Part shown: piece by piece, positions 1 through 64,000 of the stretch | Layout: every line of letters begins with the position of its first letter | Numbering within the stretch: the stretch's first letter is position 1 | Origin: Macrostomum lignano | Taxonomy: Eukaryota | Assembly (NCBI GenBank): GCA_002269645.1 | Contig: NIVC01002426.1 | Span: 124,001-188,000 of the forward strand | DNA: 64,000 nucleotides | Direction: 5' to 3' | Program-made: the position numbers and the translations under genes | Notes under the pieces: model-generated | Told to the model about the DNA's origin: nothing | Databases searched by the model: none | The model's input: only the letters and a program-made list of their open reading frames with translations

Positions 1-100
1 TAGCGCTAGGCTGATTGGCGATTTTCTCAGCGACGAATTTGTGAATGTCCCATTCCCATGTCGCTGAGTGATTCTCATTTCATTTGAGTGAACGCCATTT

Positions 101-482
101 CATCGTGAATAAACGCACGAGGATAACCATTTTGTTGAAACATTTTGGTTAGAAAATTCACTTCTTGGTCAAAGTTAGTCCAGGTGTTGCAGACACTGAA
201 AGCTCTGTGTAGCAGACATCTAATCAGGCCAGATTTCCACTGTCTTGGACATAAAGCAATGAAGTTGAGAATGTGATTGGTAAACGTGCTTTTCCGAAAA
301 ACTTTGGTGGAGAGGGTTCCGCAGTTAAAATCAATGTCGAGGTCAAGGAACGGGAGCCTCTGCTGGTCGGAAGCAACCTCAGAAGTGAACTTGATGTTTG
401 TGTGTGTAGAGTTGAGAGCGTCGAAGAAACGGTCAATTTTGTTCTTGTTATCGAAGATGGCGAAGGTATCGTCGACGATACC
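101..482 (-). mobile_element. Penelope-like retroelement RT fragment (C-terminal RT/thumb region), truncated
   Basis: Translation VDDTFAIFD...LNSTHTNIKFTSEV...RLPFLDL...TKVFRKSTFT...WKSGLIRCLLHRAFSVC...NGYPRAFI matches the PLE RT pattern (YVDD..., LPFLD, YRKxT, NGYP). The same 20-bp satellite lies on both sides. Confidence 0.85.
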
Positions 483-485
483 ATC

Positions 486-667
486 GAATAGAATATTCGA
501 TATTCTATTCGGGACCTTCGCCATCTTCGAATAGAATATTCGATATTCTATTCGGGACCTTCGCCATCTTCGAATAGAATATTCGATATTCTATTCGGGA
601 CCTTCGCCATCTTCGAATAGAATATTCGATATTCTATTCGGGACCTTCGCCATCTTCGATAACAAGA
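486..667. repeat. 43-bp tandem repeat (about 4 copies) with an internal hairpin, at the PLE breakpoint
   Basis: Unit cgaatagaatattcgatattctattcgggaccttcgccatctt. cgaatagaata/tattctattcg is an 11-bp inverted repeat. The unit end is the reverse complement of adjacent PLE sequence. Confidence 0.9.
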
Positions 668-1190
668 TTTCATTTGAGTGATTGCCACATTTCATTTGAG
701 TGATTCCCATTTCATTTGAGTGATTGCCATTTCATTTGAGTGATCGCCATTTCATTTGAGTGATCGCCATCTCATTTGAGGGATTCCCATTTCATTTGAG
801 TGATTGCCATTTCATTTGAGGGATTGCCATTTCATTTGAGTGATTGCCATTTCATTTGAGTGATTGCCATTTCATTTGAGTGATTGCCATTTCATTTGAG
901 TGATTGCCACATTTCATTTGAATGATTGCCATTTCATTTGAGTGATTGCCATCTCATTTGAGTGATTGCCATTTCATTTGAGTGATCGCCATTTCATTTG
1001 AGTGATTGCCATTTCATTTGAGTGATTGCCATTTCATTTGAGTGATTGCCATCTCATTTGAGTGATCGCCATCTCATTTGAGTGATCGCCATTTCATTTG
1101 AGTGATCGCCATTTCATTTGAGGGACTGCCATTTCATTTGAGTGATTCCCATTTCATTTGAGGGATTGCCATTTCATTTTAGAGACTGCT
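668..1190. repeat. 20-bp minisatellite (catttcatttgagtgattgc)n
   Basis: Direct reading. Two more degenerate units lie at about 66-104. Confidence 0.95.
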
Positions 1191-1759
1191 GTTTTATTTG
1201 TGAAGCTTAAGAAGTTAAGGTCACTTAGATATCAGGCTTGCTGTGTAGAATACACTTTAAAAGGTTTCAATTTAATAGCACTTGACCATGCAATTAAGCG
1301 CTCAGTGGGAGACTGTACTAACTAGCCACTTCATATATTGAAGCAAACTTCACTCGTAATTATTCTGTAACGATTTTTCCACCCTGGACTGTGCCTCTGA
1401 TTGGGACAATACACCATGTGCAACTATTAAACTAAAGTAGTTGGTCAATACACTATAATGTAATATTTACAGTAGTTAGTTTATTGCGTAGCTGTACTCC
1501 TAAATAAAATAAAATTTATAAGCAACTCCTTAGTACCCTCGAATACTGTTGCAGACTTGCAGTCCATATTGTGAAGTGTATTTCTTTTCAAATATGTAGG
1601 TTGGGGAAATAGTCTCTCGCACAGACTTCTGAAAGTTATTTTTTTAGAGACATCGCTGCATCAATATGGTGGCGATTGCATAGAGAGAGGAATGTAGGCA
1701 GAGGATGACAGGCAATTAAAAGTGTAGGCGACGAAACAAGGATTTCTTGGAGCGCCACG

Positions 1760-2285
1760 GTAAGTATCAACTTGTCAAGGACGTCGCATTGAGTATCAAC
1801 TTGCGCATCAAGGATGTCAGATTGAGTATCAACTTACCAAGAAGGTCACATTGATTATCAGCTTATTAAGGACGTCACATTGAGTATCAAACCATCAAGG
1901 ACGTCACGTTGTATATCAAACCATCAAGGAAGTCACGTTGAATATCAAACCATCAAGGACGTCACGTTGTATATCAAACCATCAAGGACGTCACGTTGTA
2001 TATCAAACCATCAAGGAAGTCACGTTGAATATCAAACCATCAAGGAAGTCACGTTGAGTATCAAACCATCAAGGAAGTCACATTGAGAATCAAACCATCA
2101 AGGAAGTCACATTGAGAATCAAACCATCATGGACGTCACATTGAGTAGCAATCAAACCATCAAGGACGTCGCATTGTGTATCAACTTATCAAAGACGTCT
2201 CATTGAGTATCAGCAATTATCAAAAACGTCACCTTGAGTTATCAGTCTATCAAAGACGTCACATTGAGTATCAACTTATCAAACG
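1760..2285. repeat. ~30-bp minisatellite (tatcaaaccatcaaggacgtcacattgag-like)
   Basis: Direct reading; degenerate at both ends. Confidence 0.9.
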
Positions 2286-2485
2286 GAAGTCAAAACTAAG
2301 TGGGCTCAATAGCTACTATACTACAGCTACTACTACCACATCTACGGTGACACGGGGAGTGTTGTCAACAACAGTTCATGCACTGTAAACTGGTCATGCT
2401 GCAACCTTTAAAACCCGGGAATCTGTGAGAATGCCTTAGTTGTCGGCCATATGAATCTGGCCATCAATATAAGCGATCAGTCGCT

Positions 2486-3148
2486 TCACCGGTTGCTCTG
2501 ATGCAGCCAGATGGACTCATCGCCGCACTCAAATTCGCAGCCGTCGGTACCGCTGCTGCTGTCGTCATTCTTGGCGTCGTCATCCAATCGCCGTTGCAAC
2601 TCCGGCAGGCTGCGACATCTCTTACGACTACCAGCCGACGTCAGCGGCACCTGCTGTTTCTGTTGGTGTCGCCTGGACCTGCCGCTGCGCTGCTTTCTCG
2701 AATGGCAGCTGCAGTTGCAGCAGCGGCGCTGGGTGACAACTAGCTGCCGGTTGTTCATCTCCAACAACAGCTGCTGCTGCGAAGCTGCTCGCTCACCGTC
2801 GTCGATGGCTGTTGGCGGCGGCGCCGCCGGTCCTGGGTCTCCGCCTGTTGCCCGACGGTCGCGCAGTTGCAGTTGTCCCCGATGCTGACACGTCGCTGCC
2901 TGCAGGTGCAGCGGCATCCCCATCTGGCGTCGCCTCTCAGCATAGTCGACAAACTCGCCGTCGGCGGACACGCAGCCGCAGAAGGCGGCGGCCCGTCTGA
3001 GCAGCTGCCACAGCCGGAGAAAGTTGCTGCGCCTGAGCAGAATGTACAGCCACGGGTCTAGGATCTGGTTGATGGAGGCCAGGTGCACGGCTGAGAGGTC
3101 GCGGCGGCAGTCGGATCCGTTGAATAGCGAGTTGATCAGGACTCGGAG
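2486..3148 (-). CDS. PTGER4-like: Prostanoid (EP4-like) GPCR, coding exon 2 (end of TM6, TM7, long C-tail)
   Basis: Acceptor caacAG|CTC at 3149-3150, phase 0. LRVLINSL...DLSAVHLASINQILDPWLYILLRR matches prostanoid receptor TM7 (DPWIYILLR). Stop at 2486-2488. Confidence 0.9.
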   Translation of the reverse strand, partial: LRVLINSLFNGSDCRRDLSAVHLASINQILDPWLYILLRRSNFLRLWQLLRRAAAFCGCVSADGEFVDYAERRRQMGMPLHLQAATCQHRGQLQLRDRRATGGDPGPAAPPPTAIDDGERAASQQQLLLEMNNRQLVVTQRRCCNCSCHSRKQRSGRSRRHQQKQQVPLTSAGSRKRCRSLPELQRRLDDDAKNDDSSSGTDGCEFECGDESIWLHQSNR

Positions 3149-3164
3149 CTGTTGATTGGGTGCG

Positions 3165-3980
3165 ATCTGGTGTGTGAGCACCCTTGACTCATTTCTGTTG
3201 TGTGAGCACCCTGACTCATTTCTGGTGTGTGAGCACCCTGACTCATTTCTGGTGTGTGAGCACTCTGACTCATTTCTGGTGTGTGAGCACTCTGACTCAT
3301 TTCTGGTGTGTGAGCACTCTGACTCATTTCTGGTGTGTGAGCACCCTTGACTCATTTCTGTTGTGTGAGCACCCTGACTCATTTCTGGTGTGTGAGCACC
3401 CTGACTCATTTCTGGTGTGTGAGCACTCTGACTCATTTCTGGTGTGTGAGCACTCTGACTCATTTCTGGTGTGTGAGCACCCTTGACTCATTTCTGTTGT
3501 GTGAGCACCCTGAATCATTTCTGGCGTGTGAGCACCCTGACTCATTTCTGGTGTGTGAGCACCCTGACTCATTTCTGGTGTGTGAGCACCCTGACCCATT
3601 TCTGGTGTGTGAGCACCCTGACTCATTTCTGGTATGTGAACACCCTTGACTCATTTCTGTTGTGTGAGCACCCTGAATCATTTCTGGCGTGTGAGCACCC
3701 TGACTCATTTCTGGTGTGTGAGCACCCTGACTCATTTCTGTTGTGTGAGCACCCTGACTCATTTCTGGTGTGTGAGCACCCTGACTCATTTCTGGTGTGT
3801 GAGCACCCTTGACTCATTTCTGGTGTGTGAGCACCCTTGACTCATTTCTGTTGTGTGAACACCCTGACTCATTTCTGGTGTGTGAACAACCTGACTCATT
3901 TCTGGTGTGTGAGCACCCTGACTCATTTCTGGTGTGTGAGCACCCTGACTCATTTCTGGTGTGTGAGCACCCTGACTCAT
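3165..3980. repeat. 27-bp intronic minisatellite (gtgtgagcaccctgactcatttctggt)n, about 30 copies
   Basis: Direct reading. It explains the many overlapping 9-aa-periodic ORFs. It ends about 15 nt from the 3' splice site. Confidence 0.95.
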
Positions 3981-5064
3981 GTACACTTCACTGTGCCTTG
4001 GGGGTTGGCCCTCAAGGCCGTTAATTGCACGAGCAGAGCCAATCCGAGATTCCAATTTAGCCTCAAATTAATGTGGCTGCACAATTGGAATCGAGCCTGG
4101 GCCGCTGGCACATCAGAGCGCCGCACTAAACTACTGGGCCTTCCTGACTCAGGACTCCTGTCACCAATTGCACTGTTTCAATATGGTTGCTAAAAATATT
4201 TTTGGCATTGCAGAATTTGCACTCTGCGCACTCTAGCCTAGCAGCCGGACTTACTGTAATACGCAAAAACAGTTTAAAATGTACATCCATGCAGCTGGTA
4301 CGCCTTGCTCGCATTTTGAGCAAGCGCCATGCAGGCGCAATATGAGAAATTTTTGCCATATGTTATATTATCATATTAGCTATTCACATGGGACAACCCA
4401 GAGCTGTCAATCCAATTTGTTCCCCAACAATTTCTTGAGCAGCTGTCTGGCTGGACCTGTGGACTCAACACCTCAACCGGCATCTCTGAGGCCAGCCAGC
4501 ACGTGCGTTGTTGATGATTGTAGGGAAATTTCTCCCTGACGCCTAATAGTAAAGTCCCTTTCGCTCCATCATCTGGGAGGGAGAGAAGGCTTAGTTGCAT
4601 ATTGTAGCAAATTGCTGTGAAAACCGCTTTGGAGCTTCAAGGACTACTAAACAAACTATGCATCTGGACTGGCCGGTTTCATGTCGAATCCTCACCTTCG
4701 GTTGTTATTGCTGGTATTGATTGGAAATAAAATCGCATTTCTCATTTTAACATTTTTTGACTCGCCAATTAAAACAAGTTTGTGGCAATTTCAATCCAAA
4801 TGCTACGTTTTAGAAGTCCCTGCCCTCTCCCTAAAGGGCCTCGAACTGCAGCAAAAGTCGGTGAAGCGTCGAAATTAAGTTTTTCGTTTAATCTGGGACA
4901 GTTTAATATGCAGACCAAAGAGAGTGAGAGCAGTGGCTGATTGAGAGCAAGTGCTGGCATTCTGTGACTGTTAGAGTGCATATTTCAGGTCCCACCTCTC
5001 GTTTGCCATTTATTTACTTCTACACTTTATCCTGCAATGTACTTTTATCCTATTCAATCTAATT

Positions 5065-5732
5065 CTATCCGACTCTATCCCTAACTATATCCAATTCTAT
5101 CCAACTCTATCTAACTATATCCAATTCTATCCAATTCTATCCAATTCTATCCAACTCTATCCAACTCTATCCAACTCTATCCAATTCTATCCAGCTCTAT
5201 CCAATTCTATCCAATTCTATCCAACTCTATCCAATTATATCCAATTCTATCCAATTCTATCCAATTCTATCCAATTCTATCCAATTCTATCCAATTCTAT
5301 CCAATTCTATCCAATTCTATCCAACTCTATCCAATTCTATCCAATTCTATCCAATTCTATCCAATTCTATCCAACTCTATCCAATTCTATCCAATTCTAT
5401 CCAACTCTATCCAATTCTATCCAATTCTATCCAATTCTATCCAATTCTATCCAACTCTATCCAATTCTATCCAATTCTATCCAATTCTATCCAATTCTAT
5501 CCAACTCTATCCAATTCTATACAATTCTATCCAACTCTATCCAATTCTATCCAATTCTATCCAATTCTATCCAATTCTATCCAATTCTATCCAATTCTAT
5601 CCAACTCTATCCAATTCTATACATTTCTATCCAACTCTATCCAATTCTAGCCAACTCTATCCAATTCTATCCAATTCTATCCAATTCTATCCAATTCTAT
5701 CCAACTCTATCCAATTCTATCCAACTCTATCC
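5065..5732. repeat. 10-bp minisatellite (ctatccaatt)n
   Basis: Direct reading. Confidence 0.95.
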
Positions 5733-6535
5733 ACTTGTACCCACCCCATGCCAGCTCACTCGCAGTCAGTGTGCACAATAAACAATTTTATCCAAGCCCC
5801 GCCATAAAAGCTGCCCGCAGACGCGCACAGCAGGTGCAGCCTCCGCCCCGCCATCTGTCTTATCTGTTTGGCCACTCGAAAAATTCCAAAACGCAGTTTC
5901 CTTCCGGCCTGTCTGCGTCGCCATCTTCTCATTTACTATATAAAATCAGCTGGCATCGGCTTGTTTGAAAGGATCTCGTGTTGCACTTTAGATATGTTAT
6001 ATAAGTTTGTTGATGTGCTCACACAATGCTCAGCCAGGGCTACTTCCTGGTTCCACAGATTTTATAGAACAGTCCACACAGTTCACGGTTGGGTGCACTT
6101 GCATATTTGGGAGCTTTGAGGCTGTCTCAGCTTTGAAAATAACCCTTCCTCTAAATTTTGGGATTTGATGTGGATACGATACAAGCGGAAGACGAGGCGC
6201 ATTTCCAGTTTCATCCCCAGCTTCATCCCAGTTATTGTTTGCGTCCAGCATCCTGCATATTTAAAAGTAATTTGAAACACTGGGGCTTAGCGTAGATAGC
6301 GAAGAATCGATTTCTTGTTTCTAATACTTTTTAGGTTTCTCAATCATTTCATGGCAAGCTGAGAGCAGAGTAAGGGACATTATAGGGACTTGATGTAAAT
6401 TGTTAGAAGACTGAAAGAAACTTCAAGTTAAAAATGTGGGACTAAAAATTTGTATTTTTTTCCATTAGCTGATTGCAAATTGGTTGCATGCAGGTAAGAA
6501 TATAAGTGCTATCGTATCAGTAAGCTGGGGTAAGC

Positions 6536-6705
6536 GCCAATCTAAACTAGATGAGCAGCCAATCTAAACTAGATGAGCAGCCAATCTAAACTAGATGAGC
6601 AACCAATCTAAACTAGATGAGCAGCCAATCTAAACTAGATGAGCAGCCAATCTAAACTAGATGAGCAGCCAATGTAAACTAGATGAGCAGCCAATATAAA
6701 CTAGA
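6536..6705. repeat. 22-bp tandem repeat (ccaatctaaactagatgagcag)n next to the 5' splice site
   Basis: Direct reading, about 7 copies. Confidence 0.9.
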
Positions 6706-6743
6706 CCAGCAACAACTCTTATCCCTTAAAAACCAGTCCTCAC

Positions 6744-7697
6744 CATCAGTGGAGTCCAGCACAGACCGAAGGATGCCGTGATGGCAATCAGCAGCACCAC
6801 CAGCTGCACCTCCATGTATCGCATGTGCTTCGGCTGTCGACTGGCTCCCGGTGCCGCCGCCGCCACTGCCGACCCCGTCCCGGCTGGCTTGACGCCTCCG
6901 ACGGCGGCTGCTGTCGATCGTTCGACATTGGCCGACGCGTCAGTGGCAGCCTGACTGAGCGACTTCCTGGTTCGGCGCACCGTCAGAAGGCATCGGATGA
7001 CCCACAGGTTGCAGGCGACAATCATGGCGACAGCCAGGAGGTCCCACAGTGCCAGCACAGCGGCGAATACCCGGTGTCGAAGGCTGGCGGCCTCTCCGCG
7101 CGAGTCCAAGAAGCACCAGGTGCCGGGGTACTGCAGCCGGTAGACTCCGATCAGGCCCGTCAGCGGCAGCGAGGCCACGACGAGAACCGCCGCCAGACCG
7201 CCCAGCATCCCTAGAGCTGTCCGTCTCTGCTTGTGCTGCATCACCGAGTAGCTCTGCCACCTGGTCAGGCACAGCAGGCGCTCAGCCGACATGCACAGCA
7301 CCAGCAGCGGCTCGCCCAGCCAGACTGCCGTCATCACCACAGCGTGCGCCTGGCAGGCCGTCCGACCGCCAATCCAAGCCAGACGAAGTCGTTTCGACGT
7401 CTCGTTGAAGACGCCCATGCCGTACACCAGCAGAGGCGCGCTGCTGGCCAACAGCTGGGCCAGCAAGTCGTTGAGTATGAGTCCGGTGAGCAGGGTGTAG
7501 AACAGGGTTCGACTCTTGCTCGGCCTGCGCTTCTGCAGGACGGCAAGGGCGGCCAGGTTACCCGTGACGCCAATCAGGAAGAGGGTCAGCGTGGGCGTCA
7601 TGTTCACCCCGGTCTCGCTGGGAATCTCACAGGACGAAGCGGCTGGGTCGCTGGCGTTCATGCGGCCGCAGCAGCTCGATGAGGTCGTCGTGTTCAT
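6744..7697 (-). CDS. PTGER4-like: Prostanoid (EP4-like) GPCR, coding exon 1 (TM1-TM6)
   Basis: Class A motifs GNLAAL and MSAERLL, the prostanoid ECL2 hallmark QYPGTWCF, and TM6 CWTPLM. Donor ATG|GTGAGG at 6743, phase 0. Spliced product 538 aa. Confidence 0.9.
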
Positions 7698-8367
7698 CCT
7701 GTGTGAGCTGCACTGCAGAACACTGCTGAATGCTCCTGCGAAACAAATGGTTGATATACATGCGTTTTAATATGATTGTTGAGTGCTTTACGAGTATCAT
7801 CTATATTGGGGAGCGCGTGAACGAGTATTCACCTGTGGAGCTTGTAGTAGGAGGGGGTGGGGGTCTGATGTGCCAGCGGCCCAGGCTCGATTCCAAGTGC
7901 AGTCCCATTAGTTTTTTTTAGGGGGGGGGGCTAAATTTGAATCTCGGCTTAGGTCTGCCTTGCCCAAGGCACAGTGAAGTGTACATGCATTGTGCGACAA
8001 TATCGCTTAAAGTGCACCGGGGTGCACACAGCCCCTGACTCTAATGGCTCTATCAAGTCCTGCTGTGCGCCCTTCGTACTGCGTGCGCCCTGCGGTCTGC
8101 GTGTTCACTGCCAAATTTTCATTCTGTTTCTCTGGCCTAGAATAGCAAAGCAAGCGCATTTTTCAAATAGTCTATGGCCAAAACTATCGCCTCGAGTTTT
8201 CGTTCAATTCAGACAACACTATTAGCTCGTAGATATCTGTGCAACTCTCTGGTTTCTGTTAGGGAATTGCTTGCTTTTGTTAATTAAATAAGTCCACTAA
8301 TTCCATGTGATTATAGGGGAGAGTTGCGCACTTCTTAGACTCCAGTACTCTGTTTAGCTTATCAACC

Positions 8368-9234
8368 ATGGACAGTCCGGAACGCCTGGACCTCAGCCTG
8401 CACTCCTTCGCGGATCTGGATCATCGCGTCTGGCACTTTAACATCGCTTTCATTGGGAGCAGTCGAGCTGGCAAAACCAAACTGCTGCAGAGATTCGTTG
8501 ACAGCCAGTACAGCGACATCTACAGCCGCACCAGCGAAATCTCCTTTGTGTCCAAGTCTGTCAGCCTGGGCCAGAACCATGTGGTATTCCAGTGCTGGGA
8601 CACGCCGGGCTCCGCCCCCAGTGCCAGCTGCCTGGACAGCCGCCTCGCCCAGCTCCACGCCGTGTTCATCGTATTCGACGGGTCACGTGACGCCATCGCC
8701 GACCTGGAGCACTGGCACCATCTGGCTTTGAAGTCGCCGTCTAGCAGTTCAGCTTCGACACCGCCTCTGCTGGTTCTTGTGGCGAATAAAACCGATTTAG
8801 GCTGCCATCAGGCCACCATGACTCGAGCTCGGGACCTCTGCCGAGCGGCCAACGGTGTCATGTTCAGCTTGAGCGTCTTAGCCGACGAGGAGAACCTCGA
8901 AGTTGACGCGATGATGCTAGAAGTCGGCAAGGTGCTCACCGAACGCTGCGTCAAGTCGGCACCTCCGGCGCCCGCGGCGGCTCCAAGTCCGCAGCCGGTG
9001 CAGCAGACGAGCGCGCTGACCTCGTCCGGCACTCCGCAGTCGAATTCGCCGCATTCTAAGAAATCGTCGGCCTCGTCGACGCAGCAACAGCAGAACTTCG
9101 TTGACAAAGCTCAGGGCGACGGCGTGGACAAGCCCGCAGAAGACGGCGATGCCAGCAGCAAGACCGTCAAGGACCACGGCGAAGAGAAAACCGACTGGTG
9201 GTCGCGTCTGTGCTGCTGCCGACTGTGCTGGTGA
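8368..9234 (+). CDS. Divergent Rab-like small GTPase, intronless, 288 aa
   Basis: G1 GSSRAGKT, G3 WDTPGS, G4 NKTD, beta strands IAFIG/AVFIVFD/LVLVANK. Hypervariable S/P/Q tail and a Cys-rich C-terminus CCCRLCW. Confidence 0.85.
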   Translation: MDSPERLDLSLHSFADLDHRVWHFNIAFIGSSRAGKTKLLQRFVDSQYSDIYSRTSEISFVSKSVSLGQNHVVFQCWDTPGSAPSASCLDSRLAQLHAVFIVFDGSRDAIADLEHWHHLALKSPSSSSASTPPLLVLVANKTDLGCHQATMTRARDLCRAANGVMFSLSVLADEENLEVDAMMLEVGKVLTERCVKSAPPAPAAAPSPQPVQQTSALTSSGTPQSNSPHSKKSSASSTQQQQNFVDKAQGDGVDKPAEDGDASSKTVKDHGEEKTDWWSRLCCCRLCW

Positions 9235-9423
9235 CGTCATCTTAGCATTGGGATCGCGTAATTGTCGTGCGCGCTTTCTCAACCCATTTTTACAATGGAT
9301 GACGTCAGCAATGACTAGATTGCGTAATCCTAACTGCTTGATTACGTAATCCTCCCACAAATCCGATCAGTGACGTCACTACCGCAGTTTATCTATACAT
9401 ATATGCACATACAAGTGACGTCA
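9232..9423. promoter_or_regulatory. Homotypic cluster of CRE/bZIP palindromes
   Basis: TGACGTCA at 9232, 9300, 9371 and 9416; TTACGTAA at 9342; TTGCGTAA at 9320. Confidence 0.6.
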
Positions 9424-10271
9424 TTCGCTGCGTGCGTGCCGTGTGACAAACCAATATTTATAACTTGCCAAGACGAAGTACTTTTATAAAAGTGCAAATG
9501 TGTTTTGTTAATGATAAAAATAATTCCTTACCTAAGAAAATTACTTTTTTACCCCCCCCCTTTCCCGAAGCCCCTTAAGCTATAAAAACTAGAACGATAA
9601 ATAATGCTAACTAATAAATAATATCTTACCACCAGTTATACAATAATAGAAGAGAATTCTTCCGCTAAAATCCCATTTCTGCACAAACGTATTAAGTTTT
9701 AAATAGTCTCGTTTTATATATTTTTTCTCTACCCTGGAAATGTTGTTTGGCATTATTATTACATTATTTATTGTTTGAAAGAGGTCGCCTGAAAAATGCT
9801 TATATATTTTGACTGGCTTGGATTTTTTGAAATATCAAAATAAAAATAGGATTCAAAGGCTAAAACCCAGCAATATTGATGAGATGTTAATGAGAAGTCT
9901 TGTTTACTAACCGACGAACTATGGAACAAATATAAATTGAACTTCATTTAATTTGACTGGAAAAAATGAAATACAAAATATTGTCTACGAGGCGTATTTG
10001 TTAAATTAATTTTTCCAAAATGTAAGGCAGCATGATCTAGCTAGCATATTACGAAATTTCCCATTTTTTATGTTTTTGGGTTTTGTGTGATTGACAGAAC
10101 AATTTATTTTGCTGGCTCTGCTTTTACCAGTAGCTAAGCAAGGCCAGATCTACCATTGACCGGAGATTAATTGTAAAACTAGACTAATAAAAGTAACTCC
10201 AGAGTACACCTGGAAATTTAAAACTTTCAGTGCAGGCATTTCACTTGAGTGCCTCGCACACTCTCTACAAT

Positions 10272-11155
10272 CTCATCTCTCTGTGATCTCTCTGTGATCT
10301 CTCTGTGATCTCTCTGTGATCTCTCTGTGATCTCTCTGTGATCTCTCTGTGATCTCTCTGTGATCTCTCTGTGATCTCTCTGTGATCTCTCTGTGATCTA
10401 TCTGTGATCTCTCTGTGATCTCTCTGTGATCTCTCTGTGATCTCTCTGTGATCTATCTGTGATCTCTCTGTGATCTCTCTGTGATCTCTCTGTGATCTCT
10501 CTGTGATCTCTCTGTGATCTCTCTGTGATCTCTCTGTGATCTATCTGTGATCTCAGTGTGATCTCTCTGTGATCTGTCTGTGATCTCTCTGTGATCTCTC
10601 TGTGATCTCTCTGTGATCTCTCTGTGATCTCTGTGTGATCTCTCTGTGATCTCTCTGTGATCTCTCTGTGATCTCTCTGTGGTCTCTCTGTGATCTCTCT
10701 GTGATCTCTCTGTGATCTGTCTGTGATCTCTCTGTTATCTCTCTGTGATCTCTCTGTGATCTCAGTGTGATCTCTCTGTGATCTCTCTGTGATCTCTCTG
10801 TGATCTCTCTGTGATCTATCTGTGATCTCAGTGTGATCTCTCTGTGATCTCTCTGTGATCTGTCTGTGATCTCTGTGTGATCTCTCTGTGATCTCTCTGT
10901 GATCTCTCTGTGATCTCTCTGTGATCTATCTGTGATCTCAGTGTGATCTCTCTGTGGTCTCTCTGTGATCTCTCTGTTATCTCTCTGTGATCTCTCTGTG
11001 ATCTCTCTGTGATCTCTCTGTGATCTCAGTGTGATCTCTCTGTGATCTCTCTGTGATCTCAGTGTGATCTCTCTGTGATCTCTGTGTGATCTCTCTGTGA
11101 TCTCTCTGTGATCTCTCTGTGATCTCTGTGATCTCTCTGTGATCTATCTGCGATC
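10272..11155. repeat. 11-bp minisatellite (ctgtgatctct)n
   Basis: Direct reading. Confidence 0.95.
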
Positions 11156-11660
11156 TCTCCCTAATCCCTTCCCCTTATCGTTCTGTCGTATTCTATTCTT
11201 ACGATGTTCCTCCCATAAGCCTCTGCCACCTTATCTCTGCTTCCCAGCTACCCTTACCGACCAGTGTCCTATACTAACTTGTTATTCTTTCATTTTTGCA
11301 TCCTAGCTTGGAGCCTGGAAAACGTCGGCATATTTCTGCCTCAGCCAAAGATAAGCTCTGCCGCAGAAAATGTTAGAAAAGCAACTGTGATCAACTTCGA
11401 CAAAAGCAGACAGCACGTGTTTCCTAAAAACTCTGCTTGCCTAACAAAATAACACATCAATCCGTGTGTTTTTCTGGGCGGTACAAAATGCAGAACACCC
11501 ACCCAGCCTGGGTGATGCATCATCTACTGCCTTTTGTGCAGTTGCTACCGACTCAACTTGTGTGAATTCTTGCTTTTGACGAATGACTGTACTTTGTGGC
11601 CTTGGATAGATTGTTTGTCAGAAATGGCTGGCTGTTCTGCGGCTAGAGATAGAGATAGAG

Positions 11661-12439
<779 letters not shown>

Positions 12440-13304
12440 GACATGTGTAACTTTCATTAAAGAATTTGTGCTGTTAGCTGGTGCATGACAAATCCAGGAA
12501 ATCAGTCAGAGTTTCTTGGCATAAAGATACTTTTTTGCACCTTGTCATTTTCTGCTTTCTCTCCTTCCTGTTTCTTTTATTCGGGGCAAAGAAGCTGCTA
12601 GCAACGGTGAGGCGGCTTGGCGCGTAGCGAGAGCGTGATAAACTGTGACAAGGCAGCTCTGCCTCTAATTACACGCCAAAGTTTCCTGGGAAAGTGCACA
12701 CACAGCAGAGGGGTGTCGCTATGCAGTCATTTACTGAGCCTCACTGACCAGAAACAGATGGCGCGATTGGAAACTGCGCCTCTCGTATCTCGTATAAATC
12801 TTGTCCCCAACAACAGATACTTGCAAAGTTGAGAAAAGTGCAGTTCACTACTCGCGTTATGCCTGCATGGCAACAAAGAATTAAATGCAATAGCTTGTGA
12901 CACAATTCACATCATGTTAGAATAGGCTGGCCACTAGCTATAGCAACTCCAGGTTTCAAATATAATAAACTGTACGCTTTCCCTCTTTGCAGGGCTTGCC
13001 TGGCTTCCGTCTGTCTCCTGTCTGCCCCCCCCCCCCCCCAGTTTTCTGCAGGCTCTGAGTGAGTCCCCTCCCTTCTCCGCCTCTCCATCTTCCCAAGCAC
13101 TCCAGACCGGTGTGTAAAGCAGTCGGCAGTCTGGCACGCGCGCGCACCAAGCAGGCGCTGAAGTGCTGCCGACAATCTACTTTTGGTACAGCATGATGGC
13201 GTGGAATGATGAGGATCGAATTAGGGGAGATTAGCGATGAGAGACGCAAGGCGAAGGGCAGAGAAAGATAGATAAATAGATATAGTGATTGGGGAGAGAT
13301 AGTT

Positions 13305-14500
13305 AGAGATAGAGGTGGATAGAGATGGTTAGAGGTGGATAGAGATGGTTAGAGGTGGATAGAGGTGGTTAGAGGTGGATAGAGATGGTTAGAGGTGGAT
13401 AGAGATGGTTAGAGGTGGATAGAGATGGTTAGAGGTGGATAGAGATGGTTAGAGGTGGATAGAGATGGTTAGAGGTGGATAGAGATGGTTAGAGGTGGAT
13501 AGAGATGGATATAGATAAATAGAGATGATTAGGGATGGATAGAGATGGATAGAAGTGGATAGAGATGGATATAGATAAACAGAGATGGATAGAGGTGGAT
13601 AGAGATGGATATAGATAAACAGAGATGGATAGAGGTGGATAGAGATGGATAGAAGTGGATAGAGATGGATATAGATAAACAGAGATGGATAGAGGTGGAT
13701 AGAGATGGATAGAAGTGGATAGAGATGGATATAGATAAATAGAGATGGTTAGAGATGGATAGAGATGGATAGAAGTGGATAGAGATGGATATAGATAAAC
13801 AGAGATGGATAGAGGTGGATAGAGATGGATAGAAGTGGATAGAGATGGATATAGATAAATAGAGATGGATAGAGGTGGATAGAGATGGTTAGAGGTGGAT
13901 AGAGATGGTTAGAGGTGGATAGAGATGGTTAGAGGTGGATAGAGATGGATATAGATAAATAGAGATGATTAGGGATGGATAGAGATGGATAGAAGTGGAT
14001 AGAGATGGATATATATAAACAGAGATGGATAGAGGTGGATAGAGATGGATATAGATAAACAGAGATGGATAGAGGTGGATAGAGATGGATATAGATAAAT
14101 AGAGATGGTTAGAGATGGATAGAGATGGATAGAAGTGGATAGAGATGGATATAGATAAACAGAGATGGATAGAGGTGGATAGAGATGGATAGAAGTGGAT
14201 AGAGATGGATATAGATAAACAGAGACGGATAGAGGTGGATAGAGATGGATAGAAGTGGATAGAGATGGATATAGATAAACAGAGATGGATAGAGGTGGAT
14301 AGAGATGGATAGAAGTGGATAGAGATGGATATAGATAAATAGAGATGGATAGAGGTGGATAGAGATGGATAGAAGTGGATAGAGATGGATAGAAGTGGAT
14401 AGAGATGGATATAGATAAACAGAGATGGATAGAAGTGGATAGAGATGGATATAGATAAATAGAGGTGATTAGGGACGGACAGAGATGGATAGAGGTTGAT
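13305..14500. repeat. 10/20-bp purine-rich composite satellite (agagatggat/agaggtggat/atagataaac)
   Basis: Direct reading. Confidence 0.95.
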
Positions 14501-15282
14501 TGAAATGGATAACAGGTCTCAGAAACACACGGATTACATGTATTTGATAAAAATAAATAATTAGGCTCGTGCAGGAGGGATGCGAACACCCTGGCGCAAC
14601 GCGGGCGTAAAAATTCTCACGGGTGTGAATTTTGCGACAATGTGTGCATGGGAGAGTCGGTCATGTTTACCAATGAGCTGCTCTCCCCTCCCAAGGATAA
14701 CTGATGAGCATAAAAACTAGTAATGAGAATCAAAGAGTATCATAGCGATGACTCATATTGCAGAGTGGAGTGACAGGAAACAGCAGGGGTTATAGAAGCT
14801 GGAGCAGTTAAATCACAGACAGATGCAGATGATGATGCGGCAGTGAAGCTGGGAGAGCCAGCCGCACAAAAGCCGCAGTCATTCATAATGGCTATGTAGC
14901 TATAAATGTAGCTTCGATTATAAATCATCAAAAGAGTCGCCTTTCTGAGTTATTCCTGAGTGCAGTTCATGACCGGAAGTTGCATAAACTGCCATCAGCC
15001 ATAGCTGCAACAGTTGCAATATCTGCTTTTGCAATTAGTCTGGCGAGCTTCAGCACACTAGGGGGGGGGGTAATATATATATTTGGCGTCTGCATGAAAT
15101 GGGCATGCAGCGGGTTGCCTCTTCTGTTCCTTTCACCTCAGCTTTTACGATTTGAACTAAGTGACACCCAGCCCCGACTTATTTTTTAAGTTTTTTATTA
15201 CCTTGATCTTTGCGCTCTCTATTATCACCCTGTTCCTAAATCTAATTTTATTGCTACCTTTGACTCTCTTGCATCTGCATTC

Positions 15283-15632
15283 CTGCATCTCCGATCCCTG
15301 CATCTCCGATCCCTGCATCTCCGATCCCTGCATCTCCGATCCCTGCATCTCCGATCCCTGCATCTCCGATCCCTGCATCTCCGATCCCTGCATCTCCGAT
15401 CCCTGCATCTCCGATCCCTGCATCTCCGATCCCTGCATCTCCGATCCCTGCATCTCCGATCCCTGCATCTCCGATCCCTGCATCTCCGACCCCTGCATCT
15501 TCGATCCCTGCATCTCCGATCCCTGCATCTCCGATCCCTGCATCTCCGATCCCTGCATCTCCGACCCCTGCATCTTCGATCCCTGCATCTCCGACCCCTG
15601 CATCTCCGATCCCTGCATCTCCGATCCCTGCA
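15283..15632. repeat. 15-bp minisatellite (ctgcatctccgatcc)n
   Basis: Direct reading. It produces the DPCIS/MQGSE/DAGIG ORFs. Confidence 0.95.
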
Positions 15633-16437
15633 TCTTTCTCTCTCTCTCTTTCTCTCTCTCTCTCTTTTGAATCTTCCTGCATCTTCCTGAATATTCCTGC
15701 GATCCCCGTCTATTTCCATAATCTCAGTTTCTTTGGTCACATTTTGCTGCAGATCGCCAATGCCCCCCCCCCCCTGCACACAGACAGCATGGGTGGTGCA
15801 GCCGAGTTCCATTAGCAACAAGTTCCTTAAGCAAATCTTTCAAATCTGCGAATGCATGTGGCTAACGCAAGAAAACAAACAAGCGCCCGAGCCCGAAAAA
15901 GAAGATTTTCGGCGCCAATGATTCGAATAATTTTTCTTTTGCCAAGAAAGTTATTAACGAAAGAATTGAAGTGGAAGGCTATTTTTTGGTATATAGAAAA
16001 TGCCAGGATTGGGGATTCACATGTTTATCCTATGTTATGTTTTGTTATACACAGAAATAATAAATTTGCTTACAGCTTCGTGGGAGTCTTTGATGTCCTG
16101 CCGAAAGAGGGGAGCAGATCCGACAAGGGTGACCTTGGGGAATTTGGAAAATTTGGATTAGGGTAGGAAACAAACACCTCACAAAGAAAATTTAACGAAC
16201 CAAGATAGATCAGATCAGATACGCGAGGCGACCCCGTGTTCCCGTTGGCATTGCCGCTTTTATGTATATAAAACTCTGCGCTCCTCTGCGTGGCTCTTGC
16301 CCTGGGGATTGGAGTGGGCCTGCTGTCTCCTGCTGTATTGGACCGACTGAGCTGGGGGACAATCAGCCAATCAGCGGTCACAATACGACGCAATGTGAGG
16401 CTGCAGCTGAGTTCACTGCTCATTATGGTTTGCAATA

Positions 16438-16440
16438 ACC

Positions 16441-16517
<77 letters not shown>

Positions 16518-16520
16518 GCC
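16438..16520. repeat. (CTGT)n microsatellite
   Basis: Direct reading. Confidence 0.95.
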
Positions 16521-17142
16521 TATCTGTCAGTTTGTATACGAGCTATCGATCCAAAAATCTATTCTCACATACGTACATTCATCCGCTTGCATGCCGATTT
16601 CCATTAAATTTATGATCAGATATTTTTAATTCCCTCTGTACCCTTACATATCATTAATCTCCTCATAAGTTAGCAGCTTGCATTCGCGATGACACCATGC
16701 ATGCATGCCACCGACTCTAGTGGCCGAAATGCTTCAAGTACAGAACTATATGCGGCCATTTTGAGCTAGCAAAGCCAATGCATTTTAGGATAAGCTATCG
16801 TCACAATCCTAGCTATGCAAGCAGCACAAATGCACGCATGCCATAAATCACAAACTTCAAAAGGACTCTTAGACATGCGCCTTAGTAAACAGTGCGTAGC
16901 CCTGCGGTTGTAAAATTTACGACTGAGCGAAGATTGCGGAGAGTGCAGATCAGGTAGCGCATTTAAATGAAGTTCAACAACTGCTGAAAACTCTGATAAC
17001 TGCGAGCTGCTGGGTTACTGATAAAAATTTTACAGGAAGCTGTGCCAACCTGAGTGAAATTCAATGGAGTAAAAAACTTTTGTATGAAGCCTGGGTAGGT
17101 TAAATCCGCGAGCAACTTAAATAATAGTGATTTTCTATTTAT

Positions 17143-17278
17143 GCTAGATTAGCAATCCATTACATTCTTTTATCAGTGTGTATTGGCTAGATTAGCAATC
17201 CATTACATTCCTTTATCAGTGTGTATTGGCTAGATTAGCAATCCATTACATTCCTTTATCAGTGTGTATTGGCTAGAT
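17143..17278. repeat. 43-bp tandem repeat, 3 copies
   Basis: Unit gctagattagcaatccattacattcctttatcagtgtgtattg. Confidence 0.9.
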
Positions 17279-17764
17279 AATATTATTTCATCCCTTTATG
17301 AAGAAATATTACTGTCACCATGACCCTCAAGCGGCCAGAAAATTCTTTTTTTAGTAAGTCAGAAGTTTGCAAGTACAAAATGTCCTTTGTAGCATGGTGA
17401 ACTATACTTCAGTGCTAAGAGAAGGTTAGAGTTATAAAATTATGTGCAGGTGATGTTTCACAGTCTGCTCAAATTTGGTCTAATTAAATTGATTGGTACC
17501 GCATGCGCTTATAGCTAATCAGCTCCCTTAGCTTCATACTCAGCCTCAGCATCGTCCACTCTTCATCAGCAGAGTTACACTTGTTCACTCAATGTATGTC
17601 CCACATCAATTCTGCAGTAATTAAATTATTGATTTATTTATTTTTCAAGGTCATTGTTAGATACCTGGAGTGTTTTGTTTGGTTCTCGATGATATGGCTT
17701 CTGGCGCCGATTTCACAATGAGTGGCGCCGATTTCACAAAGAGTGGCGCCGCTTTCGCAATGAG

Positions 17765-18180
17765 TGGACTCGGGATCGGGACTCGGGATCTGGACTTCGG
17801 ATCGGGACTCGGGACTCGGGACTCGGGATCGGGACTCGGGATCTGGACTCGAGATCGGAACTTGATACTGGGACTCGGGATCTGGACTTGGGACTTCGGA
17901 TCGGGACTCGGGACTCGAGATTCGGGATCGGGACTCGGGATCTGGACTCGGGATTGGGACTCGGGACTTCGGATCGGGACTCGGGACTCGGGATTCGGGA
18001 TCGGGACTCGGGATCTGGACTCGGGATTGGGACTCGGGACTTCGGATCGGGACTCGGGATTCGGGATCGGGACTCGGGATCTGGGCTCGGGACTCGGGAC
18101 TTCGGATCGGGACTCGGGATTCGGGATCGGGACTCGGGACTTCGGATCGGGACTCGGGACTCGGGATTCGGGATCGGGAC
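17765..18180. repeat. GC-rich composite repeat of gggactc/gggatc/ggactt units
   Basis: Direct reading. It ends about 35 bp upstream of a TATA box. Confidence 0.9.
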
Positions 18181-18216
18181 AAAAGATCTATATACATGTA
18201 GGTTCGGCTCTCTGCC

Positions 18217-18223
18217 TATAAAA
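18217..18223 (+). promoter_or_regulatory. Candidate TATA box for the Cys-rich ORF
   Basis: cTATAAAAag about 120 bp upstream of the ATG at 18344. Confidence 0.45.
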
Positions 18224-18343
18224 AGCTCCTTGCGGAAGGAAATACGAGCATATCAATCGATTTTAGACATAGACACCCAGATTGGCAACTTGTGTAAATA
18301 TACAAGCCGATAAAAGGTGAACCCCAGTGCCCGTCATCTCGTC

Positions 18344-18589
18344 ATGGGGCTGTGCTGCTTGAGCTGCTTGCTAACAAACTGCTGCCTGAGCTGCATCAAG
18401 TCCACAGTCAGCTGTCTCTACAGCTGTATCTGCAGCTGCCTCTGCTGTTGCTGTCGGTCCAGAAACAATAAAGACAAAAGCAAAAAAATCGATAAAAAGA
18501 ATGAAAGTGCAAGAGGCAATGACTCAGAACCTGCTGTTGCTACCGAGACCGCTTCAGCTGATGCAACTGCTGCAAGAGCCAATGAGTGA
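18344..18589 (+). CDS. 81-aa Cys-rich micro-protein with MG-x-CC N-terminus, basic cluster and Ala/Glu tail
   Basis: Non-repetitive ORF MGLCCLSCLLTNCCLSC...CLCCCCRSRNNKDKSKKIDKK... with ATG context gtcATGG and an upstream TATA. No homolog recognised. Confidence 0.55.
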   Translation: MGLCCLSCLLTNCCLSCIKSTVSCLYSCICSCLCCCCRSRNNKDKSKKIDKKNESARGNDSEPAVATETASADATAARANE

Positions 18590-18789
18590 CAATTTCCTAC
18601 TAAGCTTTTTCTGATCGGCACTGCAGTCAACAGTTTGTTTTATCCTACTTTTATTTTTGATGAAAATTTGTTTCTTTTTAAAGTACAAATGCACAGTGCA
18701 GTAATTTAATCTAGCAAACAATTGCGCAATTCCCAGATTTTTAGATTTTTTTGTGGATTTGTACGAAACTTTAGATTCTCGGATCCCTC

Positions 18790-19405
18790 CCGTGTCACTC
18801 AGATGTCAGATTCACTGGTGTCACTCAGATGTAAGATTCACAGGTGTCACTCGGATGTCAGATTCACGGGTGTCAATCAGATTCACAGGTGTCACTCAGA
18901 TGTCAGATTCACTCACAGGTGTCAATCAGATGTCAGATTCACAGGTTTTAATCAGATGTCAGATTCACAGGTGTTAATCAGATGTCAGATTCACAGGTGT
19001 CACTCGGATGTCAGATTCACAGGTGTCACTCGGATGTCAGATTCACTCACAGGTGTCACTTGGATGTCAGATTCACTCACAGGTGTCACTCGGATGTCAG
19101 ATTCCCAGGTGTCACTCGGATGTCAGATTCCCAGGTGTCACTCGGATGTCAGATTCACTCATAGGTGTCACTCGGATGTCAGATTCCCAGGTGTCACTCG
19201 GATGTCAGATTCCCAGGTGTCACTCGGATGTCAGATTCACAGGTGTCACTCAGATGTCAGATTCACAGGTGTCAATCAGATGTCAGATTCACAGGTGCCA
19301 CTCAGATGTCAGATTCACAGGTGTCACTCGGATGTCAGATTCACAGGTGTCACTCGGATGTCAGATTCACAGGTGTCACTTGGATGCCAGATTCACAGGT
19401 GTTAC
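18790..19405. repeat. ~26-bp minisatellite (gatgtcagattcacaggtgtcactcg)n
   Basis: Direct reading. Confidence 0.95.
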
Positions 19406-20499
19406 TAACACTCAGATCTACAGAAATCTGAGTTTAGAGATACCAGCACCTGCTATATAAAATGTAATAATGAAGGCATCGAAAGCAATAAAATTTTATT
19501 GAAGGTTGAACAGACAGCCAAGAGATGCTTTTATATAACCGTAATTATTATTATATTAATATTTAATCATAGCGTCATACAATTATACAGAATCATCTCG
19601 GGGAGGCAAAAGTCTTATAAAAGCAATTAGCAAGTTACAATTTCTTACAAAATTTCAAACTTGAGTAAAGCAAAATATTTATAGGGATTTTTATATTATT
19701 TTTACAATACTCTGCTTCGATACTAATTATGATTTCCTACAACTATATAAGTCGGGCGCATTTATGTAGAAAAAAGCCAGCAAATTTACACATAAAACGT
19801 CGATTTATTACTTCGTCGCGATCACACTACTATCAATAGCAATCATTGCAAATAAGCGCAGAAATACATTTTTTCTACGCAATAATTTTCTGTCGCAGGA
19901 AATTGCCCCTTTTTTACACCCTAAAGCTGTTCAGTAGTAAGTAAAGCAAAATAATTGTATTATCTTTTGAAATTGGAAAATTAATTTGTCGTATAAATTG
20001 TTAAACAGTAAGGATGGAAGATGTGGACATACTGGAGTAAATCATTCAGAGACAAAAAGCATGAAAAAGTATGAGAAAAAGGGTTGGTATTTCTTCTGAC
20101 AAATAGTACTGCACCCAGATGGCCGATTGAAGAAAATACAGCAGGTTTACAGCATTCAGACTTTTATAATCGTAATAATTATAATCTCTGCTGTGAGATG
20201 CGAGGCTCTCAGACAGCACAGAGAAAAATAGGGATGGTTTGACTAAATATTTATCATACGGTTGTCTCCCAGATGCTCTTCCCGATATGTATCGAAAAAC
20301 AACTTTTATCTAACAATATTACCGAAGCAACATACACTACCTAATAGTCTAATGAAACTGCAAAAATACCTACCGAGATGTATCGATAAAATTTTCCCAA
20401 TTAAAGAATCTAAAGAAGAGCCAAAATAGGGACTATTATATATTTTATATTTCATATCACTTGGTAACGAAGTAAAAAGCTTGCGTTTATTAATTCAGT

Positions 20500-20808
20500 T
20501 TACTTTAACCAAGCTGTTCCCTCGGCAACGAAGGCAACGCTACCGTCGGCCGAGTGCTTGCTCAGTGCGCTCAGACACCGGGCCGCCTGGGACAGGGCCA
20601 CCTCAAGCGCTGGACGCGACGGCTGGCAGCGAGATTCGAGTATGGCCGAGTTCAGAGCTCTGGCCAAGGGTTCGCGTTGTTCGCTGTCTAACAGATGCGA
20701 CATTGGCGACTGGGCCGGCTGTTCGTAGGCAAGCAGGCTAATTGCGTCAGCGAATGGCGCCTGGTCAAGGCCGTGATTCACGCGGAGCGTGTGCAGCTCC
20801 CGGCCGAG
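20500..20808 (-). CDS. RANBP9: RanBP9/10 exon 4 (CRA domain, stop)
   Basis: Acceptor tccAG|CTC. LGRELH...DAISLLAYEQPAQSPMSHLLDSEQREPLARALNSAILE matches the RanBPM CRA domain. Confidence 0.92.
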   Translation of the reverse strand, partial: LGRELHTLRVNHGLDQAPFADAISLLAYEQPAQSPMSHLLDSEQREPLARALNSAILESRCQPSRPALEVALSQAARCLSALSKHSADGSVAFVAEGTAWLK

Positions 20809-20834
20809 CTGGATGGAAGGGTGGCGGCGGCACA

Positions 20835-21045
20835 TCAAAGGACTAATTAAGATAGGTAGAAGCGGCAATAAAAAGGACTAATTAAGATAGGTAGAAGCGG
20901 CACGTCAAAGGACTAATTGAGATAGGTAGAAGCGGCACGTCAAAGGACTAATTAAAATAGGTAGAAGCGGCACATCAAAGAACTCACTAAGATAGGTAGA
21001 AGCGGCACATCAAAGGACTAGAAGCGGCACATCAAAGGACCCTGG
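20835..21045. repeat. 35-bp intronic tandem repeat (aaggactaattaagataggtagaagcggcacatca)
   Basis: About 6 copies filling RANBP9 intron 3. Confidence 0.9.
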
Positions 21046-21076
21046 AAAATTCCGAGGTTAAACACCTAAGCCGTAC

Positions 21077-21529
21077 CTGAAATATCCTATCAATATCGGT
21101 TGTCTTCTCTACGTCTCTTTTCGACACCGCCGAGCTGCCTTCTTCTCGCATTTCGACATCGCCGGAAACGCTGGCAGCCGCAGCGACAGCCAGCTGTGGA
21201 ATGGCGGAGCTGACGTCAGTTCGTGACACCAGCTCAATGAACTGGCGGCATTTCAATTGAAAGTGCAGGTTAGGATTGGCCGCCAGCAAACCCGGATGCA
21301 ACTCCTCCGTGCGTCGTAGGGCCTCGTCCAGATCGCCTTTCAATAGTAGGCTTAGTAGTCCTTGACGCGATCGGATGTCCTCGGCGGGTTCAATCAGGTC
21401 GATGCGGGCGGATTTGGCCAGAGCTTCGGCGGCGCCTGAATAGCCGTGATGGACCAGGAGGCCGCATACCAGACTGTCTACCGTGCGAACCCACTCGCCA
21501 TGCTTGTTGCTGACTGGATGGCGGGCCAC
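21077..21529 (-). CDS. RANBP9: RanBP9/10 exon 3 (LisH + CTLH)
   Basis: gcAG|GTG...CAG|GTACGG, phase 0-0. LVCGLLVHHGYSGAAEALAKS is LisH; RQGLLSLLLKGDLDEA...NPNLHFQLKCRQFIELV is CTLH. Confidence 0.93.
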
Positions 21530-21544
21530 CTGCGCGTGAAATCA

Positions 21545-22652
21545 AAAGAAGCTATTAGAAATGAAGGGAAGCTATTGGAAATGAAGGGAAGCTATTGGAA
21601 ATGAAGGGAAGCTATTGGAAATGAAAGGAAGCTATTGGAAATGAAAAGAAGCTATTGTAAACAAGGGAAGCTATTGGAAATGAAGGGAAGCTATTGTAAA
21701 CAAGGGAAGCTATTGGAAATGAAGGGAAGCTATTGGAAATGAAGGGAAGCTATTGGAAATGAAGGGAAGCTATTGGAAATGAAAAGAAGCTATTGTTAAT
21801 GAAGGGAAGCTATTGGAAATGAAGGGAAGCTATTGTAAACAAGGGAAGCTATTGTAAACAAAGGGAAGCTATTGTAAACAAAGGGAAGCTATTGTCAATG
21901 AAGGGAAGCTATTGTAAATAAAGGGAAGCTATTGTAAATGAAGGGAAGCTACTGTAAATAAAGGGAAGCTATTGTCAATGAAGGGAAGCTATTGTAAATG
22001 AAGGGAAGCTATTGTAAATGAAGGGAAGCTATTGTAAACAAAGGGAAGCTATTGTAAACAAAGGGAAGCTATTGTAAATGAAGGGAAGCTATTGTAAATG
22101 AAGGGAAGCTATTGTAAATAAAGGGAAGCTATTGTAAATAAAGGGAAGCTATTGGAAATGAAAAGAAGCTATTGTAAATGAAGGGAAGCTATTGGAAATG
22201 AAAAGAAGCTATTGGAAATGAAAAGAAGCTATTTTAATGAAGGGAAGCTATTAGAAATGAAGGGAAGCTATTGGAAATGAAGGGAAGCTATTGTGAATGA
22301 AGGGAAGCTATTGTAAATGAAGGGAAGCTATTGTAAACAAAGGGAAGCTATTGTCAATGAAGGGAAGCTATTGTAAATGAAGGGAGGAAGCTATTGTAAA
22401 TGAAGGGAAGCTATTGGAAATGAAGGGAAGCTATTGTAAATGAAGGGAAGCTATTGTAAATGAAGGGAAGCTATTGGAAATGAAGGGAAGCTATTGTAAA
22501 TGAAGGGAAGCTATTGGAAATGAAAAGAAGCTATTGGAAATGAAGGGAAGCTATTGTAAACAAAGGGAAGCTATTGTAAATGAAGGGAAGCTATTGTAAA
22601 TGAAGGGAAGCTATTGGAAATGAAAAGAAGCTATTGGAAATGAAGGGAAGCT
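21545..22652. repeat. 20-bp intronic minisatellite (gaagggaagctattgtaaat)n
   Basis: Direct reading. It abuts the 3' splice site of exon 3. Confidence 0.95.
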
Positions 22653-22805
22653 GGTGAATACGGAGGCAGACATTTAAAATTTCAAAAGGACAATGGATGG
22701 AACTAAAACTGACACAATACATAATCATATACAGACATAAAATAAAAGCTTACAGAATCAAGGCAACCACAATAACAATGAGAGCAAAGGGGCGAGTCAG
22801 CTCAC

Positions 22806-23299
22806 CTGCGCCCTGACCCGATCTCTGGTCTCAGTCAGATAAGCCGGAAAATCGAACGCAAATTTCTCCGAGCCAAAATTGGCTTCAACAGTTTCTCCCT
22901 GACTCTGCAGGCCGACAACTGGATAGAAATTGGCGGACGGCGCAATGTCGGTAAACGGGCCGGAGCCCAGGAACAGGCCGTTCAATGTGAAGAAAATGCA
23001 GCGCTCGGCAAAGTTGATGCCGCAGCCGACAATGTCGCCGGTGCCAAATTTCGGCCCGAATTCTACTCCCATAGTATTGCTCATGAAAGCGTTGCCATCG
23101 TCGCCATGGTAACCGTAGGAGTCCTTCTCCCAGCCTGGATGCCGATCGCTTTTAAAAGCGGCTCCTCTGTTCAAGCCGATGCCAATGTAGCCGTCCTTGC
23201 CTTTGTCCGTGACTCGGATTTCAAAGTAATAGGCGCCGCACAGGGGCGGAATTGGTGCATCGGCTCTGACTGTGCCGGCGTCCTTTGACTTGGCGTTGC
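22806..23299 (-). CDS. RANBP9: RanBP9/10 exon 2 (SPRY domain)
   Basis: gcAG|GC...CAG|GTGAGC. YYFEIRV...GYIGIG...PGWEKDSYGYHGDDG...FGPKFGTGDIVGCGINF...YPVVGLQSQGETVEANFG. Confidence 0.96.
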
Positions 23300-25085
23300 C
23301 TGCGCAAGGGAGTGGCCAATTGATAAGAAACTTATAAGTAACAACTGACAGCTCAGCCATAGCTATTGCCCGGCACATTTGAAGGCTTGTGTTTTATTTC
23401 TGATTAAAGAGCCAATGCACATTAGTCCTTTAGTGCAAAATCTTGGGTTTTGACTGCATTCTTTCTAGAAGTTCAAATTGTCCTACCATTGTGGCGTAAT
23501 TTTTTATTTGTCTTTATTTTGTGGTGTCCCATGTGTAGCAGTTAAGGCTTATCACAACCAAATTGAAAATCCATTAAACTGAATTAATGGTTTTGTTAGT
23601 ATAAATTTTTTTTGTTTTTTGTTTTCTTAAAATAAATATTTTTCAATGTTTCCACACTTTTTGTATTGTTTTTTTTGACACAACAAATACAATTATATTT
23701 TAGTTTTGTTAAACTATTTAGTTTTTGAAAAATATTGTCTGCAACATATGAAATATTAAAGACATTTGATCTCAAAAGTGTTTTTCTTTGTGTATGTATT
23801 AATGACACTGCTGGCATTGCAAATTTTACTCTTTGTTTTTGAATATTAGTCCTGATCTAGACTCCAGATGGTATATATATATGCTAGAAAATTTGAGCAT
23901 ACAAAGGGACCTAGAGTATACCATTGGTATGCAACTTAGCATATAGAGAGGCCTGGCATGCCCTCTTGGTATATAGAGATTGTTGAGACAGCAGGAAGGA
24001 CCATTGTGGTTATGAGTCACAATGAGTACACAGTTAGTATACAAAAGTTAATAAGTTTAGGTGTGCATAAATAATCTCTATAAACATAACTAGTTACAAT
24101 AACTAAATTTTGATCAAAAAGAATAGCTCCTAGAGTGGCCATTCCAAAAAATGGAAAACTAAATTTAAAATATTGTGTTTAACTTTTCTAAGAAGTTAAA
24201 AGTAAAACAAAAATATTTAAAATAAACTAGTTTTAGATATGGTGAAATCCAAAAAAGTGGGATAAAATGGCAAAACAAATCTGCAGACATTTGATAGAAG
24301 GTAATGTATCTAAAAAGCTTTTTGAAAGACAGATAAGTCTTTAAAATAGTTCTAGATAAAAACTATTATTTTATTGCTTTAAAACATTAAATAAATGAGT
24401 AAAAAACTACAAAAAAACTTTTTAAAAGTCTAAGTTGACCAATTTGCAATTTTTGTTTCACTCTTTTATTATTAAACAATTAATTTTAGTACTTATAGAC
24501 CTTAAAGAAGGCTAAATTTCTCACTACTTACAAAACAAAAAGTATACTGTGTTTTAGTTTTTATTTTATTCAATAAGATAAAGGATTTCTGAGGATTTCA
24601 AAGTTTTTCTAAAACCATATAAACTTGCAAAGATCCATACTAATTTTAAGTGCAAAGTTTGCCAGCAAGTATCTTTTTCTAAAAGTAAATATACTGCTAA
24701 TTCCTTGCTGCAAAATAATCTTTAACTTGTTTTCTTAATCTTTCATCTAAATATCAACTAGCATAGTATTATTTGTGTATGTAATATGCCTATTATGGTA
24801 CCACAAAATGTAAACCTGGCATACAAATCAAATGCTTCCTATAGGCTTATAAGGCGACAAAGAACAATGAAATTACAATTAAGATATGTATTATCACGAT
24901 GTGTATGTAGGAAAAAAGAATTTTCCAAATTGCTTTAGTAGAAGATGAGTAAAATGCAATTTTCCAATTCTTATGGGAATTCCAATGTGTTACCTGGCTT
25001 CCAAATCAGATGCTTACTATATGCTTATTAGGTGACAAAGAACAATGAAATTACACTTAAATATGTATAATTTTGGCATGCATGC

Positions 25086-25580
25086 CAGGGTCTGGATTGT
25101 GTAGTAGTGTATGCCAGAACAAGAATCCTATCTCAGGTAAATGTAAACCCAGTGTACACCAAAAACAAAAAATTCCCTAAAATTTATGCCAAAATTCCTC
25201 TTAAAAAGGTCTTGGTTTTCACAAGTAGAGTTTTCTAAGAAAGGCTTTTATTCAAAAAGTCTTTTTAAATATTACAAATATTTTCATTTTAAACAAACTT
25301 AAATCAAACCTACAGAAATATTAATGCAAAATTTATACTCTTAAAAATCATTTACACTAATTTTATTTATTGTTAATTTTAAAGAAGCAAAAAGTTTATT
25401 ACTGACTTTTTAGACCATACAAATTTTCTTTTATTATATGTAAAAGGTTGATTTACATTACAATTTTCATGCACAGCATGAATTTATTCACCAAAATTGG
25501 TATGCAAAAAAGTTGGCATGAATTTGTGTGCCAAAATTTGTATGCCAAAAATTTGCATGAATTTGTATGCCAAAATTTGC
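25086..25580 (+). mobile_element. Dispersed repeat, copy 1 (inverted copy at 32548-33061)
   Basis: Aligns by eye to the reverse complement of 32548-33061, e.g. tagagttttctaagaaaggctttt and aaaaacaaaaaattccctaaaat. Confidence 0.8.
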
Positions 25581-25663
25581 CCTATTGGAATAAATGTTAA
25601 AAACCCGCGGATGCGCGCTTTAGAAAAGAGTCAAACTATTTTACCACACTTTAGGATTATTTA

Positions 25664-25969
25664 GAGATGTTCCGAAAGATCTGCAGTTTCGTCGAAATCA
25701 AAATTCGCTAACTTTCCAAAATCAAAATTGAAATTTTCCGAAATCATAATTCAGAAAAACAAAGTTTAGTATGATCAACACTCACTTTTTTACTTTCAAT
25801 TTACTGCTTAAGCAAAAAGTAATACATGTATATGTAGTAGAAAGTAGTTTATTTTTAGCGACTTTTTAGACACTACCAAAATTTTCACTTCTAAATTTTT
25901 TTCAAAATTGAAATTGCTCTAAAAAATTTTAAATTTTGGAAAATTGAAATTGAATTTTTGGAACATCTC
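25664..25969. mobile_element. ~306-bp MITE-like element with short TIRs and a TA target duplication
   Basis: TA|gagatgttccgaaa ... ttttggaacatctc|TA. Confidence 0.6.
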
Positions 25970-26506
25970 TAAGCTTAATAAATTACGAGTGTATAAGCCC
26001 CTTCAACAGAGGTATTATACCCATTTACATGTATATGTATTTGCTAGAGCAGCAGCCAGTAAGAAAGGGCAGCACGCGCGCAGGCGCTGCACCTGTGTGC
26101 GCACTGCGCTTTAGAAAAATTTCAAAAGTGTGCCGGACACCATCCGCAGTTTTACAACTTCTTCTTATAGGGAAAATTTGTATGCCAACTTTGAAAGGAG
26201 TCATTTGTATGCCAGAAAATTCCAGCATACATGTAACTTTTTAGAGTCTAGCATGCATGTAAGAAAAAAAGAATTTTCCAAATTGCTTCAGTAGAAGCTG
26301 AGTAAAATGCAATTTTTCAATTCTTATAAGAATTTGTATATGAGACAGTGAATTAATAATAGTATAATACTGTATGATAGTTCTAATAGTTTACTCATTT
26401 TCATGTTTCTTAGAAAACCCTATTTTAAATCTATACTAAAAACAAATCTTTTATCCTTTGTTTAAATGTTGAGTTAAACAATAAGAAATTTTAGTATAAA
26501 TAGGAG

Positions 26507-27956
26507 GGGTCTATGTGAATTTAGTAACCGTGAATTTAGTACCGCTTGAATTTAGTACCGCCTGAATTTATTACTGCTTGAATTTAGTACCACTTGAATT
26601 TAGTACCGCTCAAATTTAGTAACGCCTGAATTTAGTAACACCTGAATTTAGTAACGCAACAATGGTGCAGCTGAGAGATATCCCATATGTATTATTATAA
26701 TATAAAGTTTCATCATGCACCTATTATTTATATGGGAGATTTCAACATTACTGTATGCATAAATTTAAGAATTTTTAAGATTTTTTAGAATTGAAGACTG
26801 GGAGGCGAATCACAACTGTAGATATTTTATTCCAACAATGTTAATAATACAAGTCATAATATTACAATGAATAGTGATATATATATAGTGAAGTTGCAGA
26901 ACAATAGAACTTTCCTTCACTTCATATTCACTTCCTTTCCTTCATATTATACTAATACATAAGGAATATCTCTCAGCTGCACCATTTGTTGCATCACTAA
27001 ATTCAGGCGTTACTAAATTGAAGCGGTACCAAATGTAGTGACTCAGACAAGATCGGAGGGTTTGCGAGTGCACAAAGAATCTTAGAAATGGGCCGACTTG
27101 CCCTGCAAGTATATTTATATATGTGAAGAGTAAAAGTGCGCATGAGTCTTATGTAATACATTGTAACACGTGACTAATAATATTTGCGCACCAATATTGT
27201 ACATCACACTGAACTACACTACACTAAATTCAAGCGGTACAAATTCAAGCCGTACTAAATTCAGGCGGTACTAAATTCAAGCTGTACTAAATTCAAGCCG
27301 TACTAAATTCAGGCAGTACTAAATTCAAGCGGTACTAAATTCAAGCGGTACTAAATTCGAGCAGTACTAAATTCAAGCGATACTAAATTCAGGCGGTACT
27401 AAATTTGAGCGGTACTAAATTCAAGCGATACTAAATTCATGGTTACTAAATTCAAGCTGTACTTAATTCAAGCGGTACTAAATTCGAGCAGTACTAAATT
27501 CAAGCGATACTAAATTCAAGCGGTACTAAATTCGAGCAGTACTAAATTCAAGCGATACTAAATTCAAGCGGTACTAAATTCAAGCGGTACTAAATTCAAG
27601 CGATACTAAATTCAAGCGGTACTAAATTCAAGCGATACTAAATTCAAGCGGTACTAAATTCGAGCAGTACTAAATTCAAGTGATACTAAATTCAGGCGGT
27701 ACTAAATTTGAGCGGTACTAAATTCAAGCGATACTAAATTCAGGCGGTACTAAATTTGAGTGGTACTAAATTCAAGCGATACTAAATTCAAGCGATACTA
27801 AATTCAGGCGGTACTAAATTCAAGCGATACTAAATTCAGGCGGTACTAAATTCAAGCGATACTAAATTCAGGTGGTACTAAATTCGAGTGGTACTATATT
27901 CAAGCGGTACTAAATTCATGGTTACTAAATTTTGGTTACTAAATTCAAGGGCACCC
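26507..27956. mobile_element. Non-autonomous Mutator/Foldback-like element with minisatellite terminal arms
   Basis: The left arm (tgaatttagtaccgct)n is inverted relative to the right arm (gcggtactaaattcaa)n. Inner perfect 20-bp IR at 26662-26681/26966-26985. Termini gggt...accc. Flanking 9-bp repeats aaataggag/aaaaaggag. Confidence 0.75.
27034..27223. mobile_element. 190-bp solo LTR nested in the foldback arm
   Basis: TGTAGTG...CACTACA inverted termini, flanked by ccaaa/ctaaa (5-bp TSD, 1 mismatch), interrupting one 16-bp unit. Confidence 0.7.
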
Positions 27957-28834
27957 AAAAAGGAGCCCAGAAGAGGCCAAGAAAAATAAATTGTGTTAAC
28001 TTGTTTCCTTTGTGTTCCAGTTCTACGAGCTAAATAACTTGCTCTGAATATATTCATTCTTATATTAAATTGCTAGATTGCAGTATTCAAAAAGCCTTAC
28101 TCATTTTCTAGAGTATTAAGCCCTTCATTGGGAATACCAGAAACCACTAAAAGTGAGAATTGCCTCAGGGCAAGAAAGCACTATAGAGTAGTAAGATTTC
28201 CTCAGGGCAGGAAAAGTGCCTCAGGGCAGGAAAAATATGAGGCTGTGACCTTCTGATCCAGGGAATGCCCAAGACTGAGAGAAAACTTATAGGAGTAAAT
28301 AGAGTAGACAGTGCTATTAGACCACTCAGGCCAAAGAGTATAGTACATGTACAGATGCCACCAATAAGAAAAGTATAGACGCTACTAATCTAGAAGTAGA
28401 TAGAGAAGTAATGATGCTAACAATAGGTATAAGTACATTGGTACAAAAGTACATTAATAGAGAGAAGTTTAACCACGCCTGTTACAACTTTGGTGGCATT
28501 GTGAGATTATCTATAAAGACAGAAGGTAGTCCTTTGACATATGTTTAAATAATAAATTTACATTGAATACAGTATTTATTGTAAACAAACTCTACAAAAT
28601 ATATGTTGTCAATAGTAACTAGCAAAAAATGCAAATAAGTGCAAAAAGGACCTTTATTGTTGTAAGTGAAAAAAGGTCCTTTAATGTCACAAGTGTAAAA
28701 AAATATCTTTATTGTTGCAATGCCTCATGAGCCTATGTGTAAAGCATAATTACTGGCTGTGTGCCATGCACAACTTCTGTGGCAGAGGAAAAATTTTCTT
28801 GCGCAACTAGCATATCCACAAGACATGGACTAGA

Positions 28835-29536
28835 GGGTACCAACTAAACTGCGGAAACAGATGCAGATACAGAAGGGATTTGCAAACTAAAATTTGGATA
28901 TAGATGTGGATTTCTATTTTGCAAAATCAATGCAAATATAAATAGCAGATGCAGAAAATCTCCTGTCAAAACATAGATTTATATTCTGCTTTATAACTGA
29001 TTGTTTATTTTTAGATACATCTTTCTTATTCTTATTCTTAGATAAATTTATTGTGAAAATGACGGAAAATCATTTTCTCCATTTTCAAAAAACTAATCAT
29101 GAAACAGACCATGAAAACAAGAAACTAATCAATCTAGACTTGAACTATCTAGTTTAACTATTTAGAATCCAAACTTAAACTTTACACACTTGTCGTCTCT
29201 GGAGGTACACATTTACATTTCTTTTATATCTAGCGAAAAAAATAACTTCAGACCTATAATCAAATTTCTCATTTTCTACTATCAGTAGAGTATCTTGAAG
29301 CAGCTTTATTTTTGAAAACCGAGAAAATGATTTCCCATCATTTTTTGTAATAAATTTAAATGAGAGCAATTTATCTAAAAAATGGCCTAAACAGAAACAG
29401 AAAAAAGCAGAATATATAAATCCATGTTATAACAGAACTAAATCTAGAGATTTTTTGCATCTGCTAGTTAATATCCACATTGATTCCACAAAATAATAAT
29501 CCATATCCGTATCCATTTTTGCAGTTTAGTTTGTAC
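28835..29536. mobile_element. 702-bp hairpin MITE with long imperfect TIRs and a 9-bp TSD
   Basis: gtaccaactaaactgc/gcagtttagtttgtac, tagcagatgcagaaaatctc/gagattttttgcatctgcta, gaaaatcattttctc/gagaaaatgatttc. Perfect direct repeat tggactaga at 28826-28834 and 29537-29545. Confidence 0.75.
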
Positions 29537-30446
29537 TGGACTAGAAGGCCATAGTCAGGAAAGTTGCATAGTGTGCACCAGAATAAATTTTTTGGGACGA
29601 TCTGTGCAATCTATGTGCCGTCTATGTGCCATTAGTGTGCCATCTGTGCAATGTCTGTGCCTTTATTTTATATTATTCATGCAATTTACATAATTTATGT
29701 ATTTTTTTTAATGTAAATTACGAATTTTACAACAAATTTACAAAATTCTTAGAATTCATACAGACTCAATATACTATGCCAGTTTTATGCTAATAAAGAT
29801 TCTATTCTAATTCCTTATGCACCAAAGTTGTGCATAGCACCGCATATGTTAAGGACCTTATGCACAATTAGAAATGCACAATTTATGCACGTTATGGACC
29901 TTGCAATTATGCGCCACATGCACTAGCCACTAGGGACCTCAGTGTGCGCCATGATTATGCACTACATATGCCAGGGACCTCAGTGTGCGCCATGATTATG
30001 TACCAAGTGTGCCAAGGAACCCCTGTGTGTGCCAGAATTTTCCATGGCAAAGGCCACCTTTCTGACTATGGATGAGAGCAGGGGCCTATTATGGGCCTAA
30101 GGCTTGCCAGTTTAGCTAAAACTTAAAAGCATAGTAACAAACAAACTGTCTTATAGTTCATAGAGCTTAGGCAGATGAATGGATGGTAGATAAAACAACC
30201 TACACCATGACAAATCTAGGCCTTAGGCCTATCTACTTTGAATTTTATCAAAACTAACAACAGGTCATATGATTATGATTGTGAATATTAATAATAATAG
30301 AAAAAGAAAAACCTTGTGATTTGGTAGATTTACAAAATCAAAGCTAGGATAGCTTACCCTAGGATACCCTAGGATAGTTAGGGCCCTAAATTATGCCCTA
30401 GCCATAGCGTAAAAAGTCAGAACAAAAACAAAGCAAACTAACATAC

Positions 30447-30591
30447 CTTGATATTGAACAGTAAGATTTCGATTGCTTAGACTTAGATTTTTGTTCTTTG
30501 AGCTCTGATGCCATCTTTTAGGAAGCGAAGTAGACTTTTCTTCTACTAGTGGATACAAAGAAGCTAAATAATTCTGATTGTTTGGGTCCAT
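30447..30591 (-). CDS. RANBP9: RanBP9/10 exon 1
   Basis: MDPNNQNYLASLYPLVEEKSTSLPKRW...NLSLSNRNLTVQYQG matches RanBPM LYP.V....TPLPR.W. Donor G|GTATGT, phase 1, joins exon 2 in frame. Total 466 aa. Confidence 0.9.
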
Positions 30592-32547
30592 TGTTGATAT
30601 TCAACAAGTGTGGAACTGTCTGGACTACTGAACTGAAGCAGTGAGTTACTCGCTTATTTTACTAGCTGAAAAGATATTATAACAGAAATATAAAACCAAA
30701 TAATGCCAATCGGTGTGTTTTTTATTAACACAGCAATAATTCGCTAGTAAGCCAATTTAAAGCTATGACTCGTGGGTCGTTGGACCGTTGGTGATGAGTG
30801 TTTTAAGATCAACAACTGCAAAATGCTAAAATATGGTCAAAATTGAATGTTCATCTAAACAGCTGATTTCATTTTTATTGTTTAAACAAAACGTTTAAAG
30901 CCTTAGGGTATTTAAAATACTTTTGTTTTAAACTTAGCTAAAAACCTAAAAAAAATTATTTCATTATTAAGAAAATACGAACGCAGATAGGCCTATGACT
31001 TTAGAAATGTCGTACTTTAAAAAACGAATCTCGCAAGCCGTTAGGCCAGGCGTCTCCCCTGTGTGGCCGTGGACGATTTTTATTGCCCCATGCGCTAGTC
31101 TGTATACTAGGTGGAGTAGAGCATAATGAATGAAGCAAAACTCACTGTACTGTGTACAAAAATAAAAGAATACTTTATAGTCAGTCAGACCGCGCTGAGA
31201 AGGACTAAATCATGAGCAATTGATGTTGAATCTGATCGTTGTATTTTGCTTTTACTATGAAATAAAGCATAAACCGTCATAAAAAGTACTTTACATGTAT
31301 TTCTATAGTTGGACTAGACTAGACTGTCCAGATCACACTAATAAAAAATATTAATAATATATAACCCCTTGGTCCTGACGATCCTAACTAAAGATTTTAG
31401 AAAGTATAAAAATTAGACTGCAGTGCATATACTGCTTTTTGGTGACAAAATAGATAGTTTTAAATATGGAATATCGAGAAAAATTTCAAGAAAAAATCCT
31501 TCAAAAAATGGAATCGAACCATGCAGGACCTACGAAAAGTATCTATAGCTAGTTACACCTTCTACTACGCCAAGAAGTCAAATGCGCTATTATAACCCAA
31601 AAAAATTTGAGAAACGGGGACATTTTTGAGGAAATTAGGGCAAATTGGGACTGCCAGAGCTCAAATACATAAATGGAAGTACAATAATATAATTTCTAGA
31701 ACCTAAAAATAGGAATCTTCTCAGCTATTTCTACCTTTGTTATTCTTGCTCCACAAAATGATACTAACGTTTATGCATTTAAAGATGCAATAAAATGTTG
31801 CCATACAACAGAATAACTTCAAATTAAAAGGCATAGATCGAACACAGGTCGCTTATGTGTATAACCTCCATAAAAAACTTTTCCGACTTTAGGTCTCGTT
31901 TACGCAATCCAGTTACAACAAAGCAAAATGTAATTTTGTAAGCTTTTGATTTCTAAGTCTGTAAAAGTACAAGTAGCTAAAGAAAAAAGAAAGTTTTTAG
32001 TTAGAAAAAGATTTTTTATTTTCTTGGTAAGATAAAAATTTGAATAGAAAACTCATGGAGATTTTTCGCTTGCTGCAGTTATAGTTCGTTCGTTCATGTA
32101 CATTCATTATTCGTATGCTTATATTTACTAAAAAGATTAAATTAAATTACAAGTTTCTATTACAAAAGATTCAAAGCATTCATTTGCACTAATACTAGAA
32201 TAAAAATTTTCTTTGAATTCACTATTCACCCTTGCTTTGTGATTGTGATTGTTACTTAACTAATAACAATAAACCTTCTAAGAAGTCGGCAATCTTTTCG
32301 AATCGTTCGTTTAATTATTTCCGGAATTATTTCACCCTCTATTCAAGGGTGGTGGGGGGTGGGGGTTGGAATTAAACGAACGATTCGAGAAGATAGCCTC
32401 TCTAGTAAGCCTAAGCCTAGTTCTAATCTAACTTCTAAGTAAAGTAAGCAAGTAAGTAAAGACAAGGTGAACAAAAAAACCTGTATCACTATATTACAAG
32501 TCCGTCAAATGACTTTAAATGACTTATAAATGACTTTTTTTTTAAAT

Positions 32548-33061
32548 TGGCATATAACTTTGGCATACAAATTCATGCCAATTTTTAGCATACAAATTCA
32601 TGCCATTTTTTGCATAGAAATTGTGGTGAATAAATTCATGCTATGCATGAAAATTGCATTGAAAATTAATGTTTTTACATAAAAAAGGAAAATTTGTATA
32701 GTCTAAATTCTAAAAAGTCACTAATAAACTTTTTGCTATTTAAATTTTTAATTAACAAAATAGATAATAAGCAAAATTTTAAAGATAGGCCTAATCAACT
32801 TATCATTCATCTGTATCATTCTTTCTATAGGTCTAATTTAAGTTCTTTTAAAATGAAAATATTTATATTTTAAAGACTTTTTGTACAAAAGCCTTTCTTA
32901 GAAAACTCTACACTTGTGAGAACTGAATGACCTTTTAAGGAGGAATTTTTGTATATATTTTAGGGAATTTTTTTGTTTTTGGCATACACTGATGTACATT
33001 TAGTTGAGATAAAATTCTTGTTCCGACATAGGGCCTACACTACTACACGATCTAGACCCTA
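32548..33061 (-). mobile_element. Dispersed repeat, copy 2 (inverted relative to 25086-25580)
   Basis: See copy 1. Confidence 0.8.
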
Positions 33062-33781
33062 GATTTATTGCAAGATTAAGATCTTATGCAATTTCTACAA
33101 CTACAAAGAAGATTAAAAGTTATAGGCCTAGGCTTAAAGCTAAAAATATTTTGAGTAATTGTTTTATATTGACCCTATCATATATTGATAGTACTAGAAA
33201 TAATACTGTCCACTTCGTACGAGTACAAGCTTCATGCACTTGTGTGTTATGGCCATTATTTAACTCTATAACATACTATATAATTTATTATATTTACTGT
33301 CATTATTTATATGGTAACTAAAATATAGAGTATAATATAAACTAATTTTATATATTATATAGTACTTATAGCTATGGTCCAATTATATTTGAATACAAAT
33401 CTTTTTAAAGGTGAATGAGTCATATGATTGTTTTTTTCTTTTGAAGCACCCTTTATACTTTGCATTAATAATGGTATAGATATTACAAGCTAATAAAAAT
33501 ACTATGCTATAAACATATAAAATCACACCTAAACTATCTACCAACTTTAGTTAGTTAAAACTGATTATGAAAATAAAAATATTGAGTAGTCCCTAAAAGG
33601 ATAACTTGGTAATAAAAATGTATCAATAGGTTGCAATACTAGTGATACATATGATGTAACTATACTAAAATTGAATAGACTTAAAAATGAAAAAAATTAG
33701 ATACCAATGCATTCAATCTGTCTAACATCAATATCTAGATTATCTGTTTTCATGAATATGATACAGCTTAATTCTTAACTC

Positions 33782-33996
33782 AACCAACAGTGGCATATAG
33801 CCACAGGCCTCTAAGTAGCCTTAACTAGATATAATACAGCTCAACTAGCAGTGGTATGTAGCCACAGGCCCCTAAGTAGCCTTAACTGAATATAATACAG
33901 CTAAACTAACAGTGGCATGTAGCCACAGGCCCCTAAGTAGCCTTACAATATAGCTGAACTAGCAGTGGCATGCAGCCACAGGCCTCTAAGTAGCCT
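33782..33996. repeat. ~60-bp tandem repeat, about 4 copies
   Basis: Recurring cagtggcat.tagccacaggcc.ctaagtagcctt. Confidence 0.85.
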
Positions 33997-36900
33997 TTTT
34001 ACTTGTTCAAATCAAACTATATTCTATAGCCTAGAGCAACAGTATCATTTCTCATGCAGCAATGAGCTGACAACAACAGAAAACAAGTGCTGAAGTATAA
34101 TAATATCTATTTCAGCCAAACACAACCTTCAGATTTAAGTTGTTCTAGCACCTCCTGCTTCAACTTATTTGATCTAGGAGACAAAAATATAACTGGGTGC
34201 AACATTAGCCACTTGCAACTGATCCATTCCAATACAGTTGTGGGTATGGCAGCAAGAGTATATAGTAAATGCCATGCCAAGTAGGTGCATAGCTCTAGTG
34301 TGCTAGATAGTTGAAGTTTGCCTTGCATGCACTACCATTCCATCAATATATACAAACTCTCCACAATGGCCTCAGGGCAGCCCTTGGCAAGGGCCCAATC
34401 TAAGAGTGCGCAGTGGCTTGCTAAATCGTATGTACAGTTAATTGTTGTTGTACATGGCTCTTATAAATGCCTGTTCCTATACTTTCAGTTTAACAGGTCC
34501 TTGTCCAAAGTTAATTGCAAATTCTTCTGATACTTTCATTAATGCCAGCATCAGCACTCAGTCATTTTGGACAGTGTCACCAAAAAGCACTTGCAATTGT
34601 GGGCCCAGGTGCTATCTTTACCCTAATCTATTTGAACATGTTGCACTAGAGGGTATGCAGACATACATGCCCAACACCCTCCAACCCATCTGAACCAGAC
34701 AGGTAAAATGGCCACTGGCCAAGGTAAGTTGCAAAACCAAAAATGCAAAAAAACAAAAAAATTAGGGGAAGAAAGAAAAAAAAGGAAGAGAAAAGAAAAA
34801 TAAAGGAAGGAAGAAAAGAGAGAAGGGAAAGAAGAGAGAGAAAGAAAAGAAAAGAGTAAAAGGCAATGCAAGAAGTCATATACAAAGTGAAAATTAAGTC
34901 TCAAACTAGGGGAACTAAGTTGCAAATCTGGACAAAACTAAGTTGCACTGGATGGGTGAAATTTTGAGGTTGGGCATATATGTGTACAGATCAACTGGTT
35001 GCAAGTTGGCTGAATCAAGCAGCTTCAACCATAGACCACAAAGTGTGCTTTGTGCTGCAAAAACACTGTGGTGCTAGAAGAACCACAATAAGATATAACC
35101 ACAATATAACCAGCAAGGCCAAATGCTGATGACAGAAGATTAATAAAACTCGGGATAGAATGGAATGTTCATACACTGAGATGGTCACCTAAGGCTATCA
35201 CCAACTCAATGCCTGCTGACAAGGCCAATTTAAGTGTGGATCTGATGTTGCGACTAGCATGCCTAATCTCCAATTCAGAATCCAACTCTGAGTCACTGCT
35301 CAAGTCCTCACTGTCACTAACATGCTAGCACCTATGGTCCAAAATACACCGAGAAACAGTGGTGGTTGTGGCCAAATCAACATTGTTATAGACACCCTGC
35401 TGTAGGTCAGTTAGGTTGGTAAACAGCAATGGCAGGTGCTTCTGGATATTGTGATTTGCTGTAGTAGTTGATGCAAATGAATCAAGCTCTCTATCCATGT
35501 TCACGAGCTTGTATAATTGAGATAAGGCCATTTTTGCTCTAGCTCCATAGACAGCCTTAAGATATCCTTGACCATGCTCTAGACAGGCAGCTATAGATCC
35601 TGGCAGCATAGCAGAATGATTTCATCACTTCACTGAAGATCAGCAACTCAGTAACAAAAACCATGGATTGTAGGTAGGCTACAACTCTGCAGTCTTTGCG
35701 AGACTGAGGTGTCTTATTTAGTGTTATCAGCCAAATTCGGAGCTCCGTTACAGTAGCCTGCACCATGGTGAAGCTTTATAAGACAAAACATGTTTTGCTG
35801 AAAGCTTTTGTCTTTCTAGTGCACCTGTCATGAATTTGTTTTGCAACTTTAAATGTTTGAATTGCCAAAAGCCCTTGCCTTTAGTGCATTGTCTGTAGGT
35901 TTCAAGGCAATCAGGAGACAGAATCAGTCCACCACCTTCTATTTGATCTACTTGCACACATTTTTGGTTTTTGAGCAGCCATGTGTAGCACAAAGTGCAG
36001 CACAAAATTGCAGGTGCATTGATACTGCTGGCAGTACCTTCTTTGCGTTGGCCTTCAATTACTGTCAGGAAGCTGCACTGCAATCGCTATGGTATTGTTA
36101 TAGTTACCTTATGGTAATTATCTTAGATGACAAGCTGTTCAGTCATTTGTAGGTTAAAGGTTAAAGCATGCCATTAAAATTTGCAATAAACTAGATTAAA
36201 TTGATTTTTATATTTTTCTTTAAAACCAATTTGTCTAGTGTCTTAATAGACTTCATTTTTGCCTCTAAATTGGTGCTTTCTGTCATATTGCTATACTGTA
36301 TACTGCCTCTATATTCAGACTATATATGGTCTTCTTCTTAAGCTAGTTGAACACAGATAGCATTAAGCTTTTCTGTTTTCTAATTGACATTAATGCTGAT
36401 TTTAGCAGTAAGATTTGTAATAATCTTTGAATAGGTAGCTTCAAAAAAGTCAGTCTTATTAATTGAATAGATAGTAAAAGGCACATAGGTAAATCTTTTG
36501 TCACTTGGAGAGTAAAGAAGTGAATTAGAGCCTAACTTACTTTATTAAATGCTAGTATATCACTTAGGCACTGAAAAGGAAATAAGGAAAAAGCAAGTCA
36601 TTGTATAGTCTAACAATTTTTTTAAAGATGCAAAAAGGTAAGCTTGAGTAAACTATTTATTTGAATTGAGTAATAAAGGATTTAATAAACAATTTATTTG
36701 ACAAATCAAATCATATAAATCATATAATTATATATAATATATATATTATGTCATATGCATATCATAGGAAAGATTAAATCCTAGCACTGCTAACAGCCTA
36801 GAATGTGGCCTTTATTATATTTAAAGCCTACTCATAGTCATAGACAATATCTTATATAAAATATATGCAGTATTATTGCATATTATATGAAATTATATGC

Positions 36901-37899
36901 ACTATATGCAAAATATAACTATAATAGCCATAATCCCATATACTTGGTAAATATTTGGAATTTCACCATATGGCCAGATGGCCTAAACATATTATTCCCA
37001 TTTTAAATGTTTAAAATGCTTGTTTAATTTTTACCTAGTAGCTTATTAACAGAAAATTTTGACCAATAATTAAAATTCCAACAATCTGTATTTCCAATTT
37101 TGAAGGGCAAAGCTTAAATGCAATGACAAGATTTTTTCTTTATTTATCATTTTATGTCCCATTCTAATAGTTTTATTAATAGACTTTTCTCCCACTTGCA
37201 TGCCAACATGCCATTTTTAGTCTTCTAAGTGGCATGCTAGCAGCTTTCCCAATAGGCATTCAGCCTCTATGATTGTAGCACACTGGCTGCTTGTCATTGT
37301 AATACTTGTTAATGCATTAATTTAATATATTCATTTTATAGAAATTTTTTAAATGTTTTAAACACAATATAATTATATAAAATTGAATTTATTTATCAGA
37401 ACTGAAATTTTCCTATAACTGTCACTAATTTAAAATAAAAAAATTTGAAGCTACAGTTAATTAATATACTTAACAAATACAGAAAAATATAATTAAAAAA
37501 GATATTAGAAAAAACAAAGACTAAGTAGATCTTTTTATGTGAAATGGAAATTTTATTTCTATATGATTTTTATTTTATAGTGTAATAATACAGCACTGTT
37601 AGGAAAAAAATTTCAAGATTTCATCTAAAATAAAAAATCCTCAGAAGAAATTTCATCCAAGCCTTGAAGTTTATTTCAATTTCCTCATAGAGGGTTCCTT
37701 CAGTCTGGCAACATATCCACAAACTTGTGTGGCAATGTCGCTTTAGGAGAAAACAGGAAACAACGTCGACAACTAAAAGAAAACAGAAAAAAACTTGCGT
37801 TAAGTAATTGATAAGCAGCATTAAATAGTTGAATCCAAAGCGAGAAAAGATTGAAATTGCATGCAGAGCAGAGTAAACCCTGAGTGACTGTGTGCCTCC

Positions 37900-38343
37900 A
37901 TGTGCCATACCCGATTCCAGGCCAAGCCAAAGTCAGCTGACCAATCAAACAAAGCCGGCAAATCTTTAAAGGCCAAAGCCAAATTGGCCAAAGGTTCGTC
38001 TGGCAATGGCGTTTCTAAGAAACGCCGGCACTGGAAACAGCCGCCATCAGACAGAGGCGTTGACGAAGCTCTGGCTTTGTCTGTTGACGCCAAGTCAGTT
38101 GCTAAGCAACTGCGATCGACTGATAGGCCGCCATCCAGGGCCACCCTGCGACTGGCCACCGCCTGTCTGATGCAGTGCGTCAGGCATGTGAATAAAGAGC
38201 CGCGTGCCTTTAATAGCATTGTGCGTGCCTGTCTGCGGCACTGGGTTCGCGCCGCTGACTCTGTGCTTGGACGTACTGCTAATGATAATGATGCTGGCGA
38301 TGAGCAAGAGCGAGATGATGAAGACGAAGACGCTGGATTGCGG
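37900..38343 (+). CDS. NOC2L: NOC2L exon 1 (exact start uncertain: 37900, 37861 with a 48-nt intron, or trans-spliced at 37921)
   Basis: Basic N-terminus, then EPRAFNSIVRACLRHW (cf. AAFNALVTFCIRDL) and an acidic stretch. Donor CGG|GTATTT, phase 0. Confidence 0.8.
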
Positions 38344-38454
38344 GTATTTAATTTTCTGTTTATCACTTTTAAGCTTAAAGATAAAAAACACAAATATTTA
38401 TTTCGATGAGATACTACTCGCCACTATACTTTCACAAGAATCATTATTTTACCT

Positions 38455-39972
38455 AAAAATCTGCTTCATCAGAATCACTGATTGCCCTGAGAATCTGCTC
38501 CATCAGAATCACTGATTGCCCTGAGAATTTGCTCCATCAGAATCACTGATTGTCCTGAGAATCTGCTCCATCAGAATCACTGATTGTCCTGAGAATCTGC
38601 TCCATCAGAATCACTGATTGCCCTGAGAATTTGCTCCATCAGAATCACTGATTGTCCTGAGAATCTGCTCCATCAGAATCACTGATTGTCCTGAGAATCT
38701 GCTCCATCAGAATCACTGATTGCCCTGAGAATTTGCTCCATCAGAATCACTGATTGTCCTGAGAATCTGCTCCATCAGAATCACTGATTGTCCTGAGAAT
38801 CTGCTCCATCAGAATCACTGATTGCCCTGAGAATCTGCTCCATCAGAATCACTGATTGCCCTGAGAATCTGCTCCATCAGAATCACTGATTGCCCTGAGA
38901 ATCTGCTCCATCAGAATCACTGATTGCCCTGAGAATCTGCTCCATCAGAATCACTGATTGTCCTGAGAATCTGCTCCATCAGAATCACTGATTGCTCTGA
39001 GAATCTGCTCCATTAGAATCACTGATTGCCCTGAGAATCTGCTCCATCAGAATCACTGATTGCCCTGAGAATCTGCTCCATTAGAATCACTGATTGCCCT
39101 GAGAATCTGCTCCATCAGAATCACTGATCGCACTGAGAATCTGCTCCATCAGAATCACTGATTGCCCTGAGAATCTGCTCCATCAGAATCACTGATTGCC
39201 CTGAGAATCTGCTCCATCAGAATCACTGATTGTCCTGAGAATTTGCTCCATCAGAATCACTGATTGTCCTGAGAATCTGCTCCATCAGAATCACTGATTG
39301 TCCTGAGAATCTGCTCCATCAGAATCACTGATTGTCCTGAGAATCTGCTCCATCAGAATCACTGATTGTCCTGAGAATCTGCTCCATCAGAATCACTGAT
39401 TGTCCTGAGAATCTGCTCCATCAGAATCACTGATTGCCCTGAGAATCTGCTCCATTAGAATCACTGATCACACTGAGAATCTGCTCCATTAGAATCACTG
39501 ATTGCCCTGAGAATCTGCTCCATCAGAATCACTGATTGCCCTGAGAATCTGCTCCATTAGAATCACTGATTGCCCTGAGAATCTGCTCCATCAGAATCAC
39601 TGATTGCTCTGAGAATCTGCTCCATTAGAATCACTGATTGTCCTGAGAATCTGCTCCATCAGAATCACTGATTGCCCTGAGAATTTGCTCCATCAGAATC
39701 ACTGATCACACTGAGAATCTGCTCCATTAGAATCACTGATCACACTGAGAATCTGCTCCATTAGAATCACTGATCACACTGAGAATCTGCTCCATTAGAA
39801 TCACTGATCAAACTGAGAATCTGCTCCATCAGAATCACTGATTGCCCTGAGAATCTGCTCCATCAGAATCACTGATTGCCCTGAGAATCTGCTCCATCAG
39901 AATCACTGATTGCCCTGAGAATCTGCTCCATCAGAATCACTGATTGCCCTGAGAATCTGCTCCATTAGAATC
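38455..39972. repeat. 34-bp intronic minisatellite (gagaatctgctccatcagaatcactgattgccct)n, about 44 copies
   Basis: Direct reading. Head-to-tail with no unique spacers. Confidence 0.97.
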
Positions 39973-39998
39973 ACACAAACGATTCCTATCCCCTACAG

Positions 39999-40604
39999 AC
40001 TCCTTCATCCTATCCGAGATGGGAGAAGATTCGCGTCACCTGCAAGCAGTACCTGAACTGCGTATTGCTACTGCTAGACAAGCTCAGAGATCAGGAAGCT
40101 GTACGCGCCATCGCGCAGCACTGCCTACCATTGCTGCCCTACTTTCTGTGTCTGCCTCGCACTCTGAAGCCGCTATTAAAATCTTTGATTAGCCGCTGGA
40201 GTCAAGGCCCGGCTCCCATCACTGTGCTAGCCTTTCTAGCCTGTCATCGAGTTGTTAAATCGAGAAAGTCTCTGTGCGAACAGGCCTGCAAATGGATGCT
40301 AGCCGGCTATTTGCAGTCGGCCAGGCTAGGCGACTCGGCATTAGCCGTGCTGCAACAGCGAACCCTTTGCGAGATGCTGTTATTGCAGCCTAATTTAGCT
40401 TATAAACTGGCATTTGTGCACCTGCGCCAGTGCGCGGCCGCTCTGGGACGAGAGTCGCAACAGGGCGGCACCGGGGAGAAGAGCGGCAGAAAAACAAAGA
40501 CTACTAAAAGTAGCAGCGGGTCTTTGTTGCACAAAGCGCCACTGTATGCCGGCCTGTGGCTATGGACCCGGCTGGTGGCTGCTAGCGATGAGCTGACCAG
40601 TTTG
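39999..40604 (+). CDS. NOC2L: NOC2L exon 2
   Basis: ctacAG|ACT...TTG|GTAAGA. PSSYPRWEKIRVTCKQYL, VLAFLACHR, AYKLAFVHLRQCA, LWLWTRLV. Confidence 0.93.
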
Positions 40605-40624
40605 GTAAGAGTCACTTTAGTATC

Positions 40625-41710
40625 CACCCTAAATCACTGCAAGAATCGCCCTAAATTGCTCCAAGAATCGCCCCTAAATCACTGCAAAAATCGCCCTTAA
40701 ATCACTGCAAGAATCGCCCCTAAATCACTGTAAGAATCGCCCTAAATTGCTCCAAGAATCGCCCTTAAATCACTGCAAGAATCGCCCTTACTCGTAAATC
40801 ACTGCAATAATCGCCCTTAAATCACTGCAATAATCGCCCTTAAATCACTGCAATAATCGCCCCTAAATCACTGTAAGAATCGCCCTAAATTGCTCCAAGA
40901 ATCGCCTCTAAATCACTGCAAGAATCGCCCTTAAATCACTGCAAGAATCGCCCCTAAATCACTGTAAGAATCGCCCCTAAATCACTGTAAGAATCGCCCT
41001 AAATTGCTCCAAGAATCGCCTCTAAATCACTGCAAGAATCGCCCTTAAATCACTGCAAGAATCGCCCCTAAATCACTGTAAGAATCGCCCCTAAATCACT
41101 GTAAGAATCGCCCTAAATTGCTCCAAGAATCGCCTCTAAATCACTGCAAGAATCGCCCTTAAATCACTGCAAGAATCGCCCCTAAATCACTGTAAGAATC
41201 GCCCCTAAATCACTGTAAGAATCGCCCTAAATTGCTCCAAGAATCGCCCTTAAATCACTGCAATAATCGCCCCTAAATCACTGTAAGAATCGCCCTAAAT
41301 TGCTCCAAGAATCGCCCCTAAATCACTGCAAGAATCGCCCTTAAATCACTGCAAGAATCGCCCCTAAATCACTGTAAGAATCGCCCTTAAATCACTGCAA
41401 GAATCGCCCCTAAATCACTGCAAGAATCGCCCTTAAATCACTGCAAGAATCGCCCCTAAATCACTGTAAGAATCGCCCCTAAATCACTGTAAGAATCGCC
41501 CTAAATTGCTCCAAGAATCGCCCCTAAATCACTGCAAGAATCGCCCTTAAATCACTGCAAGAATCGCCCCTAAATCACTGTAAGAATCGCCCCTAAATCA
41601 CTGTAAGAATCGCCCTAAATTGCTCCAAGAATCGCCCTAAATTGCTCCAAGAATCGCCCCTAAATCACTGCAAGAATCGCACCCAAATCACTGCAAAAAT
41701 CGCCCTTAAA
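40625..41710. repeat. ~22-23-bp intronic minisatellite (aagaatcgcccctaaatcactgc)n with higher-order variants
   Basis: Direct reading. Confidence 0.95.
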
Positions 41711-41760
41711 TATCTATAAACATCGCCCCTAAACGAAGCAACAATCGGACGAACTCGCAG

Positions 41761-42135
41761 GTGTACCCGCTGACCCAAATACTGGAGGCTCTCTGTCGCA
41801 CGCTGGCCGCTGCTCGCCACCTGCCGTTGCGGGTGCACTGCCTTCGAATGCTGCTGCACTTGACCAGGCAGACCGGCGCCGCCACGGCGCTACTGCCTGG
41901 CGCTCTGGCGCTGCTCGATTTGGCAGATTTCAACAAAGGCGTCGCCAGTCGGGCCCTGAGCTTAGAAGGCATTACCAAGCTGAGCCAGTCGCAGCTGAAA
42001 AGCCCGTCTTTTCGAGCCGCCGTTTCGGACGTTGCCTACGAACTGCTGGCCGGCTGGGTTCGATCAGCCTGTCAGCTGACCGCCTTTCCCGAGCTCTGTC
42101 TGCCTTTAACTAGGCGATTGAAACGATTAGCAAAG
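41761..42135 (+). CDS. NOC2L: NOC2L exon 3 (Noc2 domain)
   Basis: cgcAG|GTG...AAG|GTTTGT. VYPLTQI...LPLRVHCLRML...AFPELCLP is typical of Noc2. Confidence 0.95.
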
Positions 42136-42356
42136 GTTTGTACTGGCTTTGGGGATGCTCTGATTTGCTGTTTGCATCTGATTGATTTGTTATTCTCTGA
42201 TTGGCTGTAAGAATATGCGTAAATATAAGCTATTCTCTCATTGGCTGAAAGACAAATAGCTATTCTCTTATTGGCTCGAAGGTCAATAACTGCTATTCTC
42301 TCATTGATTGGCTGAGAGACAATGCCAAATATCCCACCCCCATATTCTTCTCTTAG

Positions 42357-42749
42357 GACTGCCGTTGCCGGGCAGTTGCTAAGCCGGCTGCCCAGCTCCT
42401 CCGTCTAACCATGGAAGCGGCCAGTTGGACCCGACAGCAGCGGGCCACAGTGCGCCCTATTGGCGGCGGCAACGACGTAGGCGGCATCCAAGAGGCCGAC
42501 CGTCTGAACGGACGCAGCCCGTTCCAGGCCTACTACCTGCGCTATCGCTCCATGCGCCGCGAAGAATTAGCCAGAGCTAGGCCTGGCGACGACCAGGAGG
42601 TGAACGGCGAAGACGAGGATAAAGAAGAGAACGGCGAGAAGGAGCCCATGGAGGTCGCCGAGCTGCAGGATGAGGAAGAGGAACCGGAGCTGTCGGATCT
42701 GCCCTCAACTGATGAGGAAGATGAGACCGGCGATTATGAAGAGGACTAA
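42357..42749 (+). CDS. NOC2L: NOC2L exon 4 (acidic tail, stop)
   Basis: cttAG|GAC, phase 0. SPFQAYYLRYRSMRREE followed by an E/D-rich tail. Total about 605 aa. Confidence 0.9.
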   Translation, partial: DCRCRAVAKPAAQLLRLTMEAASWTRQQRATVRPIGGGNDVGGIQEADRLNGRSPFQAYYLRYRSMRREELARARPGDDQEVNGEDEDKEENGEKEPMEVAELQDEEEEPELSDLPSTDEEDETGDYEED

Positions 42750-42954
42750 TAGGATAATTAAGACTTAAGCTTCTTGTATTTGATTTGTCAACTGTGTTGC
42801 GTATATATGAGAATAAAACAAGCATTTGAACTGTTTGTTGTTGCATTGCTGCTGCTGCAGCCGGCATTTGAAAATTTGAAAGAACTCAAATTTGAGTTCT
42901 TTGGTTAAAGTCGAAATTCTACGATTCTTTTTCAAGTCGCCTAGGTCCACCGCC

Positions 42955-43862
42955 CCACTCCCAGACCCTCGTTGCTGGGCCAGCCTCCCAGGTCCCCAGT
43001 TGCTGGGCCAGCCTCCCGGATCCTCAGTTGCTGGGCCAGCCTCCCGGATCCTCAGTTGCTTGCTAGGCCAGCCTCCCATATCCTCAGTTGCTGGGCCAGC
43101 CTCTCAGATCCTCACTCGGTTGCTGGGCCAGCCTCCCAGAGTGTCAGTTGCCGGGCCAGCTTTCTAGATCCTCAGTTGCTGGGCCAGCCTCCCATATCCT
43201 CAGTTGCTGGGCCAGCCTCTCAGATCCTCACTCGGTTGCTGGGCCAGCCTCCCAGAGTGTCAGTTGCCGGGCCAGCTTTCTAGATCCTCAGTTGCTGGGC
43301 CAGCCTCCCATATCCTCAGTTGCTGGGCCAGCCTCTCAGATCCTCACTCGGTTGCTGGGCCAGCCTCCCAGAGTGTCAGTTGCCGGGCCAGCTTTCTAGA
43401 TCCTCAGTTGCTGGGCCAGCCTCCCATATCCTCAGTTGCTGGGCCAGCCTCCCATATCCTCAGTTGCTGGGCCAGCCTCTCAGATCCTCACTCGGTTGCT
43501 GGGCCAGCCTCCCAGAGTGTCAGTTGCCGGGCCAGCTTTCTAGATCCTCAGTTGCTGGGCCAGCCTCCCATATCCTCAGTTGCTGGGCCAGCCTCCCATA
43601 TCCTCAGTTGCTGGGCCAGCCAGCCTTCCAGATCCTCAGTTGCTGGGCCAGCCTCCCAGATCCCCAGTTGCTGGACCAGCCTCCCAGGTCCTCAGTTGCT
43701 GGACCAGCCTCCCAGGTCCTCAGTTGCTAGGCCAGCCTCCCAGATCCCCAGTTGCTGGACCAGCCTCCCAGGTCCTCAGTTGCTGGGCCAGCCTCCCAGG
43801 TCCTCAGTTGCTAGGCCAGCCTCCCAGATCCCCAGTTGCTGGGCCAGCCTCCCAGATCCTCA
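42955..43862. repeat. ~28-bp minisatellite with a 116-bp higher-order repeat
   Basis: Unit ctcagttgctgggccagcctccca.atc. Equivalent ORF starts at 42972, 43088, 43204 and 43320 show 116-bp periodicity. Confidence 0.93.
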
Positions 43863-44219
43863 GTATGGCCACTCAGCATGGCCACTGCCACAATCAATGG
43901 AATTTAACAAAGGCCAATTACAAGTCCTTATCAGATACAGATTAGAAGCAAGCAATAAACGACGCTTCAATGTACAAGAGTTAATCTTATATTAATTCTA
44001 GCAAAACACTTAATGATGCACTTATGAATTAACTACATAAAGACATCAATTATAGATAGAAAGCTGCTTAAAATTTTAACGTATCCGCCACAGAAGAAAC
44101 AATTAACGGAGAGATCAAGGAGTCAGTTGGGGCATCTGAAAACACACACTGATAAGAGATGAATTGCACATCGAATTACAGGCCGTTACAGAAAACAAGC
44201 ACGCTATCAGGTCAGTGAG

Positions 44220-44552
44220 TCAGTCGCCGTGGATCTCATCCTCCAGATCGGCATAGCAGCGCTTAAAGACCAGGCGGTTCCTAGTGAGCTTGTACAGCGA
44301 CACGAGGTTAAACAGCATCATGATGGCCGAGGACAGCACCTTGTACCATTCGTGGCACTGCAGCAACACGGCAAACTGCAGCACCAGCAGCAGGGCGATG
44401 GCGCACTGCAGTCCGTCAGCCAGACGCATAGGGCTGTAGAAGAGGCTGTGGAATCTGGAGTGCATGGAGTTGCCGGGCTCGGCGCTGTTGGTGATGCCCT
44501 CCGCTTTGAACAGGCCTTTCACGTGTTTCACCAAGGCGCCCTGCTGCCACAC
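44220..44552 (-). CDS. TMEM39: TMEM39 exon 6 (last)
   Basis: ttcAG|GTG. WQQGALVKH...AEPGNSMHSRFHSLFYSP...LYKLTRNRLVF matches the TMEM39 C-terminus. Confidence 0.93.
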   Translation of the reverse strand: MWQQGALVKHVKGLFKAEGITNSAEPGNSMHSRFHSLFYSPMRLADGLQCAIALLLVLQFAVLLQCHEWYKVLSSAIMMLFNLVSLYKLTRNRLVFKRCYADLEDEIHGD

Positions 44553-44637
44553 CTGAACAAATCGGAATTGCAAAATTCAAATGCAGCTACTGAGAGTAGA
44601 GTCAGAGTTTGCTACTAAAATTGTCTGCCGGTGATTT

Positions 44638-45045
44638 TCGGGGGCGCCTGCTACAATGGGTTGCGCCATCTACAGAGGGAGGCGCCAGCTACAGAGGGAG
44701 GCGCCAGCTACAGAGAGAGGCGCCAGCTACAGAGGGGGCGCCAGCTACAGAGGGAGGCGCCAGCTACAGAGAGAGGCGCCAGCTACAGAGGGGCGCCAGC
44801 TACAGAGAGAGGCGCCATCTACAGAGGGGCGCCAGCTACAGAGGGGCGCCAGCTATAGAGGGGCGCCAGCTACAGAGGGGCGCCAGCTACAGAGAGAGGC
44901 GCCATCTACAGAGGGGCGCCAGCTACAGAGGGAGGCGCCAGCTACAGAGGGAGGCGCCATCTACAGAGGGGCGCCAGCTACAGAGGAGGCGCCAGCTACA
45001 GAGGGGGGCGCCAGCTACAGAGGCAAGAGTTCAGCGCCCTATAAA
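44638..45045. repeat. 19-20-bp GC-rich intronic minisatellite (ggcgccagctacagaggg)n
   Basis: Direct reading. Confidence 0.95.
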
Positions 45046-45086
45046 AGGCGGATTAAATACCTTAGCGCAAAAACAATGCCTCTCAC

Positions 45087-45290
45087 CTGCAGCTCAGACC
45101 AGGGAATATACGGCACCTGGGCGCTGCCTCTACCCTCAACTTTGACCCAGCAGCCCAGATGCAGGGCGCAGCGATGCAGGGTGTCAATCCGATGAGGCGG
45201 CAGATGATGCTGGGTGTAAAATAGGAAAGCAGAAGCCACAGTGACGGCTACGTGAACACCGCAGAACCAGGGCTCCAGGTAGATTGTGTT
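45087..45290 (-). CDS. TMEM39: TMEM39 exon 5
   Basis: cgcAG|AAC...CAG|GTGAGA, phase 0-0. LHRCALHLGCWVK (cf. LHKSAAHLGKWQK). Confidence 0.93.
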
Positions 45291-46984
45291 CTGCGAATAA
45301 TCATTAAATTACATCTAAATCATCTAAAACATTGGAATTATTGCTTATTAAGCACTTAAATTTATTGGCCATTTGAAATTTTCTACAATATAATGAGAAT
45401 AAAAACGCGCTTAAGACACAATATAAAATACTACAGAGTTACAGTAATATGTAATTAAGCAGAATTTTATATTGCGGCAAAGCGATTTGTAATAAAAGCA
45501 CTTCTGTAGAACTATTAATTAAATTATTTTATTCCAACGATTTCAAACTAATTTAGAATTTGTTTTATCATGCACTCAGATTTATAGCTGAGAAATTCTA
45601 TCCTGACTACTTTTAGTCTCATATTTATTTAAGTAGGACGTTAAAATCAATAATTTGAAAGTATTATAGTCTCAGACACTTGAGTAAATAGATGTCACTC
45701 GCAATTACAGTTGTGAAAAAGCAGAGCGTCTATCTACTCTGTTAATAGCCCAATCTACGAGTAGCTCAGTTATTGAGAGAGCAGTAAGGAGAGAGATCAG
45801 TCAGAATAGTTCAGCCAATGAGAGAGCAGTAAAGATTTGATGACTTAGTCAGACGAACAAACGAGGCTGGCTCAGCCAATGAGTGAGCAGTAAGGAGAGA
45901 GATCTGTCCGAATAGTTCAGCCAATGAGAGAGCAGTAAGGATTAGATGACTTAGTCAGACGAACAAACGAGGCTGGCTCAGCCAATGAGAGAGCGGTGAG
46001 GAGAGAGGTCAGTCAGACGGACGAAAATCCTTAGGGACCAGGCCCAATCTAGCTAAGCCAATGAGAGTTGTAAGGAGAGAGGTCAACGTTTGACGACAAA
46101 TCTCGGTATTTAATTTTTTGTTGCAATGATCAATATTAAATTATTTTTAATGTTATAAAGACAAAAACGTAAATTTAGCTAGCAAAAAAGTGATAAGCGC
46201 ATTTTTTGCCAGTTTTATACATATCTAACTGTTATATTATAGTGATTATAATTTATAGCTGAGCATTGGACGTTAAAATTTCTTAGCAAAATCTATTATT
46301 TGTTACAGAAATACAAACAAGTGGATTAGATAAGCCTGTGCAATGGTACATGGTAGGCAAGATATTAGAGTAATAAGCACACGCTAATCTTATAAAGTGC
46401 ACACACTTGTTTTCTTAGAAACAAATTGTAAGCTCAGTTTAGCAGAAAAGATGACAATCTTCTACGAACTAGAAAGCACAGAGTGAAGTTATTAGAACGT
46501 CAAGGTTCAACCCACTTTAATTTAATCGCGCGGCTGACAATTTCTATTAGCTTGTTAAATTGAATCCTAATTGAATAACCAATCGGACTTACCCAGCAAT
46601 CGGTTTCACAATAGGCAGTTTGTATCTGGGAGCGAATTGAGCAGCGTATGTGGGGGATTAAGCTTTATTATTATCATAAGATTTGATAATGACCGATGAC
46701 GTCAATTTTATGCTATCAGGTGACATTAGTAAAAATATTATACTACTAGCAGTAATATATCAATATGGGAGACTTGACGAACAACAATTTAACCATAAGC
46801 CGGAATACTGCAAAATGTATTGCGAATGGATGGTTAGTAGAGACAGGAGAAGCTGCAGCTTGTAATCGTAAACAAAAGGGAAACAATATTCAAATGTCAA
46901 CTGTACTACTGTAGTAATATCATCGAACAATGATTGTACATTTATCAGGTGTTAGCTGCCATTTATTCGATAAAATCTGTCTGT

Positions 46985-47650
<666 letters not shown>

Positions 47651-47885
47651 TATCAACGTGGAATATTTATTAAAACATATATAATATAATATAATATATA
47701 CAAACAATATATAATATATGTACAATAAAATGCCTAATAATAATGAATTTAAAGCATTCGCAACCAAAACCTATGAATGCAACAAACCAAATAAACAGCA
47801 GTAATGGATGAACTTACAGAATACCGGATTCTACTACCGTTGGCGGATAATTAAACGGTAAACCAAAGCCAGTGAAGCAACTCAC

Positions 47886-48222
47886 CTGCACAAACAGCAG
47901 CGGCACAAAGGCCGAATGAAACGAGCTGAACAGGGTAGAGAACAGTATAATCTTCAATCGGCCATTGAAATCCGATTTCAATGCTTCGGTTTCGTCGCGG
48001 ATTTTCTCCGGATCGCGAGAACAGCTGTGCCTGGGGCTGAAGCTGCCCTGGCCTGGGCTGCCCTGGCCATTGGCGGCGGATGCTGAGCTTGATGTGGCAC
48101 CAGAAGCTGTGGCTGAGGACTTTTGATGCTGCGGAGTTGACCCACCGCCGCCGCTGAGCCAGTTACGGCTCAGCAAAGTGCCAGGCACGTGACCATAAAA
48201 GACCAGAGCGTAAGTGATGCAG
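47886..48222 (-). CDS. TMEM39: TMEM39 exon 4
   Basis: tgcAG|C...CAG|GTGAGT, phase 2-0. RHSCSRDPEKIRDETEALKSDFNGRLKIILFSTLFS...AFVPLLFVQ. Confidence 0.94.
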
Positions 48223-48441
48223 CTGCAAGATAAACCGGGTGGCCAAGGTTTATTAGTTAAAATATACTCATTAAACCTCCCATAGCACAGCTAGGTTTCT
48301 AGAAATATGCTTAGCAGCTTAGTCTGATTAGTGAAGTACTTGTATGTACATCTGTGCATTGCTTGATAACATTATATTAGTACTACTACTGTACTACTAT
48401 TACCAATATTAATACTACCTACTACTACAATCATAACAACA

Positions 48442-48485
<44 letters not shown>

Positions 48486-48574
48486 AACTAACTACTACTA
48501 CTACTACTATTACTACTACTTACTACTACTACTACTACAACTAACTACTACTACTACTACTACTATTATTATTA

Positions 48575-49865
48575 TTGTTGTTAAACGAGGGTGGGAAGCA
48601 TTGCTACCCGCGGATCAGCCCGGGGTGGGCTCTGCCGCAGAGGGGCACTACCAGGGGCCAAGGCATTAGCTGTCCAGGGCCCGAGATACCCCATGGATGC
48701 ATTGGGATTGGACCCGGCTCAAAGCGCGGGTGGGCGAGTTGACCCAAGCCTACGGTACAAGACACCGCCAACCCAAACAGTGGAATCAGGGACGGTACTA
48801 GGACCGAGTCCACCCAGGCCACCCTCCAGCAGACAAGTCCTTAGGAGTGCGCGAAAAACAGAATTGGAATAATTACTGAAAAGCCGTCCAAGAGCGGGGA
48901 AACCCCAGAAGTCTTGGAAAGGGCTAACTATTGGAGAGAGTCTGGGCAGCTACTAACCAAGGCGATCCTCACTGGGCTCTCGAGCCTCAAGGCTTCTTCA
49001 CTACCCAGCTCTACTTTGGAGTGAGTCTGGAAGGCTTGTATCCGAGGGGGAGACTCTAGGCGAGGCCAGGACTCCAACGCCTTTATTGCTACCAACCCAA
49101 GGGCATCGCCTATCCAGCTCAATATTGGGGGCCAGGCCAAGGGGGCGGGAAGAGGCACCAGGGGCAAGAGAACACCGGACTCAGCCGGTTGTCCCCGGTT
49201 CGGGACGAACATCCTTCCCAGGACACCAATCCGCTGTCAGGATGAGAGCCAGAGACACGCAAGCAGGGACCTTCAGCAGGAGCCAGGAGATGGACCCGAG
49301 GACAGGGCAAGATGGACCGGGCAAGGGCAGAGCTCATAACTCCGAATATTGGAAGGCTTCTAGTGGCCAGATAAAAGATTAAAAGAATAAAAAGCCACAA
49401 AGGCACAAAGCTAAAGGGATAAAACCGCGCTGGGATGCCAGCCCAGAAAAAAAGAATGGCAGAAAGGAGGAGCACCATAGCCCTAAAGCAGGCAGCTTGC
49501 CGACCTGCAGCCCGGGTGCTCAGCCTCAGGGCTGGCAGTCTACTGGGTCTACCGTACACCTTTGACGTCCTTTGTGAATTGGTCATTTTCTTTCCTGCAG
49601 GGCGGGTACGACCGGGGGGCTCAGTCCCGTCCTAGCCACACTGCAGTCCAGATATCCAACTCACTCCGGGCACCCCCCCCCCTAACCCAGGGCCGATGGC
49701 CAAAATTATTGGAGTACGAAAAAAGAATAGGGTTATTTTTAGAATGGGCACAGCCCCTCCGGGGCGGACCCTTAGTTATTGGGCTAGCCGAAGCTAGGCC
49801 AATCGGATTGCGCACAACCCTTAGACAAGCTACCAGAGAGGCAACCAGGGTAAAAACAGTCAGAG
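48575..49865. mobile_element. ~1.29-kb GC-rich, apparently non-coding insertion (retroposon-like) inside an (ACT)n/(ATT)n microsatellite
   Basis: Abrupt composition change. Identical actattattatta on both sides (48562-48574, 49866-49878). No TIRs and no recognisable ORF. Confidence 0.55.
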
Positions 49866-49991
49866 ACTATTATTATTACAACTACTATTACAACTACTAC
49901 TAATTACTACTATTTCTACTACTACTACTACTACTACTATTTCTACTACTTCTACTACTTCTGCTACTAAGATGCGACTACTAAAGCTCAC

Positions 49992-50224
49992 GGATAAACC
50001 AGCAGTATGCAGTAGAGCAGCGAGGTCCTGCAGTACACAAAGTAGCTCATCCAGCAGAAAAGCGCCGCCCAACAACAAGACAGCGCGCATAGCAGGGCCA
50101 GACAGGCAGTGAAGCAGCATCTGTTAGGGATGTTTCTAAGCTGCCGGAACAGAGTTAGCAGCAGCGGCAGGCACAGCATTGAGACCAGGTACCCGACCAG
50201 CTTGTAGTCGATAAGACGAAAATT
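49992..50224 (-). CDS. TMEM39: TMEM39 exon 3
   Basis: ctacAG|AAT...CC|GTGAGC, phase 0-2. NFRLIDY...LLYCILLVYP (cf. NFHLIDY...LLFLGYP). Confidence 0.92.
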
Positions 50225-50367
50225 CTGTAGAGGGGGTTTGACAGGTTAACCGCAAGTTTTGCAATCAAATTTATCTACCATGGTTTCTTGCACATTTGCA
50301 CATTAATTGTACTTTTGTAATGCAGATAGAACATGCCGACAAAGAAGGGCACCCAACACCCAAGAGA

Positions 50368-51105
50368 CAGGGGCGCCCACCTAAGAGACAGGGGCGCCCA
50401 CCTGAGAGGACAGGGGCGCCCATCTGAGAGACAGGGGCGCCATCTAAGAGACAGGAGCGCCCACCTAAGAGGACAGGAGCGCCCACCTAAGAAGACAGGA
50501 GCGCCCACCTAAGAGGACAGGAGCGCCCACCTGAGAGGACAGGGGCGCCATCTAAGAGACAGGAGCGCCCACCTAAGAGGACAGGAGCGCCCACCTAAGA
50601 AGACAGGAGCGCCCACCTAAGAGGACAGGAGCGCCCACCTGAGAGGACAGGAGCGCCCACCTGAGAGGACAGGAGCGCCCACCTGAGAGGACAGGAGCGC
50701 CCACCTGAGAGGACAGGGGCGCCCATCTGAGAGACAGGGGCGCCATCTAAGAGACAGGAGCGCCCACCTAAGAGGACAGGAGCGCCCACCTAAGAGGACA
50801 GGAGCGCCCACCTAAGAAGACAGGAGCGCCCACCTAAGAGGACAGGAGCGCCCACCTAAGAAGACAGGAGCGCCCACCTAAGAAGACAGGAGCGCCCACC
50901 TAAGAGGACAGGAGCGCCCACCTGAGAGGACAGGAGCGCCCACCTGAGAGGACAGGAGCGCCCACCTGAGAGGACAGGAGCGCCCACCTGAGAGGACAGG
51001 AGCGCCCACCTGAGAGACAGGCGCGCCCACCTGAGAGACAGGGGTGCCGTGCCAATTTAAGAGAGAGGGGTGCCCTCCTGAGAGACAGGGGCGCCCACCT
51101 GAGAG
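50368..51105. repeat. 23-24-bp intronic minisatellite (gacaggagcgcccacctaagag)n
   Basis: Direct reading. Confidence 0.95.
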
Positions 51106-51165
51106 ACAGCCAGGTGGATAACGAGGCAGTGATAAAAAAGGAACAAAACTACATAATGTACTTAC

Positions 51166-51385
51166 AATGGCATACTGATGATGCGAATTAGGCAGCCACC
51201 AGGTTGTCTTGTACAGGTGAATGTACTGCAGTGACATACAGCTGAAGCTGAAGAAGAGCATAAAAACTGAAAATGACAGCTCACTATCAGCTGGAATATG
51301 AGGAATCCTGGCGTGCTTCGGCTGCACCAGCAAAGTTGCTGAGCTGGCTGACTGGTTGCTATGAGGCGAATTGTCATCTCCGGCA
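51166..51385 (-). CDS. TMEM39: TMEM39 exon 2
   Basis: actcAG|T...ATT|GTAAGT, phase 2-0. KHARIPHIPADSELSF...LQYIHLYKTTWWLP (cf. IQYINIYKTVWWYP). Confidence 0.92.
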
Positions 51386-53895
51386 CTGAGTGGAATTGGT
51401 TGTTCATATTTATGCACATGATTTTAATTTTTTTAATTTTTAATTTTAATTTTTGTTTGTAGTTAATTTCTTTTGTAGAGTAACACATAGTTTATCTGGA
51501 CTTTTTTTTCCAAATATTTAAAAACAGACAAAGTGATTAGTTTCAAGATTTAAGGCCCTAGACAAAGTAAGTTATAAAACTTGCTAGAAAACAGCTCATT
51601 TGCTAAATGCTTATATAAGGCTTGAAAAGAGTTTTTAAGATGCCAAGGCTGAAAGGAGATACTGATATCTTAGGCTAAATAGCTGGCTTTCTACAAATTT
51701 CTACAAATAAGAAGTCTGACAATAGTGACAGTAAAATGCTTTCTATATAATTTTATCTTTTTTTCTTAAAAAGAAAAAAACCCAATCTAGAAGGTTATAA
51801 GATAGCTTTTTCCAATACTTTAGTTATCTAGAAATGGATCTAGATATAGAATATAACTAATAGATGCATTTTGGTACAATTTATCAACATCTAATACTAT
51901 AATATTTATAAATTCGAACATTTTAGCATATAGTCAGTTAAGTAAAGGACAACTTAAAATATCATTCTGCTTGAATTTATTTAACATTTAGGCCCCTATT
52001 GCAGTCAATGGCCATTATTGCAGCATGGATTTCCCTTTAATGGGAATTCCCTTTAATGTTGGTATAGGGCCATAGTTTAGAATACACTGAATGTATGCCA
52101 GACTAAAATCTTGCAGTTTATTTGGTATGTAACAGGGTTTATTCCTCTGTCTTTATGAACAATCCCACCGCTGGTACCAAAGTTGTAATAGTGGTTATTG
52201 TTCTCTCTAGTAAATCCTATCACTAAGTCACCAAGTTGTTACAGGCGTTTTGGCTCTCTATGAAATTATCCCACTGCTGCAACCAAGTTGTCAAAGGGCT
52301 GATTCTTCTGTCTCTTCAGATGATTCCACAGCTATCACTAAAGTTGTCAGAAGGCTAAACTCCTGTTTTTATAAATGTTGGTAGCTGCCACCAAGACTAT
52401 TCTATTAATAAATTATGAGTTTATTAATCTTAGAATAAGTCTGAGAATATTTATTAGAATAGGTCTGAGTATTTAGTCTGAGTATTATTCTTAGAAAACT
52501 ATTAGCCCTGAAAGATTTTACTCCTCTGTTATTCTGGTAGCGTTCTATTTAATAATTTGGCCTGAGCAGTATTTTGGCTTACTGGTATATGTATTCTATG
52601 TACTTTGCAAGTCCTTGGGCGTTACCAAGATCAGAGGGTCAGCCTCCGGTTATGTATTGACTTCGGATCTACTTTGTATCCTCTTATTACTTCCACTTCT
52701 TAGTAATATATACTGTATATGCTTTGGTCTACTTCACTCTTACTTTGTGAAAGGAATTAATGCAGAAAACACTTCTTCAATTCTTATTTTCTCGGAACTT
52801 TTACTATTCGTTATCAACTATTTTGTTAGTGAACCTCGGTGCACAAGGTTGTCTTCTCCTCTGCTGAAATTGCTTCTATTTATACTAAAATTTGCTACAG
52901 TTTTAAACAAAAATTTGTTAGTGCAAAATATTATAGAAAATACAAGTATTAAAACAAAATATGTTTCTTAGTTTTGGCGTGAATTCAAATTGACTACATG
53001 GTGACTATTTTATAAAGAAATCGGGAGGGGCCCTGCACAGGTATGCCAGTGTATGCCAAATTTTTCCAACCCAGAAAAAATGAGGCTCATTACAAGCTTC
53101 ATTTGTGATGTTGCAATGCACCAAAATACCTTTTTTTGCTTTTTTGTTTCACTTTTTTGCTTTTTTTGCTGATATTCTTTATAGCAGGAAGTCAATACAT
53201 GCCAAGATTTCTTTCATTCTTTCAAAGTAATTACTTTCCTTTTAAAATTTACTTTTATTTCACAATTTGATTCTGCAACTACAGGAACATGTACGTCACT
53301 TTTTCACTATCCATTTTTATATGCTAGATAGTATGCCAGATTTCAAAAAAAAAATTTGTACACCAAGTGTATGCCAAAAGTCCTGAGTGTAGGCAGGCGT
53401 ATGCCAGCGAGATTAATCCGGCGTACTACCCCTCTTCTGGACTTTGGGTATAGGACGCTTTTTAATTTCTTTTTTAAATTTATATTAAATATAATTTGTA
53501 AAAACTATACAATGAAAACTAATTATGCATTAATAATTTTATGGCTATAATTTTATGGGCTCATAAGTATAAACAGATACCTGTTAATAGTTTTAGAAAA
53601 TGGTTAGCCTAATTAATAGATAAACAATTTATATATGACTATGAGCATTAACATATGGTCTTACTAGCACTAGGCATTATATTTTTAACTCAAGTTTAAA
53701 CACCATTAGCATCAGTAAAAGTTTCCCTTGTCTAAATCAGCTTTTTTATCAGCTTGACTACAAAAGCATTTTTGCATTTGCTCAATGAGTCTACAAGATT
53801 AAGTCTATAGTCAACTTCTCTAAAATGACAAAAATAGTTTATTACAAAAAAATTGTAACGAGCTCTGGACATAGCAGTTTTTTACCAATACTTAC

Positions 53896-53942
53896 ACGTA
53901 TGAATGTGATATGCGCGATATATTGCGTTTTATCGCAGGCAT
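53896..53942 (-). CDS. TMEM39: TMEM39 exon 1 (not in the ORF track)
   Basis: ATG CCT GCG ATA AAA CGC... (MPAIKRNISRISHSY) ending GT|GTAAGT, phase 2, compatible with exon 2. The six exons sum to 1374 nt = 457 aa + stop. Confidence 0.75.
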
Positions 53943-55436
53943 CGTCTGTTTGACCAAGACAATAAAATTAAGAAACTCCTGAGTCCTGAAACTATTAATG
54001 TACAAGTACAACAAAGTAGTAGTCACAACCACTAGTTAGATTTATTTTATATTAAGTCTTGACAAAGTCGCAAAAGTACAACATAACTAGGAGGTACAAT
54101 GCTGAAACTCAGACAAAGTAATAGAGTTTTTGCTAGCTATTATTTATTTATTGATTATTGTTTTTTATTTTAGGCACTAAGATATCGAAATTGATTGTTC
54201 TTAGAAACATCGAACTTAAATTGCTGCTTCCGACAATTTATAAAAATTAGTGCATATCTAAACAAAAAATAAATTAATAACACACATGGTATACATAAAA
54301 CATATTAAAAGCAAAAGTTTTTTTAACGGCGTAAAAGTTTATCTCTCTTGACCGAAAAAATGCTATACGCTTTTATGCGAGTGTATGTCTGACATTTAAG
54401 AGCCCGATCCCCGATGTGCCTGAGAACTGTATGGAAAATTTATATTGCGCCAGTCTGGAATCAAGTATTTTAGTAGTTTTTAACAAATAAATAATGCAGT
54501 GGCAAACAGAATTAGCTACACAGAAATGACGTTAAGAGTTATTGATGTTCAAATCTGTCTGAAAGTATGACAGGTAAAAGTCAATTACCGTAACAAGGAA
54601 AAATCAAGGACTTCTAGACTAGTCTAGAAGTCCTTGGGAAAAATGAAATCAATAATCAAACACGCTATAATTTGTTAGTCGTACCAATTCGAGAATGTAT
54701 ACTTGGTCACATAACTCTAATGCATGCTGGACTTAGTGTATTTTTGAGTCGCACAAACAATTAAGTTAAATTTAAAAAAGCTAAATAAGGATCACGAGCT
54801 AGTTACGATAAACCTTGCAGAAGTTAGCTGCTAAGAAAACAAAAGAGGGGTACCTATAAATACTTACTCAGGTAAACGGGAAAACAATTATTAATCAATA
54901 ATTGCAGAGAAGCTAACAAAAAACAGGCAAGATTGTGCAAATTAGTAATATCTAAGGGCAAAGTGCACAGAAGCATGCAGTTAGAAAGCAAAGAAAGCAG
55001 ATAAAGTGGATGATAAGTGAGGAAATAAATAAGCAAGCAGTTATTTAGCATTATATTTGAACAATATTACAAATTACAACAGCAAAGTAAGTGGGGAAAT
55101 AAAACAACAAATTGCTATTTGCAGAAACAGAAATGAGATATAGATAAAAACATGAACTATTTGTTCAAAAAAGTATTGGGCCAACAATTAAAGCGGTGTA
55201 TTTTAATGTTGATTGGCTTAAATAAAATATTACCATTAAAAACCAAATATTGAAAGAATCAAGTAGAAAACGCTAACTCTGCAATAGGCAGACTATGGAA
55301 AAAGTTCCACTGACAAAATTTATTCTCAGACTTGGAATTTGAAGAAAAACTGTGTTGATAAATTAAACAAAGTTTATTACATTATTCGCCTACTAACAGT
55401 AGGCTAATCGTGACATCTTACAAATCAGATTAGAGT

Positions 55437-56187
55437 GAGACAGAGATAGACCAGACTGAGACAGAGATAGACCAGACTGAGACAGAGATAGACCAGACTG
55501 AGAGAGAGATAGACCAGACTGAGGCAGAGATAGACCAGACTGAGAGAGAGATAGACCAGACTGAGACAGAGATAGACCAGACTGAGAGAGAGATAGACCA
55601 GACTGAGACGGAGATAGACCAGACTGAGGCAGAGATAGACCAGACTGAGACGGAGATAGACCAGACTGAGGCAGAGATAGACCAGACTGAGACGGAGATA
55701 GACCAGACTGAGACGGAGATAGACCAGACTGAGACGGAGATAGACCAGACTGAGGCAGAGATAGACCAGACTGAGGCAGAGATAGACCAGACTGAGAGAG
55801 AGATAGACCAGACTGAGACAGAGATAGACCAGACTGAGAGAGAGATAGACCAGACTGAGACGGAGATAGACCAGACTGAGGCAGAGATAGACCAGACTGA
55901 GAGAGAGATAGACCAGACTGAGACAGAGATAGACCAGACTGAGAGAGAGATAGACCAGACTGAGACGGAGATAGACCAGACTGAGGCAGAGATAGACCAG
56001 ACTGAGACGGAGATAGACCAGACTGAGGCAGAGATAGACCAGACTGAGACGGAGATAGACCAGACTGAGACGGAGATAGACCAGACTGAGACGGAGATAG
56101 ACCAGACTGAGGCAGAGATAGACCAGACTGAGACGGAGATAGACCAGACTGAGACGGAGATAGACCAGACTGAGACGGAGATAGACA
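55437..56187. repeat. 21-bp minisatellite (gagatagaccagactgagaca)n
   Basis: Direct reading. Confidence 0.96.
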
Positions 56188-56204
56188 GGCCACAAAAATC
56201 TAAC

Positions 56205-56621
56205 CTAAGCCGCTGGGGCAGGACTAAACGGATCTAAAACGGGCGGCGGCGGCGGCGGCGGCGGTGGCGGAGGCGGCGGTCGCCTCGGTCGCTCGGCCCG
56301 AATCAGACTGACAATATGAGCAGTCCTGGGAGTGACAACTCCGTGACAGACAATCCGACGACCTGAGACCTCAATTTGGACAACGTGCGGCAGAGACTCC
56401 AGATATTGGCGCAGATTGGCGTATTGACCGCCGAAGCTCCAGTCTAGCGGTCGATGGCACAGTCGTAAATATTGCCGTTCAAGCGACGGCAGAGGGACAC
56501 CCCGTCGAGCTGATAACAGAACAGCCCTAAGTTGGCTCTCCTGTTCAAGGATACGAGCGTGCTGCTGCTGCCGTTCCGCGTCTGGAACTGGCGCCGCTTC
56601 CACTGCCGCCGCTTGAGCCAT
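56205..56621 (-). CDS. Small extended-LOTUS (OST-HTH) domain-only protein with a polyproline tail, about 138 aa
   Basis: LRAVLLSARRGVPLPSLERQYLRL...YANLRQYLESLPHVVQI...CHGVVTPRTAHIVSLIRAER matches the TDRD5/7 eLOTUS pattern. The 3' end may alternatively splice to a tiny exon near 55380-55395. Confidence 0.8.
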   Translation of the reverse strand: MAQAAAVEAAPVPDAERQQQHARILEQESQLRAVLLSARRGVPLPSLERQYLRLCHRPLDWSFGGQYANLRQYLESLPHVVQIEVSGRRIVCHGVVTPRTAHIVSLIRAERPRRPPPPPPPPPPPPPVLDPFSPAPAA

Positions 56622-56739
56622 GCAAAATATAGGCAATTTCACTTGCTATTAGGCATTTCACAGATTGGAAACTACTATAAGTAGAAAGAATGCGATGCGA
56701 AACTAACTATGATTACAACATTCAATGTTTGTGTGATGA

Positions 56740-57135
56740 GACTGACTGACTGACTGACTAACTGACTGACTGACTGACTGACTGACTGACTGACTGACTG
56801 ACTGACTGACTGACTGACTGACTGACTGACTGACTGACTGACTGACTGACTGACTGACTGACTGACTGACTGACTGACTGACTGACTGACTGACTGACTG
56901 ACTGACTGACTGACTGACTGACTGACTGACTGACTGACTGACTGACTGACTGACTGACTGACTGACTGACTGAGCGATTGAGTGAGAGGGTGAGCGATTG
57001 AGAGAGTGAGAGAATGAGTTAGTGAGCGAGAGTCGGTGAGTGAGTGAGCGAGAGTCGGTGAGTGAGTGAGCGAGAGTCGGTGAGTGAGTGAGTGAGAGTC
57101 GGTGAGTGAGTGAGCGACAGTCAGTGAGTGAGTGA
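56740..57135. repeat. (GACT)n followed by (GAGT)n-like microsatellites
   Basis: Direct reading. Confidence 0.96.
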
Positions 57136-57454
57136 TCAAATAAATGAGTGATAAGTAATTAAATAAACATTTTGAAATTTCTCAAACAGAAAAATAAACG
57201 CAAATGAAACACCACAGGAAATTTTATTTTTAGGAACTTTTTTCTAAAAATAAACTTATAAATCGACCTTTGCAACAGAAACTGGCAAAGATAATTATAG
57301 TTAGTAAATGCTTTATGCACACAAATTTGCACTACGCATGTACAATATTATGAAGGCGTCTTGGAGCAAATCAAATGAAATCGCATAATATTATTTTATC
57401 GAGAGTTGAATAAACCACTCGCTAGCCAATCAAAAAATTGCATATCTTATCAAA

Positions 57455-57985
57455 CTCTTTATCAGCCAATCAGAGAATCACAAATCTTATCTAACTTTCT
57501 TTATCAGCCAATTAGAGAATCGCATGTCTTATCTAACTTTCTACATCAGCCAATGAGAGAATCGCATGTCTTATCTAACTTTCTACATCAGCCAATCAGA
57601 GAATCGCATGTCTTATCTAACTTTCTACATCAGCCAATGAGAGAATCGCAAGTCTTATCTAACTTTCTACATCAGCCAATCAGAGAATCGCATGTCTTAT
57701 CTAACTTTCTACATCAGCCAATGAGAGAATCGCAAGTCTTATCTAACTTTCTACATCAGCCAATCAGAGAATCGCATGTCTTATCTAACTTTCTACATCA
57801 GCCAATCAGAGAATCGCATGTCTTATCTAACTTTCTTCATCAGCCAATCAGAAAATCGCATATCTTATCTAACTTTCTTCATCAGCCAATCAGAAAATCG
57901 CATATCTTATCTAACTTTCTTTATCAGCCAATCAGAGAATCGCATATCTCATCTAACTTTCTTCATCAGCCAATCAGAGAATCTC
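57455..57985. repeat. 42-bp minisatellite carrying AGCCAATCAG
   Basis: Unit agccaatcagagaatcgcatgtcttatctaactttctacatc, about 12 copies. Confidence 0.95.
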
Positions 57986-58047
57986 GTTATTTTTCCTTCA
58001 TCAGATGACTTTCAGGTCAAGTTGGTTTACTATGCTCAACTGTCTTC

Positions 58048-58819
58048 TCAATTGACCAGCTCAACCAATGGCAGCAAGCCGGCAGTCTCACTGCCTTTAG
58101 TCAGCAGCCGAAAATTCCTGGCCGGCAGCCAGCCGTCATCACTGGAACAGCCGCCAGTCAGCACCCTACTGACGCTGCGCCGCTGACACCTGACAAAACC
58201 GCAGGCTGGCGGCAAATTAGCCAATCGCAATCGAATGAAGCCAAGTTCGCGAGCCATTTGTTTTATTAAATCTTCGTTCGCCTGCCGCCTAGATAAGTGC
58301 AATATAAGGCGACACACAGGCGGCAGGCGAATCAGCTGATCTAGCTGGATTCGCTGACAGCTGCTGCTGCTGCTGTTGAATGGCCAGTCCATCAGCACAA
58401 TGTCGCCTAATTCAGCCGAATAGTCCACGTCTAGCAGTCGGCATCGAGCCAGACAGCCGTCCGCTTCAACTAGATAGATTTCGTCCGATAGAATGACATC
58501 GGCTTGGCAGCGAACTCGACAGTGAAGAGCCGGCTCGGCAGTCAGGCGATTCAGTAACTGCCCGGCTTCGTCCAGTGTCGACTCAATTGAGCGGCGAAGC
58601 TCGACGATCGGGATGGTTTCTATAGCAACAAGATCTTCGGCGGCGGCCTCGTCAGAGTTCAAGAGGCGATAGCGGGCGGTAAACTGTTGGCCAGAGCGAA
58701 GCACTGATAGGTTGATGAAGCTCGTCTCGATGAAGCCGGGAGTCTGCGGCGGCGGAGACGGCGGCATGAGCAGGTTTGGTTGCTGCTGCTGCGATGGATT
58801 TCTTCTGTAGATGTACGGC
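58048..58819 (-). CDS. TDRD5-like: LOTUS-Tudor (TDRD5/Tejas-like) gene, last exon: extended Tudor domain
   Basis: ctttgcAG|G, phase 2. FINLSVLRSGQQF...YLVEADGCLARCRLLDVD...IVLMDW...IQLDQLIRLPP...FIRLRLANLPP fits the eTudor layout. Confidence 0.7.
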
Positions 58820-58861
58820 CTGCAAAGGGCAGTGTGAAAATACAGGCGCAAAAATAGACAG

Positions 58862-58867
58862 ACACTA

Positions 58868-58908
<41 letters not shown>

Positions 58909-58911
58909 CTA

Positions 58912-58982
<71 letters not shown>

Positions 58983-59013
58983 CTAAAACAGACAGACAGA
59001 CAGACAGACAGAC

Positions 59014-59072
<59 letters not shown>

Positions 59073-59085
59073 CAGACAGACACTA

Positions 59086-59118
<33 letters not shown>

Positions 59119-59194
59119 CACAGACAGACAGACAGACAGACAAGACAGACAGACAGACACACACAGACAGACAAGAAAGACAGACAGACAGGCG

Positions 59195-59244
<50 letters not shown>

Positions 59245-59291
59245 AAGACAGACAGAAAGACAGACAGAAAGACAGACAGACAGACAGACAC

Positions 59292-59340
<49 letters not shown>
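58862..59340. repeat. (GACA)n intronic microsatellite
   Basis: Direct reading. Confidence 0.96.
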
Positions 59341-59350
59341 GGCAACTCAC

Positions 59351-59479
59351 GGCAGAGTTTGCAGCGACTCTCTGGCTGCTGCTGGTCGGGGCGGAGGCGG
59401 TGGATTTTGCGACAGCTTCGTCTTTTGAGACGGCGGCATGAGCGGCTTTGGTTGCTTCTGCTGTTGCTGGGATGGAATT
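59351..59479 (-). CDS. TDRD5-like: LOTUS-Tudor gene, duplicated Pro/Gln-rich middle exon (possibly optional)
   Basis: Donor CC|GTGAGT. Candidate acceptor ctacAG|A gives a 129-nt symmetric phase 2-2 exon. Confidence 0.5.
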
Positions 59480-59595
59480 CTGTAGATGTATGGGTTGCAA
59501 AGACCGGTTTGCAAATACACACTCTTGGAACGATACTTTGGCTTGAGGACAAATAAACAGATGGACAAACACACAAACAGACGCAGACAACTCAC

Positions 59596-60023
59596 GGTAG
59601 AGACTGTCTGGCTGCTGGTTGGGGCGGAGGCGGCGCATTTTGCGACACCTTTGCCTTCTGAGGCGGCGGCCGCCTAGAGACGGGAGCCGAGCCCGCGCCC
59701 CTGTTTCGCTTTCGCTTTTTATTAGACTTCTGCTTGTTGATCAGTTCCACAATAGCGCGAGAGGACTCCGTGACCACGCCGAAGCACCTGTAGCCGCCGC
59801 TGGACATTGGGTCCTGGCTGAGTCGGACCACATGCGGCAGGCCGGAAAGGTACTCCAGCAGAGTGCCCCGGCCTTGAAGGTCGAGCTGTTTTGAAGCCAG
59901 TACGCGATAATCTCTGAGCACTTCGCCAAGAGGCACGCCCTCCTTTGACGAGAGCAGCAGACAGCGGAGATTTACTTCTTGTTCTTCCTGGAATGCCAGC
60001 AGCGGTGACGATTTCCAGGGCAT
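59596..60023 (-). CDS. TDRD5-like: LOTUS-Tudor gene, first coding exon: extended LOTUS domain
   Basis: LRCLLLSSKEGVPLGEVLRDYRVL...TLLEYLSGLPHVVRL...CFGVVTESSRAIVELINKQK. Donor CC|GTGAGT. Confidence 0.85.
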
Positions 60024-60039
60024 CGACGAGCCACTGATG

Positions 60040-60310
60040 ACCTAAGGGGAACTGATGACCTACTAAGGATCTCAGGGTACTGATTACATACCTATGACCT
60101 AATTGATGACCTACTGATGAACTTAAGAGAAGCGATGACCCACTAATGACCTTAGGGGAATCGATGACCTATACTGATGACCTTAGGGGATTCGATGACC
60201 TATACTGATGACCTTAGGGGATTCGATGACCTATACTGATGACCTTAGGGGATTCGATGACCTATACTGATGACCATAGGGGATTCGATGACCTATACTG
60301 ATGACCTTTT
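60040..60310. repeat. 31-bp tandem repeat built on tgatgacct
   Basis: Unit ctatactgatgaccttaggggattcgatgac. It abuts the acceptor at 60034. Confidence 0.9.
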
Positions 60311-61986
60311 TAATTAGCTAATTCAATTAACGAAGGTCCAGATATAAAGCCAGAACCAACAAACTCGATATTTTGATTAAATTGCAAGACTTAAAAAAGA
60401 TTGAATAACAAATCAAACAGTACTTTTTCAAGTGTCAATATGTACTGTCGAGGTGAAAGAATTATACTTATAAATAAATATAAATATAGCCTATTTTGAT
60501 ATAACTGGTTTTAGAAAACGTTCATACTTACACTTAATAAGCATATGTATTGATTAAGGTGATAACTGTGTCCAAATAATATAAGTAAGTACAAAAGGAG
60601 CACATGTACTTTAAATATCTATTTTAGACTTTAGTACTACTACTACAGATATTATATAGAGCAATATATTAATATATAACACCATTTGATATATTTCCCA
60701 CTTTGAGTAGATCCATAAATATAGAAGTGTGCTATAAAAAGGTGCCATATAAAAGTGGATTAGAGCCAATTTGTTTACTTGTGGAAATAAATAAGTATAC
60801 ATAAGTAATATAGCATCAATCGGTTGGTGCAACGATTGGCACTGCACAGACATAAAAACAATAACCAATAGAAATAATTAATTAACAAATCTTTTACAAG
60901 TCTAAATTTTGATGGAATGTTATAAGAAATTAATAAATAACTATTATGTGCTATCTTCAATATTAGAAAACACATCTAATCTGACTACTAACAATCGGTT
61001 ATCAACGAGTAGTATGGAAAGAAAACTTACACGTCAAACAGTTATAAATTTATTATATTAGTAATATCATATTAGTATTAGAATTACCGAATAATAGTTT
61101 TTATTCACTAGAGTGTGCGAAGAACACAAAAAGTAAACACACAGACTACTATTAGTAGATTTCTAAAGGCGCAAATTTAAACTTAAGAATAATTAAATAA
61201 AGCAATAGCAAGTGGCAAATAAAACAAAAAGCGGCTACTAAGAAACAGAACTGATGAGAAATAAAATGAGAATAAAACAAACCATAAAGCCGGCTTCATC
61301 TTGGAATGCTTTTAGAAGCAATGTCAATCTTCTTCTTCAACACTACATTCGTGCGCATATTAATAAAACTTGTTTCCGAATATTAAAATTAAAAAATTAA
61401 CAAAGCATTTGTGCTGGATATCTTAACTGGCTACTGTGGAGAGTAGCCAGTGGCAAATATAACGTGAGTAAGTAGTGCTAAATATAAAAAAGATATTTGC
61501 TTTAGAAAAAAGCTTGGAATAAAGCGTGCAATGTGCGAAAAAAATAAAGAAATTACTACTGACAACAATTATAGTTGGTAGGTTGAAAAGAAAAAAATGT
61601 AATAAATGGTTATTATTTTAAGACATTTAAGCCAAAAAGGCCTATTAAAAACAGAAATATTGTGTAAATAAAATTTAAGACCAATGTCCTTATCACACGC
61701 AAAGAACAAAAGTGGGGAAAAGTGGAAAATCAATATCCAATTATTTAGTTTGTGTTTTGTGCCTATTGGTCCTAAACATTATCCAGCTAATAGAATGCTT
61801 TTAGAAACTCGTAGATTTTCTTTCCTTACATTTTTGAGAAACTCGCGTAGAAATATCCAAAACACTCCACTAATACTACTTTAGGGAACAAGTAGCTAAA
61901 TTTGCTTATATATTTTTCTAAACCATAAAAAACTCAGAACAAGTTCATATATCCTACTGCCAGAAACGGTGCAATAAGTAGTATTT

Positions 61987-62408
61987 TTATTTCATATTTT
62001 TCTTCAAAAACAGCGAAGAAACCGCGGCTCGATGCTGTTTGAGAACAGCCGCTCCGCCGTGCTTTTCCCATTCTCGATCAAACTCGGTGGCGGTCACTTC
62101 GGCGCCTTTCTTCTGTGGTAGGCCGGTCTCTTCTAGTCCCAGTTCGCACATGCTCATATCGTCCACTCCGGCCACTAAAAGGACGGCCGGCTGGCCAGGC
62201 TGAACCTCCATCTGGCGAGCGATCCATCGACCGTCGAAATGGGCCCACCAGAGCCCGCCAGAGTGTTGATCGGCCTCGGTGCCACGGTTCAATTCGTTCG
62301 GCCTGGCGAATGGGATTCGGAAATAGCGCTGCGACTTGGGGTCGCCCGGCTCACCAATGCGGCCAGCCAGTTGACGCTGGGCAGCTACCGCGCCCTCCAC
62401 TGTCACAG
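61987..62408 (-). CDS. Last exon of an uncharacterised gene; compact domain resembling small bacterial hypothetical proteins
   Basis: Strong acceptor ttttattttcttttccAG|CT, GC-rich open frame, stop overlapping AATAAA. Motifs YFRIPF...WWAHFDGRWIARQMEV...EVTATEFDREW. Confidence 0.75.
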
Positions 62409-63480
62409 CTGGAAAAGAAAATAAAATATCCGATATGTATCGAAAAACACTTTTAAATCAGTTTTTCTAATATCGCCGATATGTATCGAAAAACACTTTT
62501 TTAAGCTGGTTCTTATTTAAATCATCGAAGTTGACTACCTGGCGATATGTTGTGAAGGTAATTTAATACATAGCAATTATTTACGAATCTTTATTCCTTA
62601 TTGATTACTTATATTAATTGTAATAGAACGTTAAAAATAATATTTTAAATTTACTTGATTTTCAGATAATAATTTTGAATATTTCACGACACCAGGCAGC
62701 AGTAATAACCAAAGATAATTAAAAAATCTAGATAGACTAATTTGCCGATAGCAAAAATAGCTTTCCAGCCAATTAACCAAAAGCCTGATATTGAATAATC
62801 AAATTTTAATAGCCGTCACCAAATTTACAAAAGCGCGCAGGGAGCACAATCATCATGCAGCAGCCAATTTCAAGAAAACTTCACGAAAAAATAAGCCACT
62901 TCTCAACAACCGAATGCATTACAATGGCTATTTTTAGTAGTTTGAATTGTTTTTTCAAGACCGCTGCTGAACCGATAATAAAACAAAAGTTTTAGAAATA
63001 TTCTATAGTTAGAAAAAATTTAGAAATCGGCGTTCAAAACTACTCTAAGTAGCAGACAGAGGATGTGATTAGTGGAAAAAATAAGATCAGACAGAGATTA
63101 GAGATTTAGAGGCTTAAAAGGTGAGCGATTAGTAGAGAGAGGACGAAGCCGCACATAAAATGACTATAAATAATATTTATTCTCTGAAGATTAGTCAGTC
63201 AGCGGGATCGTGGAGAAAACCAACACAAACAATTTCATACAAGAAATTTGACCTTAAATATGTTTCAAATCATTACCTTTTTTCACGGCTGGTTTTGCTG
63301 CAAAAAGTTCAAAAAGCAAAAACAAAAGATAGTAAAACGGTAGATTTGATAATATTTCCTAGAGAAAAATAGCAAATTTTAACAGAAACTGAAAATTTAT
63401 GAACTGTTGAACTTTTCAACGTATTAATATAATGCTTAATGGTTAAGGCAACTTTATTCAACTTCAATTCTAGAGCTTAC

Positions 63481-63510
63481 CACAGCTATGCGGCTGCTGA
63501 GGCGACGTGT
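63481..63510 (-). CDS. 30-nt internal micro-exon of the same gene (phase 1-1)
   Basis: ttgttAG|acacgtcgcctcagcagccgcatagctgtg|GTAAGC, in frame with the 62408 exon (TSPQQPHSCAVTVEG). The upstream coding part was not located in the window. Confidence 0.55.
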
Positions 63511-63629
63511 CTAACAATTCATCAATTCAACCAATCAATAATACATAAGAGTGCGGTAAGAATGTTGAAAACAATTATATTAATATTAAATAGTTTAAAA
63601 ATAGAAACTAAGATTACCAATGGGATGCT

Positions 63630-63972
63630 AGCCTCAGAAACAAAGACCTTAACCGAGTGACACTAGCCTAAGAAACAAAGACCTTAACCGAGTGACACTA
63701 GCCTCAGAAACAAAGACCTTAACCGAGTGACACTAGCCTCAGAAACAAAGACCTTAACCGAGTGACACTAGCCTCAGAAACAAAGACCTTAACCGAGAGA
63801 CACTAGCCTCAGAAACAAAGACCTTAACAGGGAGACACTAGCCTCAGAAACAAAGACCTTAACCGAGAGACACTAGCCTCAGAAACAAAGACCTTAACCG
63901 AGAGACACTAGCCTCAGAAACAAAGACCTTAACCGAGAGACACTAGCCTCAGAAACAAAGACCTTAACAGGG
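63630..63972. repeat. 35-bp minisatellite (ctagcctcagaaacaaagaccttaaccgagtgaca)n
   Basis: Direct reading, about 10 copies. Confidence 0.95.
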
Positions 63973-64000
63973 TTGATGATTCAAGAAACAAAGAGGATCG

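What the first reader, a model, noticed from the sequence alone, without database searches (positions are those of the whole stretch)
56205..60033. Tandem germ-granule module: a LOTUS+Tudor gene followed by a stand-alone LOTUS-only paralog
Both genes carry an extended LOTUS domain (shared GVPL, YL..LPHVV.., C.GVVT motifs and the C-terminal helix). In Oskar/TDRD5/TDRD7 this domain binds and stimulates Vasa-type DEAD-box helicases. The downstream copy lacks Tudor and ends in about 14 consecutive prolines. A free eLOTUS micro-protein next to its parent could be a competitive or dominant-negative Vasa regulator, or a new condensate adaptor in stem-cell chromatoid bodies or germline. I know of no described equivalent pair.
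Basis: partly seen in the sequence, partly recalled or inferred. Interest (0 to 1): 0.75.

Follow-up and report, generated by a model that had tools for sequence, protein, structure and literature searches.

The report
Two neighbouring flatworm LOTUS-domain genes
In the flatworm Macrostomum lignano, an annotated gene with a Vasa-helicase-binding type LOTUS domain sits next to an unannotated 138-codon reading frame that encodes only such a domain plus a proline tail. The claimed Tudor domain could not be confirmed, and nothing here shows that the small gene is expressed.

Summary
The window is Macrostomum lignano scaffold NIVC01002426.1, 100% identical over 15,953 bp. Two LOTUS reading frames lie on the minus strand between myosin VI and Tmp39.

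Gene A (3 exons, 60023..58048, 442 aa) is the annotated hypothetical protein BOX15_Mlig011680g1. Gene B (56621..56205, 138 aa) is intact but absent from the annotations represented in the protein collection searched.

Both LOTUS domains fall just below Pfam's cut-off. A joint profile of the two hits only eLOTUS structures: TDRD7 at 8e-11, TDRD5 at 1.3e-8 and Oskar at 0.06. The alignments run through the C-terminal helix, both proteins keep the Vasa-interface positions, and a basic stretch follows the helix in each. A and B are each other's closest relatives (39% identity), which fits an old tandem duplication of exon 1.

The Tudor claim fails every test I ran: Pfam, PDB sequence search, 1.84 billion representative proteins, hhalign (0.3% probability) and shuffle tests (p about 0.04-0.07).

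Expression and selection on B cannot be judged here, because the three genome copies are nearly identical across the whole A-B block. AlphaFold without a deep alignment failed for both proteins.

Verdict: a real pair of LOTUS paralogues. A stand-alone eLOTUS protein is plausible but unproven. Interest is moderate.

The parts
58048..60023 (-). Gene A (BOX15_Mlig011680g1). CDS exons are 60023..59596, 59479..59351 and 58819..58048, giving 442 aa.
   Evidence: Both introns have a CC|GTGAGT donor. The acceptors are CATCTACAG (intron 1) and TTTGCAG (intron 2). The model is identical to P0003 over the 428 residues from QEVNL to the end. It is 97% identical to P0001.
59715..59990 (-). Gene A eLOTUS domain, residues about 12-103.
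   Evidence: Pfam OST-HTH 19.5 bits, E 8.8e-4. Aligns to TDRD5 3s93 residues 9-100 of 102 at E 1.7e-5, and to TDRD7. The residue equivalent to Oskar A162 is C21, and the one equivalent to L228 is I91.
59700..59735 (-). Basic tail after the last LOTUS helix of gene A (KQKSNKKRKRNR, residues 97-108).
   Evidence: Read directly from the translation. It corresponds to the basic disordered stretch that Tejas eLOTUS needs for Vasa stimulation (bioRxiv 10.64898/2026.03.28.715021).
58738..59699 (-). Pro/Gln-rich low-complexity linker of gene A, interrupted by two introns (59480..59595 and 58820..59350, the second mostly (AGAC)n). Exon 2 looks like a duplicate of the exon-1 end joined to the exon-3 start.
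58051..58737 (-). Gene A C-terminal region, 229 aa. It has no detectable homologue outside M. lignano.
   Evidence: No Pfam hit even at E<=10. No PDB hit. In 1.84e9 representative proteins only the M. lignano cluster itself and a spurious bacterial adhesin repeat were found. hhalign against 5 solved eTudor domains gave 0.33% probability. A custom HMM scored 0.5 bits, matched or beaten by 75 of 2000 shuffles. A semi-global profile alignment gave z=1.7.
59988..59993 (-). TTCCAG, a candidate spliced-leader acceptor inside the 5' end of gene A. It is in frame with the ATG that ends the M. lignano spliced leader.
   Evidence: Motif scan. The [T/C]TNCAG motif and the leader sequence come from PMC8629364. 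The annotated partial protein begins two codons downstream. This is an inference.
57424..57983 (+). 42-bp minisatellite of 13.4 copies. Each unit carries a CCAAT box and a GATA site. It lies between the gene A stop and the only AATAAA (57223..57228), so it is probably within the gene A 3'UTR.
   Evidence: 12 exact motif matches against 0 expected.
56205..56621 (-). Gene B, an unannotated single-exon ORF of 138 aa plus stop.
   Evidence: No internal stop in frame, against 4-6 stops in each of the other five frames. Not in the protein collection searched. No gene is called here in any of the three scaffold copies. The ORF is 417/417 nt identical in all copies.
56280..56546 (-). Gene B eLOTUS domain, residues about 26-114, including the short basic stretch RAERPRR.
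   Evidence: Pfam OST-HTH 22.4 bits. TDRD7 2lh9 at 2.3e-6, TDRD5 3s93 residues 13-97, Oskar 5a48/5nt7 to residues 101/104. A33 is equivalent to Oskar A162 and I103 to Oskar L228.
56241..56279 (-). Run of 13 prolines in gene B, encoded by an imperfect (CCG)n tract. It is followed by VLDPFSPAPAA and the stop.
   Evidence: The weak Pfam PRIMA1 hit is caused by this run.
56675..56690 (-). TTCTTTCTACTTATAG, a pyrimidine-rich candidate splice or trans-splice acceptor. The first exon base would lie 53 nt upstream of the gene B ATG.
   Evidence: This is an inference only.
55432..56186 (+). 21-bp minisatellite of 36 copies, immediately downstream of the gene B stop. The first AATAAA after B is at 55373..55378.

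Best explanation
This is a pair of paralogous eLOTUS genes in Macrostomum lignano, produced by an old tandem duplication of the LOTUS-encoding first exon.

Gene A is a transcript-supported protein resembling TDRD5/Tejas in layout. It has an N-terminal eLOTUS domain, a strongly basic tail, a Pro/Gln-rich disordered linker and a lineage-specific C-terminal region of 229 aa. That region cannot be shown to be a Tudor domain.

Gene B is an intact, unannotated 138-codon gene. It encodes only the eLOTUS domain, a short basic stretch (RAERPRR), 13 prolines and 11 further residues.

By analogy with Oskar, Tejas and Tapas, both LOTUS domains would dock on the C-terminal RecA domain of a Vasa-type DEAD-box helicase in its open state. 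Their basic tails would then speed RNA engagement. A would do this while tethered to a granule through its linker and C-terminal region. B has no anchoring part, so it would act as a diffusible cofactor or as a competitor for the same Vasa surface. B is most likely expressed either from the short spacer or as the downstream gene of a spliced-leader-resolved operon with A.

Shown here: the two ORFs, their LOTUS homology, the retained interface residues and their paralogy. Inferred: expression of B, Vasa binding, and any role in the germline or in neoblasts.
For: LOTUS identity. The A+B profile hits only eLOTUS structures: TDRD7 at 8e-11 and 1.3e-10, TDRD5 at 1.3e-8 over residues 13-100 of 102, and Oskar at 0.06. 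Pfam OST-HTH falls just under its cut-off.

eLOTUS features. The alignments extend through the C-terminal helix of TDRD5 and Oskar. The position equivalent to Oskar A162 is Ala in B and Cys in A. The position equivalent to L228 is Ile in both, as in TDRD5 and TDRD7. Basic residues follow the helix, as Vasa stimulation requires.

Paralogy. A and B are 39% identical over 92 aa (tblastn 55.8 bits; BLASTP E 2e-8). That is closer than either is to TDRD5 or TDRD7. They share LPHVV and GVVT, which TDRD5 and TDRD7 lack.

B looks maintained. Its frame is open for 145 codons while the other frames hold 4-6 stops. It scores better than the expressed gene A against both Pfam and PDB LOTUS domains. No closer paralogue exists among annotated proteins. 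In a substitution-only neutral simulation, only 1.4-6.9% of sequences stayed stop-free at this divergence.

Operon plausibility. The two genes are on the same strand. The A-stop to B-ATG spacer holds only 438 nt of non-repeat sequence. M. lignano operons are defined by a repeat-adjusted spacer under 1 kb (PMC8629364).
Against: B is absent from the annotations represented in the protein collection searched: the transcript-based NCBI annotation and the UniProt/UniRef entries. No expression data could be examined.

The three genome copies are too similar to test selection. B has 0 of 417 variable sites, but the non-coding spacer has 1 of 438. In addition, all 7 variable codons in gene A are nonsynonymous.

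The codon-usage frame test was inconclusive. AlphaFold2 without an alignment failed (pLDDT 52 and 36), so the fold and the last helix rest on sequence alignment only. The Pfam scores are below the gathering threshold. Gene A has Cys rather than Ala or Ser at the Oskar A162 position. B's basic stretch is short and runs into polyproline, so whether it would stimulate or merely bind cannot be predicted.
Confidence: 0.55

Rival explanations
1. Gene B is an untranscribed or non-functional relic. It would be a partial duplicate of an ancestral LOTUS exon whose reading frame happens to be still open, with no role of its own.
For: No gene model exists for B in any of the three scaffold copies or in the protein collection searched, although the NCBI annotation is transcriptome-based. 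The codon-usage test was inconclusive. B is flanked by micro- and minisatellites on both sides. Its identity among copies says nothing about selection, because the neighbouring non-coding DNA is equally invariant.
Against: The 145-codon frame is open while the other five frames hold 4-6 stops. The complete LOTUS domain scores better than that of the expressed paralogue. It has diverged 61% from its closest relative without a stop or frameshift; simulation leaves 1.4-6.9% stop-free even with indels ignored. The M. lignano authors state that transcript assemblies break in repeat-rich regions (PMC8629364), so a missing annotation is weak evidence.
Confidence: 0.3
2. B is not a separate gene but part of a longer transcript. 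It could be an alternative exon or the 3'UTR of gene A, or the upstream outron or 5' exon of the downstream Tmp39 gene. In that case no free LOTUS-only protein is made.
For: B is on the same strand as both neighbours. The only AATAAA between the A stop and the B ATG is at 57228, and a pyrimidine-rich AG acceptor lies 53 nt upstream of the B ATG. About 7% of M. lignano transcriptional units are polycistronic precursors (PMC5730564).
Against: Gene A's frame ends at a stop codon 1.4 kb upstream, and the annotated protein ends there too. B has its own ATG, and an in-frame TAG lies 24 nt upstream of it. Its LOTUS domain sits at the N-terminus, as in TDRD5, TDRD7 and gene A. The ORF ends in a stop, and no coding-like ORF follows in the 2.3 kb before Tmp39. 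A polycistronic precursor resolved by trans-splicing would still yield a separate B protein.
Confidence: 0.1
3. The LOTUS domains of A and B act mainly as binders of G-rich or G-quadruplex RNA, or as generic winged-helix modules, and not as Vasa regulators.
For: LOTUS domains of both subclasses bind G-quadruplex RNA in vitro (PMC7498356, listed; discussed). No Vasa interaction was tested here. Gene A has Cys at the Oskar A162 position.
Against: All PDB hits are to the Vasa-binding eLOTUS subclass, and the alignments include its defining C-terminal extension. The two interface positions defined by mutation, and the basic tail, are retained. The G-quadruplex surface is reported to lie opposite the Vasa surface, so the two activities are not exclusive.
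Confidence: 0.15

Closest known systems
TDRD5 / Drosophila Tejas (N-terminal eLOTUS plus a single extended Tudor domain)
   Same: Gene A has an N-terminal eLOTUS domain whose best PDB match is human TDRD5 (3s93, E 1.7e-5, aligned to residue 100 of 102). It has Ile at the Oskar L228 position, a strongly basic tail after the last helix, then a disordered linker and one C-terminal globular-looking region.
   Different: The C-terminal region gives no Tudor signal by Pfam, PDB search, hhalign or custom profiles. It has no homologue outside M. lignano. There are no additional mLOTUS domains. The Oskar A162 position holds Cys rather than Ser.
TDRD7 / Drosophila Tapas, N-terminal eLOTUS domain
   Same: Gene B's best matches are TDRD7 LOTUS structures (2lh9 at 2.3e-6, 3rco at 5.9e-6). 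Ala occupies the Oskar A162 position, as in TDRD7 and Oskar, and Ile occupies the L228 position.
   Different: B has no Tudor domains and no further LOTUS domains. It is 138 aa long and ends in 13 prolines plus 11 residues. It is closer to its neighbour A than to TDRD7.
Oskar eLOTUS domain (Vasa binder and stimulator; PDB 5NT7, 5A48)
   Same: B aligns to Oskar LOTUS through the C-terminal helix (E about 0.01). In vitro, the isolated Oskar, Tejas and Tapas eLOTUS domains are enough to bind Vasa and stimulate it (PMC5458760).
   Different: Sequence similarity is weak. Oskar couples LOTUS to an OSK domain and is restricted to insects. B has no second domain.
C. elegans MIP-1/EGGD-1 and MIP-2 (LOTUS proteins without Tudor) and LOTR-1 (LOTUS plus a divergent Tudor)
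   Same: MIP-1 and MIP-2 show that LOTUS proteins lacking Tudor can recruit and activate Vasa homologues (PMC8331183 and PMC12803171, abstracts). LOTR-1 shows that a Tudor domain next to LOTUS can be too divergent for plain sequence searches, and that cage aromatics can be replaced (PMC9200344).
   Different: [quoted passage not shown] B is a single domain with no obvious anchoring part. No homology beyond the LOTUS fold was tested.

Membership tests
LOTUS / OST-HTH domain (Pfam PF12872) | Match to the family profile at or above the curated cut-off | tested here: inconclusive
   A scores 19.5 bits and B 22.4 bits against a gathering score of 23.8. The E-values are 8.8e-4 and 1.1e-4.
LOTUS / OST-HTH domain (Pfam PF12872) | Significant sequence homology to solved LOTUS domains over the full domain length | tested here: met
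   The A+B profile hits TDRD7 at 8e-11 and 1.3e-10, TDRD5 at 1.3e-8 and Oskar at 0.06. No non-LOTUS hit appears at E<=1.
LOTUS / OST-HTH domain (Pfam PF12872) | Winged helix-turn-helix fold | tested here: inconclusive
   AlphaFold2 without an alignment gave pLDDT 52 for B and 36 for A. Foldseek on the B model returned only noise. No homologues were available to build an alignment.
Extended LOTUS (eLOTUS) subclass, Jeske et al. 2017 | C-terminal extension (alpha5 helix) after the minimal LOTUS core | tested here: met
   Met at the alignment level only. A aligns to TDRD5 3s93 residues 9-100 of 102. B aligns to 3s93 residues 13-97 and to Oskar 5a48 residues 20-101 of 104, covering the helix segments RAIVELINKQ and AHIVSLIRAE. 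The definition of the subclass is from PMC5458760.
Extended LOTUS (eLOTUS) subclass, Jeske et al. 2017 | Vasa-interface residues: a small residue at Oskar A162 and Leu or Ile at Oskar L228 | tested here: met
   B has A33 and I103, which fully conforms. A has C21, which is small but is neither Ala nor Ser, and I91.
Extended LOTUS (eLOTUS) subclass, Jeske et al. 2017 | Positively charged disordered stretch after alpha5, needed for Vasa stimulation | tested here: met
   A has KQKSNKKRKRNR, which is strong. B has RAERPRR followed by 13 prolines, which is short and may be weaker.
Extended LOTUS (eLOTUS) subclass, Jeske et al. 2017 | Binds the C-terminal RecA domain of Vasa and stimulates its ATPase | not testable with these tools
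   This needs recombinant proteins, or a confident complex model built from deep alignments.
Tudor / extended Tudor domain (Pfam PF00567), as in TDRD5 and Tejas | Match to Tudor profiles or to solved eTudor domains | tested here: not met
   No Pfam hit at E<=10, whether on the 174-aa region or the 66-aa core. No PDB hit. hhalign against 5 solved eTudor domains gave 0.33% probability. A custom HMM scored 0.5 bits, matched or beaten by 75 of 2000 shuffles. The semi-global profile gave z=1.7, reached by 21 of 300 shuffles. Sensitivity is limited because the query has effectively one sequence.
Tudor / extended Tudor domain (Pfam PF00567), as in TDRD5 and Tejas | Aromatic cage with the conserved Arg and Asp pair of the Tudor core | tested here: inconclusive
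   The only hhalign alignment pairs ADGCLARCRLL...IVLMDWPFN with EDDQWYRASVL...VGYVDYGNF. The Arg, the Asp and one aromatic residue coincide, and the other cage positions do not. The alignment is not significant, so this is only a lead.
Spliced-leader-resolved operon of M. lignano (Ustyantsev et al. 2021) | Adjacent same-strand genes with a repeat-adjusted spacer under 1 kb | tested here: met
   The A-stop to B-ATG spacer is 1426 nt. Of this, 438 nt are non-repeat and aligned across the copies. The criterion is from PMC8629364.
Spliced-leader-resolved operon of M. lignano (Ustyantsev et al. 2021) | The downstream gene carries the spliced leader | not testable with these tools
   No RNA reads were available. 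Only a candidate acceptor, TTCTTTCTACTTATAG, was found, with the first exon base 53 nt upstream of the ATG.

The most novel reading that the evidence does not exclude
Gene B is a naturally occurring free eLOTUS micro-protein. It would be co-expressed, possibly from one spliced-leader-resolved operon, with its granule-anchored paralogue A. It would either activate Vasa away from granules or titrate it from the anchored scaffold. That would make it a built-in diffusible regulator of a helicase whose activity is otherwise thought to be gated by where eLOTUS proteins sit in the cell.
Probability: 0.2. Interest if true: 0.6.

Novelty: new variant of a known kind. Interest (0 to 1): 0.38.

Why it matters
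eLOTUS domains are described as the only known activators of Vasa. Recent work proposes that Vasa is active only where an eLOTUS protein is anchored, in nuage, germ plasm or perinuclear granules. The eLOTUS proteins named in the papers read here (Oskar, TDRD5/Tejas, TDRD7/Tapas, MIP-1/2, LOTR-1) all join the domain to a scaffold or localisation part.

A stand-alone eLOTUS protein in a flatworm would be a natural test of that model. Does an unanchored eLOTUS switch Vasa on everywhere, or does it act as a decoy? Macrostomum lignano is a transgenesis-capable regeneration model (PMC5730564). From general knowledge, not checked here, RNAi works in this species and its stem cells and germline express vasa, so the question can be tested directly.

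If B turns out to be unexpressed, the finding shrinks to two smaller points: one more fast-evolving TDRD5-like gene, and an annotation gap in the Mlig_3_7 assembly.

Tried and rejected
1. Word-indexed homologue searches with full-length A, with B, and with a linker-deleted A+B alignment found only the M. lignano cluster itself. No alignment could therefore be built for structure prediction.

2. AlphaFold2 from single sequences gave pLDDT 36 for A and 52 for B. Foldseek on the B model returned noise. The structure route was dropped.

3. An exhaustive HMMER search with the A C-terminal region found only the M. lignano cluster and P0006. P0006 is a bacterial LapA/Calx-beta adhesin whose score comes from repeated 49-residue chance matches, so I rejected it.

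4. Tudor tests. Real eTudor sequences were pulled from the PDB using a consensus bait written from memory. I used only the returned PDB sequences. hhalign, a custom HMM with shuffles, a semi-global profile with shuffles, and relaxed Pfam scans were all non-significant. A by-eye collinear eTudor-like pattern is kept only as a lead.

5. Selection test across the three scaffold copies. B is invariant, but so is the neighbouring non-coding DNA, and all changes in A are nonsynonymous. No inference is possible.

6. A codon-usage frame test against about 1,475 reference codons from the window was inconclusive.

7. Literature searches found no paper that mentions Mlig029870 or Mlig011680. Searches combining LOTUS with flatworm terms listed no paper on LOTUS proteins in flatworms.

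8. No further coding exon, such as a Tudor exon belonging to B, lies in the 2.3 kb between B and Tmp39.

9. Rfam found no RNA family in the window.

Full report
**What the window is.** The window comes from a repeat-rich eukaryotic genome. Rfam finds no RNA family in it. A homologue search with the spliced gene A protein returned one cluster, hypothetical proteins of the flatworm Macrostomum lignano. Window 48048..64000 is 100.000% identical over 15,953 bp to scaffold NIVC01002426.1 of assembly Mlig_3_7 (GCA_002269645.1), read on the reverse strand. Two further scaffold copies, NIVC01001611.1 and NIVC01001575.1, are collinear with it. In all three copies the minus-strand gene order is myosin VI, gene A, gene B, Tmp39. 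The last myosin VI exon is at window 61987..62406 (Myosin-VI_CBD, E 1.2e-38).

**Gene A.** Three exons on the minus strand give a 442-aa protein: 60023..59596, 59479..59351 and 58819..58048. Both introns have a CC|GTGAGT donor. The acceptors are CATCTACAG and TTTGCAG. Over the 428 residues from QEVNL to the end, the model is identical to PAA57997.1 (BOX15_Mlig011680g1, annotated as partial). It is 97% identical to BOX15_Mlig029870g1 and g2 on the other scaffolds. The Mlig_3_7 annotation is built from transcripts (PMC5730564), so gene A and its splicing are supported by RNA evidence.

The layout of gene A is as follows:
- an N-terminal LOTUS domain, residues about 12-103;
- a basic tail, KQKSNKKRKRNR;
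- a Pro/Gln-rich linker of about 100 residues, built from duplicated units;
- a C-terminal region of 229 aa.

**Gene B.** This is a single ORF, 56621..56205, of 138 aa. The prolines come from an imperfect (CCG)n tract at 56242..56279. The frame is open for 145 codons, while each of the other five frames carries 4-6 stops.

No protein matching B exists in the 5.8-billion-cluster collection, which holds the NCBI and UniProt/UniRef M. lignano proteins. No gene is called at this position in any of the three scaffold copies. B is therefore unannotated there. The 2.3 kb between B and Tmp39 is AT-rich and contains no coding-like ORF, so B has no downstream Tudor exon.

**Are the LOTUS domains real?** Pfam OST-HTH matches both proteins just below its gathering score: A 19.5 bits, B 22.4 bits, cut-off 23.8. 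Against PDB sequences, A matches human TDRD5 LOTUS (3s93, E 1.7e-5, residues 9-100 of 102) and TDRD7. B matches TDRD7 LOTUS (2lh9 at 2.3e-6, 3rco at 5.9e-6), TDRD5 and Oskar (about 0.01).

A profile built from A and B together raises these scores: TDRD7 8e-11 and 1.3e-10, TDRD5 1.3e-8 over residues 13-100, Oskar 0.06. Nothing else is hit at E<=1. The domains are therefore real members of the TDRD5/TDRD7/Oskar LOTUS group.

**Are they the extended, Vasa-binding type?** Jeske et al. (PMC5458760) define eLOTUS by a C-terminal helix. They also identified two interface positions. Oskar A162 is a small residue, Ala in Oskar and TDRD7 and Ser in TDRD5. Oskar L228 is Leu in Oskar and Ile in TDRD5 and TDRD7.

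The alignments of A and B run through that helix (RAIVELINKQ in A, AHIVSLIRAE in B). B has Ala and Ile at the two positions. A has Cys and Ile.

A 2026 preprint from the same group shows that a basic disordered stretch just after the helix is needed for Vasa stimulation but not for binding. A has a strong version of this stretch. B has a short one that runs into polyproline. These features are met at the sequence level. The fold itself could not be checked, because no homologues were available for an alignment and single-sequence AlphaFold2 failed (pLDDT 36 and 52).

**Are A and B paralogues?** Yes. They are 39% identical over 92 aa (tblastn 55.8 bits; BLASTP E 2e-8). That is closer than either is to TDRD5 or TDRD7. 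They share residues that those proteins lack, including LPHVV and GVVT. B also mirrors exon 1 of A in layout: LOTUS, then a basic stretch, then a Pro-rich tail. The simplest history is an old tandem duplication of the LOTUS exon.

**Is there a Tudor domain in A?** I could not show one. The evidence is as follows:
- Pfam finds nothing, even at E<=10 on the region or on its putative core.
- A PDB sequence search finds nothing relevant.
- An exhaustive HMMER search of 1.84 billion representative proteins finds only the M. lignano cluster and a bacterial adhesin. The adhesin's score comes from repeated chance matches.
- I pulled five real extended Tudor sequences from the PDB (TDRD1 twice, Drosophila Tudor twice, TDRKH) and compared profiles. 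hhalign gave 0.33% probability. A custom HMM gave 0.5 bits, matched or beaten by 75 of 2000 shuffles. A semi-global profile alignment gave z=1.7, reached by 21 of 300 shuffles.

The single hhalign alignment does fall on the Tudor core: ADGCLARCRLL..IVLMDWPFN against EDDQWYRASVL..VGYVDYGNF. By eye, the flanks also resemble eTudor strands. C. elegans LOTR-1 shows that a Tudor domain next to LOTUS can be very divergent. This is a lead, not a result. On the evidence here, gene A has a TDRD5-like layout but fails the Tudor membership test.

**Is B under selection or expressed?** Neither could be decided. The B ORF is identical in all three copies (0 of 417 variable sites). However, the unique non-coding spacer between A and B is just as invariant (1 of 438), and the A exons vary by only 0.5-0.8%. 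The flanks vary more: 2.8% upstream, and 1.4% then 9% downstream. All 7 variable codons in A are nonsynonymous. The low diversity of the block therefore looks like recent homogenisation, not purifying selection.

Indirect arguments favour a maintained gene:
- the open frame;
- a LOTUS domain at least as well preserved as that of the expressed paralogue;
- no closer paralogue among annotated proteins;
- a substitution-only simulation in which only 1.4-6.9% of sequences stayed stop-free at this divergence.

A codon-usage frame test was inconclusive.

**How B could be expressed.** One AATAAA lies between the A stop and the B ATG, at 57228. The next one after B is at 55378, so each ORF is followed by a minisatellite and then a poly(A) signal about 0.8 kb downstream. 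The spacer from the A stop to the B ATG is 1426 nt, but only 438 nt of it are non-repeat.

In M. lignano, 30-39% of genes are trans-spliced and about 15% lie in operons. Operons are defined there by a repeat-adjusted spacer under 1 kb. The authors also note that transcript assemblies break in repeat-rich spacers (PMC5730564 and PMC8629364).

A TTCCAG acceptor lies 36 nt into the A ORF. It is in frame with the ATG that ends the spliced leader, and the annotated partial protein starts two codons after it. For B, the best candidate acceptor is TTCTTTCTACTTATAG, with the first exon base 53 nt upstream of the ATG. An A-B operon is therefore plausible but untested.

**Likely mechanism (inferred).** Both eLOTUS domains would bind the C-terminal RecA domain of a Vasa-type helicase in its open state and promote RNA engagement through their basic tails, as shown for Oskar, Tejas, Tapas, TDRD5 and EGGD-1. 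A carries a long disordered linker and a C-terminal region that could anchor it in granules. B carries nothing except a polyproline run, which might recruit profilin or proteins with SH3, WW or GYF domains (general knowledge, not tested here). B would therefore act as an unanchored activator or as a competitor. The sequence cannot tell which, because its basic stretch is short.

**Novelty and verdict.** Gene A is a new, lineage-specific member of the eLOTUS protein group. If B is expressed, it is a new architecture within that group, a stand-alone eLOTUS protein. I found no such protein described in the papers I read, though the search was not exhaustive. The Tudor label should be dropped unless deeper alignments rescue it. 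Interest is moderate. It would rise if public RNA-seq shows a separate B mRNA.

Noticed in passing
window 57424..57983: A 42-bp minisatellite of 13.4 copies. Every unit carries a textbook CCAAT box (AGCCAATCAGAG) and a GATA site (CTTATC). There are 12 exact motif matches against 0 expected. It lies between the gene A stop and the only AATAAA, so it is probably in the A 3'UTR, and it is 0.8-1.4 kb upstream of gene B. Copy number differs among the three scaffold copies.
   Followed up: partly
window 59351..59479 (gene A exon 2) with flanking introns: Exon 2 looks like a tandem duplicate of the exon-1 end joined to the exon-3 start. It has the same CC|GTGAGT donor and the same CATCTACAG acceptor context, and the peptide units are repeated ([20 protein letters not shown] resembles PPPQKAKVSQNAPPPPQPAA). 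Intron 2 (58820..59350) is almost entirely (AGAC)n.
   Followed up: partly
window 58048..60023 compared with L001 and L002: All 7 variable codons of gene A among the three genome copies are nonsynonymous and none is synonymous (W3R, Q70R, P158R, R191T, V225A, R313S, G428S). The numbers are too small for a test, but they fit relaxed or positive selection on this gene.
   Followed up: partly
window 56205..60104 compared with its flanks: The whole A-B block, including introns and the non-coding spacer, varies by only 0-0.8% among the three scaffold copies. The flanks vary by 2.8% upstream, and by 1.4% then 9% downstream. This could be a gene-conversion or recent-coalescence tract, or a constrained transcription unit.
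   Followed up: partly
window 59988..59993: A TTCCAG spliced-leader-type acceptor lies 36 nt inside the gene A ORF, in frame with the ATG that ends the M. lignano spliced leader. The annotated 'partial' protein starts two codons after it. The real N-terminus may therefore be M-EEQEVNL rather than MPWKSSPLLAFQ.
   Followed up: partly
window 1..64000 (for example 11534..12460, 15157..15821, 17634..18313, 43204..43995, 46930..47689, 55432..56186, 60105..60308): The window is packed with micro- and minisatellites that create long spurious ORFs in several frames. Most ORFs of 130 aa or more in the mechanical list are repeat artefacts.
   Followed up: no
window 6726..7697, 8368..9234, 21032..23378, 40065..42210: Other recognisable coding pieces are present: a rhodopsin-family GPCR exon, a Ras/Roc-type small GTPase with a long Ser/Pro/Gln-rich tail ending in a Cys-rich motif (CCCRLCW), SPRY plus LisH/CTLH exons (RanBP9/10-like), and Noc2 exons.
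   Followed up: partly
window 75..524 (minus strand): A 149-aa ORF at the window edge has no Pfam hit. I did not pursue it.
   Followed up: no
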